A DNA stretch of 64,000 nucleotides. Source: an uncultured Polaribacter sp. (lineage in GTDB: Bacteria > Bacteroidota > Bacteroidia > Flavobacteriales > Flavobacteriaceae). Of this stretch, positions 1 to 64,000 are shown piece after piece. The notes under the pieces are model-generated. The model did not search any database, was not told where the DNA came from, and worked only from the letters and a program-made list of their open reading frames with translations. Each line of letters begins with the position of its first letter. Position 1 is the first letter of the stretch. The stretch lies in NCBI GenBank assembly GCA_964565055.1, contig CAZMDC010000011.1, positions 5,103 through 69,102 of the forward strand, written 5' to 3'. A program made the position numbers and the translations under genes.

Positions 1-470
1 ATAAAAAAAATATACTTTTCTTTTTCAATTATTCGAAATTGTTAAAATTGCAAGTAAATACAAAGATTTAGATAACGTTTTATAAATCTATATTTTTAGA
101 TTTATAAAATAATTCTCTCAAAACTAATATTTTAGGTAGAAAAAAAGTTATTTTAAGAATATTTTTATTATTTTTGACGTCCCTAAAGTATAATTATTAA
201 TACATACAGAGTTATTAGCCTTTACTGATCTAGCTGATGATTGTATTTTTAAGCGAATAAAACTAATTTTTAGTTTACCCTAACTACATCCCTCTGTTTC
301 TATTTATTAGAAGTATAGTTATAGATTCTCTTTCTATGGCAATTCATCTCAAAGATTTTTTTTAGTCTATTAACTTTAAATATTTGCAGCTTAACTAAAA
401 ACTCACCTGTGTGATTTTTTCTTAGCTACATTTGTTTTAAACTATTACATTTTTTAAAATCAATTTAATC

Positions 471-490
471 AAAACACTTTAAAGTGTTTT
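471..490. promoter_or_regulatory. 20-bp perfect palindrome AAAACACTTTAAAGTGTTTT upstream of the large T9SS cargo gene; possible operator
   Basis: Perfect dyad read directly. It ends 36 nt before the ATG at 526, and a partial third half-site AAACAC follows. Confidence 0.3.
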
Positions 491-525
491 AAACACAAAT
501 AGTATTTATCTTTAGAATTATAAGT

Positions 526-3500
526 ATGAAAACAAAATTACTTTTATTTAGCCTTTTTATTTTTCTATCCCCTAAATTTATTTCAGCACAAACATTATAT
601 AATGTTAAATTAGGAACTGATAATAAAAAAATAACAGAAGTCCAGTTTGTTTTTAATGGAAATACTATAACCCAAACAAATGGTTATGGTTCATCTAATG
701 CTCCAGCTTCAAGACAAACTAATTTGCCTGTCTTAATGAATTACTCAAAAATTAACGATGGAGGAACAATAAAAAATTTAAGTTTCTTTAATGCAAGTGG
801 GGCTTATGTTACAAATAATAACTTTACAAATGCAGCAACAGGAGTAGGTGTTTATAACGAAGGAAATGAAACCTTAACCTCTAATGGAGTTCCTGCTTGG
901 GAAGCAGCAATGCAAAATATGGTAGTTAGTAGAAATGCTTTAAACTATTTATTTTACGATGGTTCTTCTAATATTCCTGCAGGTGCAGATTTTGATATTT
1001 ATTGGGCAAAAGCATTAACTAATGACGATAACTTAGTAGTTAGTGAAAGAAATGGAAATACAAATTTTAATATTGTACCTCTAGATATAAATGGTAACGT
1101 AATAACATCAGCTAGAGAACTTAGATTTGGTTTTACAGATGGTGCACAATCTAGTGATGGTAATAAAAAATACGACTGGAATATAGGATATGGTTCTTTA
1201 GGTAGAAATGCAAATCAACCTCAATATTTTTCAGTAATTGATGTTGAGTTATTTAATACTAATCAACCAATTTATGGTTTTAGAATTGATAATAATGGAA
1301 ATGCAGATGTAAAATTCTATGGTCTTTCAGATAATACTTATGATGATAATCCTACAAACCCTTTAGTACCAGGTTTAAAAGGTAACGTTTTTAATGATTT
1401 AGATAAACTAAATGATAATACAGTTGATGGTGCAGGAATTTCATCACCTTCAGGAACTCAATTATACGCAAGTTTATTAAATAGTTCTAATTCTATAATT
1501 GCTACAAAGCCTATTAATAGCGATGGTACTTACGAGTTTTTAAATTTACAAGCAAATAGCAATTATACTGTTGTTTTACATACAACATCTACAGGAAGCT
1601 CAACATCAAACCTGCCAGCAAATTGGATAAATACAGGAGAAAATCAAGGAACTTCAGCAGGAAATGATGGTACAGTTAATGGAAAGATATCAGTATCTGT
1701 AGGAACTGTATTAGAGGCTAATGTTAATTTTGGTATTTTTAAGAATTTAGGCAGTATAGGAGATACAATTTGGTATGACACAAATAACAATGGAGTAAAA
1801 GATGTATCAGAAACTGGATTACAAGGAGCAACTGTTACTTTAGACCCAGGAACTCCAGGAAACACAGCAGATGATTTAACAGATGTAACAGATGCAAATG
1901 GGAACTATTTATTTGAGAGTTTAACATCAGGAAATTATACAATAACTGCAGATACAAGTACTATTACAGGAGGTTTACCAGTAGGAGTAACAATAGCAGA
2001 TTTATCACAAACTTATGATAATGATGGAACAGGAACAGCCAATACAAGTGCTGTAACTTTAACTTCAGGTCAAAACGATTTAGATCAAGATTTTGGATAT
2101 AATGCCCTAGGTAGTATAGGAGATACTGTTTGGTACGATACAGATGGTGATGGAATTTTGGATGCTGGAGAACCAGGGTTACAAGGAGCAACAGTAACTT
2201 TAGATCCAGGAACACCAGGAAATACAGCAGATGATTTAACTACAACAACAGATGCTAATGGTAATTATAGTTTCACTAATTTATCTGCAGGAGGATACAC
2301 AATTACAGTTGATATTAATACTGTAACAACTGGAATTCCAGCTGGTAAAACTCCATCAGATTTAGTGCAAACTTTTGATGCAGATGGCTTAAGTTCACCA
2401 AGTAAAAGTTATATAACTTTAACAGCTGGTCAAGATAATTTAGAACAAGATTTTGCTTGGATTGTGCCTACAGGAGGAACTACTGGAGGAAATGGAGGTG
2501 GAGTTGAATCTGAGTCTTTAGGTGATGCTATTTCTAAAATTTATGTAGGTAGAAAGAAAAACTCAGTACCAACTGTATTTGTAAAAGACAATTCTAACGT
2601 CTATAATAAATCTGTTTTACAAGCAAAACAAGCTTATCAAGGTAAAGGACAGACGATGTTAGATATGTTTCCAACAGAAATGTTTGCTGGTAATGAAGCA
2701 AATATTACTTCACCAACAGATATTTTAGATTATACAGTTGCAGATGAAGTATTATCAGTAGATTTTTCTTTAAATGGAGAAACAAAAGGTGTTGTTTTAG
2801 GTATTAAAACATCAGACAAGATTTACAATCATACTAAGGCTTCATGTGATAGATTAAGAGGTGCAGAAATTTTAAATGTTCAAAAAATTGAAATTGAAGG
2901 TTATAATTTCTTAATGCAAGGACTAAAACAAAGAAATGATGTTGTAGAATATGCAATTTCTTTTGCAACAGCTAAAAATAATAATGATAGTTACTACACC
3001 ATACAATCAAATTGGTATGTAAACGATTATACAAAGTTTAATGACGTTTACAACTTTCAAGTTTGGTCTACAAACCCAGAAGATACCAAAAAATTAGTGG
3101 TAGCTATTTTAAAGAACTTAAAATCTTTTATACCAGTTCAGCAAACAGAAATTCAGAAATTTCCAGAAACATATGCTTCTAAAATTTATAGAGAAAAAGG
3201 TGAATTAATTGTAGAATTAAGAAGTACAGAAGAAGGTAATACAGCAGAAGTTTCAATGGTAGAATTATATTCTGAAACTGCAAATAACGTAAAAAATAGA
3301 ATTAACTCTCTATCTACAGAAATACAACAAAGTCTTCGATTAGATATTGCAGATGGTTATGAATATGATGCTTTAATTAAAGTAGAAAATGAAGTTGAAG
3401 ATGCATTTTATCATGCAGATGGTAATTGGGGGTTAGATTATGATTCTAGATATACAGAAATTAAAAACTACTTTGTTTGGAATGATTTCGACAGAGAATA

Positions 3501-4188
3501 TCAAGATGATGAATATACTATTAATAGAAATGTGGAGTTGCAAGCAACAAGTGATTATGATTATTTAACAGTATATAAATCATTGTTGCCAGGAACTATT
3601 TCTGCAGATTATTCTGAGTATAATTATGTAGCATTTACAGCTAAAGGTTCTGGATTAATGGAGTTAGGTTTACTTAAATCATCAATCGAAGAATGGACAG
3701 CTCAATACAAAGTAATGGTTGATTTATCAGAAGAAGAGCAAACGTATTACGTTCCATTTGATGTGTTTACGTCAAGTGCATCTCAAGAAAATTTAACTGC
3801 AGAAGATTTAACAATGTTAACCTTTACTTTTTTACCTGTACAAGCAAATACCACTAAATTAGATTTAGAAATTTCTGATGTAAAATTTACTAAAACAGCT
3901 GTAGATGAACAAGTTGTAGGTAAAATAGAAACGTTTGAAAACGAATTCATGACCTATCCAAATCCATCTAAAGGAAATGTAAATTTACTTTTGTTTAGTA
4001 AAGTGGAAACTGAAGCTATTGTAACTTTAACAGACATTACTGGTAAAACTATTTATAGAGAGACTGTAACATTAACAACAGGTAAAAATGAGTTAGATTA
4101 TAACTTTAAAGTGAAAGCTGGAATTATGTTATTAAAAGTAGCAAGTAAAGAAATTAATTATGGAACATCTAAAATTATATTTAGATAA
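526..4188 (+). CDS. Large secreted adhesin-like protein with SdrD-B/Cna-B-like repeats and a T9SS C-terminal sorting domain
   Basis: 1220-aa ORF with signal peptide MKTKLLLFSLFIFLSPKFISAQ. Two 120-aa tandem modules carry LGSIGDT[IV]WYDT..GLQGATVTLDPGTPGNTADDLT..DANGNY. The last ~80 aa (YPNPSKGNVNLLL...MLLKV...KIIFR) fit the type-A Por/T9SS sorting-tail pattern. Confidence 0.85.
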   Translation: MKTKLLLFSLFIFLSPKFISAQTLYNVKLGTDNKKITEVQFVFNGNTITQTNGYGSSNAPASRQTNLPVLMNYSKINDGGTIKNLSFFNASGAYVTNNNFTNAATGVGVYNEGNETLTSNGVPAWEAAMQNMVVSRNALNYLFYDGSSNIPAGADFDIYWAKALTNDDNLVVSERNGNTNFNIVPLDINGNVITSARELRFGFTDGAQSSDGNKKYDWNIGYGSLGRNANQPQYFSVIDVELFNTNQPIYGFRIDNNGNADVKFYGLSDNTYDDNPTNPLVPGLKGNVFNDLDKLNDNTVDGAGISSPSGTQLYASLLNSSNSIIATKPINSDGTYEFLNLQANSNYTVVLHTTSTGSSTSNLPANWINTGENQGTSAGNDGTVNGKISVSVGTVLEANVNFGIFKNLGSIGDTIWYDTNNNGVKDVSETGLQGATVTLDPGTPGNTADDLTDVTDANGNYLFESLTSGNYTITADTSTITGGLPVGVTIADLSQTYDNDGTGTANTSAVTLTSGQNDLDQDFGYNALGSIGDTVWYDTDGDGILDAGEPGLQGATVTLDPGTPGNTADDLTTTTDANGNYSFTNLSAGGYTITVDINTVTTGIPAGKTPSDLVQTFDADGLSSPSKSYITLTAGQDNLEQDFAWIVPTGGTTGGNGGGVESESLGDAISKIYVGRKKNSVPTVFVKDNSNVYNKSVLQAKQAYQGKGQTMLDMFPTEMFAGNEANITSPTDILDYTVADEVLSVDFSLNGETKGVVLGIKTSDKIYNHTKASCDRLRGAEILNVQKIEIEGYNFLMQGLKQRNDVVEYAISFATAKNNNDSYYTIQSNWYVNDYTKFNDVYNFQVWSTNPEDTKKLVVAILKNLKSFIPVQQTEIQKFPETYASKIYREKGELIVELRSTEEGNTAEVSMVELYSETANNVKNRINSLSTEIQQSLRLDIADGYEYDALIKVENEVEDAFYHADGNWGLDYDSRYTEIKNYFVWNDFDREYQDDEYTINRNVELQATSDYDYLTVYKSLLPGTISADYSEYNYVAFTAKGSGLMELGLLKSSIEEWTAQYKVMVDLSEEEQTYYVPFDVFTSSASQENLTAEDLTMLTFTFLPVQANTTKLDLEISDVKFTKTAVDEQVVGKIETFENEFMTYPNPSKGNVNLLLFSKVETEAIVTLTDITGKTIYRETVTLTTGKNELDYNFKVKAGIMLLKVASKEINYGTSKIIFR
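1747..2466 (+). repeat. In-frame tandem duplication, 2 x 360 bp, encoding the two SdrD-B-like modules
   Basis: TTAGGCAGTATAGGAGATAC at 1747 recurs as CTAGGTAGTATAGGAGATAC at 2107. TTACAAGGAGCAAC..TTAGA.CCAGGAAC.CCAGGAAA.ACAGCAGATGATTTAAC is present in both copies. Confidence 0.85.
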
Positions 4189-4255
4189 TCTATATTTATA
4201 AAAAATCAATAGTTTAGATAATTTTTAGGGGTATTAATTTAAAACTATTGACTCC

Positions 4256-4285
4256 AAAGAGCTGACGTATGTCAGCTCTTTTTTT
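4256..4285 (+). terminator. Rho-independent terminator after the adhesin gene
   Basis: Stem AAAGAGCTGAC / GTCAGCTCTTT, loop GTAT, followed by a T7 run. Confidence 0.8.
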
Positions 4286-4359
4286 CTTGGTAATTGCAAA
4301 AGATTAGCCCATTAAATATCTTCTGAATTTACTATTTTCGTGATTCATAATTTTTTACA

Positions 4360-6456
4360 TTGAATTTAGACTATCCAATAACATACATAAAAGGTATAAG
4401 TGTACAAAGAGCAACTTTGATTTATACTGAATTGGGTATAAAAACTTGTAACGATTTACTTAATTTTTTTCCTTTTAGATATATTGATAAAACTCAATTT
4501 TATCAAATTAAAGAATTGCAACCAAACTCTTCAGAGGTACAAATTGTTGGTAAAATAACTCAAGTAAAATCAGTAGCACAAAAAAGAGGTAGTAGGTTAG
4601 TGGCAACCTTTCAAGACGCTACTGGTTCTATGGAATTGGTTTGGTTTAAAGGTCAAAAATGGATAAAAGATTCTTTAAAAATTAATGAACCCTATGTAGT
4701 TTATGGTAAGCTAAACCATTATAATGGATCTTTTAGTATTCCACATCCAGAAATGGAATTGGTGTCTGAATACAAAAAAAAGTTGCAAACTAAAATGCAA
4801 CCTATTTATCCGTCTACAGAAAAACTAACAAATTCAGGCGTATCAAATAAGTTGATGCGCAATTATATTCAGAATTTATTACAGCAGTTTTATGATAAAA
4901 TTCAAGAAACATTATCTCAAGAAATAATAATTGATTTTAAGTTGATGCACAAACGAGATGCATTATTGAATGTGCATTTTCCTAAAAGTCAAGAAAATTT
5001 AGCAAAAGCGCAATCTCGTTTAAAATTCGAAGAATTGTTTTTTATACAATTGCAATTGGTGCGAAAAAAACTAATTAATAAAACAAAAATTAAAGGTTTC
5101 GTATTTGAAAATGTAGGAGCTATTTTTAACGAATTTTACAATCATAAATTACCTTTCGATTTAACCAATGCTCAAAAAAGAGTTTTAAAAGAAATTCGAA
5201 AAGATGTTGGTTCTGGAGCACATATGAATCGTTTATTGCAAGGTGATGTTGGTTCTGGTAAAACAATAGTTGCAATTTTAACAATGCTCTTAGCCATAGA
5301 TAATGGTTATCAGGCCACAATTATGGCACCTACAGAAATTTTAGCAAACCAGCATTTTACTGCAGTTTCAGAATTATTAGAAGGTATGGATATTTCTGTA
5401 GCTATTTTAACAGGATCTGTAAAAACAAAAAGAAGAAGAGAAATTCATCAAAGTTTAGAAGATGGAACTTTACATATTTTAGTTGGTACACACGCATTGT
5501 TAGAAGATAAGGTGATTTTTAAGAATTTAGGAATTGCCATTATTGATGAACAACATAGATTTGGTGTAAAACAAAGAGCTAAATTATGGGCAAAAAATAC
5601 GTTACCACCTCATATTTTAGTAATGACTGCAACACCAATTCCAAGAACTTTAGCAATGTCTGTTTATGGTGATTTAGATATTTCTGTAATTGATGAATTG
5701 CCTCCAGGAAGAAAAGAAGTAAAAACTGTTCATAGATTTGATAGCAATCGCTTGTCGGTTTTTAAATTTATGAAAGATGAAATAGCAAAAGGTAGGCAAG
5801 TATATATTGTATACCCATTAATTCAGGAGTCTGAAGCAATGGATTATAAAGATTTAATGGATGGTTATGAAAGTGTTTCTCGTGAATTTCCATCACCTAA
5901 ATACCAAATAAGTATAGTACATGGGAAAATGAAACCTGCAGATAAAGAGTATGAAATGCAGCGTTTTGTTAAAGGTGAAACTCAAATTATGGTTGCAACA
6001 ACTGTAATTGAAGTAGGTGTAAATGTGCCAAATGCAAGTGTTATGATTATTGAGAGTTCAGAACGATTTGGATTAAGTCAATTGCATCAATTAAGAGGAA
6101 GAGTTGGTAGAGGAGCAGACCAAAGTTATTGTATTTTGCTCTCTAGTTTTAAACTTTCTGCAGAAGCAAAAACCAGATTAAAAACTATGGTAGACACTAC
6201 AGATGGTTTTAAAATTGCGGAAGTAGATTTAAAATTACGTGGACCAGGAAATATTATGGGCACACAGCAAAGTGGCGTTTTAAATTTAAAAATTGCTGAT
6301 GTTGTTAAAGATTCAAAAATATTAGTTACTGCAAGAAATACTGCAATTGATGTTTTACAAGAAGATCCTAATTTAAGCAAAGATGAAAACTCACCAATAA
6401 AAATAGCTTTTGTTAAAATGAGTAAATCTTCTAAAATTTGGAGTAATATTAGTTAA
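4360..6456 (+). CDS. recG: ATP-dependent DNA helicase RecG
   Basis: 698 aa with Walker A GDVGSGKT, a DEQH box (IIDEQHRFG), TATPIPRT and QLRGRVGRG motifs, plus an N-terminal wedge/OB region. TTG start. Confidence 0.95.
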   Translation: MNLDYPITYIKGISVQRATLIYTELGIKTCNDLLNFFPFRYIDKTQFYQIKELQPNSSEVQIVGKITQVKSVAQKRGSRLVATFQDATGSMELVWFKGQKWIKDSLKINEPYVVYGKLNHYNGSFSIPHPEMELVSEYKKKLQTKMQPIYPSTEKLTNSGVSNKLMRNYIQNLLQQFYDKIQETLSQEIIIDFKLMHKRDALLNVHFPKSQENLAKAQSRLKFEELFFIQLQLVRKKLINKTKIKGFVFENVGAIFNEFYNHKLPFDLTNAQKRVLKEIRKDVGSGAHMNRLLQGDVGSGKTIVAILTMLLAIDNGYQATIMAPTEILANQHFTAVSELLEGMDISVAILTGSVKTKRRREIHQSLEDGTLHILVGTHALLEDKVIFKNLGIAIIDEQHRFGVKQRAKLWAKNTLPPHILVMTATPIPRTLAMSVYGDLDISVIDELPPGRKEVKTVHRFDSNRLSVFKFMKDEIAKGRQVYIVYPLIQESEAMDYKDLMDGYESVSREFPSPKYQISIVHGKMKPADKEYEMQRFVKGETQIMVATTVIEVGVNVPNASVMIIESSERFGLSQLHQLRGRVGRGADQSYCILLSSFKLSAEAKTRLKTMVDTTDGFKIAEVDLKLRGPGNIMGTQQSGVLNLKIADVVKDSKILVTARNTAIDVLQEDPNLSKDENSPIKIAFVKMSKSSKIWSNIS

Positions 6457-6466
6457 ATTTGTAATT

Positions 6467-7672
6467 GTGAAAATTCCCTTTAAAAAAATATCAATTCTAT
6501 TTTTATCAGTCTGTAGTGTTGTCTTTTTTACTTTTTTTAGTTCTCCATTTCAAAAAAATGAAGACGAAGTTAAAAATGAAGTAAAAAAAGAATTAAGTAA
6601 TATTACAAAAACAAAACTTCCTATAACAGTTGAATATTTTCCTCAAGAAACCACCAAAAAAGTTAATCATAAGTTAGATTCTTTATTAAAACGAATTAAC
6701 AAAAGACATGATTTTCATGGGTCTGTTTTAGTTGCAAAAAATAAAAAAATAGTTTACCAAAATCAAGTAGGCTTTGCCGATTTTAGAAAGAAAGAACCTT
6801 TAAAAGAAGAGTCTGTATTTCAATTAGCATCAGTTAGTAAGCAGTTTACTGCAGCTGCAATTATGCAATTAAAAGAAAAAGGTAAAATTAAACTCACAGA
6901 TACTGTAAATATTTATTTTCCAGAATTTCCATATAAAAATATTACAATCAAGAATTTATTAAATCATACATCTGGCTTACCAAAGTATTTTTGGGTAGCA
7001 GAACACGAATGGAAAGAGAATAAAGCACCAACAAATACTGATTTAATGAACGTTTTGCCACTCTCTAAAGCTCAACGATTTTTTAAACCTGGTCGTAATT
7101 TCGATTATTCAAATACGGGTTATTTTGTTTTGGCGTCGATTATAGAAAAAGTTTCAGGACTTCCTTTTAATCAATACCTCAAAAAAAATATTTTTGATCC
7201 TTTAGATATGAAAAACTCTTATGTGTATAGTTATCAGAATGATACTGTAAGAAAAAATCAATTAAATGGATATCGTTTATACAGAGGATGGAGACATTTA
7301 AAGATTGGGAGTACTGTTAATGATGCAATTGTAGGAGATAAAAATGTATATTCTACTGCAGAAGATTTGTTTAAATGGACGTATGCATTAAATACAGGAA
7401 AAATACTATCTCAAGAATCTTTAATGCAAATGTATGCTAAAGGAGAAACTGTATTTGGTAGAAAAGTTCCTTATGGTTTTGGTTTTAGAATGGATAGAAA
7501 TAATGATAAAAACATTTACCATTATGGAAAATGGAATGGTTTTAGTACAGCTTTAACTAATTATTTAGAAGATGATTTGGTGGTTATTGTTCTAGAACAT
7601 ACGAGTTATAATTCTTTAAAATATTTAAATAAAAAAATAAAGAAAATTATATCAGAAAATTTTAAAGTTTAA
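6467..7672 (+). CDS. Serine hydrolase of the beta-lactamase/PBP4* (class C-like) family
   Basis: S-x-x-K motif (ASVSKQF), Y-x-N motif (YSNTGY) and an N-terminal membrane/signal segment. Confidence 0.8.
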   Translation: MKIPFKKISILFLSVCSVVFFTFFSSPFQKNEDEVKNEVKKELSNITKTKLPITVEYFPQETTKKVNHKLDSLLKRINKRHDFHGSVLVAKNKKIVYQNQVGFADFRKKEPLKEESVFQLASVSKQFTAAAIMQLKEKGKIKLTDTVNIYFPEFPYKNITIKNLLNHTSGLPKYFWVAEHEWKENKAPTNTDLMNVLPLSKAQRFFKPGRNFDYSNTGYFVLASIIEKVSGLPFNQYLKKNIFDPLDMKNSYVYSYQNDTVRKNQLNGYRLYRGWRHLKIGSTVNDAIVGDKNVYSTAEDLFKWTYALNTGKILSQESLMQMYAKGETVFGRKVPYGFGFRMDRNNDKNIYHYGKWNGFSTALTNYLEDDLVVIVLEHTSYNSLKYLNKKIKKIISENFKV

Positions 7673-7695
7673 TAATGAACTTAATTTAGTTTAAT

Positions 7696-7732
7696 AAAAA
7701 AAATCCTAAACATTATGTTTAGGATTTTTTTT
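7696..7732. terminator. Bidirectional rho-independent terminator between convergent genes
   Basis: A8 run, stem AATCCTAAAC / GTTTAGGATT, then a T8 run. It lies between the + gene ending at 7672 and the - gene ending at 7753. Confidence 0.8.
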
Positions 7733-7752
7733 ATTAAAATTTTTAAAGAAAA

Positions 7753-9411
7753 CTACGCTAACATTGTAACTGGGTTTTCAATAAATGTTTTTAATGTTTG
7801 TAAAAACTGAGCACCAACAGCACCATCAACAGTTCTGTGATCACAAGTTAATGTCAATTTCATAGTATTACCCACAACAATTTGTCCGTTTTTAACAACA
7901 GGTTTTTCTACAATTGTACCAACAGATAAAATTGCTGAGTTTGGTTGATTGATGATAGATGTAAAATTATCTATACCAAACATACCTAAATTAGAAACTG
8001 TAAACGTACTGCCTTGCATTTCTGCAGGAGCAATTTTTTTATTCCTTGCTTTACCAGCTAAATCTTTTACAGCAGAACCAATTTGAGTTAAACTTAATTC
8101 ATTAGTATGTTTAATTACAGGAACAAGTAAACCATCATCAACAGCAACAGCAACACCAACATGTATGTGTCTATGATAAATAGTATTATCATCAGACCAA
8201 GAAGTATTTACTTGAGGGTGTTTTTGTAAAGCCATAGCACAAGCTTTTACAACCATATCATTAAAAGATACTTTAGTATCTGGAATTGCATTAATTGTTT
8301 TTCTAGAAGCCATGGCATTTTCCATATCAACTTCTATATTCAAGCTAAAGTCTGGTGCAGAAAATTTAGAGTTCCCTAAAGATTTTGCAATTGCTTTACG
8401 CATTTGAGAATTTTTTACTTCTTCAGATTGCTCTTCACCAGAAACTACAAAACTTTTAGCTTCATTTGCAGCAGCTGGTGCTGAAGTTTCTACTTTTAAT
8501 GAAGTTGAAGGAGTATAGTTTTCTACATCTTTTTTGATGATTCTACCATTTTCTCCAGAACCTTTTACGTCAGCAAGATTAATATCTTTATCTGATGCTA
8601 TTTTTTTAGCTAATGGAGAAGCAAAAATACGACCACCATTTGCATTTGTAGTAGTATTGTTTTCTGATTTTTCTGATGTTTTAGAAGATGTGTCTTCTTT
8701 TTTTGTTTCTTTTTTCTCTTCTTTCTTAGCTGAAGAGTTTTCTTTTTTTGATGAAATATTTCCTCCACTTTTAACAAGAGCAGTTACATCTGTACCTTCT
8801 GGACCAATTATAGCTAATAAACTGTCTACAGGAGCAGTTTCACCTTCATTAACACCAATGTGTAATAAGTTACCTTCGTAAAAAGATTCAAACTCCATTG
8901 TAGCTTTATCTGTTTCAATTTCAGCTAAAATGTCACCTTCTTCCACATTATCTCCAACTTTCTTAAGCCAAGTAGCTACTGTACCATCTGTCATGGTATC
9001 ACTTAAACGTGGCATCGAAATAACTTCTACACCTTCAGGAACATCAGTTTCATCATTATCAGATTTTGAATTATCATCTTCATCATTTTCTTCTTCTGAA
9101 TCCTCATTTTCAGATTTTTCTTCGGTCTCTTTTTCATTACTATTGTCACTTAAAAGTTCAGAAATATCTTCACCTTCTTCACCAATAATAGCTAAAAGTT
9201 TATCAACAGGAGAAGTTTCTCCTTCTTGAATACCAATGTGTAAAAGTGTACCTTCATGAAAAGATTCAAACTCCATTGTAGCTTTATCTGTTTCAATTTC
9301 AGCTAAAATATCACCTTCTTCAATTTTATCTCCAACACTTTTTAACCATTTTGCCACAACACCTTCTTCCATGGTATCACTTAAACGCGGCATATTTACA
9401 ACTGTAGCCAT
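7753..9411 (-). CDS. Pyruvate dehydrogenase complex E2, dihydrolipoyllysine-residue acetyltransferase (two lipoyl domains)
   Basis: Two lipoyl domains each carry the EIETDKATMEFES lipoyl-lysine motif. A peripheral subunit-binding domain (FASPLAKKIA...GSGENGRIIKKDV) and a catalytic domain with DHRTVDG are also present. Confidence 0.93.
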   Translation of the reverse strand: MATVVNMPRLSDTMEEGVVAKWLKSVGDKIEEGDILAEIETDKATMEFESFHEGTLLHIGIQEGETSPVDKLLAIIGEEGEDISELLSDNSNEKETEEKSENEDSEEENDEDDNSKSDNDETDVPEGVEVISMPRLSDTMTDGTVATWLKKVGDNVEEGDILAEIETDKATMEFESFYEGNLLHIGVNEGETAPVDSLLAIIGPEGTDVTALVKSGGNISSKKENSSAKKEEKKETKKEDTSSKTSEKSENNTTTNANGGRIFASPLAKKIASDKDINLADVKGSGENGRIIKKDVENYTPSTSLKVETSAPAAANEAKSFVVSGEEQSEEVKNSQMRKAIAKSLGNSKFSAPDFSLNIEVDMENAMASRKTINAIPDTKVSFNDMVVKACAMALQKHPQVNTSWSDDNTIYHRHIHVGVAVAVDDGLLVPVIKHTNELSLTQIGSAVKDLAGKARNKKIAPAEMQGSTFTVSNLGMFGIDNFTSIINQPNSAILSVGTIVEKPVVKNGQIVVGNTMKLTLTCDHRTVDGAVGAQFLQTLKTFIENPVTMLA

Positions 9412-9414
9412 ATT

Positions 9415-10437
9415 TTAACTTATAAAAGGATAATCTTCTTGTTCATAAACCATATCGTATAATTGCTGAGTTTCTGGGTATGGAGACTCGTCTGCGAATT
9501 TTTCACATTCTTTTACCATACTTTTCACTTCTTTATCTATTGCAGCAATTTCATCTTCTGTTGCATATTCTTTTTCTAAGATGATGTCCTTTACCTGTGT
9601 GATAGGATCTATTTTTTTATACTCTTCAACCTCATCTTTAGTTCTATAGTGTTGAGCATCAGACATTGAATGACCTCTGTATCTATAGGTTTTCATTTCT
9701 AAAAATGTTGGTCCATCTCCACGTCTTGCTCTATCTAAAGCTTCATCTATTGCTTCTGCAACTTTAACAGGATTCATGGCATCTACTGGTCCACATGGCA
9801 TTTCGTAACCTAAACCTAATTTCCAAATATCTGAATGATTTGCAGTTCTTTCTACAGATGTACCCATTGCGTAACCATTATTTTCACAAATAAAAATTAC
9901 AGGTAACTTCCATAACATTGCCAGGTTAAAAGCTTCATGCAAAGAACCTTGTCTTGCAGCACCATCACCAAAACATGTTAAAGTAACGCCATCACTACCT
10001 TTATATTTATCTGCAAAAGCAATTCCAGCTCCTAAAGGTATTTGACCACCTACAATTCCATGACCACCATAAAAACCAAACTCTTTAGAAAAAATGTGCA
10101 TTGAGCCACCCATACCTTTTGAAGTACCAGTTGCTTTACCATATAATTCTGCCATCACTTTTTTAGGATCTTCACCCATACCAATGGGTTGCACATGGTT
10201 TCTGTATGCAGTTATCATTTTATCTTTAGATAAATCCATAGCATGTAAAGCACCTGCTAGTATGGCTTCTTGACCATTGTATAAATGTAAGAATCCTCTT
10301 ACTTTTTGTTGAATGTAAACCGAAGCAAGTTTGTCTTCGAACTTTCGCCAAAATAGCATGTCTTTGTACCAATCTAAATAGGTTTCTTTGGTGATTTTTT
10401 TCATTCTTAAAATTATTGTTAGTTTTTTATTACACAA
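9415..10437 (-). CDS. pdhA: Pyruvate dehydrogenase E1 component, alpha subunit (true start probably the MKKITKETY Met at 10404)
   Basis: TPP-binding region (GDGAARQGSLHEAFNLA..ENNGYAMGT) and a YRYRGHSMSD motif. It sits directly upstream of E2. Confidence 0.92.
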   Translation of the reverse strand: MCNKKLTIILRMKKITKETYLDWYKDMLFWRKFEDKLASVYIQQKVRGFLHLYNGQEAILAGALHAMDLSKDKMITAYRNHVQPIGMGEDPKKVMAELYGKATGTSKGMGGSMHIFSKEFGFYGGHGIVGGQIPLGAGIAFADKYKGSDGVTLTCFGDGAARQGSLHEAFNLAMLWKLPVIFICENNGYAMGTSVERTANHSDIWKLGLGYEMPCGPVDAMNPVKVAEAIDEALDRARRGDGPTFLEMKTYRYRGHSMSDAQHYRTKDEVEEYKKIDPITQVKDIILEKEYATEDEIAAIDKEVKSMVKECEKFADESPYPETQQLYDMVYEQEDYPFIS

Positions 10438-10530
10438 TAAACGTGTGCAACTACATTACAAAAATAAAGGTTTTATAAAGAATAAAAAAACTTGATTTTT
10501 TAAATTTAGCGCAAACGTTTTCGGAGACTT

Positions 10531-11202
10531 TTATTTGTCTTTTGCTATTAATAAAGTAGCTTTAGCTCCTGTTGCTAAATTCCATTCATTGGATGATATA
10601 AGCATACCTGCATCATTAAAAACTTTAAATGCTGCTGTGTTTGGACCAGAAGAACCTTGATTTAAAGCTTCGATAACAATTTTATTAATACCAACATTAA
10701 GTGGAATATTAAATTTTTGGTAGTTTGATGTTAGCGTTAAATTGTAAATTACAGGAATATCGTTAACAATAATGGTAACTCTATCTCCATCTGGATATTG
10801 GTAATCTCTACAAATAATATTAACACTTTTAGAATTAGTTCTAAAACTACCCAAATCTTGATCTATTTTAGGAATAATATATTGACCATTAATTTTTTTA
10901 AAAGATTTTAAAAACCGTTGTTCGTTTAATTTTGCTTTTGTAAGTATTTCTTTTTGGTTTAAGTTATTTTCTTTTTGTTGTTTTTTAAGCTTCTCTTTTT
11001 CTATTTCAAAAGCTTGTTCAAAACCTTTTGTGCCATCTAATTCTATTGATTTTGGCTTAATAACTACTTTAGCATTATTTAAAACAATTGCCTTTGTTTT
11101 TCCTTTTTCTTTAGTTCCTTTTTTTGTGTCTAACTGCGCAAAAAATACTGAAGAAGAAAAAAGTAAAGTACTTAAAAATAATTGTTTAATGTAAAGTTTC
11201 AT
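10531..11202 (-). CDS. Hypothetical secreted protein
   Basis: Signal peptide (LLFSSSVFFAQ), a Lys/Glu-rich helical middle and a beta-rich C-terminal half. I recognise no family. Confidence 0.5.
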   Translation of the reverse strand: MKLYIKQLFLSTLLFSSSVFFAQLDTKKGTKEKGKTKAIVLNNAKVVIKPKSIELDGTKGFEQAFEIEKEKLKKQQKENNLNQKEILTKAKLNEQRFLKSFKKINGQYIIPKIDQDLGSFRTNSKSVNIICRDYQYPDGDRVTIIVNDIPVIYNLTLTSNYQKFNIPLNVGINKIVIEALNQGSSGPNTAAFKVFNDAGMLISSNEWNLATGAKATLLIAKDK

Positions 11203-11278
11203 GATCTTGTATTTATAGCAATTAAGTACAAATATAATGCCGATTTTTATTGAAGTCGTTTATGAATTGTTAAAATTA

Positions 11279-11944
11279 CTATTCTATATTAAAATCGAAA
11301 TACGAATTTGGGTAAGGTTCATTTTTTAGGGTAAAATGCCACCATTCGTTTTCATATGGCTTAAATTGATGTTTTAACATAACCTCTCTCAAAAGCATTC
11401 TGTTTTTTATTTGAGTTTTGGAAATATTTTTATAAAATGGATGTGATGCAACTCCAAAAAAATCATAAGGACTTCCCATATCTAATTCTTTATTGGTTTT
11501 TACATCGATAATAGTTAAATCTACTGTGCTACCTCTTGTATGACCTGATTTTGAAGCAATATAGCCTCTTTTAAATAATTCAGATTTTGGAACATCAGGA
11601 TAATATTCTTTTTTCATCAATGTGTCATTCATCACTTTAGCCCATTTTACAAAGTGATTAACAGCTTTTTGTGGTCTGTAAGCATCAAAAACTTTTAAAG
11701 AGAGTCCTTTACTTAAAAGTTCTTGTTGTACTTTCTGTAAAGCCAATGCTGTTTTATTAGTGACTATAACACAATTATTTACATAACCTTGTATTGGTTT
11801 TCCTATAAAATTATTATTAGATAAATAACGAAGTTCGCTTTGAATTGTAGGCTCAATATCAGTTAAATACACAAAGTTTTCTGGTTTGGTTTGGCAAAAA
11901 GCTATAAAACTCGTGAGGTAAATGCAAAAGAAAATTTTTTTCAT
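11279..11944 (-). CDS. D-alanyl-D-alanine dipeptidase (M15D, VanX/DdpX-like)
   Basis: Zinc-site motifs SGHTRGSTVDLT and EWWHF, a signal peptide, and the ~220-aa size typical of VanX-type dipeptidases. Confidence 0.8.
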   Translation of the reverse strand: MKKIFFCIYLTSFIAFCQTKPENFVYLTDIEPTIQSELRYLSNNNFIGKPIQGYVNNCVIVTNKTALALQKVQQELLSKGLSLKVFDAYRPQKAVNHFVKWAKVMNDTLMKKEYYPDVPKSELFKRGYIASKSGHTRGSTVDLTIIDVKTNKELDMGSPYDFFGVASHPFYKNISKTQIKNRMLLREVMLKHQFKPYENEWWHFTLKNEPYPNSYFDFNIE

Positions 11945-11966
11945 AAAATAAGCTTACTTACAAAAG

Positions 11967-12728
11967 TTATTTAGAACTATATCTTGCATAAAAGTACTGA
12001 AAAATACCATAAGAGATAAAACCTATAGCCATTACAGCCATTAAAAAGTTTCCTAAAGTTAAACTTTGTAAATAACTAAACATTTCTTGTGTACCTTTTA
12101 CTTGATTTGGATTGCTATTTGATGATGCTTTAAAAATAAACCAAGAGAAAATTAAAAAAGAAACTCCTCTTGATACAATTCCCAAACCACCAGATTTTTT
12201 TAAAAAATCAAAAGATTCTATGTTGTTTGTTTTTTTGATGTTTTTTAAATAATTTTTACTAAAAGCAATATAAAACTGGTTTATGCCAGAAATAAGTACG
12301 ATAAGTGCAATGCTATACAGTATATAAATTCCGTTTTCTATGTCTATAATTTTAGAAACTACAGTTTCTTTAGAAACCCTGTTTAACTTAAGGTTAAATA
12401 CTTGGTAAAGTATTGATAAAGAAAAGGAAGCGTAAATTAAACCTCTAAAAAAGTAATCAATTGAATAGACAAATTTATTTTTTGTATTCTTTTCTTTTAA
12501 AACAATAAACGATTTATAAAAGCGCCAAATAGCATAAGATAACATCCCTATACCTAAAATAAATAAAAGAATTTTACCAAATAGTTGTTGTTCTAAAAAG
12601 CTAATAACACTGTTTTTATTGGCTATTTTACCACCTAAATTAAATGCTGCTAAAAAGGTTAAAACACCAATTGTAGCATAAATAAATCCTTTTGTTAAAA
12701 AACCAAATTTTCTTACTTTTTGAATCAT
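11967..12728 (-). CDS. DUF1206-like multi-pass membrane protein
   Basis: Three repeated paired-TM units with a G..Y....G motif (KGFIYATIGVLTF, RGLIYASFSL, RGVSFLIFSWF). Confidence 0.55.
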   Translation of the reverse strand: MIQKVRKFGFLTKGFIYATIGVLTFLAAFNLGGKIANKNSVISFLEQQLFGKILLFILGIGMLSYAIWRFYKSFIVLKEKNTKNKFVYSIDYFFRGLIYASFSLSILYQVFNLKLNRVSKETVVSKIIDIENGIYILYSIALIVLISGINQFYIAFSKNYLKNIKKTNNIESFDFLKKSGGLGIVSRGVSFLIFSWFIFKASSNSNPNQVKGTQEMFSYLQSLTLGNFLMAVMAIGFISYGIFQYFYARYSSK

Positions 12729-12792
12729 AAATTATAGTCTACCTCAAAAATATATGTAAAATAGGTCTTTTTTTAATGCATTCCACTTAAAT

Positions 12793-13214
12793 TTGAATGC
12801 TATTAATTTTTTTATGATCGAAGAATTTACACTTACAACTCCTGCTTTACTATTTTCTGCAATTTCATTGATTATGCTAGCTTATACCAATAGGTTTTTA
12901 GCTTATGCAGCTGTAATAAGGAGTTTACACGATAAATATTTAAAAGAGAAAGATGACTCTATTTTAAGACAAATTAAAAATTTAAAATTAAGATTATATC
13001 TAACCAAGTGGATGCAAATCTTTGGAATTACTAGTCTTTTGTTTTGTGTGTTAACTATGTTTTTAATTTACAATTAATTGCAGCTTGGATCTTTGGTTTT
13101 GGATTAATTCTGTTAATAATTTCTTTAGCATTTTTAATTAAAGAAATACAAATTTCTACAAAAGCATTACAACATCATATTGCTGATATAGAAGAGTACT
13201 TAAATAAAAAGTAA
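12793..13214 (+). pseudogene. DUF2721-like membrane protein gene interrupted by a frameshift at a T5 run (13060-13064)
   Basis: Frame 1 (12793-13077) ends ...CVLTMFLIYN*. The family-typical C-terminus IAAWIFGFGLILLIISLAFLIKEIQISTKALQHHIADIEEYLNKK* continues in the -1 frame (13077-13214). Adding one T to the T5 run gives a single 140-aa ORF. Confidence 0.65.
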
Positions 13215-15068
13215 TTACTTTCTTTCTAGTAAGTCTCTATAGGAATTTTGGGTAAGCGCTTTACCTAAAGAGTCTAGTTTATTGGTGTTTCCAACATTAA
13301 GAACTGGTTTTTGTAAAACATAATCGTACACAAAAGCACCTTTTTTATCTAGTATACCAAAACCTTTATTGTAGGTATAATATGCAAATTGATTTTGAGA
13401 ATTGTTAAGCAAACTTTTTCCAAAAACAAATTTACTGTTATCTCCATTTAATAAATCTAAAAGAGTGTAAGAAAAGTCTACTTGAGTAGCAATACTATTT
13501 ATTTCTTTAATAGTAGTATTTACAGCTCCACCTAGCCAAAGCATAGGTATTTTAAATTTTTTAGGAGAATTGTATTCACCTTCGTGAATTGGCAAACGGT
13601 TTCCATGATCTGCCATTATTACAATTAAAGTATTATTATACCAATCTTGCTTTTTAGCAAATGTGATAAAATCACCAATAACTTTATCTGTATAATAGTG
13701 AGAGCTTCTATATAAATTATCTTCTGTGTCTTTGCCAAAAAGGTATTCTCCTCTAATCTCAAATGGTTCATGACTAGAAAGAGTTAATGCTATCTTAAAA
13801 AAAGGTTCTTCTTGTTTTGTTGATAAATCATCTGCAAAACGTTTCATAAACACATCATCAAATGCACCCCATTTAGAACTCCAATCTTTGCTGTCAAAAT
13901 CATTACCATCAATAAAATTTGAGATTCCTGCACTCCTTAAATACGTATTCATGTTTCCGAAATTAAAATCGCCTCCATAATAAAAAGAAGTTGTATACCC
14001 TAACTTAGCCATTTCTTTGGGTAACATTGGTAAACTCCTAGTTTTATTAGGCATTCTCATAATTTTTTTTGTGGGTTGAGGGTAATATCCACTTAAAATT
14101 GCTGGTATTCCCTTGTCAGTTCTATCTCCATTTGCATAAAAGTTGGTAAACAAAACTCCTTCTTTAGAAAGTTGATTTAGATTAGGAGTAACATTTGGTT
14201 CACCTCCTAAAGAGCCAACAATTTTTGCAGACAAACTTTCCCAAATAATGAGAATAACATTTGGTTTTTTATTGATTAAAATACTGTCTTTATTTGATGT
14301 TAAAAGTTCCTTTTTTCTATTTTGAATTATTTCTTGAGTAGTTTGCTCATCAAATTTTTTGTAAGGATTTCCCTTATCAGTTTTATGACTAATTGTGTTT
14401 GAAAAATTCCACATAAAATTAATAGCTGCATGATTTGCAAACATATTATTAGAAAAATACACATTACTTTGGTTAACAGGTATGGTTTGTAAGCCTCCTC
14501 TTATTGGTATAATTAAAGCAGCTAGAACTACTATAAATACGGGTATTTCTAACCATTTTCCAAACTGAATTCTTTCTTTATTTTTTTGATGAATGTTTTT
14601 GTAAATACGAATAAAAAGAAATGAAATTAAAACCCAACCAATAATTCCTGAAACTAATTGAAAGTTAGAAGTAGAGGAAATCATTAAAGTTGGTGTGTTT
14701 AAATAATCTAATAAAGATGCATCTAAACGTAAACCCCAAGCTTCATATAAACCAGCATCAATTAACATTAATAAAGTTAGAGTTACTATTAATATTTGAG
14801 TATAGATTTTAATAACTTTTCTAATACTTTTTGGAGAGATTATAATTGAAACTATAATTAATAAAAAGGGAAAAACAACCAAATAAGCTGCAAAAGAAAG
14901 ATCTAACTGTATACCTTTAGTAAAGGTTTGTAAAGTTGTTTTAACAGAAAGTTCTTGTGTTTTATCAATATAATATAGCAAGAAAAAGATGCGCGCAAAA
15001 ACAAAATACAAAAGCCAAAAGAGAAAGTATTTTACATTAAATAAAAACCTATTAAATATATTTTTCAT
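13215..15068 (-). CDS. LTA synthase family / sulfatase-domain phosphotransferase (membrane-anchored)
   Basis: About five N-terminal TM helices followed by an alkaline-phosphatase-superfamily domain (ILIIWESLSAK, NGDRTDKGIPAILSG, MADHGN). Confidence 0.8.
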   Translation of the reverse strand: MKNIFNRFLFNVKYFLFWLLYFVFARIFFLLYYIDKTQELSVKTTLQTFTKGIQLDLSFAAYLVVFPFLLIIVSIIISPKSIRKVIKIYTQILIVTLTLLMLIDAGLYEAWGLRLDASLLDYLNTPTLMISSTSNFQLVSGIIGWVLISFLFIRIYKNIHQKNKERIQFGKWLEIPVFIVVLAALIIPIRGGLQTIPVNQSNVYFSNNMFANHAAINFMWNFSNTISHKTDKGNPYKKFDEQTTQEIIQNRKKELLTSNKDSILINKKPNVILIIWESLSAKIVGSLGGEPNVTPNLNQLSKEGVLFTNFYANGDRTDKGIPAILSGYYPQPTKKIMRMPNKTRSLPMLPKEMAKLGYTTSFYYGGDFNFGNMNTYLRSAGISNFIDGNDFDSKDWSSKWGAFDDVFMKRFADDLSTKQEEPFFKIALTLSSHEPFEIRGEYLFGKDTEDNLYRSSHYYTDKVIGDFITFAKKQDWYNNTLIVIMADHGNRLPIHEGEYNSPKKFKIPMLWLGGAVNTTIKEINSIATQVDFSYTLLDLLNGDNSKFVFGKSLLNNSQNQFAYYTYNKGFGILDKKGAFVYDYVLQKPVLNVGNTNKLDSLGKALTQNSYRDLLERK

Positions 15069-15073
15069 AAAAG

Positions 15074-16099
15074 TTAATCGATTACTTTTAAACGTGCTTT
15101 TGCTGTAGTTGACATATTATCGTAGTCAGTTTTTAAATATTTTAAATACCCAGTAATAGCAATCATAGCTGCATTATCTGTAGTGAATTCAAATTTTGGG
15201 ATGTAAGTAGACCAACCCCAATGTTTTTCTGCTAAAACCAATCGATTTCTAATTGCAGAGTTTGCAGAAACTCCACCAGCAATGGCTATTTGTTTTATGC
15301 CTGTTTCTTTTACAGCATTTTTTAGTTTATCCATTAAAATTTCAACAATGGTAAACTGTATAGATGCGCAAATATCATGTAAATTCTCTTTAATAAAATT
15401 TGGGTTTTTGCGCTCTTCTTTCTGAATAAAATATAAAATACCCGTTTTTAAACCACTAAAGCTAAAATCTAAATCGCCAACTTTTGGTTTTGTAAATTTA
15501 TAAGCTTTTGGGTTTCCTAATTGTGCATATTTATCAATTAATGGTCCTCCAGGATAAGGAAGCCCAAGAATCTTTGCAGATTTATCAAAAGCTTCTCCAA
15601 CAGCATCATCAATAGTTTCTCCTAAAATCTCCATATCAAAATGGTCATTTACTTTTACAATTTGCGTATGACCACCACTTATGGTTAAGCAAATAAATGG
15701 AAAAGATGGTTTTTTATTAGTTTCATCATCAATAAAATGTGCTAAAATATGAGCTTTCATATGGTTTATTGCTAAAAGTGGAATTTCTAAACCTAGTGCT
15801 AATGATTTTGCGAAAGAGGTTCCAACAAGCAAAGAACCCATTAAACCAGGTCCTTTTGTAAACGCAATTGCAGTTAAATCTTCTTTAGTAATACTAGCTT
15901 GTTCTAAAGCTTGTTGAACAACTGGCACTATATTTTGTTGATGAGCTCTAGATGCTAATTCAGGAACTACGCCTCCATATTTTGCATGAATTTCTTGATT
16001 TGCAACAACATTGCTAAGTACTTTTGAGTTACAGGTAACTGCAGCACTTGTATCATCGCAAGAAGATTCTATGGCTAATATATAAATTGGCTTTTTCAT
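15074..16099 (-). CDS. tsaD: tRNA N6-adenosine threonylcarbamoyltransferase
   Basis: Kae1/TsaD motifs ILAIESSCDDTSAA, HxxxH metal site (NHMKAHI) and GGVSANS. Confidence 0.95.
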   Translation of the reverse strand: MKKPIYILAIESSCDDTSAAVTCNSKVLSNVVANQEIHAKYGGVVPELASRAHQQNIVPVVQQALEQASITKEDLTAIAFTKGPGLMGSLLVGTSFAKSLALGLEIPLLAINHMKAHILAHFIDDETNKKPSFPFICLTISGGHTQIVKVNDHFDMEILGETIDDAVGEAFDKSAKILGLPYPGGPLIDKYAQLGNPKAYKFTKPKVGDLDFSFSGLKTGILYFIQKEERKNPNFIKENLHDICASIQFTIVEILMDKLKNAVKETGIKQIAIAGGVSANSAIRNRLVLAEKHWGWSTYIPKFEFTTDNAAMIAITGYLKYLKTDYDNMSTTAKARLKVID

Positions 16100-16312
16100 A
16101 AAGAAATACTTAAATTACTGCAAAATTAAGTATAATTTTAAGGATGCTTTATTTTTTAAGAATAGAAATTTAATTCTTTGTTAAATTTGCACGTTCTTTG
16201 TAATAAAGCACATCTTTTTGACATTTTAACACTTACAAATAATATTGTTTTTTAAAACCTAATTATCATTAAAAATACAAGCAAAAAACTTCTCAAATTC
16301 TTAGGGTACTTT

Positions 16313-19300
16313 GTGCTCTTTTTGTTATTGTTAAGTGTTTTGCTTTCTATATCTCCAGTTCAAACAAAGTTAGGTAGCTATTTTACAAACAAAATCAATA
16401 AAGATTTTAGTACCAACCTAAATATAAACAAAGTAGATTTCTCATTTTTAGGAAGTGTAAAGTTTAGAGGAATAGAAATAAGAGATCATCATAAAGACAC
16501 GTTAATTTTTGTTGATAAACTTACAACATCAGTTTTTAATGCTCGTAAAATTCTAAATAATGAAGTTAATTTAGGACCTATTTATTTAGAGGATGCATAT
16601 TATCACATGAAAACTTATAAAGGAGAAGAAGATGATAATATGGCTATTTTTATTGATTCTTTTGATGATGGTAAAGAAAAAGATTCTCTAAACCCTTTTA
16701 TTTTAAAAAGTAAAAATGTTTATGTAGATAATCTAGATTTTAAGTTAATAGATGCAAATAAGCAAGACTCTTTGGTTTACTTTGTAAATAACGCTGGTGG
16801 TAATTTACAAGATTTAAGTATTGTTGGTCCAGATTTTTCTGCAAACATAAGAGGATTATATTTTAAAGATAAATTCGATGTAAAAGTCACAAACCTCACC
16901 ACAAACTTTTCTTATTCTAAAACTGCAATGCATTTTAAGCATACGAAATTAGAAACTAAAAATACAGCCATTAGTGGAGATATTGATTTTTACTACAAAA
17001 GAGAAGATTTAGCAGATTTTGTAAATAAGGTAAAAATAAATGCCAATTTTAAGAATAGTAAAGTAGCCATACAAGACATTAAAAAATTTTATAATGAATT
17101 AGAAAGTTTAGATGTATTAGATTTTAAAGGAAAATTAGATGGATACTTAAATAATTTTGATGTAAATAAACTATTGCTCACCTCTAAAAGAGGATTAAAA
17201 ATAGATGGAGATTTAAGTTTCGTAAATGCTGTAAATACAGAAAGAGGCTTTGTTTTTGAAGGCGATTTAAACAACTTAAAAGCCACATACACTGAGTTAA
17301 AAAAAATATTACCAAATGTTTTAGGTAAAAATGTGCCTTCTGAATTTAATAAGTTGGGTTGGTTTACTTTGCAAGGTAAATTGCGAGTAACCCCAGATCA
17401 AATGAAGGCTTCTGTAACTGTGAATTCAGAAATTGGAGGCGCAATTACAGATTTACAACTTACAAACATAGATAATATAGACTACGCAATTTATGATGGT
17501 ACAATAGCTCTTGAAGAATTTAATATTGGCGAGTTTTTTAACGATCCGCTTTTTGGAATTTTATCTTTAAAAGGAGATGTTAATGGAAGTGGTTTTAAGT
17601 TGACAAACATCGACACTAAATTTGATGGAACTGTTTCTCAATTTGAGTTTAAAAATTACATTTATAATAATATTGTTGCAAATGGCCAATACCAAAACAA
17701 TAAATTTGATGGAGATTTAAAAATTGATGACAAAAATTTTAAAATGCAATTTACAGGACTTGCAGATTTATCATCAACCATAAATAAATTCGATTTTAAA
17801 TCTAATATTGATTTTCTAAACCTTAAAAAAACTAATTTATTTATTAGAGATAGTACAGCCTTACTAAAAGGCAATATAACTTTAGATGTAGAAGGAAATA
17901 CTTTAGATGATATTGTTGGAGTAGCAGTTTTTAAAGATGTTTTTTATACCAATCAAAAAAAAGAATTTAGCTTTAAAGAGTTTAACGTGTATTCGTCTAT
18001 AAAAGACAGTATTAAGAGAATAGATGTTACATCAGAAGATATTGCTAATGGGTATTTGTCTGGTAAATTTACGTTTTCAGAAGTACCAAAGGTGGCACAA
18101 AATGCTTTAGGAAGTATTTATACCAATTATGAACCCTATAATGTTGCACCTAATCAATTTTTAGACTTTAATTTTACAATTTACAATCAAATTGTTACCG
18201 TTTTTTTTCCTGAAATAGCTATAGATGATAATACTAAAATTAAAGGTAAAATAGAGTCTAATAAAGATCAACTAAAACTTACATTCTCATCACCAAGAAT
18301 AGATGCTTATGGTAATGAATTAAAAGATGTTTTATTAAGAACAGATAATCAAAATCCGCTTTATAATTCACATTTAACAGCCTCTGAATTCAATACTAAA
18401 TACTACAATATTTCTAAGTTAAACTTATTGAATAGAACTCAAAATGATACGCTGTTTTTTAAATCAGAATTTAATGGAGGATTACAAGATAAAGAGAATT
18501 TTAATTTAGATTTTTATTATACAATTAATCAAGATAAAAAATCAGTTTTAGGTTTTGAGAAATCTACATTCGTATTTAAAAATACAGCTTGGAAAATAAA
18601 TCCTGATGAAAAAAATACAGACAAAATTGTATTTGATTTAAAGAATGATGAATTCAACTTTAACACCTTTAAATTAACATCAGGAAAACAAATAATTGGA
18701 TTTACAGGAAGTATTATTGGTAATACAGAAAAAACACTTTTAGCAGAATTAACCAAAGTAAAACTACAAAGTTTTCTGCCAGAAATAGATAGTCTAGCTT
18801 TAAAAGGCAGTGTAACAGGAAACGTAGATTTTGTTCAAAAAGATAATCAATACAAACCAGAAGCTTTACTAGTTATTAAAGATTTTGAAGTAAATGATTT
18901 TAAACAAGGTGAGTTGGCAATTAATGTTGTTGGAGATAATGCTTACGATAAATTTAATGTAGATTTATCTATAAAAAACGAAAAAGTAAAAAGTATTGCA
19001 GCAACTGGGTCTTTAGATTTTTCAAATAAAAGACCATTAATAGATTTACAAGTATTTTTAGAAGATTACAATTTAGAAGCATTTAGTCCATTAGGTAAAG
19101 AAGTTATTTCCTCTTTAAGAGGCATTGTGTCAGGTGATTTTAATTTAAGAGGTTTTTTAAGAAATCCAGAAATGGATGGTACTTTACGTTTAAAAAACGC
19201 AGGTTTAAAATTTCCTTATTTAAATGTTGATTTGGATTTTGAAGGGCAATCTACAATTTCACTTTCAGAGCAATCTTTTATTTTAGAAAACATACAACTT

Positions 19301-20722
19301 TTAGATACTAAATATAAAACCAATGGTAGGTTGCTGGGTAATATTACACATCAAAATTTCGATCAATGGTTTTTAGATTTAGAAATTATTACTGAGAACC
19401 TGCTTGTTTTAGACACAAAAAATACAGAAGAAGCCTTGTATTATGGAACAGGTTTTATAGATGGTTCTGCTTCAATAACAGGTTTAACAGATCAATTAGA
19501 TATTACTGTAAATGCACAAACAAACCCTAATACTAAATTTGTTGTACCGTTAAAAGATATTGAAACTGTAGATAGCTATCAGCTTATTCATTTTAAAACC
19601 GATAAAATGGATACAGAAGAAAGACAAAAAAAACTAGCTCAAGAGGCTATTAAAGGCTTGTCTTTAAACATAAACTTAGAAGTAACTAAAGATGCAGAAG
19701 CACAAGTTGTAATAGATGAAGTAAATGGAAGTCAATTAACAGGTAGAGGTTCTGGAAACTTACAAATAATGATAAATACAAGAGGTAAGTTTGATATGTT
19801 TGGAGATTATACTATAGATACAGGAGTATATGATTTTAAGTATGGAGGAATTATAAACAAGCCTTTTGTAATTCAAAAAGGTGGAACTGTTTCTTGGAAT
19901 GGTAACCCTTATGAAGCAGATTTAGATGTTACAGCAATTTATAAAGCCAAAGCAAATCCAGGAGTTTTATTGCAAAACTTTAATTCTAACAGAAAAGAAG
20001 AAATAGATTTAGTTACAAGAATAACAGGTGGTTTATTTGATTCTAAACAAGAATTAGATATTCAATTAACAAACGTAGATCCAACTATTGCAAGTGAGTT
20101 AGAGTTTGTTTTAAATGATAATAATATCAATGAAAAAACTACTCAATTTATATCATTACTAGCATTAGGTTCGTTTAGAAATCCAGATAGGGTTAGTTTT
20201 GATGTAAATAACACCTTAACAGGTACTGCTTCAAGTGCAATTGCAACTGCTTTTTCAAGTATTTTAAATAATCCAGATAGCAAGTTTCAGTTAGGGTTAG
20301 ACTATCAACAAGGAGATACAGGAAATAATATAGATCGTTTAAACATAGATAATCAAGTTGATGTTTCTGTAAGTACGCAAGTTAGTAATCGTGTAATTAT
20401 AAATGGAAAAGTAGGTGTGCCAGTTGGTGCGCAAACACAATCTAGTGTAGTTGGAGAAGTGAAAGTAGAAGTATTATTAAATAAAGAAGGTAATTTTAGA
20501 GGCGTAATTTTTAATCGTCAAAACGAAATACAATATTCGCAACAAGAAGAAGGGTATACTCAAGGTGCTGGTTTATCTTATCAAGTTAACTTTAATACAT
20601 TATCAGGTTTGTTGAGTAAAATAGGTATTAAAAAAAACGCTAAAGTCAAAAAAAAGAAACCATTTAAAAAAGACACTACAGCTACTAAACAAAAAAAACT
20701 TATAAATTTCGAAGGAAATTAA
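16313..20722 (+). CDS. Translocation and assembly module TamB-like giant envelope protein (start probably a little upstream)
   Basis: 1469 aa with an N-terminal membrane anchor, a long beta-rich body and a conserved C-terminal region (DUF490-like, ...GKVGVPVG...EVKVEV...). It is divergent from tsaD. Confidence 0.75.
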   Translation: MLFLLLLSVLLSISPVQTKLGSYFTNKINKDFSTNLNINKVDFSFLGSVKFRGIEIRDHHKDTLIFVDKLTTSVFNARKILNNEVNLGPIYLEDAYYHMKTYKGEEDDNMAIFIDSFDDGKEKDSLNPFILKSKNVYVDNLDFKLIDANKQDSLVYFVNNAGGNLQDLSIVGPDFSANIRGLYFKDKFDVKVTNLTTNFSYSKTAMHFKHTKLETKNTAISGDIDFYYKREDLADFVNKVKINANFKNSKVAIQDIKKFYNELESLDVLDFKGKLDGYLNNFDVNKLLLTSKRGLKIDGDLSFVNAVNTERGFVFEGDLNNLKATYTELKKILPNVLGKNVPSEFNKLGWFTLQGKLRVTPDQMKASVTVNSEIGGAITDLQLTNIDNIDYAIYDGTIALEEFNIGEFFNDPLFGILSLKGDVNGSGFKLTNIDTKFDGTVSQFEFKNYIYNNIVANGQYQNNKFDGDLKIDDKNFKMQFTGLADLSSTINKFDFKSNIDFLNLKKTNLFIRDSTALLKGNITLDVEGNTLDDIVGVAVFKDVFYTNQKKEFSFKEFNVYSSIKDSIKRIDVTSEDIANGYLSGKFTFSEVPKVAQNALGSIYTNYEPYNVAPNQFLDFNFTIYNQIVTVFFPEIAIDDNTKIKGKIESNKDQLKLTFSSPRIDAYGNELKDVLLRTDNQNPLYNSHLTASEFNTKYYNISKLNLLNRTQNDTLFFKSEFNGGLQDKENFNLDFYYTINQDKKSVLGFEKSTFVFKNTAWKINPDEKNTDKIVFDLKNDEFNFNTFKLTSGKQIIGFTGSIIGNTEKTLLAELTKVKLQSFLPEIDSLALKGSVTGNVDFVQKDNQYKPEALLVIKDFEVNDFKQGELAINVVGDNAYDKFNVDLSIKNEKVKSIAATGSLDFSNKRPLIDLQVFLEDYNLEAFSPLGKEVISSLRGIVSGDFNLRGFLRNPEMDGTLRLKNAGLKFPYLNVDLDFEGQSTISLSEQSFILENIQLLDTKYKTNGRLLGNITHQNFDQWFLDLEIITENLLVLDTKNTEEALYYGTGFIDGSASITGLTDQLDITVNAQTNPNTKFVVPLKDIETVDSYQLIHFKTDKMDTEERQKKLAQEAIKGLSLNINLEVTKDAEAQVVIDEVNGSQLTGRGSGNLQIMINTRGKFDMFGDYTIDTGVYDFKYGGIINKPFVIQKGGTVSWNGNPYEADLDVTAIYKAKANPGVLLQNFNSNRKEEIDLVTRITGGLFDSKQELDIQLTNVDPTIASELEFVLNDNNINEKTTQFISLLALGSFRNPDRVSFDVNNTLTGTASSAIATAFSSILNNPDSKFQLGLDYQQGDTGNNIDRLNIDNQVDVSVSTQVSNRVIINGKVGVPVGAQTQSSVVGEVKVEVLLNKEGNFRGVIFNRQNEIQYSQQEEGYTQGAGLSYQVNFNTLSGLLSKIGIKKNAKVKKKKPFKKDTTATKQKKLINFEGN

Positions 20723-20864
20723 ATTTTGCAAGTTTTGTTTTTAAAAAGCATTTTTTTAATAAAAAAGCTTGATTTTCTTTATTGAAATCAGCGTTTTATG
20801 GCTAAAACGATTTCGTAACTTTTTTATTTAGTATCATTTAAATGAATTATTTTTACAGTAAAAT

Positions 20865-22864
<2,000 letters not shown>

Positions 22865-22885
22865 GCAAGTATTACTTTAAAATAT

Positions 22886-22917
22886 AAAAAGCCTTATGGA
22901 TTTCCACAAGGCTTTTT
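22886..22917 (+). terminator. Rho-independent terminator after gap
   Basis: Stem AAAAAGCCTTATGG / CCACAAGGCTTTTT (one mismatch), loop ATTT, T-rich tail. Confidence 0.7.
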
Positions 22918-22991
22918 ATATTTAAAAAAAAGTAATCATATTTTTTCTGCAAACTTATTTGTTAGATTTATTTTATAATATAAAGTTTAGC

Positions 22992-23024
22992 AAAAAAAAC
23001 CTCGCAAATTGCGAGGTTTTTTTT
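22992..23024. terminator. Bidirectional terminator; serves the convergent M1 peptidase gene
   Basis: A8 run, stem ACCTCGCAA / TTGCGAGGT, then a T8 run. It ends 18 nt from the stop of the - strand gene at 23042. Confidence 0.8.
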
Positions 23025-23041
23025 GTGTAAATAGATATTTA

Positions 23042-25246
23042 CTATCCTTTTGTTTTGTTTTTAAACTGATCAAACTTGTCAGCTTCTGGTTTTGGCCAGC
23101 TATTGTTAGAAGTATCAACGTCTGCAGTTTCCATATCTGGATCTACTTTAATACTTTTAATTTCTTGTGTAGAAGAGAATACTCTTCTTACAGTATTATC
23201 GTCTTTCATCCAAATTTGAGCTGGGAATGTTTCTTTTTTAGTTGTACCATCAGCATATGTTAATTCCACAATTAATGGCATTACTAAACCTCCTGGCTTT
23301 TCAAATTCTACAGAATAAATATATGATGGTACTTCTTTACCATTTGCATATTTATCCATAGCCTTAGGGTTTGCATCCTCTTTTTTATCAGTAATGTAAA
23401 CTAAATCACCCATACTATCAAAATATTGCTTGTACTGCTCTTTAAGCTTAGCTACTCTTTCATTTGGCTTATCAGTTAAATATAAAGGTGTAACTTCTTT
23501 AATACCTATATCTGTAACATCTGTTGTATAAAACCAACCTCTCCAAAACCAATCTAAATCCATACCAGAAGCATCTTCCATAGATCTAAAGAAATCTTCT
23601 GGAGTTGGATGTTTAAACATCCATCTTTGAGAATATGTTCTAAATGCTTTGTCAAATAATTCAGGGCCCATAATTGTTTTACGCAACATGTATAAACCAG
23701 CTGCTGGCTTAGAATATGCATTTGGTCCAAATTGTTTTACGTAATCACCTTGAGACATAATAGGAGAGATGTTAGACTGATCTCCACCCATATATCTTGT
23801 AATATTTTTTGCTGGGTTTGTAGCAAATAATTCTGCATCATAAACATCTTCTGCTAAAATTTCTACAAATGAGTTTAAGCCTTCATCCATCCATGTCCAT
23901 TGTCTTTCATCAGAATTTACAATCATTGGGAAAAAGTTATGCCCAACTTCGTGTACAATTACACCAATCATTCCTTTTTTAGTTCTATCTGAATAAGACC
24001 CATCAGGATTTGGACGCCCAAAATTGAAACAAATCATTGGATACTCCATACCTTGTCTTTCTGAATGTACAGAAACAGCTTTAGGATAAGGATAATCGAA
24101 AGTTAATTTAGAGTATTCAATTAAAGTAGTTGCAACAGCTCTTGTAGAGTGCTCTTCCCATAAAGGATTACCTTCTTTAGGATATAAAGATGTAGCCATT
24201 ACTGTTTTACCATTAATGTTTACAGCCATTGCATCCCAAATATATTTTCTTGATGTTGCAAAAGCAAAATCTCTTACTTTTTCAGCTTTAAACTTCCAAG
24301 TTTTTGTACCAGTAGCACGTCCTTTTTCATTTTTTTCAGCCTCTTCTTGAGTTACAATAATAACAGGGTTATCAAAACTTTTTCTTGCTTGTTCAAAACG
24401 TTTGCGTTGTGTTTTAGTTAAAACATCTTTTTCATTTTGTAAAGATCCTGTAGCCTCTACAATATGATCTGCAGGTACAGTTAAGTTTACTTCATAATCA
24501 CCAAACTCTAATGCAAATTCAGAACGACCCCAAAACTGCATGTTTTGCCATCCTTCTACATTGTTGTAAACAGCTAATCTTGGAAAAAATTGAGCTATTG
24601 TGTAATTGTTATTACCATCTTCAAAAGACTCTAAACCAGAACGTCCACCATCTTTATTAATGTCGTTAATTTTGTAATTCCATTTTATACGAAATTCAAA
24701 AGTTTCACCAGGAGCTAATGATTTTGGTAAATTAATACGCATCATAGTTCTGTTAATAAAGTGAGATAATGGTTTACCATCATATTCAACTTTTTCTATT
24801 TTATAACCAAAACCTTTACCTTCACCCATATAAGATGATTTAAAATTTTCTGGAGTTATAAAAGGGGTAGCAGAGTTAGACTGTGCTAAAGGAGTTTTAG
24901 AGTCATCTGCTCTCATGTTTTGATCTAATTGCACCCATAAGTATTCTAAAACATCTTTAGAATTGTTGTGGTAAGTAATTGTTTCATCACCATAAATTTT
25001 ATTATTGGCTTCGTCTAAACGAATGTCCATAACATAATCTACTTTTTGTTGAAAATATTGATGACCAGGAGCACCAGAAGCAGTATGTTGATCGTTTGGT
25101 GTTGCTAAAACATCTTTTAGTTGTCTAAACTTGTTTTCATCTGTGTGCCCTAATTGTGTTTTCTTTTTTTCTTGTTGCGCTTGTTGTGCAAATGCTGTTG
25201 AAGCAATTAAAAAGAAAGAAAATACGAATAAAGAAATTTTTTTCAT
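23042..25246 (-). CDS. Secreted M1-family (gluzincin) zinc metallopeptidase, paralogue 1
   Basis: Signal peptide, HEVGHNFF plus WMDEGLNSF (HExxH-x18-E). Long blocks are identical to the neighbouring gene. Confidence 0.88.
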   Translation of the reverse strand: MKKISLFVFSFFLIASTAFAQQAQQEKKKTQLGHTDENKFRQLKDVLATPNDQHTASGAPGHQYFQQKVDYVMDIRLDEANNKIYGDETITYHNNSKDVLEYLWVQLDQNMRADDSKTPLAQSNSATPFITPENFKSSYMGEGKGFGYKIEKVEYDGKPLSHFINRTMMRINLPKSLAPGETFEFRIKWNYKINDINKDGGRSGLESFEDGNNNYTIAQFFPRLAVYNNVEGWQNMQFWGRSEFALEFGDYEVNLTVPADHIVEATGSLQNEKDVLTKTQRKRFEQARKSFDNPVIIVTQEEAEKNEKGRATGTKTWKFKAEKVRDFAFATSRKYIWDAMAVNINGKTVMATSLYPKEGNPLWEEHSTRAVATTLIEYSKLTFDYPYPKAVSVHSERQGMEYPMICFNFGRPNPDGSYSDRTKKGMIGVIVHEVGHNFFPMIVNSDERQWTWMDEGLNSFVEILAEDVYDAELFATNPAKNITRYMGGDQSNISPIMSQGDYVKQFGPNAYSKPAAGLYMLRKTIMGPELFDKAFRTYSQRWMFKHPTPEDFFRSMEDASGMDLDWFWRGWFYTTDVTDIGIKEVTPLYLTDKPNERVAKLKEQYKQYFDSMGDLVYITDKKEDANPKAMDKYANGKEVPSYIYSVEFEKPGGLVMPLIVELTYADGTTKKETFPAQIWMKDDNTVRRVFSSTQEIKSIKVDPDMETADVDTSNNSWPKPEADKFDQFKNKTKG

Positions 25247-25333
25247 TTGTATTGATTTGAATTTGTAGCTATAAAATTAGTGATAAGTAAATTAATAAAG
25301 GTTAAATGTTAAAAATTTTAACAAACCTTTATT

Positions 25334-25368
25334 AAAAAAAAATGGCAATATGTTTACATATTGCCATT
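25334..25368 (-). terminator. Rho-independent terminator after M1 paralogue 2
   Basis: On the - strand, stem AATGGCAATATG / CATATTGCCATT followed by a T9 run. A second hairpin (AATAAAGGTT...AACCTTTATT, 25294-25333) follows. Confidence 0.75.
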
Positions 25369-25388
25369 AATTAGAATTTTAATGAAGT

Positions 25389-27500
25389 TTAACCTTTCAC
25401 TTTGTTTTTAAATTTATCAAATTTAGAGTTGTTTTCTCTTGGAAATGAGTTGTTAGAAGTATCTACATCTGCAGTTTCTAAATCTGGATCTATTAAAATA
25501 CTTTCTATTTGTTTTGTTGAAGAAAATACTTTAGTTACTTCTTTATCATTATACCTCCAAATTTGTGCAGGATACGTTTTTCTTTCCTTAGAACCATCTT
25601 TATAGGTAAATTCTACAATAATTGGCATTACCAAGCCTCCTGGTTTTTCATAAGTAATTTCGTAGTGATATTTATCTTGATTTTGAGTAAAACCTAAACC
25701 ATTTGAAGAATCTTCTACAAACTCTACAGTATCACCCATAGTTTTTGTTGAGAACTTTTTTACTTCTTTTACACCAATATCTGTTACGTCTGTTGTGTAG
25801 AACCAACCTCTCCAAAACCAATCTAAATCTACACCAGAAGCGTCTTCCATAGTTCTAAAGAAATCTGCTGGAGAAGGGTGTTTAAACATCCATCTTTGAG
25901 AATATGTTTTAAATGCATGGTCAAACAATTCTTTACCCATAATTGTGTTTCTTAAAATGTGTAATGCTGTTGCTGGTTTACCATAAGCATTGTTACCAAA
26001 GCTGTACACATTATCTCCTTTAGACATAATTGGTGCAATTCTAGATTGATCTCCACTCATATATCTTACAATGTTTTTAGGTAGACCTCTTGTTATTGGA
26101 AAATTAGGATCGTAATCCCATTCTGCCAACATTTCTAAGTAAGAATTTAATCCTTCATCCATCCAAGTCCATTGTCTTTCATCAGAATTTACAATCATAG
26201 GAAAAAAGTTATGACCAACTTCGTGTACAGTAACTTTTATCATTCTATATTTCATTCTATCAGAATAGCCTCCATCTGGTAAATCTGGTCTACCAGGATT
26301 GAAACAAATTTGTGGATATTCCATTCCCATTTGTCCATCAACAGAAATTGCTTTATGGTAAGGATAATCAAAAGTATATTTAGAATACGTTTTTAATGTT
26401 TGTGCAACTGCTCTTGTTGAGTGATCTCCATATAAAGGATTTGCTTCTTTAGAATATAAAGATTCTGCCATTACTGTTTTACCATTAATATCAACAGCCA
26501 TTGCATCAAAAATAAATTTTCTAGATGTTGCAAAAGCGTAATCACGCACGTTTTCTGCAATAAACTTCCAAGTTTTTGTTCCTGTTGCTTTTGATTTTTC
26601 AATTTTTTCAGCTTCTTTTTGTGTTCTAATAACTACTGGATTATCAAAAGTTTTTCTAGCTTTTTCAAATCTTTTCAATTCTTTTTCAGAAAAAACATCT
26701 TCTCTATTTTGTAAAACACCTGTAGCTCCTAACATATGGTCTTCTGGAACAGTAATGTTTACTTCAAAATCTCCAAATTCTAATGCGAATTCACTACGTC
26801 CCCAAAATTGATCGTTTTGCCATCCTTCAACATTATCATATACACACATTCTTGGGTAAAATTGTGCAATTACGTAGTTGTTGTTATTATTTTCTTCAAA
26901 GTGCTCGTAACCAGATCTTCCACCATCAGTTCTATGATTATTGATATTATACCACCAAGAAATGTTAAACTCAAATGTATCTCCAGAAGCTAATGGTTCT
27001 GTTAAGTTGATACGCATCATGGTTTGATTGATAGTGTACGATAAATTGCTACCATCATCATTTGTAACACTCATAATATTAAAACCACCATCAAATTGCT
27101 CTTCTGGAAAACTTCTTTCAAAGCCAGTTTTACTTAGTTTTTTTGGAATTGAATTTGGAGAGATATCTGGAGTTTTAGAATCTGCAGCTCTCATATTTTG
27201 GTCTAATTGTACCCATAAATATTCTAAATCGTCTTTAGAGTTATTATGATATGTAATGGTTTCTGAACCCGTAATTTTTGTGTTAGCATCGTCTAAAACA
27301 ATATCCATTTTATAATCTACCTTCTGTTGGGTATAGGCTGTACCAGGTTTTCCAGAAGCTGTTCTTTCTAAATTCGGAGTTGGTAATTCTTGCTTTAGTT
27401 GTTTAAATTTATTTTGATTTGTGTGCCCTTGTTTGGTAATTTGGCCATAAGAACTGGCTGCAAAAACAAAGGATAAAAGTAAAAATCCAATTTTTTTCAT
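25389..27500 (-). CDS. Secreted M1-family (gluzincin) zinc metallopeptidase, paralogue 2
   Basis: Signal peptide, HEVGHNFF plus WMDEGLNSY. It shares YLWVQLDQNMRA, PMIVNSDERQWTWMDEGLNS, YSQRWMFKHP and DLDWFWRGWFYTTDVTDIG with paralogue 1. Confidence 0.88.
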   Translation of the reverse strand: MKKIGFLLLSFVFAASSYGQITKQGHTNQNKFKQLKQELPTPNLERTASGKPGTAYTQQKVDYKMDIVLDDANTKITGSETITYHNNSKDDLEYLWVQLDQNMRAADSKTPDISPNSIPKKLSKTGFERSFPEEQFDGGFNIMSVTNDDGSNLSYTINQTMMRINLTEPLASGDTFEFNISWWYNINNHRTDGGRSGYEHFEENNNNNYVIAQFYPRMCVYDNVEGWQNDQFWGRSEFALEFGDFEVNITVPEDHMLGATGVLQNREDVFSEKELKRFEKARKTFDNPVVIRTQKEAEKIEKSKATGTKTWKFIAENVRDYAFATSRKFIFDAMAVDINGKTVMAESLYSKEANPLYGDHSTRAVAQTLKTYSKYTFDYPYHKAISVDGQMGMEYPQICFNPGRPDLPDGGYSDRMKYRMIKVTVHEVGHNFFPMIVNSDERQWTWMDEGLNSYLEMLAEWDYDPNFPITRGLPKNIVRYMSGDQSRIAPIMSKGDNVYSFGNNAYGKPATALHILRNTIMGKELFDHAFKTYSQRWMFKHPSPADFFRTMEDASGVDLDWFWRGWFYTTDVTDIGVKEVKKFSTKTMGDTVEFVEDSSNGLGFTQNQDKYHYEITYEKPGGLVMPIIVEFTYKDGSKERKTYPAQIWRYNDKEVTKVFSSTKQIESILIDPDLETADVDTSNNSFPRENNSKFDKFKNKVKG

Positions 27501-27527
27501 GAATGATAGGTTTTTTATTAATAGTTA

Positions 27528-28028
27528 TTATTTAAAGTTTAGTGTTGTAACAGTTTTATCTTTAGTAAGCATAATACTTTTATGCTTTTTATTTACTTTG
27601 GTTTTTATTAAATTTTGTTGTGTATCAAAATATTCTAAGAGTATTTTATTGGATACTTCTATTGAATTTAATTCTTCAATATTTTCTATTTCTAGGTAAA
27701 ATAAAACAAGATCTCCATCATATTCTTTTCCAATATAATTAAAGTTTTTTTTTACATCATCGACTTTAAATTGCAGTTTATTTTTTAAATATTTTTCAAA
27801 GTAAACATCGTTGTTTTTTAACTCTTTTTTTGTAGTTAATTGTAAGTCGATATTATAATCTTTGTTTAAAGCGAGTTCAATATCATCCATAAAAACATTT
27901 GTTATTATTTGAATTGCTTTGGCCTCTTTTTTATAATTAATTTGAGTTAAGCTTAAATAATATTTATGCGTAGAAAATGATAAAAGAGGAATTATAAAAA
28001 GAATTAATAGGTGCTTTTTTGATATCAT
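27528..28028 (-). CDS. Small secreted protein of unknown function (resembles the DUF6702 type often found beside flavobacterial M1 peptidases)
   Basis: Signal peptide followed by HKYYLSLTQINYKKEAKAIQIITNVFMDDIE. The family assignment is from memory only. Confidence 0.5.
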   Translation of the reverse strand: MISKKHLLILFIIPLLSFSTHKYYLSLTQINYKKEAKAIQIITNVFMDDIELALNKDYNIDLQLTTKKELKNNDVYFEKYLKNKLQFKVDDVKKNFNYIGKEYDGDLVLFYLEIENIEELNSIEVSNKILLEYFDTQQNLIKTKVNKKHKSIMLTKDKTVTTLNFK

Positions 28029-28058
28029 ATTTTGATAAAAATCAATTATTGAGCCAAA

Positions 28059-28868
28059 TTACTCATTTTTTATGATTTTTAAGTAAGAAACACTTTCTGT
28101 TCTTAAAATTTTAATTAATTCTAGCATTCTGTTTTCTTTATGCATATCTTCTATACCTAAAGGATTACAGTACTCTAAAAAATGAAAATATTTTTCTATT
28201 GGAATTTTTAATTCATCAAAAAAGAACTTTTCACCAAGTTCTGATAATATTTTATAAGGAAAGGCTTTTTTTTGAGCTAATTTTTTTCTTAAAGCCCATA
28301 AACGTTCTGAACCTTTAAATGGCATAACTACTGATGCACCAGCTCCAGCCATTGGTATTGCTCCTTGCATTGTATTTACCATTGGTGGTTTGGCTTTTGT
28401 AATTTCATCTATTGTAAAATCTTTTTCAGAAAAATCTACATTAGAAAAATCCATAACGTTTCTTAATAATGAATCTTTTTCGTTTTTTGGAACGTCTTTG
28501 GTGTCAATACCTAACCTACCAGTTAAATTATGTCTTTTTAGTTCAAAAGATGTTAAATTGTAAATATTTGATATTAGTTGAACTTCTAACTTTTTCTTAT
28601 TAAATATTTTTTCTGTAACTATAACTTTTTTGGTTATATGTTGTACAGAAGAGAAACGCAAAGTATCTCCTTTAGCTACAAATATTCTAAACAAACCTTT
28701 ATCACTAGAAAAAGTACCTTGGCTTGTGTTTACATTAATAACATTGGCATTTTTTATAACACCAACAGAATCTATTACTTTACCAGTAATAATTTGTTTT
28801 TTTTCTTGGGCTTGTAGGTTAACAAACACAAATAAAAAGGGAAGTAAAAGAAGTAGTTTTTTTATCAT
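28059..28868 (-). CDS. Carboxypeptidase-regulatory-like (CarboxypepD_reg) domain protein, paralogue A
   Basis: Signal peptide, then ITGKVIDSVGVIKNANVINVNTSQGTFSSDKGLFRIFVAKGDTLRFSSVQH, a typical CarboxypepD_reg beta-sandwich, and an uncharacterised helical C-terminal half. Confidence 0.65.
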   Translation of the reverse strand: MIKKLLLLLPFLFVFVNLQAQEKKQIITGKVIDSVGVIKNANVINVNTSQGTFSSDKGLFRIFVAKGDTLRFSSVQHITKKVIVTEKIFNKKKLEVQLISNIYNLTSFELKRHNLTGRLGIDTKDVPKNEKDSLLRNVMDFSNVDFSEKDFTIDEITKAKPPMVNTMQGAIPMAGAGASVVMPFKGSERLWALRKKLAQKKAFPYKILSELGEKFFFDELKIPIEKYFHFLEYCNPLGIEDMHKENRMLELIKILRTESVSYLKIIKNE

Positions 28869-28949
28869 AAAAAAATATAAATTGTATACAAAGTAAATAT
28901 TTTATAGGTATATAATTTACGTATAATTTGTAAACTTATGTTAAAAACT

Positions 28950-29726
28950 TCATTTTTTTTCTCTTGTATTTAACTTGGTTTTTTCTATTTGAACAAAATT
29001 TACGCTTTCTTTCATTAAAACTGCAAGTAATTTAATCATATTTTTTTTATTAAAAAGGTTAATGATATTGTCTTTAATGCAGTAATTTAAAAAATTATTT
29101 ATTTCTTTTTTTTCAATACTTAAGTCTCTTATAAAAAAATCATCAGTATAATGCGTCCTTATTTTTTTTAGCATTCTATCTTCATAGGTTAACTTTTGTA
29201 AGGCTTTTTTTCTTCTGTTATTTCCATTTATAGTATTTATTAAATTATCTAAACTTAAAATTCCTCCAGACCTAAAACTAAAAGTAGCGTCGTTTTTATT
29301 CGCTTTTGTTTTTGCATAAGGTAATCCTAGTGTTATTGCATTTACTGTTGGTGGAGGAATCTTTTTCTTATCAACATAAAAAATACCAGTAGGTCTTTCT
29401 AATGTAAACCCTTCTAATTGATAGGTTTTTGAATTCAATTTTATAAAAATTTTGTTTTTTTCTATAATTTCTGAGGTAATTATAACCATCTTTTTATTAG
29501 AAGAAACGTGAGTAAATTCTAGAGTATCATTAATTTTTACAGCAATTTCAAAAATACCAAAATCGTTAGTTGTGCTTCCTTGATTAGAATTTTTATTAAT
29601 AATATGTACATTATACATTAATGTATCTTGTTGAGTTATTACTCCACTAATTAACGTTCTATTTTTTTGACAATATGTGATTGATGTAAAAAATAAAACT
29701 AACAAGATTAATAGTTGATTTCTCAT
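28950..29726 (-). CDS. Carboxypeptidase-regulatory-like domain protein, paralogue B
   Basis: Same architecture as 28059-28868 (ISGVITQQDTLMYNVHIINKNSNQGSTTNDFGIFEIAVKINDTLEFTHVS). Confidence 0.65.
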   Translation of the reverse strand: MRNQLLILLVLFFTSITYCQKNRTLISGVITQQDTLMYNVHIINKNSNQGSTTNDFGIFEIAVKINDTLEFTHVSSNKKMVIITSEIIEKNKIFIKLNSKTYQLEGFTLERPTGIFYVDKKKIPPPTVNAITLGLPYAKTKANKNDATFSFRSGGILSLDNLINTINGNNRRKKALQKLTYEDRMLKKIRTHYTDDFFIRDLSIEKKEINNFLNYCIKDNIINLFNKKNMIKLLAVLMKESVNFVQIEKTKLNTREKK

Positions 29727-29861
29727 GCCAACAAAGAAAAGCGCTGGTCTTCTTAAAACTCTATTAATACTTTTATAAACTTTTGTTAACTACTTTCTAC
29801 ATTTCTGTTTTTATGATGTTTTTAAGATTTACACTTATTAAAAAAACTTTATTTTTGAAGT

Positions 29862-30572
29862 ATGAAGAAAATGATAATCGCAAGCACTTCTACAATTCAT
29901 GGAAGTGATTATTTAGAATATTTACTGCCTACATTACAGGCTTTTTTTGCTAATGTAAAATCAATTTTATTTATACCTTATGCTAGACCTGGAGGTATTT
30001 CTTATGACGATTATACAAAAAAAGCAAAGAATGCTTTTGATAAAATTGATATCGATGTAAAAGGAATTCATGAATCTGATAATCTAAAAGAGGCTTTAAA
30101 AAATGCTGAAGCTATTTTTACAGGTGGTGGTAATACGTTTGAATTGGTAAATCAATTATACAAACAAGGTGTTTTATCAACTTTAAAAGAAGCTTTAGAA
30201 AATGGAACACCTTATTTAGGCACAAGTGCAGGAAGCAATATTTGTGGTATTTCTATGATGAATACAAATGATATGCCAATTGTTTATCCACCAAGTTTTA
30301 CAACAATGGGTTGTATTCCATTTAATATTAACGCACATTATTTAGATCCAGTTCAAGGCTCTAAACATATGGGAGAAACTCGTGAAACCAGGATAAAAGA
30401 GTTTCATGTTTTTAATGAAACCCCAGTATTAGGTTTACGAGAAGGAAGTTGGTTAGAAGTTTTAGACAACACTATTTTACTAAAAGGAGAGTATTCTGCA
30501 AGGTGTTTTACAGCAAATACAAAACCTTTTGAATTAGAAAGTGGGAGAGAGGTTGCTTTTACTAATATGTAA
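29862..30572 (+). CDS. pepE: Dipeptidase E (S51 family, Asp-specific dipeptidase)
   Basis: GGGNTF and GTSAGSNI (nucleophile Ser) motifs, with a later His (NAHY). The ~236-aa size is typical of PepE. Confidence 0.85.
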   Translation: MKKMIIASTSTIHGSDYLEYLLPTLQAFFANVKSILFIPYARPGGISYDDYTKKAKNAFDKIDIDVKGIHESDNLKEALKNAEAIFTGGGNTFELVNQLYKQGVLSTLKEALENGTPYLGTSAGSNICGISMMNTNDMPIVYPPSFTTMGCIPFNINAHYLDPVQGSKHMGETRETRIKEFHVFNETPVLGLREGSWLEVLDNTILLKGEYSARCFTANTKPFELESGREVAFTNM

Positions 30573-31707
30573 CATAATCTACTATTTCTAAACCATAACC
30601 AATCATACCCACTCTTTTAGATTGTTGATTGTTGGTTAATAGCTTTAATTTGCTGATGTTTAAATCGTGTAAAATTTGAGCTCCAATTCCAAAATCTCTC
30701 TGATCCATTGCAATTGCAGGAGCTTTTAATTCTCCATTTTTTTGATTTTCTTTTAAAATATGAAGCCTACTCAACAAGTTTTTAGATTGATTTTGTTGAT
30801 TGATAAACAATATAGCACCTTTACCTTCATCATTAACAACCTGAAACATTTGGTCTAATTTTTTATCTGCATTATTGGTTAATGTACCTAAAATATCATT
30901 ATTTACTAATGTTGAATTTATTCTTGTTAAAACTCCATCTTCATTAGTCCAAGAACCTTTAGTTAAGGCAATATGTATTTGGTCGTTAGTGGTTTGTTGA
31001 TAAGCTCTTAATCTAAATTTGCCAAAACGCGTTTCAATTTCAAAATCTTCTTTCTTTTCTATAAGAGAATCATGTTCCATTCTATAAGCCACTAAATCTT
31101 CAATAGAAACAATTTTAATGTCAAATTTTTTAGCCACTTTTAGTAACTGTGGTAAACGAGCCATAGTACCATCTTCGTTCATAATTTCTACAATAACTCC
31201 TGCAGGTTGTAAACCAGCTAATCTTGCAAAATCTATAGCAGCTTCAGTATGACCAGTTCTTCTTAAAACACCACCTTCTTTAGCTTTTAATGGAAAAATA
31301 TGACCTGGTCTTGCTAAATCAAAAGGTTTTGTTTCTTTATCTATTAAAGCATTTATGGTTAATGCTCTATCTGATGCAGAAATTCCTGTTGTTACACCTT
31401 TACCTCTTAAATCTACAGAAACTGTAAATGCTGTTTCCATAGGGTCTGTGTTGTTGTTAACCATCATTCCTAGTTCTAACTCTTTACAGCGTTTTTCTGT
31501 TAGTGGTGTGCAAATTAAACCTCTACCATGAGTAGCCATAAAGTTTACCATTTCTGGTGTAATTTTTTCTGCAGCAGCTAAAAAATCACCTTCGTTTTCT
31601 CTATTTTCATCATCAACTACAATAATAACTTTACCATTTCTAATATCATTTATAGCTTCTTCTATGGTGTTTAATTGTGAGTCTTTTTGTAAGATGTTTG
31701 TTGTCAT
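30562..31707 (-). CDS. ribB: 3,4-dihydroxy-2-butanone-4-phosphate synthase fused to a degenerate GTP cyclohydrolase II-like domain
   Basis: The N-terminal half has DHBP synthase motifs (DDENRENEGD, RGLICTP, HTEAAIDLA-like GHTEAAIDFA). The C-terminal half aligns to RibA but lacks the zinc Cys triad (see findings). Confidence 0.9.
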   Translation of the reverse strand: MTTNILQKDSQLNTIEEAINDIRNGKVIIVVDDENRENEGDFLAAAEKITPEMVNFMATHGRGLICTPLTEKRCKELELGMMVNNNTDPMETAFTVSVDLRGKGVTTGISASDRALTINALIDKETKPFDLARPGHIFPLKAKEGGVLRRTGHTEAAIDFARLAGLQPAGVIVEIMNEDGTMARLPQLLKVAKKFDIKIVSIEDLVAYRMEHDSLIEKKEDFEIETRFGKFRLRAYQQTTNDQIHIALTKGSWTNEDGVLTRINSTLVNNDILGTLTNNADKKLDQMFQVVNDEGKGAILFINQQNQSKNLLSRLHILKENQKNGELKAPAIAMDQRDFGIGAQILHDLNISKLKLLTNNQQSKRVGMIGYGLEIVDYVTY

Positions 31708-33173
31708 ATTTTTGTACCTTTTTTAGGTAATATTTTTTTAAATATATTAGTTAGTGGCTGTAAAAAGGCATTTATATTAAATATACCCTTGTCTTTTGTT
31801 GCTCTATTGGTTAACAAAATAGCAATAGGAATCATTATTATTGCAGATACCCAAGAACCTAAAACAGCTGTTATAGAACTTTCTTCTGCTAAATTTTTAC
31901 CAAATGTATTTGCAAAGAAATACAAAACATAAACACCAATTGCTAAAACCATTGGCAAACCAAAACCTCCTTTTCTTATAATTGAACCTAATGGAGCTCC
32001 TATAAAAAATAATATAATACAAGAAAGTGAGAAGGCCACTCTATTATAATATTCAGTATCATAATAGTTAAGTATTTTTCTATTCCATTTTATAGTTTCT
32101 GTATTAGTTTTTAAATTACTTACTAGTCTGTTAGATTTTGTAAGTGCAGAGTTTAAAATGGTAATTTTATCTTGCAACTCAAAATTATTAATGGTTATGC
32201 TATCTAAATTATTCTTTTTTAAAGAATCTGAATATTTATATAATTTTTTTGCATCTGAACTTATATAAATATTTTTAGCTCTTAAGTTTAGCACTTCATC
32301 ATAATTGCCTTTTAATTTAGGTATAGTATCTTTTATTTGCTCTAAAGAAAGCATCATAGGTATTGTTGCTGAATTTATTGAGTCTAATTGACCTTCATCT
32401 AAAGTATCACCAATATCTATATTAAATTCATATTCATTAAATGTGGCACTAGAACCTGCCATTTTTTTTCTTTTTAAAGTAGTTTTTGCAGATTTTACAT
32501 GTTCTTCGTAATAATTACCATCGTATAAAATAAAAGTCATGTATCTACTACCTTCTTCAGTAATTATTTTACCTCTTTCTGCTGTAATTACTTTTTGATT
32601 TCCTCTGTTGCTTGTTAAATCGTAAATTAAAACATCTTTAAGAAGGTTTTCTTCTTCACCATATTTTTCTTCAAATTTAATTTGATAACCAGGTAAATCT
32701 GAATTAAAACTACCAGGAACTAGTGCTAAAGCTGGCTTCTTCTTTTTTATATTTATATATAAATTACGCTGTTTTAAATTAGCGTAAGGAAAAATATTAT
32801 TTAGAAATAAAAAATTAATTCCACTTAAAGCAATTGCTAAAATAGCAATTGGTCTTACCATTCTTTGTAAAGAAATTCCAGCAGATTTTGCTGCTGCAAA
32901 CTCATAGTTTTCGCCTAAATTTCCTAAAGCCATAATAGATGATAACAACACACCAATTGGAAGTGCTTGTGGAATTATCATTAAAGTTGTGTAGTATAAA
33001 AATTTTAAGATGAAAATTATACTGATACCTTTACCAGCAATATTTTCGAAAGCTTGCCATAAAGCTTGCATAACCAGTACAAATAGTACAATTAGAAATG
33101 TAGCTATAAAAGGCAGTAGAAAGCTTTTTAAAATGTATTTATCTAAAATTTTCATAAAAAGCAAAAATAGCAT
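31704..33173 (-). CDS. LptF/LptG family permease (start probably MKILDKYILKSF at 33155)
   Basis: YjgP/YjgQ-type N-terminus (ILDKYILKSFL.PF), three TM helices, a large periplasmic domain, then three more TM helices. Confidence 0.85.
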   Translation of the reverse strand: MLFLLFMKILDKYILKSFLLPFIATFLIVLFVLVMQALWQAFENIAGKGISIIFILKFLYYTTLMIIPQALPIGVLLSSIMALGNLGENYEFAAAKSAGISLQRMVRPIAILAIALSGINFLFLNNIFPYANLKQRNLYINIKKKKPALALVPGSFNSDLPGYQIKFEEKYGEEENLLKDVLIYDLTSNRGNQKVITAERGKIITEEGSRYMTFILYDGNYYEEHVKSAKTTLKRKKMAGSSATFNEYEFNIDIGDTLDEGQLDSINSATIPMMLSLEQIKDTIPKLKGNYDEVLNLRAKNIYISSDAKKLYKYSDSLKKNNLDSITINNFELQDKITILNSALTKSNRLVSNLKTNTETIKWNRKILNYYDTEYYNRVAFSLSCIILFFIGAPLGSIIRKGGFGLPMVLAIGVYVLYFFANTFGKNLAEESSITAVLGSWVSAIIMIPIAILLTNRATKDKGIFNINAFLQPLTNIFKKILPKKGTKI

Positions 33174-33216
33174 CTTAAAAGATAAGATGCTACTAATTTT
33201 CTGTTAATTGAAATAA

Positions 33217-33873
33217 TTAATCAATTGTGTATTTTTGGTTTAAATACTTTTGTTTATCAAAGCTAAAAAAGCTGTCTGATAATGGTTGGTTACTTTTAAA
33301 TGATGTAATAGTAAAACTAGTTTTAGCACCATTAGAACCTGTTTGAATTAATTTATAAATGTGTTTTGTTTTTGCATCTATGCCAAGTTCAACTTTTATG
33401 ATATCTGAATTACTGTCAATAGGATTTAGTGTTACAAATTGAATTTTTCTTCCTTTTATGTTCATTAATTTACCCATTTCAAAATTATATCCTTCTTTAT
33501 AGAAAGTTAATAGTTTAGAAGGGTAAATAAAACCATCATCTGCATCTAAATCACCATCAGTTATTGAAACTTCTTTCTCTTCATTATTAATAACATATAA
33601 TTTGCTACCATCAAAAATAAATTGATTTCCAAGATAGTTTAAGCTATATTTTTCTTTTTTTAAATTGATTTCTCCTCTTATTGGTGGCTCATCACCTTCA
33701 TTAATACCAGCTTCTTCGTTACTTAATGTTTGGCTAAAACCTAGATACATGTTGTTATATGCACTCATTTTTGATGAAACCTCATCTAACAAAGCTTTTG
33801 CTTCTAAAGAGTTTTGAGAAAAGGTAATGCTTGTTATAAATAAGCTAAAAAATAATATTACTAATTTGTTCAT
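33217..33873 (-). CDS. LolA-like outer-membrane lipoprotein carrier family protein
   Basis: Signal peptide and a ~200-aa beta-rich protein in the conserved position between ftsK and lptF/G, as in Bacteroidota. Confidence 0.65.
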   Translation of the reverse strand: MNKLVILFFSLFITSITFSQNSLEAKALLDEVSSKMSAYNNMYLGFSQTLSNEEAGINEGDEPPIRGEINLKKEKYSLNYLGNQFIFDGSKLYVINNEEKEVSITDGDLDADDGFIYPSKLLTFYKEGYNFEMGKLMNIKGRKIQFVTLNPIDSNSDIIKVELGIDAKTKHIYKLIQTGSNGAKTSFTITSFKSNQPLSDSFFSFDKQKYLNQKYTID

Positions 33874-33908
33874 GTTTTTTAATTATCTACTTGCAAATTT
33901 ACAAGAAG

Positions 33909-36350
33909 TTATTGTTTTTTTTCGTTTTCTAATAATTGTTCTAAAGCCATAAAATCTGGAACTAACACTTGCCTTGCTTTACTACCTTCAAAACCACCTA
34001 CAATACCTGCAGCCTCTAATTGATCTATTAATCTACCAGCTCTGTTGTAACCTAGTTTTAATTTTCTTTGTAGTAAAGATGCAGAGCCTTGTTGTGCTGT
34101 AACAATAATTTCTGCTGCTTCTTTAAACAATTTGTCTCTATCTTCTATATCAATATCAATATCAATACTTGTGCCATTTTCATCATCTACATATTCTGGT
34201 AATATATGTGCTTCTGAATAAGCTTTTTGGGAACCTATAAAATCTGTTATTTTTTCTACTTCTGGAGTATCTACAAACGCACATTGAATTCTGGTTATAG
34301 AATTTCCATTGGTATACAATAAATCTCCTCTACCAATTAATTGATCTGCTCCACCTGCATCTAAAATGGTTCTTGAATCTATTTTAGAGGTTACTCTAAA
34401 TGCAATTCTTGCAGGGAAATTTGCTTTAATGATACCTGTAATTACGTTTACAGAAGGTCTTTGAGTAGCTACAATTAGGTGAATTCCAATAGCTCTAGCC
34501 AATTGCGCTAAACGTGCAATAGGAGTTTCTACTTCTTTACCAGCTGTCATAATTAAATCTGCAAATTCATCAATAACTAATACAATATATGGTAAAAATT
34601 GATGACCATCATTAGGATTTAATTTACGTTTCTTAAATTTATGATTGTATTCTTTAATATTACGAACCATAGCCGATTTTAGTAAATCGTAACGATTGTC
34701 CATTTCAATACATAAAGAGTTTAATGTATGTACCACTTTTGTGGTATCTGTAATTATAGCCTCTTCAGAATCTGGTAATTTGGCTAAATAATGACGCTCA
34801 ATTTTATTGAATAATGTAAGTTCTACTTTTTTAGGATCTACTAAAACAAACTTAACTTCTGCTGGATGTTTCTTGTAAAGTAAAGATGTTAATACAGCAT
34901 TTAATCCTACAGATTTTCCTTGTCCTGTTGCACCTGCCATTAATAAGTGAGGCATTTTGGCTAAATCTACTACAAAAGTTTCATTAGAAATGGTTTTTCC
35001 TAAAGCTATAGGAAGCTCCATTTGAGATTCTTGAAATCTTTTAGAAGAAATTGCAGAATGCATTGAAACTATAGTTGATTTTTTGTTTGGAACCTCTATT
35101 CCAATAGTTCCTTTACCTGGTATTGGAGCTATAATTCTAATTCCAAGTGCAGATAAAGATAATGCAATATCATCCTCTAAATTCTTTATTTTAGAAATAC
35201 GAATTCCTGCTTCTGGTACAATTTCATACAAAGTAATTGTTGGCCCAACAGTGGCCTTTATTTCTGCAATACCAATTTTGTAGTTTTTTAATGTTTCTAC
35301 AATTTTATTTTTGTTAGCCTCTAATTCTTCTGGATCTATTGAAATACTTTCATTATACTGTTTTAATAAGTTGAAGGTTGGAAAACGGAATTTAGATAAC
35401 TCTAATGTAGGGTCGAACTCACCAAAATCTTTCAGTATTTTATCTGATAAATTTTCAGTTGAATGTTCTTCTTCCTCAGAAATTTCAACATCAATTGCTA
35501 CATCATTTTTATCATCTACAGTTTCTTCTACTTTTAACTCTGATGTTGCATCTACTTTTAAAGAAATTTCTTTTTTATCATTTTTTACATCAGAGTGTTT
35601 TGAAATGGTTGGCTTTAAATTTTCTAAAGACAATTCAAATTCAGATTTCATTGATTTTTCTTCAGTAATACTATTTTGTTTGGTTGGAGTAGTAGTTTCT
35701 AATTTATCTGTAGACTTTTCATCTTCTAAAATTTTTTGCTTTCTTTCTTCTCTTTGAATTTTTATTTTATCAATAAAAGAATCTATAGTTACTTTATAAC
35801 GAATAATAATGTAGGTAAAGAAAAGGAATAACAAACAGATTGCTAAACCAGTTTTACCAAGAAAAGTTTGTAAGTATTTATTAATTTCAAATCCAATTAC
35901 ACCAGATAAAAGCGCATATTTTTCATTCAAAAAACCCAAACTAACAGAAATCCAAAGCATAGTAAGCAAGCCCCAATTCCAAGAAATTATAACTTTTGAA
36001 AATCTTTTTTTAATTAAAATATAAGTACCTGTAATAAGAATTTGATACACAATAAAAAAAGCTGCTATACCAAAACCATTATAAATAAAAAAATGACTTA
36101 AGTTAGCACCAATTTTACCTAAAAGGTTAGAACTTTTAATACTTTTATCTGTAAAGTGCAGAAGGGTACTTTGATCATCTTGCCAATTGAAAAAAAATGA
36201 TATAAAACCAATACCTAAAAATATAGCAAACAACACCAAAAATATTCCAAAAATATTTTGAGTTTGTCTATTCTTAAGGAATGAAAAAAAAGCTACTTTT
36301 TCTTTAGTAGACGTTGCTGATTTTTTACTGGTTGATTTTATTTTACTCAT
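33909..36350 (-). CDS. ftsK: DNA translocase FtsK/SpoIIIE
   Basis: N-terminal TM helices, an acidic low-complexity linker, Walker A GATGQGKS, Walker B VIDEFADL and a C-terminal gamma winged helix (LLQRKLKLGYNRAGRLIDQLE). Confidence 0.95.
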   Translation of the reverse strand: MSKIKSTSKKSATSTKEKVAFFSFLKNRQTQNIFGIFLVLFAIFLGIGFISFFFNWQDDQSTLLHFTDKSIKSSNLLGKIGANLSHFFIYNGFGIAAFFIVYQILITGTYILIKKRFSKVIISWNWGLLTMLWISVSLGFLNEKYALLSGVIGFEINKYLQTFLGKTGLAICLLFLFFTYIIIRYKVTIDSFIDKIKIQREERKQKILEDEKSTDKLETTTPTKQNSITEEKSMKSEFELSLENLKPTISKHSDVKNDKKEISLKVDATSELKVEETVDDKNDVAIDVEISEEEEHSTENLSDKILKDFGEFDPTLELSKFRFPTFNLLKQYNESISIDPEELEANKNKIVETLKNYKIGIAEIKATVGPTITLYEIVPEAGIRISKIKNLEDDIALSLSALGIRIIAPIPGKGTIGIEVPNKKSTIVSMHSAISSKRFQESQMELPIALGKTISNETFVVDLAKMPHLLMAGATGQGKSVGLNAVLTSLLYKKHPAEVKFVLVDPKKVELTLFNKIERHYLAKLPDSEEAIITDTTKVVHTLNSLCIEMDNRYDLLKSAMVRNIKEYNHKFKKRKLNPNDGHQFLPYIVLVIDEFADLIMTAGKEVETPIARLAQLARAIGIHLIVATQRPSVNVITGIIKANFPARIAFRVTSKIDSRTILDAGGADQLIGRGDLLYTNGNSITRIQCAFVDTPEVEKITDFIGSQKAYSEAHILPEYVDDENGTSIDIDIDIEDRDKLFKEAAEIIVTAQQGSASLLQRKLKLGYNRAGRLIDQLEAAGIVGGFEGSKARQVLVPDFMALEQLLENEKKQ

Positions 36351-36390
36351 TAAAAATTAAAATTTTTAAAGGGTAAATATACATATTTGC

Positions 36391-36771
36391 TTAAAATAAT
36401 AAAGCAATTTTAGGTACATATATAATTGCAGCAATCACTAACGAAATTAAAGCAGCAAATGTAGGTGCACCAGCAGCAATATCTTTTATTAGACCTATTT
36501 TTACATGAAATTCTGGATGAATAAAATCTGCTACTTCTTCTATGGCTGAATTGGCTGCTTCAGCAACTAAAACTAATCCTATAGCAAGAAACTGCACAGC
36601 CCATTCCATTGCAGAAATATCAAAATAAAAACCTAAAATAGTTGCTACAAGCGCAAAAAAAAGTTGTGCTTTAATAGAGTCTTCTGTAGTTACTAAAATC
36701 CATAACCCTTTAAAAGCAAATTTTAAACTTCTAATTCGTCCTTTTAAAAAACCATCTTTAGGATTTTTCAT
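36391..36771 (-). CDS. Diacylglycerol kinase family (DgkA-like) membrane protein
   Basis: 126 aa with 3 TM helices and the conserved E..NSAIE motif (AEAANSAIEEVAD). Confidence 0.8.
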   Translation of the reverse strand: MKNPKDGFLKGRIRSLKFAFKGLWILVTTEDSIKAQLFFALVATILGFYFDISAMEWAVQFLAIGLVLVAEAANSAIEEVADFIHPEFHVKIGLIKDIAAGAPTFAALISLVIAAIIYVPKIALLF

Positions 36772-36773
36772 TT

Positions 36774-37271
36774 TTAGATCGCTTTTAAAGCTGCTTCGTA
36801 GTTTGGTTCTTCACCAACTTCAGGAACTTGCTCTGTGTGTGTTATTTTACCGTTTTTGTCTATAACAACAATTGCTCTAGAATGTAAGTTTTCAAAAGCA
36901 CTATCTGCAATAGTTACTTGATAATCTTTACCAAAAGATCCTGTTTCAAAGTCAGATAACATTTCTACATTATCAATACCCTCTGCACCACAAAAGCGTG
37001 CCTGAGCAAAAGGTAAATCTTTAGAAATACATAATACAACTGTATTCTCCAAGCTTGCAGCTTTTTCATTAAATTCTCTAACAGATTTTGCACAAACACC
37101 AGTATCTACACTTGGAAAAATATTAAGAATTAAGTTTTTTCCTTCGTAATCTGAAAGTGTTTTGTGAGATAAATCAGTGTTTTTTAATTTAAAATCTAAA
37201 GCTTTTTCACCAACTTTTGGTAAGCTACCTATTGTGTTTATTGGATTTCCTCCTAATGTTATTTGTGCCAT
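36774..37271 (-). CDS. tpx: Thiol peroxidase (atypical 2-Cys peroxiredoxin)
   Basis: PSVDTGVC peroxidatic Cys motif and a resolving Cys in FAQARFCG. 165 aa. Confidence 0.92.
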   Translation of the reverse strand: MAQITLGGNPINTIGSLPKVGEKALDFKLKNTDLSHKTLSDYEGKNLILNIFPSVDTGVCAKSVREFNEKAASLENTVVLCISKDLPFAQARFCGAEGIDNVEMLSDFETGSFGKDYQVTIADSAFENLHSRAIVVIDKNGKITHTEQVPEVGEEPNYEAALKAI

Positions 37272-37401
37272 TTTATTATCTTATATATTTTCAAAAGTAA
37301 TAAATTAAACTGATAAAGTTATTTAAAAACTGTGAAGTTATCCTTAAAATTATGTAGGTGTAATCTGTATCTTCGCATCAATTAAAAATTATATATTTCA
37401 A

Positions 37402-38772
37402 GTGTACCTTAAGCAATATACATCAGAATTTAAATACAATTGGAAACTAGCAGCACCTGTAATTTTAGGTATGCTAGGACACACATTTGTGGCATTTATA
37501 GACAATATAATGGTTGGTCAATTGGGTACAGCTGAATTGGCTGCTGTTTCTTTAGGGAACAGTTTTATGTTTATTGCAATGTCTATTGGTATTGGCTTTT
37601 CAACTGCAATTACTCCTTTAATTGCAGAGGCAGATTCTTCTAATAATTTACAACAAGCAAGAGCAGCTTATAAAAACGGATTATTTTTATGCACAACATT
37701 AGGTATACTTCTGTTTTTATTAGTTTTTTTCTCAAAACCCTTGATGTTTTTAATGCAGCAACCAGAAGAAGTGGTTGCTTTGGCAATTCCGTACTTAGAT
37801 TTAGTGGCCTTTTCTTTAATTCCATTGATTATTTTTCAAGCGATAAAACAGTTTAGTGATGGTATGTCTATGACTAAATACCCAATGTACGCAACATTAT
37901 TAGCCAATATTGTAAATGTTGTTTTAAATTATTTGTTAATCTTTGGAAAGTTAGGTTTTCCAGAAATGGGTATAGTTGGAGCAGCTTATGGTACTTTGAT
38001 ATCAAGAGTAATTATGGTAATTTATTTATGGAGTTTATTGCGTTACAGAAAAAGATCAGCACAAATCGTAAAAAATATTAAATTCTTTGTTTTAGACACT
38101 TTAATGATAAAAAGAATAATAAATCTTGGTTCATTAAGTGCTATGCAAATGTTTTTTGAAGTTGCCATTTTTACAGCAGCTATTTGGTTGAGTGGTTTAT
38201 TAGGTAAAAATCCTCAAGCTGCAAATCAAATAGCATTAAACTTATCTTCTATGACTTTTATGGTTGCTATGGGGTTAAGTGTAGCTTCTATGATTAGAGT
38301 TGGAAATCAAAAAGGATTACAAAATTTTAAAGAATTACGTAGAGTTGCCTTTTCCTTATTTTTGTTAGGTACTTTATTTGCGTTATTTTTTGCGATTGTA
38401 TTTTTTATTTTCCATAAAAGTTTACCAAATATTTATATGGATTTAAATGATGTTACTAATTATAAAGATAATATGGAGGTTATAGAAATAGCTTCTAAGT
38501 TATTATTGGCTGCTGCATTTTTTCAAATATCTGATAGTATTCAAGTGGTTGTACTTGGTGCTTTAAGAGGTTTACAAGATGTAAAAGTTCCTACGATTTT
38601 AACTTTTATTTCTTATTGGTGTGTTGGTTTTCCTGTTTCTTATTATTTAGGAAAAGAGGAAATGTATGGTAGTTTTGGTATTTGGTTAGGTTTATTAGCA
38701 GGTCTTACAACTGCATCAATATTACTGTTTATTCGTTTTAATAAACTTACTTTAAAATTGATTAAACAATAA
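37402..38772 (+). CDS. MATE family efflux transporter
   Basis: 456 aa with ~12 TM helices and a NorM-like N-terminus (LAAPVILGMLGHTFVAFIDNIMVGQLGTAELAAVSLG). Confidence 0.85.
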   Translation: MYLKQYTSEFKYNWKLAAPVILGMLGHTFVAFIDNIMVGQLGTAELAAVSLGNSFMFIAMSIGIGFSTAITPLIAEADSSNNLQQARAAYKNGLFLCTTLGILLFLLVFFSKPLMFLMQQPEEVVALAIPYLDLVAFSLIPLIIFQAIKQFSDGMSMTKYPMYATLLANIVNVVLNYLLIFGKLGFPEMGIVGAAYGTLISRVIMVIYLWSLLRYRKRSAQIVKNIKFFVLDTLMIKRIINLGSLSAMQMFFEVAIFTAAIWLSGLLGKNPQAANQIALNLSSMTFMVAMGLSVASMIRVGNQKGLQNFKELRRVAFSLFLLGTLFALFFAIVFFIFHKSLPNIYMDLNDVTNYKDNMEVIEIASKLLLAAAFFQISDSIQVVVLGALRGLQDVKVPTILTFISYWCVGFPVSYYLGKEEMYGSFGIWLGLLAGLTTASILLFIRFNKLTLKLIKQ

Positions 38773-38852
38773 AAGGACTTTTAAAAAAGTCCTTTTATTG
38801 TTTTGATAGCTATAAATTATTTATTGTAATTTTTATTATTTTATAAAAACTT

Positions 38853-39326
38853 TTAATACTCAATTTTATCTTGCTTTTCACTCCATTTTTGGAAAGGTTC
38901 TAAGGCAATTTCTCTACCAACTTGTTCAAAAGGAATACTTCTTTTTTCATAAGGTAATGGAATTTCTTTATAAATAAACTCATCATCAAAACCAATAGCA
39001 GCAGCATCTTTTTGATTACTTCCATAAAATACTTTATCTGGTCTAGCCCAATAAATTGCGCCTAAACACATTGGGCAAGGTTCGCAAGAAGTGTAAATTA
39101 CACAGCCTTCTAATTGAAAAGATTCTAAGTTTTTACAAGCATCTCTAATTGCTGTTACTTCTGCATGAGCTGTAGGGTCGTTTGTGGATGTTACCTTATT
39201 ATTTCCCCTGCCTACAATTTCTCCATCTTTTACTATAATACAACCAAATGGACCTCCTTCATTATTACTCATTCCTTTTAGAGCTGCTTTTACAGCTTCA
39301 CTCATATATTCTGTGTGTTCTTTCAT
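38853..39326 (-). CDS. CDA-fold nucleoside/guanine deaminase
   Basis: Zinc motifs HAE (AHAEVTAIR) and PCPMC (CEPCPMCLGA). The 157-aa size matches GuaD/TadA-like deaminases. Confidence 0.8.
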   Translation of the reverse strand: MKEHTEYMSEAVKAALKGMSNNEGGPFGCIIVKDGEIVGRGNNKVTSTNDPTAHAEVTAIRDACKNLESFQLEGCVIYTSCEPCPMCLGAIYWARPDKVFYGSNQKDAAAIGFDDEFIYKEIPLPYEKRSIPFEQVGREIALEPFQKWSEKQDKIEY

Positions 39327-39335
39327 GTTTTTTGT

Positions 39336-39364
39336 AAAAAAAAGCTGTAATTTACATTACAGCT
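39336..39364 (-). terminator. Rho-independent terminator after fumC
   Basis: On the - strand, stem AGCTGTAAT / ATTACAGCT with a 4-nt loop, followed by a T8 run. Confidence 0.8.
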
Positions 39365-39387
39365 TATGTGTTTTTTTAAAAAATTAT

Positions 39388-40788
39388 TTATTGTAAACTT
39401 CCAGTCATATTTTCTGGTTTTACCCAAGCATCATATTCTTCTGGAGTTACATAGCCTAAACGAACTGCTTCTTCTTTTAAAGTTGTACCATTTTCATGAG
39501 CAGTATTTGCAATTTCTGCAGCTTTATAGTATCCTATTTTGGTGTTTAAAGCAGTAACCAACATTAATGAATTATTAACTAACTCTTTAATTCTTTTATG
39601 ATTTGGCTCAATACCAGCAGCACAATTTTCATCAAAAGAAACACAAGCATCACCAATTAATTGAGCAGATTGTAACACGTTTGCTGCCATCATTGGTTTA
39701 AAAACATTCAATTCATAATGTCCTTGTGTGCCACCAATTGTTACAGCAACATCATTACCCATAACTTGTGCACAAACCATGGTTAAAGCTTCGCACTGAG
39801 TTGGGTTTACTTTACCAGGCATAATAGATGAACCTGGTTCGTTTGCAGGAATTATTAGTTCTCCAATTCCAGATCTTGGACCTGAAGCTAATAAACGAAT
39901 ATCATTTCCAATTTTATTTAAAGAAACCGCAATTTGTTTTAAAGCGCCATGAGTTTCTACTAAAGCATCATGTGCTGCTAAAGCTTCGAACTTGTTTTCT
40001 GCTGTAATAAATGGTAGCTCTGTAAATTCAGCAATATATTTTGCCACTAAAATATCATATCCTTTAGGTGTATTTAAACCTGTACCTACTGCAGTACCTC
40101 CTAAAGCTAACTGACTTAAGTGTTCTAAGGTGTTTTTTAAAGCTTTAATACCAAAGTTTAATTGTGCAACATATCCAGAAAATTCTTGACCCAAGGTAAG
40201 TGGGGTAGCATCCATTAAATGAGTTCTACCAATTTTTACAACGTCTTGAAAAGCTTCTGCTTTTGTTTTTAAAGTATCTCTTAGTTGTTCTAAACCAGGA
40301 ATTGTGTTTTCTACAATCTTTTTGTAAGCAGCAATGTGCATACCTGTAGGAAAAGTATCGTTTGAAGATTGTGATTTATTCACATCATCATTTGGTTGAA
40401 TAGTTTTATCACCTTCACCAATTTTTTTGCCAGCTATTTCGTGAGCTCTGTTTGCAATTACCTCATTTACATTCATATTAGATTGAGTTCCAGAACCTGT
40501 TTGCCAAATTACTAATGGAAATTGATTATCATGTTTACCTTCTAAAATTTCATCACATACTTGTGCAATTAAATTTCTTTTCTCTTTTGTTAACACTCCT
40601 AGTTCACAATTAGTATAAGCAGCAGCTTTTTTAAGATATGCAAAACCGTAAACTACTTCTAAAGGCATAGAAGCTGGTGCACCAATTTTAAAATTATTTC
40701 GAGAACGTTCTGTTTGTGCTCCCCAATATTTATCTGCAGGTACATTTACATTACCCATTGTGTCTTTTTCAACTCTGTATTCGCTCAT
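39388..40788 (-). CDS. fumC: Class II fumarate hydratase
   Basis: [16 protein letters not shown] signature. 466 aa with an aspartase/fumarase fold throughout. Confidence 0.96.
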
Positions 40789-40951
40789 TAGTAAATAAAA
40801 TTTTAATATAAAGTATGCACAAATTTACAAAATATCAAACAATATAAAGTAAACTATTATCTCTGAAATCATTTTAAAAACATTAGTATTAATTATGTAA
40901 TTTTAAAAAAATCTATTATTTTTGCAAAGATTAATTTTATAAATACCAATA

Positions 40952-41125
40952 ATGTTAGATTTTTCAGAATTTTCAGGTTTAGTTTTATTCATGTTTATTT
41001 TTACAGCTGGTTTCTGGTTGTTAATTTTCTTATTAACATTTGTTGTTCCTTATTGGATTGGAGGAACTATTTGGGAAAATATGAAATTGAAAAGAGAAGC
41101 TAAAAAAGCTGCTGAAGGAAAGTAG
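40952..41125 (+). CDS. Possible 57-aa small membrane protein (not in the supplied ORF track)
   Basis: ATG-initiated ORF MLDFSEFSGLVLFMFIFTAGFWLLIFLLTFVVPYWIGGTIWENMKLKREAKKAAEGK*. It has one or two hydrophobic helices and a basic tail, and is followed 26 nt later by a strong terminator. Confidence 0.4.
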   Translation: MLDFSEFSGLVLFMFIFTAGFWLLIFLLTFVVPYWIGGTIWENMKLKREAKKAAEGK

Positions 41126-41150
41126 TTCTATTTAATATAATATTTTACAT

Positions 41151-41180
41151 AAACTCGTTCAAATATTGAACGAGTTTTTT
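41151..41180 (+). terminator. Rho-independent terminator (copy A of an inverted identical pair)
   Basis: AAA-CTCGTTCAA-ATA-TTGAACGAG-TTTTTT, a 9-bp stem with a T6 tail. Confidence 0.8.
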
Positions 41181-41357
41181 GTTTTCTAAAATCAATAAAT
41201 TTTTATACTTTTTATTAATTAAGTTTTAATTCAAAAACTTAATATAATTTTTATTTTACGTGTTGATTTTGTATTTATTGTACGTTTTTAGTTTGATATA
41301 AATAGTAAAATAGAAGAAAGGAATGTATTGTAAGTCTTTTACAAAAACTAGCTTATA

Positions 41358-41387
41358 AAAAAACTCGTTCAATATTTGAACGAGTTT
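41358..41387 (-). terminator. Rho-independent terminator for the TonB-dependent receptor gene (copy B, exact reverse complement of copy A)
   Basis: On the - strand it reads AAACTCGTTCAAATATTGAACGAGTTTTTT, identical to 41151-41180. It lies 23 nt after the stop at 41410. Confidence 0.8.
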
Positions 41388-41409
41388 GATTTGTCTTACA
41401 AAGTATTTT

Positions 41410-43869
41410 TTATCCTTCAAAATCTTCTCCACCATTATCTTCTCTTTCTGTAGTAAATTTCTTTTTTTGTTGATTAAATCTATATACTAAACTTACTCTA
41501 AACTGTGGTTCTCTCCATTGAAATTCTGAGTATTGATCTAAGAATCCTGGAATATTTGTAGTTCTTCTACTAATTCTACTATTAAAAACATCACTAAAAT
41601 TTACACTTAATGAAGCTTTTTCATTAAATAAGTCTTTACTAGCTGCAATATTCATACTAAACACACCCTGACTTTCTGTTTGAGCGTTTTGTGATGGACC
41701 TCTATAGTTGGTATTTATCTGTAAATCAGTTTTGCCTGGTAGAGTTATTTTTTGATTTATTCTGATAAAATATGAAGTGTTTTCAAAATCAAAGCTCTGT
41801 GTTAAATTAGTATTTGGGTTGGTATAATCTCCATCACTTGTAACTCTAAACAAGTTAAAATCGCTATTGATATTCCAAGCCTTGAATGGTCTGTAATTTA
41901 AAGTAAATTCAAAACCTAGTCTTTCTTCTGTTGATAGATTAATTGGAAACCTTCTTGTTATAGGGTCTCCATTATCTGTTATTTCTCCTGTATCTTCTTG
42001 AATTCTCTCCCAGTTATCATTACTAATATTATAATATATTGATGAACTTAATGTGAATTTACTCCATCTTTTTAAATAACCAAAATCAATTGCATCTGTA
42101 ATTACAGGATTTAAATCAACATTACCAGTGTAAATATTTGCTTCACTAGATCTGCTTGGAAAAGGGTTTAAGTTTCTTCCTCTTGGTCTTCTAATTCTTC
42201 TATTATATCCTAAGGTTATATTTTCTCCGTCTTTAAATTCATAGCCAAGATTTAGTGTAGGAAATAAGTTGCCATAACTTCTTTCATCTGTTGTTGTAGA
42301 TGTTTGCTGAACAATTTCTATTGAAGTGTATTCGTAACGTAAACCTGCTAATAATGAAATGTTGTTGAATTTTTGACCATATTGAAAGTAAGCTGCATTT
42401 ACAAATTCTTCATAATTAAAAGAATTATTTAACCCTGCATCAGGAACCAAAGGTCCATCAGGAAAGTTTTGTCTTTCTGCTAAGAAAAAGCTATTAAAAA
42501 TATCTCTATAATTACCTCTATAACCAGCTTCATACTGAATATCTTCACCTACAGGATTTACATAATCTATTTGCAATAATGCTCTATTTTCATCTTGATC
42601 TTCTAGTACTTGCTCTAAATCATTAAGAAGGTTTGCTTGTGTATCTACTTCTGTAATATTATTTAGAATGTCTTCTACTTCTGTTGAGTATTGTAAATTG
42701 ATAGATAATCTTTTTCCTTCATTATCAAAGTTATTTACATAATCTAAAGTGTACTGGATTCTTTCTTCATCTTCGCCTTCACTTTCTGTTCTAAATGTAG
42801 CTTCGTTTATGCTACCATTTGCAGCAAATCTATCAATATCATTTGTATTTACATCATCATCATTTCCACCATTGAAAACAATATTACCAATAATACTAGA
42901 ATTTTCAGTTAAATAATATTCTGCTCCAAAACTTGTAAATATAGATCTACCTAATCTGTCAAATTTTCTTTGCTCTACAACTCTTGCGTTTTGTGCAGTA
43001 GACGTTAAAAAATCTGATTCACTTAAAGAATTTCCTGGTGTTTCATTATATCTAAACCCGGTATTTGTAAATAGATTCCATTTTTTTGTTCTCCAATTTG
43101 CGTTAAAAGCTGTTCCTACTCTTGCAGGATAACCTAAATCTAATTGTAAAGAACCATTAAAACCTGTTAATTTATTTTTTCTTAAGATGATATTTAAAAT
43201 ACCAGCAGTACCTTCTGCATCATATCTTGCAGATGGTGAAGTAATAACTTCTACTTTTTCTATTGCTTCAGCAGGAATTTGTCTTAATGCTTCAGCACCA
43301 TTTAAACCTACTAGAGCACTTGGTCTACCATCAATTAAAATGGTTACATTTTCATTACCCCTTAAACTTACATTACCTTCTACATCTACTTGAACAGAAG
43401 GTACATTTCCTAAAACATCACTTGCATTACCACCTCTTATAGATAAATCTTTACCTATATTAAATACTTTTTTATCCAAACGAATATCTACTGTAGTTTT
43501 TTCTGCAACAATTACCACTTCATCTAAGGCTTTTAAATCTTCAGAAAGTTCAATAGTACCTAGATTTAAGTCTGATGTAATTTTTTTAGCAGGGTATTTT
43601 TTTGACTTAAAAGAAATAAACTCAACACTTATTTCATAAGTGCCTTTAGGAGTTGCAATATCAAATTTACCTTCAATATCTGTAATTCCACCAGAAATTT
43701 TATTAGTTTCTGTGTTTTTAATTACAATGGTTGCGTATTCTAATGCCATTTTTGAAGTAGCATCTATTACTTTACCAGAAATACGTATTTCGTTAGTATT
43801 ATCTTGTTGTGCATTTAAAGCAAAACCAGTAAAAAATAAACTAAACAGTAAAATTATTTTTTTAGTCAA
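41410..43869 (-). CDS. TonB-dependent receptor / outer-membrane beta-barrel protein with an N-terminal CarboxypepD_reg domain
   Basis: Signal peptide, ISGKVIDATSKMALEYATIVIKN (CarboxypepD_reg), a plug region (VEVITSPSARYDAEGTAGILNIIL) and a long beta-barrel. No SusD partner is adjacent. Confidence 0.88.
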   Translation of the reverse strand: MTKKIILLFSLFFTGFALNAQQDNTNEIRISGKVIDATSKMALEYATIVIKNTETNKISGGITDIEGKFDIATPKGTYEISVEFISFKSKKYPAKKITSDLNLGTIELSEDLKALDEVVIVAEKTTVDIRLDKKVFNIGKDLSIRGGNASDVLGNVPSVQVDVEGNVSLRGNENVTILIDGRPSALVGLNGAEALRQIPAEAIEKVEVITSPSARYDAEGTAGILNIILRKNKLTGFNGSLQLDLGYPARVGTAFNANWRTKKWNLFTNTGFRYNETPGNSLSESDFLTSTAQNARVVEQRKFDRLGRSIFTSFGAEYYLTENSSIIGNIVFNGGNDDDVNTNDIDRFAANGSINEATFRTESEGEDEERIQYTLDYVNNFDNEGKRLSINLQYSTEVEDILNNITEVDTQANLLNDLEQVLEDQDENRALLQIDYVNPVGEDIQYEAGYRGNYRDIFNSFFLAERQNFPDGPLVPDAGLNNSFNYEEFVNAAYFQYGQKFNNISLLAGLRYEYTSIEIVQQTSTTTDERSYGNLFPTLNLGYEFKDGENITLGYNRRIRRPRGRNLNPFPSRSSEANIYTGNVDLNPVITDAIDFGYLKRWSKFTLSSSIYYNISNDNWERIQEDTGEITDNGDPITRRFPINLSTEERLGFEFTLNYRPFKAWNINSDFNLFRVTSDGDYTNPNTNLTQSFDFENTSYFIRINQKITLPGKTDLQINTNYRGPSQNAQTESQGVFSMNIAASKDLFNEKASLSVNFSDVFNSRISRRTTNIPGFLDQYSEFQWREPQFRVSLVYRFNQQKKKFTTEREDNGGEDFEG

Positions 43870-43959
43870 AACTTCTTTTTTTAGATTAGATTACAAAGGT
43901 TTATTTTCTAATCGTTTAAAGCAGTTAAAAAAAAGTTAAACAACTTAAAGGGTGCTTAT

Positions 43960-44301
43960 TTAGATAATTTCTAAAATAGTTGATGGTGGTCTGCCAACCA
44001 CAGCCTTGTCTTTATTTATAACAATAGGCCTTTCAATAAGCTTAGGGTTGGCTAACATTGCAGTAATAATTGCATCATCAGTTAATTTTTTTCCTTTATA
44101 GTTTTCTTTCCAAATTTTTTCATTAGTTCTTACTAATTCTAAAGGAGTTATGTTTAATGATTTGATGATATCTAATAGTTCTTTCTTAGAAGGTATATTG
44201 TCTAAATATTTTACAATTTCAAAATCTTTACCAGAGTTTTCTAAAATTTGTAAACCTTCTCTAGATTTTCTACAACGTGGATTGTGATATATTTTTATCA
44301 T
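43960..44301 (-). CDS. ArsC/Spx/MgsR family thioredoxin-fold protein
   Basis: MIKIYHNPRCRKSR N-terminal Cys motif and LIERPIV near the C-terminus. 113 aa. Confidence 0.8.
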   Translation of the reverse strand: MIKIYHNPRCRKSREGLQILENSGKDFEIVKYLDNIPSKKELLDIIKSLNITPLELVRTNEKIWKENYKGKKLTDDAIITAMLANPKLIERPIVINKDKAVVGRPPSTILEII

Positions 44302-44321
44302 TATATAAAGTGCTTTTTTTA

Positions 44322-45425
44322 TTAATTGTCTTTCTGTCCATTTAACATTAAATATGCTTTTAAAAATGAATTGATATTACCATCCATAACAGCATCAACA
44401 TTACCAGTTTCGTGAGCAGTTCTAACATCTTTAACTAATTTATAAGGGTGCATAACATAATTACGTATTTGACTTCCCCATTCATTTTTCATTTTGTTAG
44501 CTTCAATATCATCTCTAGCTGCTTGTTGTTTTTGCAACTCTATTTCATACAATTGCGACTTTAACATTTGCATTGCTGTAGCTCTATTATCATGCTGAGA
44601 ACGTGAGTTAGAACATGAAATTTGAATTCCACTTGGTTTATGCGTTAATTGTACCTTAGTTTCAACTTTATTCACATTTTGTCCTCCAGCTCCACTAGAT
44701 CTTGCAGTGGTAATTTCTATATCTGCAGGATTAATATCTATTTCTATAGAATCATCTGCAACAGGATACACATAAACAGAAGCAAAACTTGTATGACGTT
44801 TTGCATTCGAATCAAAAGGAGAAATACGCACCAATCTGTGTACACCATTTTCTCCTTTCAACCAGCCAAAAGCATAATCGCCATTAACTTCAACAGTAAC
44901 TGTTTTTATTCCAGCAGCATCACCTGCTTGATAATTGAGTGTTTTTAGCTTAAAACCCTGTTTTTCTGCCCACATTGTGTACATTCTAAACAACATTTCT
45001 GCCCAATCACAACTTTCTGTACCTCCAGCTCCAGCCGTAATTTGTATAACTGCAGATAAAGAATCACCTTCTTCAGAAAGCATATTTTTAAATTCAATAT
45101 CTTCCAATAAAGTCATTGTTTTTTCAAACTGATTTTCTACGTCTTTTTCTTCTGCTTCGCCTTCTTTGTAAAAATCATAAAACACATTTAAATCTTCATT
45201 AAGCTGAATGATTTTGTTATAATCTGAAACCCAGTTTTTCTTAAAACGCAATTCTTTCATTACATTTTCTGCAGCTTTTGGATCGTTCCAAAAATCAGGA
45301 TTTGCAGTTTTTTCTTCTTCATTTGCTATTTCAATCAGTTTTTTATCAATCTCTAAATAAGATTTTAACTTTTCAATTCTTGTAGCAATATCTTTAAGTT
45401 GGTCTTGTGTAATCATAAGCATCAC
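44322..45425 (-). CDS. prfB: Peptide chain release factor 2, encoded as one uninterrupted ORF
   Basis: SPF tripeptide (RISPFDS), GGQ motif ([10 protein letters not shown]) and ~365-aa length. No internal TGA frameshift site. Confidence 0.95.
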
Positions 45426-45484
45426 AAAAATAAATGAAATTTTAAGACTTATTGTTTATAAAATGATTCTTATTTTATAGTTTT

Positions 45485-47917
45485 ATGCAAAATACAATCC
45501 ATATGAAAAAATTACTATTTATTTTACTTTTTTTGTTCACGAGTTCAATTGGTTTTTCTCAATTTTTTATTGAAAAATCTGGTAAAAATTTAAAAGAAGG
45601 CATTACAAAACACGAAGGTTATTTTACTTTTTATTATGATTCAACTAAAGACAAAATCTTTTTAGAAATCGAAAACTTAAATAAAGATTTTTTATATGTA
45701 CGTTCACTTTCGGAAGGTGTAGGTTCTAATGATATTGGTTTAGATAGAGGACAATTAGGAGGAGGAGTAGTTGTTCATTTTAAAAAAATGGCCAATAAAA
45801 TCTTGTTGGTGCAACCTAATCAAGATTACAGAGCAATTACTGATAATGCTGAAGAAAAAAACTCGGTAAAAGAAGCTTTTGCTAAATCTGTATTACATGG
45901 TTTTGAAATTGTAGAAACTAAGAAGAATGTATTTTTAGTTGATGCAACTTCATTTTTTATGAGAGATGCACATGGTGTTGCCAGAACTTTAGCAAGAAAT
46001 AATCAAGGAAATTATAGTTTAGATAAAAGTAGAAGTGCTTTTCATATGGATAGAACTAAAGCATTTCCTAAAAATGTAGAGTTTGATGTAATGTTGACTT
46101 TTAAAGGAACTCCAAAAGGTTATAATATAATGAGTGTAACTCCAGATGCAAGTGCTGTAACTGTGCATCAACATCATTCTTTTGTAGAATTACCAGACAA
46201 TAATTATACACCAAGAGTATTTGATCCAAGATCTGGATCTTATCAAATGAGTTATTTAGATTATTCAACACCTGTAAATGAGTCTATTACAAAACGATTT
46301 ATCTATAGACACAGATTAGAGAAGAAAAATCCAAATGCAGTTATATCAGAAGCAAAAGAACCTATTATTTATTATTTAGATAGAGGAACTCCTGAACCTG
46401 TAAGAAGTGCATTGTTAGATGGAGGTCGTTGGTGGAATCAAGCTTTTGAAGCTGCTGGTTATAAGAATGCATTTCAATTTAAAATGTTACCTGAAGGTGC
46501 AGATATGTTAGATGTTCGTTACAATGTTGTACAATGGGTGCATAGATCTACTAGAGGCTGGAGTTATGGAGCAAATATCTCTGATCCAAGAACAGGAGAA
46601 ATTATTAAAGGACATGTAAGTTTAGGAAGCTTACGAATTCGTCAAGATTTCTTAATTGCTCAGGCTTTGCAAGCTCCTTACAAGAACAATACAGTTGATG
46701 ATGATTTTGCATTACAAATGGCAATTGCAAGAATTAGACAATTATCTGCTCATGAAATTGGGCACACACTAGGGTTCTCACACAATTTTTCTGCTAGTAC
46801 AAATGGTAGGACTTCTGTGATGGATTATCCTCATCCAAAATTTTCAATAAAAAATGGTAAAATCGATTTTTCGAATGCCTATGATGATAAAATTGGAGCT
46901 TGGGATAAAACAACAGTTGCTTATTCTTACCAAGATTTTCCTAAAGGAGTAAATGAAAAAGAGGCTTTAAATAAAATTTTAGAAGATGCTTATGCAAACG
47001 GATTAAAATACTTATCAGATTCTGATGCAAGACCACAAAGTAGTGCAAGTGCAACTGCACACTTATGGGATAATGGAGAAACTATTTATGATGAATTGAT
47101 AAATCTTTTAGAAGTAAGAAAAAATGCGATTACAAACTTTTCTACAGATAATATTAAAACAGGTCAGCCTTATTCTGTTTTAGAAGACGTATTTGTTCCT
47201 TTATATTTCTTTCATCGTTTTCAAACAGAAGCCACAACAAAATTAATTGGAGGTTTAAACTACTCTTATGCTGTAAAAGGAGGAAATGGAAAAGTTGTTG
47301 AACGTGTTTCTGGAAAAACAGAACGTAAAGCTTTAGCAGCAGTAATTAAAACTATTTCTGTTGATGAAATTGCAATTCCTAAAGAAAAATTAGCACTTTT
47401 TCCACCAAGAGCTATGGGCTATGGAAGAACAAGAGAATCATTCAAAAGTAAATTAGGTGTTGCTTTTGATGGGTTTTCTGCTGTTGAAACAGCTTCTGAA
47501 ATGACGTTAAGTTTGTTGCTAAATCCGCAAAGAATGTCTAGACTTGTAGCACATAAAAGTTTAGACGATTCACAATTAGGTTTTGATGAGTTGCTTGATA
47601 TTGTAATCATGAATACCATTAAAATCAATCATAAAGATACATATCATCAAGAGTTACAAAATGTGATAAATATTCAGTTTTTAGAAGAGTTAATGTATGT
47701 TGCTGCTTATAAAAATCAATACAAACAAGTAAATGCAATCGCTCTTTTTAAGTTGAATGAAATTAAAGAAATCATTGAAAAGAAAAAATCCGATGGAATC
47801 CAGAAAATATACGATTCATCTATGGTAAATATGATTGATAAATTTTTGAAAAACCCAATAGCATTTAAAAGAACTTCAGCACCAAAAATTCCAGACGGTT
47901 CACCAATTGGAAACTAA
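45485..47917 (+). CDS. Secreted zinc-dependent metalloprotease (large DUF5117/DUF4953-type; start probably MKKLLF at 45503)
   Basis: Signal peptide and an HExxH zinc site embedded in AHEIGHTLGFSHNF, followed by MDYP. The ~800-aa architecture is typical of this Bacteroidota family (family name from memory). Confidence 0.75.
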   Translation: MQNTIHMKKLLFILLFLFTSSIGFSQFFIEKSGKNLKEGITKHEGYFTFYYDSTKDKIFLEIENLNKDFLYVRSLSEGVGSNDIGLDRGQLGGGVVVHFKKMANKILLVQPNQDYRAITDNAEEKNSVKEAFAKSVLHGFEIVETKKNVFLVDATSFFMRDAHGVARTLARNNQGNYSLDKSRSAFHMDRTKAFPKNVEFDVMLTFKGTPKGYNIMSVTPDASAVTVHQHHSFVELPDNNYTPRVFDPRSGSYQMSYLDYSTPVNESITKRFIYRHRLEKKNPNAVISEAKEPIIYYLDRGTPEPVRSALLDGGRWWNQAFEAAGYKNAFQFKMLPEGADMLDVRYNVVQWVHRSTRGWSYGANISDPRTGEIIKGHVSLGSLRIRQDFLIAQALQAPYKNNTVDDDFALQMAIARIRQLSAHEIGHTLGFSHNFSASTNGRTSVMDYPHPKFSIKNGKIDFSNAYDDKIGAWDKTTVAYSYQDFPKGVNEKEALNKILEDAYANGLKYLSDSDARPQSSASATAHLWDNGETIYDELINLLEVRKNAITNFSTDNIKTGQPYSVLEDVFVPLYFFHRFQTEATTKLIGGLNYSYAVKGGNGKVVERVSGKTERKALAAVIKTISVDEIAIPKEKLALFPPRAMGYGRTRESFKSKLGVAFDGFSAVETASEMTLSLLLNPQRMSRLVAHKSLDDSQLGFDELLDIVIMNTIKINHKDTYHQELQNVINIQFLEELMYVAAYKNQYKQVNAIALFKLNEIKEIIEKKKSDGIQKIYDSSMVNMIDKFLKNPIAFKRTSAPKIPDGSPIGN

Positions 47918-47937
47918 ATTAAAATCAGAAATTAAGA

Positions 47938-48957
47938 ATGACAATAGATTTAATATCAGATACAGTAACAAAGCCAACGAAAGGAATGTTGGAAGCTATG
48001 ATGAATGCAAATGTTGGTGATGATGTTTTTCAAATGGATCCAACAGTAAATGCTTTACAAGAAAAAGTAGCCAAAATGTTTGATATGGAAGCTGCTTTAT
48101 TTTTTCCTTCTGGAACTATGGCAAATCAGACTGCAATTAAACTGCATACACAGCCAGGAGATTTAGTAATCTGTGACAAATATGCTCATATTTATAATTA
48201 TGAAAGTGGAGGAGTAGCTTTTAATTCTGGGGTTACTTGCAAGTTGATTGATGGTAATAGAGGTATGTTTACAGCAAGTCAAATAGAAGATGTTGCAGCA
48301 GTAAAACCTCAAATTTATTTACCACTTACAAAGTTAATTTGTTTGGAAAATACTACAAATAAAGGAGGTGGAGCTTGTTGGGATTTTGAAGAAATTAAAA
48401 AAATACATACTGTTGCTAAAAAAAATAACTTAGGCTTTCATTTAGATGGAGCACGTTTATTTAATGCTTTAGTTGCAAAAAATGAAACACCAAAACAATA
48501 TGGAGAATTATTCGATTCTATTTCGATATGTTTCTCTAAAGGCCTTGGAGCTCCTGTTGGTTCAATGTTAATTGGTTCGAAATCATTTATAGAAAAAGCT
48601 TTAAGAATTCGTAAATTATTAGGAGGTGGAATGAGACAAGTTGGTTTTTTAGCTGCTTCTGCAAATTATGCCTTAGACAATCATGTAGAAAGATTGGCAG
48701 AAGACCATAGAAAAGCAAAGGAGATTGCAACAGTTTTAAGTAAATGCAACTACATCACCAAAATTGAACCTGTAGAAACTAACATTTTAATATTCTATGT
48801 AGATAAAAAAATTGGAGATGACAATTTCATCAACAAAATGAAAGAAAAGAATATTTTATTAACACCAATGGGTGAAGGTAAAATACGTATTGTTACACAT
48901 TTAAATTACACAGATGAAATGCATGATATTTTACTAAAAGAATTGGTGAATTTTTAG
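47938..48957 (+). CDS. Low-specificity L-threonine aldolase (PLP-dependent, GntG/LtaE family)
   Basis: SDTVTKPT, GDDV, GTMANQ and the PLP-Lys motif FSKGLGAPVGS. Confidence 0.88.
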   Translation: MTIDLISDTVTKPTKGMLEAMMNANVGDDVFQMDPTVNALQEKVAKMFDMEAALFFPSGTMANQTAIKLHTQPGDLVICDKYAHIYNYESGGVAFNSGVTCKLIDGNRGMFTASQIEDVAAVKPQIYLPLTKLICLENTTNKGGGACWDFEEIKKIHTVAKKNNLGFHLDGARLFNALVAKNETPKQYGELFDSISICFSKGLGAPVGSMLIGSKSFIEKALRIRKLLGGGMRQVGFLAASANYALDNHVERLAEDHRKAKEIATVLSKCNYITKIEPVETNILIFYVDKKIGDDNFINKMKEKNILLTPMGEGKIRIVTHLNYTDEMHDILLKELVNF

Positions 48958-48967
48958 AAATATATTT

Positions 48968-49585
48968 TTATGATTTATCTAACTTAATTAACTCTTTATA
49001 ATTTTTGTTTAGTTTCTTTAATAATATTCCATAAATTAATTGGTAAAATAACCAAATAATACCTAAAAAGATACACATAAAAGTAATAGTTAAGAAAACT
49101 GTTAATAATAGTTGTTTGTTACTTAAAGCGTCAAATTTTGTATTATTACCAATAGAAGCAATAATTACAACTATTGTTATTAAAGCAATATAACCTAAAT
49201 TAAAGAAGACATAATTTCTAACCGTTTTTCTTGTTTTAAGAATTTTCTTCATTAAAATTTTGGTAGAATCAATTGTTGAAATTCTTTTATAATTTAAATA
49301 AAATTTCACCAAAAAATATATAATTACTGGGTAAACAGCAACTTCTATGTAAAACAAAAAATTAGCTAAACCAAGTTTTTCATATTCTTTGTAAGCTTCA
49401 TCCATATCAACAAAAAAGTACAAAGAGTTTAAAATTAAAAACTCTAAAATACCAATAATAAAAATCCATTTTACAATAGATGATGATTTTGAATGTGCTA
49501 AGTTGTAAATTTCTTTACTACTTAACTTGCTTGATTCTTCAGGTTGATTACCCCAAGCTTTTTTATATTTATCTAATACATCCAT
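48968..49585 (-). CDS. 4-TM membrane protein translationally coupled to the ECF sigma factor; candidate anti-sigma factor
   Basis: Its start lies 3 nt after the sigma gene stop. It has a cytoplasmic N-terminal ~35 aa followed by 4 TM helices. I recognise no family. Confidence 0.4.
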   Translation of the reverse strand: MDVLDKYKKAWGNQPEESSKLSSKEIYNLAHSKSSSIVKWIFIIGILEFLILNSLYFFVDMDEAYKEYEKLGLANFLFYIEVAVYPVIIYFLVKFYLNYKRISTIDSTKILMKKILKTRKTVRNYVFFNLGYIALITIVVIIASIGNNTKFDALSNKQLLLTVFLTITFMCIFLGIIWLFYQLIYGILLKKLNKNYKELIKLDKS

Positions 49586-49588
49586 AAC

Positions 49589-50083
49589 TTATGGGTTTAG
49601 TATGTTCTTTAATTTTTCTTTTGCTCTATTCATTTTTACTCTAGCATTTACAGAAGTTATCCCTAATGTTTCAGATATTTCTTTGTAAGGTTTGTCTTCT
49701 AGATATAAAAAAATAAGTGCTTTATCAATATCATTCAACTGGTGAATGGCTTTATATAGTGCTTTTAATTGTAACTCTTCTGTATCATCGTAATCACTAG
49801 ATTTAATTTTGTACTCAAAATCAGAAATATCTTGAGTTTTAACTCTTCTAGTTGATTTTCTGTATAAAGAGATTGCAGTATTTAAAGCAACTCTATACAT
49901 CCATGTTGTAAACTTAGAGTCACCTCTAAACTTCTCATAGTTTTTCCAGAGCTGTATTGTTATTTCTTGAAACAAATCATTATGAGCTTCTTGGTTTGTA
50001 GTATATATTCTACAAATTTTGTGTGCTATATTTTGGTTTGCTTCAAAGTCTAATAAAAATTTAGTTTCTAAATTCTTCTGCAC
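49589..50083 (-). CDS. ECF-type RNA polymerase sigma-70 family factor
   Basis: Region 2 (DLFQEITIQLWKNYEKFRGDSKFTTWMYRVALNTAISLYR) and region 4 HTH (YKEISETLGITSVNARVKMNRAKEKL). 164 aa. Confidence 0.9.
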   Translation of the reverse strand: MQKNLETKFLLDFEANQNIAHKICRIYTTNQEAHNDLFQEITIQLWKNYEKFRGDSKFTTWMYRVALNTAISLYRKSTRRVKTQDISDFEYKIKSSDYDDTEELQLKALYKAIHQLNDIDKALIFLYLEDKPYKEISETLGITSVNARVKMNRAKEKLKNILNP

Positions 50084-50173
50084 TTTAAAATTTTAGTTAG
50101 TTATATATAAGTAGCTTTAAGATTGATTATGTTACATTTTTCACAAAAATATATTCGTATCGACTTTTTTTTG

Positions 50174-50181
50174 TAGATTTG
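50174..50181 (+). promoter_or_regulatory. Bacteroidota-type -7 promoter box TAGATTTG (TAnnTTTG) for the MerR-family gene
   Basis: Exact match to the TAnnTTTG consensus, ending 21 nt upstream of the TTG start at 50203. A mirror box TATTTTTG lies on the - strand at 50143-50150 for the sigma gene. Confidence 0.35.
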
Positions 50182-50202
50182 TTTAACTTAAAATGGTGAA
50201 AA

Positions 50203-51096
50203 TTGAACAATATTAAACAGGATTTTACGATTAAAGACCTTGAAAATATTTCAGGTATAAAAGCGCATACCATTAGAATTTGGGAAAAAAGGTATAATTT
50301 ATTACAACCAAAAAGAACTGAAACAAATATAAGGTATTACTCACAAGAAAATTTAACGAAGCTTTTAAACATAGCACTATTAAACAAAAACAGCTTTAAA
50401 ATTTCTAAAATTGCAGCCATGTCAGATGATGATATCATATCAAAATCTAGAGAATTGGCCTTTAGTGTTGCTGCAAATGATGAGGCAATTAACTCATTTA
50501 AAGTTGCTATGTTTCAATTTGATAAAATATTGTTTAATAATACTTATTACAAATTGTTACATAAAAAAACCTTTAGAGAAATATTTAAAGATGTATTTAT
50601 TCCCTTTTTAGAGCATATAGGTTTACTTTGGCAAACAGAAACATTATTACCAGCTCATGAACATTTTATCTCTAATTTAATTTCTCAAAAAATTCAGCTT
50701 AACACAGAAAAATTACAATATAGTATCAATAATACTAACAAAACTTATGTATTATTTTTACCTGAAAATGAAATTCATGAACTAGGTTTGTTATATTTAA
50801 ATTACGAATTAGTTTTAAGAGGTTTTCATACCATATATTTAGGTCAAAGTTTACCTTTAAACAATCTTAATTATTTTTTAGAAGGTAATAGAGAAATTTG
50901 CTTTATAACTTCATTAACTATTCAACCTTATGATGATAAAATTGAGGATTATTTTAAAGAAATCTCTGAAGTAATGTTAAATACTAAAAATAATTTTATT
51001 GCTACAGGTAGAAAAGTTAGTAAAATAAATCATCTTGAATTCCCAGAGAACATTAAACTATATGATTCTATTCCAGATTTGTTAAAAGTGTTATAA
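50203..51096 (+). CDS. MerR-family transcriptional regulator with a cobalamin-binding-like C-terminal domain (CarH/LitR-like)
   Basis: MerR HTH (FTIKDLENISGIKAHTIRIWEKRYNLLQPKRTETNIRYYS). The C-terminal half carries ExHxxG (ENEIHELG), then LGQSLP 20 aa later, as in B12-binding Rossmann domains. It heads the crt cluster. Confidence 0.75.
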   Translation: MNNIKQDFTIKDLENISGIKAHTIRIWEKRYNLLQPKRTETNIRYYSQENLTKLLNIALLNKNSFKISKIAAMSDDDIISKSRELAFSVAANDEAINSFKVAMFQFDKILFNNTYYKLLHKKTFREIFKDVFIPFLEHIGLLWQTETLLPAHEHFISNLISQKIQLNTEKLQYSINNTNKTYVLFLPENEIHELGLLYLNYELVLRGFHTIYLGQSLPLNNLNYFLEGNREICFITSLTIQPYDDKIEDYFKEISEVMLNTKNNFIATGRKVSKINHLEFPENIKLYDSIPDLLKVL

Positions 51097-51133
51097 AATT
51101 TTAAAACAATAAATAAAATGTTTAATAAATAAA

Positions 51134-51141
51134 TATATTTG
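51134..51141 (+). promoter_or_regulatory. Bacteroidota-type -7 box TATATTTG upstream of crtI, inside an inverted repeat
   Basis: Exact TAnnTTTG match, ending 17 nt before the crtI ATG. It is flanked by TGTTTAA (51119-51125) and TTAAACA (51142-51148). Confidence 0.35.
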
Positions 51142-51158
51142 TTAAACAAATCAACCTA

Positions 51159-52625
51159 ATGAGTAAAAATATATATATAATTGGTTCTGGCTTTTCTTCT
51201 TTAGCAGCTTCATGTTATTTAGCAAAAGAAGGATATACTGTTACTGTTTTAGAAAAAAACAACACACTTGGTGGTAGAGCTAGGCAATATAAAAAAGTTG
51301 GTTTTACCTTTGATCTAGGACCTTCTTGGTATTGGATGCCAGATGTATTTGAACGCTTTTTTGCAGATTTTGGAAAAAAACCTTCAGATTATTATACATT
51401 AGACAAACTAAGTCCAGGTTACGAAGTTTATTTTGGCGAAAATGATTCTATAAAAATTTCTGATAAATTAAGTGAAATTTATGATTTGTTTGAAAAAGAA
51501 GAAAAAGGAAGCTCAAAGCATTTAAAATCTTTTTTAGATTCTGCTAAAGCAAATTATGATACAGCAATTAAAGATTTAGTTTATAAACCTGGAGTATCTC
51601 CATTAGAGCTTGTTAATACAACAACTATAGCAAGAGTTACGCAATTTTTTTCTACAATTAGAAAACAAGTTCGAAAGAATATTAAAAACCAAAAATTAAT
51701 TCAAATTTTAGAGTTTCCTGTATTATTTTTAGGGGCAAAGCCTAGCAATACTCCAGCTTTCTATAACTTTATGAATTATGCCGATTTTGGTTTAGGAACT
51801 TGGCATCCAAGAGGAGGGATGTATAAAGTTATTGAAGGTATGGTTTCTTTAGCTACATCTTTAGGGGTTCATTTTCAGGTAGATGCTAATGTTGAAAAAA
51901 TTGTAACAGATGCAAATAATTCTGTAACAGGTTTAGTTGTAAATAGAGAAGAAATCAAAACAAATTTAGTTTTAAGTGGAGCTGATTATCATCATACAGA
52001 AACACTATTAGATGAAAATTTGAGGCAATATTCAGAGAAATATTGGAGTAAGAAAACCTTTGCACCATCATCTTTATTATTTTACGTAGGTTTTGATAAG
52101 AAAATAGAGAATGCAAGTCATCATACTTTGTTTTTCGATACAGATTTCGATCAACATGCAGAAGAAATTTATGACAATCCTAAATGGCCAACAGCTCCTT
52201 TATTTTATGCAAATTTTACTTCTATGACAGATAAAACATCTGCACCTGAAGGTAAGGAAGCTGGTTTCTTTTTAATACCATTAGCTCCAGGAATTGAAGA
52301 TACAGAGGAATTAAGAGAAACTTATTTTAATAAAATTATTAATAGATTTGAGAAATTAACAAATCAAGAAGTCAGAAAAAATGTTATATTTAAAAAATCT
52401 TTTTGTGTAAAAGATTTTGAAGAGGAATACAATTCTTACAAAGGCAATGCATATGGTATGGCAAATACGTTATTTCAAACTGCTTTTTTAAGACCAAAAA
52501 TTAAAAGTGGTAAAGTAAACAATTTGTACTTTACAGGGCAATTAACTGTTCCTGGTCCTGGAGTACCACCAGCTTTAATTTCTGGTAAAATAGCATCAGA
52601 TTTAATTAAAAAAAATCAACAATAG
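51159..52625 (+). CDS. crtI: Phytoene desaturase
   Basis: FAD/NAD dinucleotide fold (IIGSGFSSLAASCYLAKEGYTVTVLEKNNTLGGRA) and the C-terminal CrtI signature (YFTGQLTVPGPGVPPALISG). Confidence 0.93.
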   Translation: MSKNIYIIGSGFSSLAASCYLAKEGYTVTVLEKNNTLGGRARQYKKVGFTFDLGPSWYWMPDVFERFFADFGKKPSDYYTLDKLSPGYEVYFGENDSIKISDKLSEIYDLFEKEEKGSSKHLKSFLDSAKANYDTAIKDLVYKPGVSPLELVNTTTIARVTQFFSTIRKQVRKNIKNQKLIQILEFPVLFLGAKPSNTPAFYNFMNYADFGLGTWHPRGGMYKVIEGMVSLATSLGVHFQVDANVEKIVTDANNSVTGLVVNREEIKTNLVLSGADYHHTETLLDENLRQYSEKYWSKKTFAPSSLLFYVGFDKKIENASHHTLFFDTDFDQHAEEIYDNPKWPTAPLFYANFTSMTDKTSAPEGKEAGFFLIPLAPGIEDTEELRETYFNKIINRFEKLTNQEVRKNVIFKKSFCVKDFEEEYNSYKGNAYGMANTLFQTAFLRPKIKSGKVNNLYFTGQLTVPGPGVPPALISGKIASDLIKKNQQ

Positions 52626-52626
52626 T

Positions 52627-53469
52627 ATGAAAGAATTATTTGATAGTGTTTCTAATGACTGTAGCAAGTTAGTTACAAAAAGTTACAGTACTTCTTTTTC
52701 TTTGGCTGTAAATATGTTGTCTCCTAAAATTAGAGCAGATATCTATAATATTTACGGCTTTGTTCGCTTCGCAGATGAAATTGTAGATACTTTTCACGAT
52801 TATGATAAAGAGGAATTGATGAGTCATTTTGAGAATGATTATCAACTTTCAAAAAAACAAGGTATAAGTTTAAACCCTATTTTAAATTCATTTCAACATA
52901 CAATTAAGAAATATAAAATACCAGAAGAAATGGTACAGTCTTTCTTAAAAAGTATGAAAGCAGATTTATATAAAACTGAATACGAAACAAAAGAAGAATA
53001 TGATGAATACATTTACGGTTCTGCAGATGTAGTTGGCTTAATGTGTTTAAAAGTTTTTGTAAATGGTGATGAAGCAAAATACAATGAACTTAAAGATGCT
53101 GCAATGCGTTTGGGTTCAGCTTTTCAAAAAGTGAATTTTTTAAGAGATTTAAAAGACGATTTTGAAACTTTAAATAGATCTTATTTTCCAAATATTGATT
53201 TAGGACAACTAGATGCAGCATCAAAACAATTAATTATCGATGAAATTGAAGCAGATTTTGAATATGCATATCATAATGGAATTTTAAAACTACCTGTAGA
53301 AGCTAAATTTGGTGTGTATACAGCATACAGATACTACAGAAAATTACTAAAAAAATTAAATAAAGTACCTTCAACTAAAATAATGGATACAAGAATTAGA
53401 ATTTCTAATCCTATGAAAATAAATCTTTTAGCAAGAAGTTACGTAAAATATAAATTGAATATTATTTAA
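52627..53469 (+). CDS. crtB: Phytoene synthase
   Basis: Squalene/phytoene synthase motifs YGFVRFADEIVD and GSAFQKVNFLRDLKDD. Confidence 0.92.
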   Translation: MKELFDSVSNDCSKLVTKSYSTSFSLAVNMLSPKIRADIYNIYGFVRFADEIVDTFHDYDKEELMSHFENDYQLSKKQGISLNPILNSFQHTIKKYKIPEEMVQSFLKSMKADLYKTEYETKEEYDEYIYGSADVVGLMCLKVFVNGDEAKYNELKDAAMRLGSAFQKVNFLRDLKDDFETLNRSYFPNIDLGQLDAASKQLIIDEIEADFEYAYHNGILKLPVEAKFGVYTAYRYYRKLLKKLNKVPSTKIMDTRIRISNPMKINLLARSYVKYKLNII

Positions 53470-53915
53470 TGGAATTCGCATTAATTACCTTAGGTGTTTT
53501 TTTATTGATGGAAGGTGTAACTTGGTGTACACATAAGTATGTAATGCATGGTTTTGGTTGGTATTTGCATGAAGATCATCACCAACCAAAGTATGATGGT
53601 TTCGAAAAAAATGATGCTTTTTTTGTTGTTTTTGCAATACCTAGCATGTCTCTTTTTTATTTTGGTACGTATACTGAACATACCTATTTGTTTTTTATAG
53701 GTTTGGGTATTTTGTGCTATGGAATAGCTTATTTTTTAGTACACGATGTTTTAATTCACCAACGTTTTAAATGGTTTAAAAATACAAATAATTGGTATTT
53801 AAAAGGATTAAGGAAAGCACATAAAATTCACCATAAAAACATGGGAAAAGAAGATAGCCAATGTTTTGGAATGTTGTTTGTTCCTTTAAAATACTTTCAG
53901 CAATATAAAAAATAA
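53469..53915 (+). CDS. crtZ: Beta-carotene 3-hydroxylase
   Basis: 148 aa with four histidine boxes (HKYVMH, HEDHH, HDVLIH, HKIHH). The start overlaps the crtB stop (TAATG). Confidence 0.9.
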   Translation: MEFALITLGVFLLMEGVTWCTHKYVMHGFGWYLHEDHHQPKYDGFEKNDAFFVVFAIPSMSLFYFGTYTEHTYLFFIGLGILCYGIAYFLVHDVLIHQRFKWFKNTNNWYLKGLRKAHKIHHKNMGKEDSQCFGMLFVPLKYFQQYKK

Positions 53916-53952
53916 CTAGTTTTACTTACCTTAAATTTTAACTCATTTCTAA

Positions 53953-55101
53953 TTGAAATCATCCAAAACAAATTACGATTTTATAATTGTTGGTGGTGGT
54001 GCATCTGGTTTAATGATGGCTTACAGAATGAGTATGGATTCTTATTTTGATGATAAATCAATCTTAATTTTAGATAAAGAAAAAAAATCTTCTAACGATA
54101 GAACTTGGTGTTATTGGCAAAACAATGATGATGAATGGCAAGATGTTGTTCATAAATCATGGCAAAGTATTATTTTTAAAAGTGATTTGTATTCTGCTAA
54201 AAAAAATATTACTCCTTACCAATATAAAATGATACTGAGCAAAGATTTTTATGATAAAATCTGGAATCATTTAGAAAAACAATCCAATATAAATTTTAAA
54301 AAGACTGTTGTAGAAAATATAACACAACTAGAAGAAACTGCAGAAGTTATAACTAAAGAAGAAACATTTATATCTAAAACAGTTTTTAATAGTATTTTAT
54401 TCTCGAAAGAATATCAAAATCAGTTAAAATATCCATATTTACAACAGCATTTTGTAGGCTTTTTTATAAAAACAAAAACAGATGTTTTTGACGATTCTAC
54501 TGCAACTTTTATGGATTTTTCTGTTGCTCAAAAAGGAAACACGCGTTTTATGTATGTGCTACCTTATGCTAAAAATGAAGCTTTATTTGAATACACCTTG
54601 TTTTCTCAAGATTTGTTAGCTTATGATGAATATAAAAGAGAAATTGAGAAATATTTAGCTGATAAGAATATTAACGATTACGAAATTACAGCAAAAGAAC
54701 AAGGCTCAATACCAATGACGAGTTTTAAATTTTGGAAAAATAACTCAAAAAATATAATACATATTGGTACTGCAGGTGGTTGGAGCAAAGCAAGTACAGG
54801 TTTTACGTTTAAAAATACTACAAAAAAAACTGCTGAATTAGTTTCGTATGTTAAGCAAAATAAACCTTTAAAAAAGTTTCATAAAATTGATAAGTATTGG
54901 CTTTATGATTTATTATTATTAGATATACTTTCTGAAAAAAATCATTTAGGAGCTTCAATTTTTGCAAAGTTGTTTCAAAAAAATAAAACAAATAAAATAT
55001 TAAAATTTTTAGACGAAGAAACAACGTTTGTTGAAGAAGTTACTATTTTTTCTAAAATGCAGATAGGCTTATTTTCCAAAGCGCTCATAAAAAGAGTATA
55101 G
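53953..55101 (+). CDS. crtY: Lycopene beta-cyclase
   Basis: N-terminal FAD fold DFIIVGGGASGL, ~380 aa, in crt cluster context. TTG start. Confidence 0.85.
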   Translation: MKSSKTNYDFIIVGGGASGLMMAYRMSMDSYFDDKSILILDKEKKSSNDRTWCYWQNNDDEWQDVVHKSWQSIIFKSDLYSAKKNITPYQYKMILSKDFYDKIWNHLEKQSNINFKKTVVENITQLEETAEVITKEETFISKTVFNSILFSKEYQNQLKYPYLQQHFVGFFIKTKTDVFDDSTATFMDFSVAQKGNTRFMYVLPYAKNEALFEYTLFSQDLLAYDEYKREIEKYLADKNINDYEITAKEQGSIPMTSFKFWKNNSKNIIHIGTAGGWSKASTGFTFKNTTKKTAELVSYVKQNKPLKKFHKIDKYWLYDLLLLDILSEKNHLGASIFAKLFQKNKTNKILKFLDEETTFVEEVTIFSKMQIGLFSKALIKRV

Positions 55102-55201
55102 ATTATTCTTATGTTTTTATTTAAATATTTATAATAGAATTACTTTAAAAGTGATGAGTTAAGAGTATTTTTGCAAAAAATTAAACCTTTCATTAGTCAA
55201 C

Positions 55202-55987
55202 ATGAAAAACATAAAAATTACATTACTCCTCTTAGTTTTTTTCTTCTTTTCTTGTGACAATATTTTTGAATATACTGTTTATGAAGCAGGTGTTGAAGAA
55301 GAGCAAAAAAATACTACTGCTAAAAACCTAGAACTTTTAGAAAATGTAGTTAACACTTCGAGTAATTTTAAATTCGCATTCCTTTCAGACTCACATTATT
55401 TTTACGATGAGCTAAGAGCTGTTGTAGAAGATATTAATAAAAATGATGAAATTTTATTTGTAGTTTTTGGTGGTGATATTACTGAGCAAGCATTACTTAA
55501 AGAGTATGAAATTTTTTATAATATAATTTCAAACCTAGAAAAACCTTACTTAACAGTAATTGGAAATCACGATTATAACTCAAATGGAAATTTAATTTAT
55601 TCAAGAATGTTTGGTGATTACAATTATACGTTTGAATTTGCTAACAACAAATTTATTTTGTTTGATGATATTGTTTGGGAAAGTAAAAAAACACCAGATT
55701 TTGCTTGGTTAGAAACAGAATTACAAAACAACACTTCATTTGATAACGTTTTTGTCTTTGCTCATATTCCTCCTTTTGGAGATCAATTTACAACTGAACT
55801 TAAAGAAAGATACGAAGGTTTAATGACGCAATATAATGTGCCTTTATCACTTCATGGTCATACACACAGTTACAAGTACAATCAAGGTGCTGTAAGTTAT
55901 TTTACAGTTCCATCTTTAAAGGAAATGGCATATGGCATTGTAGCTGTAGAAAACGACACATTTACAGTTGAATTAATAGAACTATAA
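55202..55987 (+). CDS. Secreted/lipoprotein metallophosphoesterase
   Basis: Calcineurin-like motifs DSH (FLSDSHY), GDITE, GNHDY, HIPP and GHTHS. The signal peptide has a Cys (FFFSC). Confidence 0.85.
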   Translation: MKNIKITLLLLVFFFFSCDNIFEYTVYEAGVEEEQKNTTAKNLELLENVVNTSSNFKFAFLSDSHYFYDELRAVVEDINKNDEILFVVFGGDITEQALLKEYEIFYNIISNLEKPYLTVIGNHDYNSNGNLIYSRMFGDYNYTFEFANNKFILFDDIVWESKKTPDFAWLETELQNNTSFDNVFVFAHIPPFGDQFTTELKERYEGLMTQYNVPLSLHGHTHSYKYNQGAVSYFTVPSLKEMAYGIVAVENDTFTVELIEL

Positions 55988-55992
55988 GTATT

Positions 55993-56589
55993 TTGAAAAT
56001 AAAAGAGCTCTTTATCACTATATGTGTATTGTTTATTTCTATAAATTCAATTGCACAAGAATTAGAATTAAAAAATAAAAAATCTTGGTATGTCCCAGAT
56101 TATGCTTCTGTACAACTAGCAGGAAACATTGGTTTATTTTCAGTTGGTGCTGGTTACGAAATATTTGATGATGTTTGGTATGCTGAGTTGCTCTATGGTT
56201 ATGCACCTAGATCTATAACAGAAGCTGAATCTAATCATTTAATTACTATAAAAAATACATTTCCAATTTTTACAAAAGAATTGCGTAATTCTTTCTCAAT
56301 ATCACCAATTGCAGGTTTGGCAATTACTTACGATGCTGGTAATAATACTTTTACTTCTTTACCAGGTCAATTTCCTAAGGGGTACTATATTTCTAATGCA
56401 ATACACTTAACCATTTTTGGAGGGTTTAAAGTGCATAAAGATTTTAAAAATGATAAAATTTTTAAAGGAATAGATATGTATTATGAACTAGGTACTGTAG
56501 AATCTTACTTATGGTATGCTATTACTTCTAGTGAGTTTTCTTTGAGTGATGCTTTTAGTTCTGCTATTGGAGTAAATATTTACTTTTAA
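55993..56589 (+). CDS. Hypothetical small outer-membrane beta-barrel-like protein
   Basis: Signal peptide (SINSIAQE), alternating aromatic/Gly beta-strand pattern and a C-terminal GVNIYF. It starts 5 nt after the phosphoesterase gene. TTG start. Confidence 0.45.
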   Translation: MKIKELFITICVLFISINSIAQELELKNKKSWYVPDYASVQLAGNIGLFSVGAGYEIFDDVWYAELLYGYAPRSITEAESNHLITIKNTFPIFTKELRNSFSISPIAGLAITYDAGNNTFTSLPGQFPKGYYISNAIHLTIFGGFKVHKDFKNDKIFKGIDMYYELGTVESYLWYAITSSEFSLSDAFSSAIGVNIYF

Positions 56590-56715
56590 ACTATTATCTT
56601 GTTTTTTACTTTTTTTAGTTGGATTTTTCTTTGGATGATTATCTCAAGAAATTCTCTATAAATAATAGTAATTATACACTTTTCTTTATTTAAAATACTC
56701 TAAGCATAAAGAAAT

Positions 56716-56745
56716 ACAATTCAGCTTTAAAAAATTACAGTTCAG
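56716..56745 (+). promoter_or_regulatory. Putative LytTR response-regulator binding site: two 9-bp direct repeats with a 12-bp spacer
   Basis: ACAATTCAG (56716-56724), then 12 nt, then ACAGTTCAG (56737-56745). The second repeat fits the AgrA-type LytTR consensus [TA][AC][CA]GTTN[AG][TG] exactly and the first has one mismatch. The site lies 72-101 nt upstream of the first gene of the LytTR-containing operon. Confidence 0.55.
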
Positions 56746-56816
56746 TATACTTTGTTTTTAAAAACTTGATTTGCAGTGCATCTTTGTACCATAATTAATC
56801 AATAAACAATAGTATT

Positions 56817-57230
56817 ATGAAAATTTTAGTAACACTTTTAGTAACAGCAGCTTTATTTTTATCAACAACAATAACAGCTCAAACAAAAACAATAACAGTA
56901 ACAATTGAAAACATTACTTCAGACAAAGGTAAGGTAGGGTATGCTTTATATAATAAAGATAACTTTATGAAAAAACCAATCATGGGAAAAGAGTCTACAA
57001 TTAAAAATGGAAAAACAACTGTAGTTTTCGAAAATATTTTACCAGGCGAATATGCAATTACTTGTTACCATGATAAAAATAATAATGATAGAATGGATTT
57101 TGCAGCAAATGGTATGCCTTTAGAAGATTATGGTGCTTCTAACAATAATATGAGTTTTGGTCCTCCAAATTATAATGATGCAAAGTTTGTAGTTGCTGAT
57201 AAAAATGTATCTTTAAATATCAAATTTTAG
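56817..57230 (+). CDS. DUF2141-like secreted beta-sandwich protein
   Basis: Signal peptide, then ITVTIENITSDKGKVGYALYNKDNF...DKNNNDRMDFAANGMPLEDYGASNN, which is characteristic of DUF2141 (from memory). Confidence 0.6.
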   Translation: MKILVTLLVTAALFLSTTITAQTKTITVTIENITSDKGKVGYALYNKDNFMKKPIMGKESTIKNGKTTVVFENILPGEYAITCYHDKNNNDRMDFAANGMPLEDYGASNNNMSFGPPNYNDAKFVVADKNVSLNIKF

Positions 57231-57248
57231 AAAATAGCAGTTAAAATT

Positions 57249-58610
57249 ATGAATACAAAAAGTAGATTATTAAGTAGCGATGTTAAAGAAGGTATCATAA
57301 TAAGTTTAAAAATAACATTAATTTTTACTGTCTTATTTACTTTACTTAATCAAAACTTTTCTTTAATAGACATAAGTTACACGTTCCTTATATCTGCTAT
57401 GTATTCATTTGGTTTAGGTTTTGCTCAAGGTATAATTAATGATTTTTTAAGCAAAAAATGGTCTTGGGTTACAGAAACAAATACAAGAGTTTGGGTAGGA
57501 ATTATTTCTACAGTTTTGTATACTATACCTATAGTTTTGCTAATAAATTATGTTAGTTATATTTTAATTTCAAATAACAATCCAGAACAATTTTTTAGTC
57601 AAGATTTTCTTTTAATTCATACATTTTATATTGTAATTTCATTTGGAGTTTCTGCTTTTTTACACGCTAGAAGTTTTATGATTGCTTGGAAAAACTCTGT
57701 AAAACAAGAAAGTACAAAGCAACAAATAGTAGCTAAAACAGAAACTGCAAAATTTGAATCTTTAAAAAATCAACTAGATCCACATTTTTTATTTAATAGT
57801 TTAAATGTGTTAACAAGTTTAATTGGTGAAAACCCAAATCAGGCAGAAAAATTTACAACTAAATTATCTAAAGTATATAGATATGTTTTAGAGCAAAGAA
57901 ATAAAGACTTAGTACCTATTTCTGAAGAATTAAATTTCGCAAAAATTTATATGCAATTATTATCTATGCGATTTGAAGATGCTATACAATTTAACATTCC
58001 AGATTCAGTATCAGATAGTGAACTTAAAATGGTGCCACTTTCTTTACAATTATTATTAGAAAATGCAGTAAAACACAACGTAGTTTCATCAACTAGACCA
58101 TTAACAATAGCTATTTACGAAGAAAACAATCATTTAATTATAGAAAACAATGTCAACCCAAAAGAAGCTATTGGGAAAAGCACCAAAGTAGGTTTGCAGA
58201 ATATTGCAGATAGGTATGGTTTAATTACAAATAAACCTGTAAAAATAGAAAACAATAACACAACATTTAGAGTGAGTTTACCACTCTTATATAAAATGAA
58301 CAATATTATGTACACTAACGATTTAGAAAATAGCAAATATGTTAAGGCAGTAGAAAGAGTAGAAAAATTAAAAGAATTTTATCAAAATTTAGTTTCTTAC
58401 TGTTTAGTAATTCCATTTTTAATATTCATCAATTTAAAATTTTCACCAGGTTTTTACTGGTTTTGGTTTCCAATATTTGGTTGGGGAATAGGTTTAGTTT
58501 TTCATTTTTTAGAAGTAAATAACTACAATATTTTCTTAGGAAGAAATTGGGAAGACAGAAAAATTAAAGAATTAATGGATAAAGAAAATCAAAATAAAAG
58601 ACTACGATAA
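57249..58610 (+). CDS. LytS/YehU-type sensor histidine kinase with a fused C-terminal 2TM module
   Basis: Four N-terminal TM helices, a His_kinase motif (LDPHFLFNSLN), an HATPase N-box (LLLENAVKHN) and a G-box (GLQNIADRY). The last ~95 aa (KYVKAVERVEKLKEFYQNL...FYWFWFPIFGWGIGLVFHFL...NWEDRKIKELM) repeat the module seen in the next four ORFs. Confidence 0.88.
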   Translation: MNTKSRLLSSDVKEGIIISLKITLIFTVLFTLLNQNFSLIDISYTFLISAMYSFGLGFAQGIINDFLSKKWSWVTETNTRVWVGIISTVLYTIPIVLLINYVSYILISNNNPEQFFSQDFLLIHTFYIVISFGVSAFLHARSFMIAWKNSVKQESTKQQIVAKTETAKFESLKNQLDPHFLFNSLNVLTSLIGENPNQAEKFTTKLSKVYRYVLEQRNKDLVPISEELNFAKIYMQLLSMRFEDAIQFNIPDSVSDSELKMVPLSLQLLLENAVKHNVVSSTRPLTIAIYEENNHLIIENNVNPKEAIGKSTKVGLQNIADRYGLITNKPVKIENNNTTFRVSLPLLYKMNNIMYTNDLENSKYVKAVERVEKLKEFYQNLVSYCLVIPFLIFINLKFSPGFYWFWFPIFGWGIGLVFHFLEVNNYNIFLGRNWEDRKIKELMDKENQNKRLR

Positions 58611-58933
58611 TGGAACACAAAATATCAGAAGAAAAAAAATATATTTTAGCTCGAAAACGAGTTGAGAAAATAAGTAAGTTTTACAAGCATTTAGCTGTTT
58701 ACCTTATTGTTAACTGTTTCTTAAGTGCAATTTTTATTGCAGGTGATATTAATGATGGAGATACTTTTAATGAGGCTTTTTTTAATTATCATAATTATAA
58801 AATATGGTTATTTTGGGGAATAGGAATATTTTTTCAAGCATTAAATACTTTCGGAATTCGTTTGTTTTTAAACAAAGATTGGGAAGAAAGAAAGATTCAA
58901 CAATATTTAGACGAACAGAATAATAAGTTTTAA
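58610..58933 (+). CDS. 2TM-module small membrane protein (long-loop class)
   Basis: KRVEKISKFYKHLAVY...GDINDGDTFNEAFFNY...WLFWGIGIFF...DWEERKIQQYL. The start overlaps the kinase stop (TAATG). Confidence 0.8.
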   Translation: MEHKISEEKKYILARKRVEKISKFYKHLAVYLIVNCFLSAIFIAGDINDGDTFNEAFFNYHNYKIWLFWGIGIFFQALNTFGIRLFLNKDWEERKIQQYLDEQNNKF

Positions 58934-58934
58934 A

Positions 58935-59222
58935 ATGAATTCAACTATTAATAATCAACAACGTTTTTTAAAAGCTCAAAAAGCTGTAAAAGAAATGAAA
59001 GGGTTTTACACGCATTTGTTTATTTATTGTATAATAATTCCTATTATTATTTATATAAACCTAACATATGTTCCTGAATTTCATTGGTTTTGGTTTTCTC
59101 TTTTAGGCTGGGGTATGGGTTTGTTTTTTCATTGGCTTAATGTTTTTGGGTTTAATTTATTAGGTTTTGGAAAACGATGGGAAGAAAAAAAGATTCAAGA
59201 ATTTATGAATAAAAATCAATAA
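58935..59222 (+). CDS. 2TM-module small membrane protein (short-loop class)
   Basis: KAVKEMKGFYTHLFIY...INLTYVPEFHWFWFSLLGWGMGLFFHWLNVFGF...RWEEKKIQEFM. 1-nt gap to the upstream gene. Confidence 0.8.
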   Translation: MNSTINNQQRFLKAQKAVKEMKGFYTHLFIYCIIIPIIIYINLTYVPEFHWFWFSLLGWGMGLFFHWLNVFGFNLLGFGKRWEEKKIQEFMNKNQ

Positions 59223-59228
59223 TTAAAA

Positions 59229-59804
59229 ATGGAAGATATTTTAAACTTTTTGGCAGAAAAAAAAATAAAAGATATTAAAGGTTTTTACACACATCTATTT
59301 GCTACTTTTTTGATATTACCTTTTATTATATTTATTAATCTACAAACAGTTCCTCAATTCGAGTGGTATTGGTATGCAATAATAGCTTGGTTTTTAGGAC
59401 TAATAGTACATTGGGTATCTGTTTTTACTTTTTCTAATCTTGGAGCAAAACAAAATTGGGAAAATCAAAAAATTTTTGACTCAAAGCATAATAAAATCAA
59501 TTTAGAAAAGAAGCCTGTTGATGACGAATATATCCAAGAGAAAAGTTATTTAAAAGCCAAAAAAGAAGCTCAAGAAATAAAAGGTTTTTATGTTCATTTA
59601 TTTGTGCATCTATTTTCATTCCCATTAATTGTGTTTGTAAATTTAAAATTTGTACCCGAATTTCATTTTTTTTGGTTTGCTTTGGGAGGTATGATTATCG
59701 CTCTATTTTTTCATTGGTTAGGAGTTTTTGGGTTTAATATCTTAGGCTTTGGAAAAGAATGGGAAAATAGAAAAAGAGAAGAAATAATTAAAAAATATAA
59801 ATAA
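59229..59804 (+). CDS. Double 2TM-module membrane protein (two short-loop copies in one ORF)
   Basis: The N-terminal copy is KDIKGFYTHLF...INLQTVPQFEWYWYAIIAWFLGLIVHW...NWENQKI. The C-terminal copy is QEIKGFYVHLF...VNLKFVPEFHFFWFALGG...FFHWLGVFGFN...EWENRKREE. Confidence 0.8.
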   Translation: MEDILNFLAEKKIKDIKGFYTHLFATFLILPFIIFINLQTVPQFEWYWYAIIAWFLGLIVHWVSVFTFSNLGAKQNWENQKIFDSKHNKINLEKKPVDDEYIQEKSYLKAKKEAQEIKGFYVHLFVHLFSFPLIVFVNLKFVPEFHFFWFALGGMIIALFFHWLGVFGFNILGFGKEWENRKREEIIKKYK

Positions 59805-59805
59805 A

Positions 59806-60153
59806 ATGGAACAAGATTTTACACAACAACAAAACTATATAAGAGCAAAAAAAAGAGTAAAAGATATTAAAGGATTTTATGTTCATTTTACTGTATATAT
59901 CATTATAAATATATTTATAAGTGGTGTAATTATTTATGGCTTAATGTCTAGTGGAGACTCGTTTTTAGACGCAATCCAGAATTTTGGTACAATTTCTACT
60001 TGGATTTTTTGGGGTATAGGAATAATTTTTCATTGGCTAGGAGTTTTTGGGTTTAAGTCCATAGGATTTGGAAAAGATTGGGAAGAAAGAAAAATTAGAG
60101 AAATGATGGATAAAGAAGACGAAATGAGTAATAAGTTGAATAGAAGAAATTAA
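59806..60153 (+). CDS. 2TM-module small membrane protein (long-loop class)
   Basis: KRVKDIKGFYVHFTVY...SSGDSFLDAIQNF...WIFWGIGIIFHWLGVFGF...DWEERKIREMM. 1-nt gap to the upstream gene. Confidence 0.8.
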   Translation: MEQDFTQQQNYIRAKKRVKDIKGFYVHFTVYIIINIFISGVIIYGLMSSGDSFLDAIQNFGTISTWIFWGIGIIFHWLGVFGFKSIGFGKDWEERKIREMMDKEDEMSNKLNRRN

Positions 60154-60157
60154 AATA

Positions 60158-60613
60158 ATGTTTTCTACTTTAGGTTACTTTCATTTGGTGTTTTCTGTTA
60201 TTGCAATGATTACAGGTTTAATAGTAGTTTTTAATACAAAAGGCACTAAGTTTCATAAAAATATAGGCTATATTTATGTTATAAATATGTTATTACTAAA
60301 TATAAGTTCTTTTTTTATTTCAAACTTTAATGGGTTTAGTATTTTTCATTTTTTTGCAATTATTAGCTTAATAACTATTGTAGGAGGAATGTATCCTGTA
60401 TTAAAAAAATCAAAAAACTGGATCTATGCTCATTACTATTTTATGGCTTGGTCTGTAGTTGGGCTTTATTGTGCTTTTTGGTCAGAAGTAGGTACACGTT
60501 TTGTGAAAAATATGCAAGATTTCTGGTGGGCAGTTGCAATTGCAACTTTTCTAACTGCTTTTTTAGGCGCTTATTTTATCAATAAAAATGCAAAAAAATT
60601 AACAAGTAAATAA
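60158..60613 (+). CDS. 4-TM membrane protein of unknown function (DUF2306-like?)
   Basis: 151 aa with four hydrophobic helices and no soluble domain. It is wedged between the 2TM genes and the response regulator (gaps of 4 and 1 nt). Confidence 0.55.
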   Translation: MFSTLGYFHLVFSVIAMITGLIVVFNTKGTKFHKNIGYIYVINMLLLNISSFFISNFNGFSIFHFFAIISLITIVGGMYPVLKKSKNWIYAHYYFMAWSVVGLYCAFWSEVGTRFVKNMQDFWWAVAIATFLTAFLGAYFINKNAKKLTSK

Positions 60614-60614
60614 T

Positions 60615-61370
60615 ATGAATGTTATAATTATTGAAGACGAAAAACCTGCTGCAAGAAGGTTAAATAGGATGTTAGGAGCTTTAGATATTAAAGTACAACA
60701 AATGTTACATTCTGTAGAAGAATCTTTAAATTGGTTACAAAATAATGAACATCCAGATTTAATATTTTTAGATATCCAATTGTCTGATGGTTTGTCTTTT
60801 GAAATTTTTGAAGAAATTGAAGTAAAATCGGCCATAATTTTTACAACTGCTTATGATGAATATGCTCTTAAAGCTTTTAAATTAAATAGTATAGATTATT
60901 TACTAAAACCAATAGATGATGATGAATTAGCTGCTGCTGTGCATCAATTTAAAGAGCAACAACCTTCGCAATCTGATGTGCAAGTAAACTTAGATGATAT
61001 TCGAAAATTGTTGGTAAATCCTGTAGATCGTAAATTTAAAAAACGATTGTCTATAAAAGTTGGACAGCACATTAAAATTGTTCATATAAATGAAATTGAA
61101 TGTTTTTATAGTGAAAATAAAGCCACCTATATTCATACTTCAGAAAATAGAAATTACTTATTGGATAATTCATTAGAGAATTGGCAAGAACAACTTGATC
61201 CTGAGCAGTTTTTTAGAGTAAATAGAACTTTTATTGTTCATATTAATGCTATAAAAGATATTGTAGCATACTCAAACTCTCGTTTAAAATTGATTTTACA
61301 TTCTTACAACGAACAAGAAATTATTGTAAGTAGAGAGCGTGTAAAAGATTTTAAAAATTGGATTGATTAA
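60615..61370 (+). CDS. LytR/AlgR-family response regulator (REC + LytTR DNA-binding domain)
   Basis: REC domain (IIIEDEKPAARRL...LIFLDIQLSDG...TTAYDEYALKAF) and a LytTR domain (FFRVNRTFIVHINAIKDI). Confidence 0.92.
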   Translation: MNVIIIEDEKPAARRLNRMLGALDIKVQQMLHSVEESLNWLQNNEHPDLIFLDIQLSDGLSFEIFEEIEVKSAIIFTTAYDEYALKAFKLNSIDYLLKPIDDDELAAAVHQFKEQQPSQSDVQVNLDDIRKLLVNPVDRKFKKRLSIKVGQHIKIVHINEIECFYSENKATYIHTSENRNYLLDNSLENWQEQLDPEQFFRVNRTFIVHINAIKDIVAYSNSRLKLILHSYNEQEIIVSRERVKDFKNWID

Positions 61371-61417
61371 TATTCTTAACAATTATTTGTAAACTAATTT
61401 TTTTACTTGATTATAAT

Positions 61418-61457
61418 TCATAATATTGCATATTGTATACAATATGCAATATTATGA
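61418..61457. promoter_or_regulatory. 40-bp perfect palindrome containing a GntR-type core (TTGTATACAA); probable autoregulatory operator
   Basis: TCATAATATTGCATATTGTA|TACAATATGCAATATTATGA, read directly. It overlaps the probable ATG (61454) of the GntR gene. Confidence 0.6.
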
Positions 61458-62101
61458 TTGAAAGACACTCACTCAAAACTCAAATTATAGACACAATTTG
61501 GGAATTAATACTTAAGGGAGAAATTAAACCAAATGAACCTTTAAGGGAAATGCATTTGGCTAAACAGTTAAATATTAGCAGAACACCTTTAAGAGAAGCT
61601 TTACAGAAATTAGAATGGGAAAATATTGTAAAATCAGAACCTGGTAAAGGGTTTCGTCTATCAGGATTTTCTGTACAAGAAGTGAAAGAAATTTATCCTC
61701 TTAGGGCTAAGTTAGAATCTTATGCTTTAGAATTATCTGGAATACCTTCAGAAAAAAACATCCAAAAATTAATTCAATTAAACAATAAAATGTTAGCTGC
61801 AACAACTCCAGAATCTATTATTGAACTAGATGAACAATGGCATAATTTATTGATAGCAAACTGTAAAAACGGAAAGTTATTAGATATCATCCATATGTTA
61901 CATAAACAGTCTAAACGTTATGAATATGCTTACATGAATATGAAAAATAGAGTAGAAGTTTCTATTGATCAGCATAAACAAATAATAAATTATTTACAGG
62001 AAGGTAATATTACTAAAGCTGCAAAACTTTTTGCCGAAAATAATGCTGTAGGTATAAATACTTTGGTGGATTGGTTAGAGTCTAAAAACGATAAAATTTA
62101 A
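61433..62101 (+). CDS. GntR-family (FadR-like) transcriptional regulator; true start probably ATG 61454 (MIERHSLKT...)
   Basis: Winged HTH (LREMHLAKQLNISRTPLREALQKLEWENIVKSEPGKGFRL) and an all-helical FCD-like C-terminal domain. Confidence 0.88.
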   Translation: MYTICNIMIERHSLKTQIIDTIWELILKGEIKPNEPLREMHLAKQLNISRTPLREALQKLEWENIVKSEPGKGFRLSGFSVQEVKEIYPLRAKLESYALELSGIPSEKNIQKLIQLNNKMLAATTPESIIELDEQWHNLLIANCKNGKLLDIIHMLHKQSKRYEYAYMNMKNRVEVSIDQHKQIINYLQEGNITKAAKLFAENNAVGINTLVDWLESKNDKI

Positions 62102-62109
62102 TTTATAAT

Positions 62110-63594
62110 ATGAAAAAAATAATAGTTGCTTTAACAACTTTAATCATCTTAAGTTGCCAAAACTCAAACGAAAATAGAAAGCCAGAATTTAAAAAAGTTA
62201 TCAACTTAATTGATAAATATGCTAAAGAAACCCTTCATAAAAACAATATAAATACAATTGCATTGTCTGTTTATAAAAATGATAATTATTATCAGAATTA
62301 TTATGGAGAAATAGATAAAAATGTTGGTAATACTCCAAATGATAGCACATTGTTTGAAATTGCTTCTATTTCAAAAGTTTTTTTAGGATCTCTGGTAGCA
62401 AAAGCAGTTTTAGAAAATAAAATTACACTAAATGATGATATAAGAAAGTATTTAAAAGGCGATTATTCAAACTTAGAATACAAAGGAACACCAATAGTAA
62501 TAAAAAATTTATTGACTCATACACTTGGTTTTGAAACCAAAAATCCTAAAGGATTACAAGAGTTTAACAAAAAAGTTAGAAGTGGTTATTATGAAAAAAA
62601 TGATGAAGCCTATGACTATAATATCGATGATTTTTTACAAGAATTAAAATCTAGCAAGTTAGACAAAAAACCAGGTGACTTTTATGAATACAATTCAGTT
62701 GGGCCAGAATTATTGGCTTATATATTAGAACAAGTTTATGATGAGTCATATGAATCATTATTAAATAAGTTTTTTACAAGGTTAAACATGAAAAATACCT
62801 ATTTAAATGACTATTCTAAAATTAGAAATCATATTGCAAACAGTTATAAAGGTGATACACTTATGCCTTTAGAAAGAAACTCTTTGCTTGGTGGAACAGC
62901 AGGTATAGTAACAACTTTACCAGATTTATCTAAGTTTATGAAATTTCAACTAGATAATAATGATTCACTAATAGAAGAGTCTACCAAAAAAATATTTAAT
63001 AATAATGATGGAGATCAACTAGGATATCTTTGGGAAGTTGGAGAGGCAGAAGAAGAAGGTTTTTATTATACTAAAACTGGAACTTCTGGTGGTGTTCAAA
63101 GTGTAATTTTAATCTGTCCTGATAGTAATTATGGATTAATTTTAATAGTAAATAATACTTCAGAAAAAGCTTTTAATGATTGGGTTAACCTTTATTATAG
63201 TATAGAAGAAGAATTAATAAAATATCCAAAAGTGAATTTAGTTGCTCTTTTAGAAAAAGATTTACTCACTAACACAAAAGAATCAATTATAGAATATAAA
63301 AAACTCATTAGTAAAGACAATTTGTATTATACAAACGCAACAGATTTAAATAATTTAGGTTATCAATTACTAAAAGATGAGAAAAACAATGAAGCTATAG
63401 AAATATTTAAATTGTTAGTTTCAGAATTTTCAAATAATTTTAATGCATATGATAGTTTAGGTGAAGCATATTTTAGAAATAAAGATTATAAAAATGCTAT
63501 TATAAATTATAAAAAATCTTTAGAATTAAATTCTAATAATACAAATGCCAAAGAGTATATCCAGAAAATAAATGAAATAGAAAGTAAAAGCTAA
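62110..63594 (+). CDS. Serine hydrolase (beta-lactamase family) with a C-terminal TPR domain; probable lipoprotein
   Basis: Lipobox-like LILSC, S-x-K motif (ASISKVF), YxN-like YNSVG, and C-terminal TPR repeats (AYDSLGEAYFRNKDYKNAIINYKKSLELNSNN). Confidence 0.8.
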   Translation: MKKIIVALTTLIILSCQNSNENRKPEFKKVINLIDKYAKETLHKNNINTIALSVYKNDNYYQNYYGEIDKNVGNTPNDSTLFEIASISKVFLGSLVAKAVLENKITLNDDIRKYLKGDYSNLEYKGTPIVIKNLLTHTLGFETKNPKGLQEFNKKVRSGYYEKNDEAYDYNIDDFLQELKSSKLDKKPGDFYEYNSVGPELLAYILEQVYDESYESLLNKFFTRLNMKNTYLNDYSKIRNHIANSYKGDTLMPLERNSLLGGTAGIVTTLPDLSKFMKFQLDNNDSLIEESTKKIFNNNDGDQLGYLWEVGEAEEEGFYYTKTGTSGGVQSVILICPDSNYGLILIVNNTSEKAFNDWVNLYYSIEEELIKYPKVNLVALLEKDLLTNTKESIIEYKKLISKDNLYYTNATDLNNLGYQLLKDEKNNEAIEIFKLLVSEFSNNFNAYDSLGEAYFRNKDYKNAIINYKKSLELNSNNTNAKEYIQKINEIESKS

Positions 63595-63676
63595 AAACTA
63601 AAAATCTCTTTCAACAAAACTGCTTTTTTATTTTCTTACTATCAAACTTTACTTATTTTTATCAAAATTTATTTTA

Positions 63677-64000
63677 ATGAGTCAAAAAGAAGCGTTTTTT
63701 GAATACATAAAAGAAGGCTATAGTACTAAAGGCGATTTTATTGAGCTGGGTGCTGCAATGTTAGGTGAGGAAACTATTACCAATGCAATTGTAAAAGTAC
63801 CTTTAAAAACATTAAATAGACATGGCTTAATTGCTGGTGCAACTGGTACAGGTAAAACAAAAACGCTCCAGGTTTTAGCCGAAAATCTATCAGAAAAAGG
63901 TATTCCTGTTTTGTTAATGGATATTAAAGGTGATCTTTCTGGTTTAGCAAAAGCAAGTCCTGGACATCCAAAAATAGACGAACGTCATCAAAAAATTGGG
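63677..64000 (+). CDS. HerA-like/DUF853 P-loop ATPase, 5' fragment (runs off the window)
   Basis: [19 protein letters not shown] Walker A and [11 protein letters not shown], as in YjgR-type proteins. The ORF is open at the window end. Confidence 0.7.

What the first reader, a model, noticed from the sequence alone, without database searches (positions are those of the whole stretch)
56817..61370. LytS-type kinase / LytTR regulator operon carrying six copies of an uncharacterised '2TM' membrane module
Nine genes are packed with gaps of -1 to 18 nt. In order they are a DUF2141-like secreted protein, a His_kinase-type sensor kinase, four small ORFs, a 4-TM protein and a LytTR response regulator. 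The last ~95 aa of the kinase and all four small ORFs (one holds two copies) are the same ~85-aa module. That module has a basic amphipathic helix (K-R/A-V-K-x-[IM]-K-G-F-Y-x-H-L), a two-helix hairpin rich in Trp/Phe/Gly (W[FI]FWG[IM]G[IL].FHW..VFGF) and a charged tail (WEE[RK]KI.E.M). Such a module is catalogued as a domain of unknown function, often near LytTR systems, and I know of no experimentally assigned role. In Firmicutes the paradigm LytSR system controls small holin/antiholin-like membrane proteins (LrgAB/CidAB). By analogy, these small two-TM proteins with charged tails could be membrane-active effectors. Alternatively, they could be co-sensors that hetero-oligomerise with the kinase's own 2TM tail. 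Either way this is a self-contained sensory-plus-membrane module of unknown function, and the least ordinary thing in the window.
Basis: partly seen in the sequence, partly recalled or inferred. Interest (0 to 1): 0.7.

Follow-up and report, generated by a model that had tools for sequence, protein, structure and literature searches.

The report
Kinase operon with repeated two-helix modules
A marine flavobacterium carries a self-activating sensor-kinase/regulator operon in which the kinase and four small neighbouring proteins all contain the same uncharacterised two-helix membrane module, most likely acting as plug-in parts of the membrane sensor rather than as lysis proteins.

Summary
Window 56817-61370 (+) encodes DUF2141, a His_kinase (PF06580) kinase ending in a PF13239 '2TM' hairpin, four small genes carrying five more 2TM modules, DUF2306 and a REC-LytTR regulator. 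Gaps are -1 to 18 nt.

The cluster is not a chance arrangement. All 80 related genome stretches I retrieved (Polaribacter, Tenacibaculum, Lutibacter, Flavobacterium, Kordia) carry it, with 1-5 free 2TM modules per locus. These modules fall into two old classes: A (short loop, like the kinase tail) and B/C (long periplasmic loop).

New here is a LytTR-type operator, ACAATTCAKC-N11-ACAGTTCRGT, in an exact 21-bp register, with its second repeat 46 nt upstream of a -7 TTTG box. It precedes the operon and is the only such site in the 64-kb window. Elsewhere the same box precedes TonB-receptor-like, DUF2141, TPR-like, DUF2807 and DUF2306 genes.

Some relatives have the 2TM modules fused to the kinase instead: kinase::2TM::2TM with no free copies, or 2TM::kinase. 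This favours co-sensor subunits of the kinase over holin-like effectors. No experimental work on the module was found.

Verdict: an uncharacterised variant of a known signalling type, of moderate interest.

The parts
56716..56746 (+). Predicted LytTR operator. It has two direct repeats, ACAATTCAGC (56716-56725) and ACAGTTCAGT (56737-56746), in a 21-bp register.
   Evidence: Sequence. The same repeat pair with exactly 21-bp register is found in 69 of 80 loci. A PWM built from those sites scores 38.7 bits here, and this is the only hit of at least 8 bits in the 64-kb window.
56779..56786 (+). Bacteroidetes-type -7 promoter element (cAtcTTTG, compare TAnnTTTG). Its TTTG is at 56783-56786.
   Evidence: TTTG lies exactly 46 nt after the first base of repeat 2 in 64 of 69 loci, and in nearly all of 125 metagenome matches. 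That this is the promoter is inferred.
56817..57230 (+). DUF2141 secreted protein (137 aa, signal peptide). First gene of the operon and probable output.
   Evidence: PF09912 at E 7e-31. N-terminal hydrophobic segment at residues 1-21. It is the first gene after the operator in most non-Flavobacterium loci.
57249..58610 (+). Sensor kinase (453 aa). N-terminal helical membrane domain (four helices modelled before the H box), then a His_kinase dimerisation/phosphotransfer (DHp) region with H179, then a catalytic domain with an N box but NNxNPK in place of DxGxG, then a C-terminal 2TM hairpin (residues 366-444, class A).
58610..58933 (+). s1: free 2TM protein, class B (long periplasmic loop). Its start overlaps the kinase stop codon (ATAATG).
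   Evidence: PF13239 at 2e-23; classification; overlap.
58935..59222 (+). s2: free 2TM protein, class A (short loop, like the kinase tail).
   Evidence: PF13239 at 8e-27. Orthologues are 54-75% identical in named Polaribacter species.
59229..59804 (+). s3: tandem double-2TM protein (191 aa).
   Evidence: Two PF13239 stretches. The double form is conserved as 187-202 aa proteins. AlphaFold2 model: pLDDT 83, each module being a long N-terminal helix running into TM1, then TM2, then a C-terminal helix.
59806..60153 (+). s4: free 2TM protein, class B (long loop).
   Evidence: PF13239 at 1e-22.
60158..60613 (+). DUF2306 membrane protein with four TM segments. An occasional passenger of the operon.
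   Evidence: PF10067 at 5e-14. Present in only 2 of 80 genome loci besides the window. DUF2306-like genes stand alone behind the same operator in metagenome contigs L119 and L171 (the Pfam hit for L119 is below the curated cut-off).
60615..61370 (+). Response regulator, REC + LytTR, with the phospho-acceptor set E7/D8, D53, T77 and K98.

Best explanation
This is an autoregulated two-component system of the LytS-family-kinase / LytTR-regulator type, and its membrane sensor is modular.

The kinase is anchored by an N-terminal helical membrane domain. Unusually, it also carries a C-terminal 2TM hairpin after the catalytic domain, with both ends in the cytoplasm.

The four genes between the kinase and the regulator supply five more hairpins of two old classes: class A with a short loop, and class B with a roughly 20-residue periplasmic loop. 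I propose that these free hairpins pack against the kinase's own hairpin in the membrane, hairpin to hairpin. They would then act as co-sensor or modulator subunits that set the kinase/phosphatase balance.

The phosphorylated regulator binds two direct repeats (21-bp register) next to the promoter and activates the whole operon. The 2TM subunits are therefore also produced in response to signalling, which gives feedback.

The physiological outputs are envelope proteins. Here that is the secreted DUF2141 protein and DUF2306. In relatives it is a TonB-dependent-receptor-like protein, a roughly 210-aa TPR-like secreted protein and DUF2807 ('Toastrack') lipoproteins.

Shown: gene content, conservation, paralogue classes, fusion variants, and operator conservation and position. 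Inferred: physical 2TM-kinase contact, the direction of regulation, and the signal (probably a membrane or envelope state).
For: 1. Domains and tight packing.

2. Conservation. All 80 genome loci retrieved with an s2-orthologue profile contain kinase::2TM, and 70 of them also have the LytTR regulator on the retrieved stretch. Free 2TM modules number 1-5 and always lie between kinase and regulator. Sixty-two of the 70 complete loci have both a free class A and a free class B/C module.

3. Fusion variants:
- P0138 is kinase::2TM::2TM with no free 2TM gene, in an otherwise identical context of TBDR-like gene, 217-aa gene and regulator, with two operators.
- P0140 and P0141 have the same architecture.
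- P0253 is 2TM::His_kinase::HATPase_c with the 2TM hairpin as its only membrane segment, followed by a LytTR regulator.
- L088 has a split His_kinase gene followed by a 2TM gene.

4. The kinase stop codon overlaps the s1 start codon, which is compatible with coupled translation.

5. Operator:
- Exact 21-bp register in 69 of 80 loci.
- Fixed 46-nt distance to the -7 TTTG box in 64 of 69.
- A single site in the window.
- This geometry matches characterised LytTR autoregulatory promoters: 9-bp repeats, 12-bp spacer, about 10 bp upstream of the -35 element (PMC6193735).

6. Candidate regulon from a motif-only metagenome scan. The first gene after the box is TPR-like in 30 cases, DUF2141 in 24, TBDR-like in 24 and kinase::2TM in 6. 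DUF2807, DUF2306-like, CPBP-protease, thioredoxin-like and ABC-transporter genes also occur.

7. The regulator has an intact phospho-acceptor set, and the kinase has the H box and N box.
Against: - No direct evidence of 2TM-kinase contact.
- The catalytic domain lacks the DxGxG G1 box and gets no Pfam HATPase_c hit, so kinase activity is assumed, not shown.
- Because the 2TM genes sit in the autoregulated operon, they are formally also outputs.
- At least one 2TM gene (L089) has no kinase or LytTR neighbour, so the domain is not strictly tied to these systems.
- The 80 genome loci are the best of 515 matches and are mostly orthologous, so they overstate how universal the arrangement is.
- Box-preceded genes on metagenome contigs could belong to paralogous LytTR systems with a similar operator.
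Confidence: 0.55

Rival explanations
1. The free 2TM proteins are the effectors of the system. They would be small membrane-active proteins, either holin/antiholin-like or membrane-stabilising like LiaI or PspC, whose induction changes membrane integrity. The kinase tail would be only an extra membrane anchor.
For: - They are transcribed from the autoregulated promoter, so they rise when the system is on.
- Their shape is reminiscent of small stress or lysis proteins: a small two-TM hairpin with a basic amphipathic N-terminal helix and a charged C-terminal helix.
- Copy number expands and contracts between genera, as effector families often do.
Against: - No similarity to LrgA/LrgB/CidA or any PHROG holin, and no consistent weak Pfam relative. 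No fold match in the PDB.
- In some lineages the same modules are fused onto the kinase and no free copy remains, while the rest of the locus stays the same. That is hard to reconcile with an independent effector.
- 2TM can be the only membrane domain of a kinase.
- Other box-controlled genes are better output candidates.
Confidence: 0.2
2. The 2TM proteins, and the kinase tail, act on the regulator rather than the kinase. Their cytoplasmic helices would tether or sequester the LytTR regulator at the membrane. This resembles the membrane inhibitors of LytTR Regulatory Systems (HdrM, BrsM).
For: - Apart from one orphan gene (L089), every 2TM locus examined that extended far enough carries a LytTR-type regulator.
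- LytTR systems with membrane-protein inhibitors and autoregulatory direct repeats are documented (PMC6193735).
- The most conserved residues of the module are cytoplasmic: A-x-K-x-V, K-G-F-Y and W-E-E-R-K-I.
Against: - This regulator has a complete receiver domain and a cognate kinase, unlike LRS regulators.
- PF06580 kinases always pair with LytTR regulators, so the co-occurrence does not separate the two targets.
- The cis fusions are to the kinase, never to the regulator, in the architectures seen.
Confidence: 0.12
3. The extra 2TM copies are functionally redundant products of tandem duplication, so copy number has no specific meaning. One free copy, or only the kinase tail, would suffice.
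For: Copy number ranges from 1 to 5 free modules in otherwise equivalent loci. Seven of 70 complete loci have only one.
Against: - The paralogues are old (28-50% identity) and fall into classes kept across genera. Sixty-two of 70 loci keep both a class A and a class B/C copy.
- All copies retain the family's invariant residues.
- The tandem double-module protein is itself conserved.
Confidence: 0.1

Closest known systems
LytS/LytR-type two-component systems (S. aureus/B. subtilis LytSR, E. coli BtsSR and YpdAB)
   Same: PF06580 His_kinase phosphotransfer domain with the conserved His. REC+LytTR regulator; its best NCBIfam hits are LytR and BtsR, though below the curated cut-offs. Direct-repeat operator with LytTR geometry.
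   Different: - No 5TMR_LYT or GAF input domain.
- No lrgAB/cidAB-type or transporter target in the operon.
- A C-terminal 2TM hairpin after the catalytic domain, plus free 2TM paralogues.
- G1 box replaced by NNxNPK.
Intramembrane-sensing kinases with accessory membrane proteins (LiaFSR with LiaI/LiaF/LiaG; BceRS-BceAB)
   Same: Works like them in outline. The kinase has minimal extracytoplasmic loops. Small membrane proteins are encoded with the kinase and regulator. The operon is autoregulated. Candidate regulon members include DUF2807, which was unified with the LiaF and LiaG domains as 'Toastrack' (PMC11237479). BceS appears among the fold matches of the kinase model.
   Different: - Different kinase family (PF06580, not HisKA_3) and regulator family (LytTR, not NarL or OmpR).
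- The accessory proteins share a domain with the kinase itself, which is not the case for LiaF or BceAB.
- No PspA/LiaH homologue was seen.
LytTR Regulatory Systems (HdrRM, BrsRM of Streptococcus mutans)
   Same: A LytTR regulator encoded with membrane protein(s). Positive-feedback promoter with two direct repeats, 21-bp register, just upstream of the promoter (PMC6193735).
   Different: LRS regulators lack a receiver domain and have no kinase. Here a receiver domain with D53 and a cognate kinase are present. The membrane proteins are unrelated: DUF2154 and others versus PF13239.
Pfam PF13239 '2TM domain' / NCBI '2TM domain-containing protein'
   Same: All six modules are clear members. Databases already name the Polaribacter orthologues this way.
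   Different: The database entry is only a catalogue name. No paper in the searchable library mentions PF13239, and none treats this 2TM domain functionally.

Membership tests
Two-component system of the PF06580 kinase / LytTR regulator type | Kinase with a His_kinase (PF06580) phosphotransfer domain and a conserved phospho-accepting His | tested here: met
   PF06580 at E 1e-23, residues 167-245. The D-P-H179-F-L-F-N motif is invariant in 76 orthologues.
Two-component system of the PF06580 kinase / LytTR regulator type | ATP-binding catalytic domain (GHKL fold) with N, G1 (DxGxG) and G2 boxes | tested here: inconclusive
   - The N box LLLENAVKHN and the G2-like GxxxxVGLxNIxxRY are conserved.
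- G1 is NNxNPK, not DxGxG.
- No Pfam HATPase_c hit at E=10.
- The model matches the GanS kinase domain (6swk, E 6.5e-7) and many other histidine kinases.
- The same NN-type G1 occurs in a neighbouring non-2TM kinase in L053.
Two-component system of the PF06580 kinase / LytTR regulator type | Regulator with a receiver domain (acidic pocket, phospho-Asp, T, K) and a LytTR DNA-binding domain | tested here: met
   Response_reg at 1.6e-15 and LytTR at 2.5e-23. E7/D8, D53, T77 and K98 are present.
Two-component system of the PF06580 kinase / LytTR regulator type | Target promoters carry two roughly 9-bp direct repeats with a roughly 12-bp spacer just upstream of the promoter | tested here: met
   In silico only: with the reference geometry from PMC6193735. 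Binding was not tested.
Two-component system of the PF06580 kinase / LytTR regulator type | Autophosphorylation and phosphotransfer from the kinase to the regulator | not testable with these tools
   Needs biochemistry.
LytSR proper (controls lrgAB/cidABC) | LytS-type 5TMR_LYT membrane sensor domain | tested here: not met
   No PF07694 or other sensor-domain hit in the kinase, even at E=10.
LytSR proper (controls lrgAB/cidABC) | Holin/antiholin-like LrgA/LrgB/CidA targets | tested here: not met
   No LrgA or LrgB Pfam hit in any operon protein. No PHROG holin hit. No consistent weak Pfam hits for the modules.
Pfam PF13239 2TM domain | Match to the family profile above the gathering score | tested here: met
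   Scores of 80-103 bits against a cut-off of 24.8 for all five proteins, giving six modules.
LytTR Regulatory Systems (LRS) | LytTR regulator without a receiver domain or kinase, held inactive by a co-encoded membrane inhibitor | tested here: not met
   A receiver domain and a cognate kinase are present. An inhibitor role for the 2TM proteins was not tested.
Intramembrane-sensing kinase with accessory membrane partner (Lia/Bce-like logic) | Kinase without a sizeable extracytoplasmic domain, plus a co-encoded membrane protein required for sensing | tested here: inconclusive
   All predicted loops between TM helices of the kinase are short, and membrane partners are co-encoded. Whether they are required for sensing was not tested. 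This is an analogy of mechanism, not homology.

The most novel reading that the evidence does not exclude
The 2TM hairpin is a portable intramembrane input module for LytS-family kinases. It can be supplied in cis at the N terminus, in cis at the C terminus, or in trans as free subunits. Flavobacteria would then assemble a combinatorial sensor from class A and class B hairpins around the kinase tail, and the paralogue repertoire would tune what membrane or envelope state is read. The output would be a dedicated envelope regulon: a TonB-receptor-like protein, DUF2141, and TPR-like and Toastrack lipoproteins. A further speculative extension is a link to carotenoid or membrane status. It rests on the operon sitting next to the crt cluster here and in six other loci, and on DUF2141 lying next to crtG in Sphingomonadales.
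Probability: 0.25. Interest if true: 0.7.

Novelty: new variant of a known kind. Interest (0 to 1): 0.48.

Why it matters
LytTR-type two-component systems are numerous in Bacteroidota, yet essentially none has a known signal, accessory factor or regulon.

This locus is a tractable example. It has a defined operator, a short list of candidate target genes, and a natural experiment in which the same membrane hairpin is free in some genera and fused to the kinase in others.

If the free hairpins prove to be kinase subunits, that would add a new way of building a bacterial sensor. The kinase and its small-protein modulators would share one domain and assemble by like-with-like contacts. It would also give a first function to a Pfam family with thousands of members: 2,780 clusters at 50% identity had E <= 0.001.

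The practical relevance is modest. The genera concerned include fish pathogens (Tenacibaculum, Flavobacterium) and abundant marine polysaccharide degraders (Polaribacter).

Tried and rejected
- Holin/antiholin analogy. No Pfam LrgA/LrgB/CidA hit, no PHROG hit and no consistent weak Pfam relative for any module. Rejected as a homology claim.
- Fold search with the double-2TM model against the PDB. Nothing below E=2. A helical hairpin is too simple to be informative.
- Is the kinase's N-terminal membrane domain a pair of cryptic 2TM modules? hmmsearch gave only marginal hits over residues 94-150. hhalign gave 34% probability over 20 columns. Inconclusive, so not claimed.
- A short ATP lid as a peculiarity of this kinase. 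Rejected. A canonical relative (P0253) has an equally short G1-G2 spacing, and a neighbouring kinase without 2TM (L053) has the same NN-type G1. It is a class feature.
- P0212 (CarbopepD_reg + 2TM) as a new architecture. Its sequence reads as the N terminus of a TonB-receptor-like protein joined to a kinase C terminus. It is probably a deletion or an assembly chimera of adjacent genes, so it was not used.
- A locus search with the six-module alignment failed because there was no conserved 7-10-column stretch. It was repeated with s2 orthologues.
- Literature. No paper mentions PF13239. The '2TM domain-containing protein' hits are all the unrelated glycine-zipper 2TM/SlyB family.
- A Flavobacterium johnsoniae coevolution study found parallel mutations in an adjacent LytTR regulator and histidine kinase pair in all five coevolved lines (PMC10197871). 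I could not establish whether that pair is the 2TM type, so it is only a lead.
- Rfam found no RNA family in 55900-62200. The only terminator-like site lies inside the kinase gene and is within chance expectation.

Full report
**1. Observation**

The region 56817-61370 contains eight co-directional ORFs on the + strand. Gaps between them are 18, -1, 1, 6, 1, 4 and 1 nt. Pfam assigns them as follows:
- DUF2141, E 7e-31
- His_kinase PF06580 (1e-23) plus 2TM PF13239 (3e-27, residues 366-444) in the 453-aa kinase
- 2TM in each of the four small ORFs (1e-22 to 1e-30), with two stretches in the 191-aa s3
- DUF2306, 5e-14
- Response_reg plus LytTR in the last gene

The six modules are 28-50% identical to one another. 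All six copies are also visible at the DNA level. G+C content is about 26% throughout. The closest database proteins are from Polaribacter.

**2. Anatomy**

Each 2TM module has four parts in order:
- a basic N-terminal helix (A-x-K-[RK]-V-K-x-I-K-G-F-Y-x-H-L) that runs straight into TM1;
- a short loop;
- TM2, rich in Trp, Phe and Gly (W-F-W-F...G-W-G-x-G-L-x-F-H-W);
- a charged C-terminal helix (W-E-E-R-K-I).

Lys and Arg are confined to the two ends, so both ends are predicted to be cytoplasmic (direct reading). This fits the position of the module after the cytoplasmic catalytic domain of the kinase.

An AlphaFold2 model of the tandem protein s3 has mean pLDDT 83 and gives exactly this helix pattern twice.

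In the kinase model (pLDDT 73) four helices precede the H box. The H box has H179, and the N box LLLENAVKHN is conserved. The G1 box DxGxG is replaced by NNxNPK, and Pfam HATPase_c is not detected. The modelled core nevertheless matches the GanS kinase domain and many other histidine kinases. The same NN-type G1 box occurs in a neighbouring kinase without 2TM in L053, so it is a class feature of these flavobacterial kinases.

The regulator has the full phospho-acceptor set: E7/D8, D53, T77 and K98.

**3. Conservation**

A profile of s2 orthologues retrieved 80 genome loci from Polaribacter, Tenacibaculum, Pseudotenacibaculum, Lutibacter, Flavobacterium and Kordia. I annotated them with profiles built from the window's own proteins.
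- Every locus contains kinase::2TM followed by free 2TM genes.
- Where the retrieved stretch reaches far enough (70 loci), a REC-LytTR regulator follows.
- Free modules number 1 (7 loci), 2 (31), 3 (9), 4 (13) or 5 (10).

Clustering separates three groups:
- class A, short loop, which includes all kinase tails;
- class B, usually with a roughly 20-residue periplasmic loop;
- a smaller class C.

Sixty-two of the 70 complete loci keep both a free A and a free B/C module. In the window the order is tail A, s1 B, s2 A, s3 (one outlier module plus A), s4 B. The paralogues are therefore old and differentiated, not recent copies.

DUF2306 is an occasional insertion, found in 2 other loci. Other lineages have inserted a GT-C-like glycosyltransferase-type membrane protein, a thioredoxin-like protein or a TPR-LuxR protein at the same spot (sequence-level reading only).

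**4.

About 100 nt upstream of the DUF2141 start lie ACAATTCAGC (56716-56725) and ACAGTTCAGT (56737-56746).
- The same pair, with consensus TTACAATTCATCC-N8-ATACAGTTCGGTA, occurs upstream of the operon in 69 of 80 loci, always in a 21-bp register. Four of the remaining loci have no upstream sequence and the others have weaker versions.
- The first base of repeat 2 lies exactly 46 nt before a TTTG that fits the Bacteroidetes -7 element TAnnTTTG, in 64 of 69 loci.
- A PWM built from these sites finds one site in the whole 64-kb window, this one, at 38.7 bits. Nothing else reaches 8 bits.
- The geometry is that of characterised LytTR autoregulatory promoters: 9-bp repeats, 12-bp spacer, roughly 10 bp upstream of the -35 element (PMC6193735). 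From my own knowledge, the repeat resembles the AgrA and ComE half-site ACAGTTNAG.

In the 18 Flavobacterium loci a second box precedes an upstream gene of about 717 aa for a TonB-dependent-receptor-like protein (CarbopepD_reg_2 + Plug). In those loci the first operon gene is a TPR-like secreted protein of about 225 aa instead of DUF2141.

I then scanned metagenome contigs with the motif alone. This returned 125 matches, nearly all with TTTG or TTTA at +46. The first downstream gene was:

| First gene after the box | Matches |
|---|---|
| TPR-like protein | 30 |
| DUF2141 | 24 |
| TonB-receptor-like protein | 24 |
| kinase::2TM | 6 |
| no match to those profiles | 28 |
| none (contig end) | 8 |
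| fusions or partial matches | 5 |

The 28 with no profile match include recurrent DUF2807 lipoproteins, DUF2306-like membrane proteins, a CPBP protease, a thioredoxin-like protein and an ABC transporter. DUF2807 belongs to the 'Toastrack' group together with the LiaF and LiaG domains (PMC11237479). The candidate outputs are thus envelope proteins. Some of these sites could belong to paralogous LytTR systems with a similar operator.

**5. What the 2TM proteins do**

Three kinds of evidence favour a role as kinase subunits.

(i) Position. The free 2TM genes always lie between the kinase gene and the regulator gene, and the kinase stop codon overlaps the s1 start.

(ii) Shared domain. The kinase carries a class A module itself.

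(iii) Fusions.
- P0138, P0140 and P0141 are kinase::2TM::2TM.
- In the P0138 locus no free 2TM gene remains, while the TonB-receptor-like gene, the 217-aa gene, the regulator and both operators are as in Flavobacterium.
- P0253, from a G+C-rich contig, is 2TM::His_kinase::HATPase_c followed by a LytTR regulator, with the hairpin as the kinase's only membrane segment.
- L088 has the kinase and its 2TM part split into two genes.

The hairpin is therefore a kinase input or anchor module that evolution moves between cis and trans. On that basis I propose that the free copies assemble with the kinase tail and modulate signalling, and that their autoregulated expression provides feedback. This is inference. 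No interaction was computed or measured, and one orphan 2TM gene without kinase or regulator neighbours exists (L089).

**6. Rivals**

- The effector (holin-like or LiaI-like) reading cannot be excluded, because the genes are induced with the operon. It has no homology support and fits poorly with the fused variants.
- An LRS-like role, sequestering the regulator, is possible. The most conserved residues are cytoplasmic, but all fusions seen are to the kinase.
- Simple redundancy is contradicted by the retention of classes A and B.

**7. Comparison and novelty**

The locus is a member of the PF06580 / LytTR two-component class. It is not a LytSR orthologue, because it has no 5TMR_LYT domain and no lrgAB-type target. 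In outline it works like intramembrane-sensing systems with accessory membrane proteins (Lia, Bce). It shares promoter logic with LytTR Regulatory Systems but belongs to neither.

The 2TM family is catalogued: 2,780 clusters at 50% identity had E <= 0.001, and NCBI names the proteins '2TM domain-containing protein'. I found no functional study.

I rate the locus a new variant of a known kind, of moderate interest. The conserved operator, the two-class paralogue structure, the fusion series and the candidate regulon make it directly testable.

Noticed in passing
window 49589-55101: A complete carotenoid cluster lies just upstream of the operon: an ECF sigma factor (minus strand), a MerR/B12-binding regulator (CarH/LitR-like), then phytoene desaturase-like (Amino_oxidase), phytoene synthase (SQS_PSY), a 148-aa ORF without a Pfam hit, and lycopene cyclase at 53953-55101. 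Lycopene cyclase sits directly upstream of the DUF2141 gene in six other loci (L014, L028, L041, L043, L053, L081). DUF2141 is reported next to crtG in Sphingomonadales (PMC5989583). This may be synteny only, or a real link between DUF2141 and carotenoids.
   Followed up: partly
window 61418-61457: A perfect 40-bp palindrome (TCATAATATTGCATATTGTA / TACAATATGCAATATTATGA) lies between the regulator's stop codon and the GntR/FCD regulator gene. It overlaps that gene's listed TTG start at 61433. It is probably the GntR-family operator, and the true start is probably the downstream ATG.
   Followed up: no
window 58140-58220 (kinase residues about 296-325); also L053 12082-13512: Flavobacterial PF06580 kinases, with or without the 2TM tail, have NNxxPK/NNKxxKK in place of the DxGxG ATP-binding G1 box and escape the Pfam HATPase_c model. 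Whether they bind ATP normally is not known.
   Followed up: partly
L036 5524-7773, L051 5880-8118 and 16 further Flavobacterium loci; L086 1078-3284: A gene of about 717 aa for a TonB-dependent-receptor-like protein (CarbopepD_reg_2 + Plug), with its own copy of the LytTR-type operator, lies directly upstream of the 2TM operon throughout Flavobacterium. No homologue of it is present in the 64-kb window.
   Followed up: partly
L173, L179, L106, L142, L177, L182, L183, L184, L187 (metagenome contigs): The same operator and -7 box geometry precede DUF2807 ('Toastrack'-type) lipoprotein genes. In L173 and L179 a VanX-like D-Ala-D-Ala dipeptidase gene (Peptidase_M15) follows about 0.5 kb downstream.
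   Followed up: partly
window 55993-56589: A 198-aa ORF with a signal peptide, no Pfam hit and a C-terminal ...GVNIYF. It looks like a small outer-membrane beta-barrel. Together with a metallophosphoesterase gene (55202-55987) it separates the crt cluster from the operon. No homologue of either was found in the other 80 loci.
   Followed up: partly
L056 10972-12462, L078 11057-12547: In two Flavobacterium loci a 496-aa multi-pass membrane protein is inserted between the last 2TM gene and the regulator gene. By eye it resembles GT-C/ArnT-type glycosyltransferases. It was not checked against Pfam.
   Followed up: no
PMC10197871 (Flavobacterium johnsoniae FJOH_RS09515/RS09520): All five F. johnsoniae lines coevolved with Burkholderia thailandensis acquired mutations in one adjacent LytTR regulator / histidine kinase pair. 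I could not determine whether this pair is of the 2TM type.
   Followed up: no
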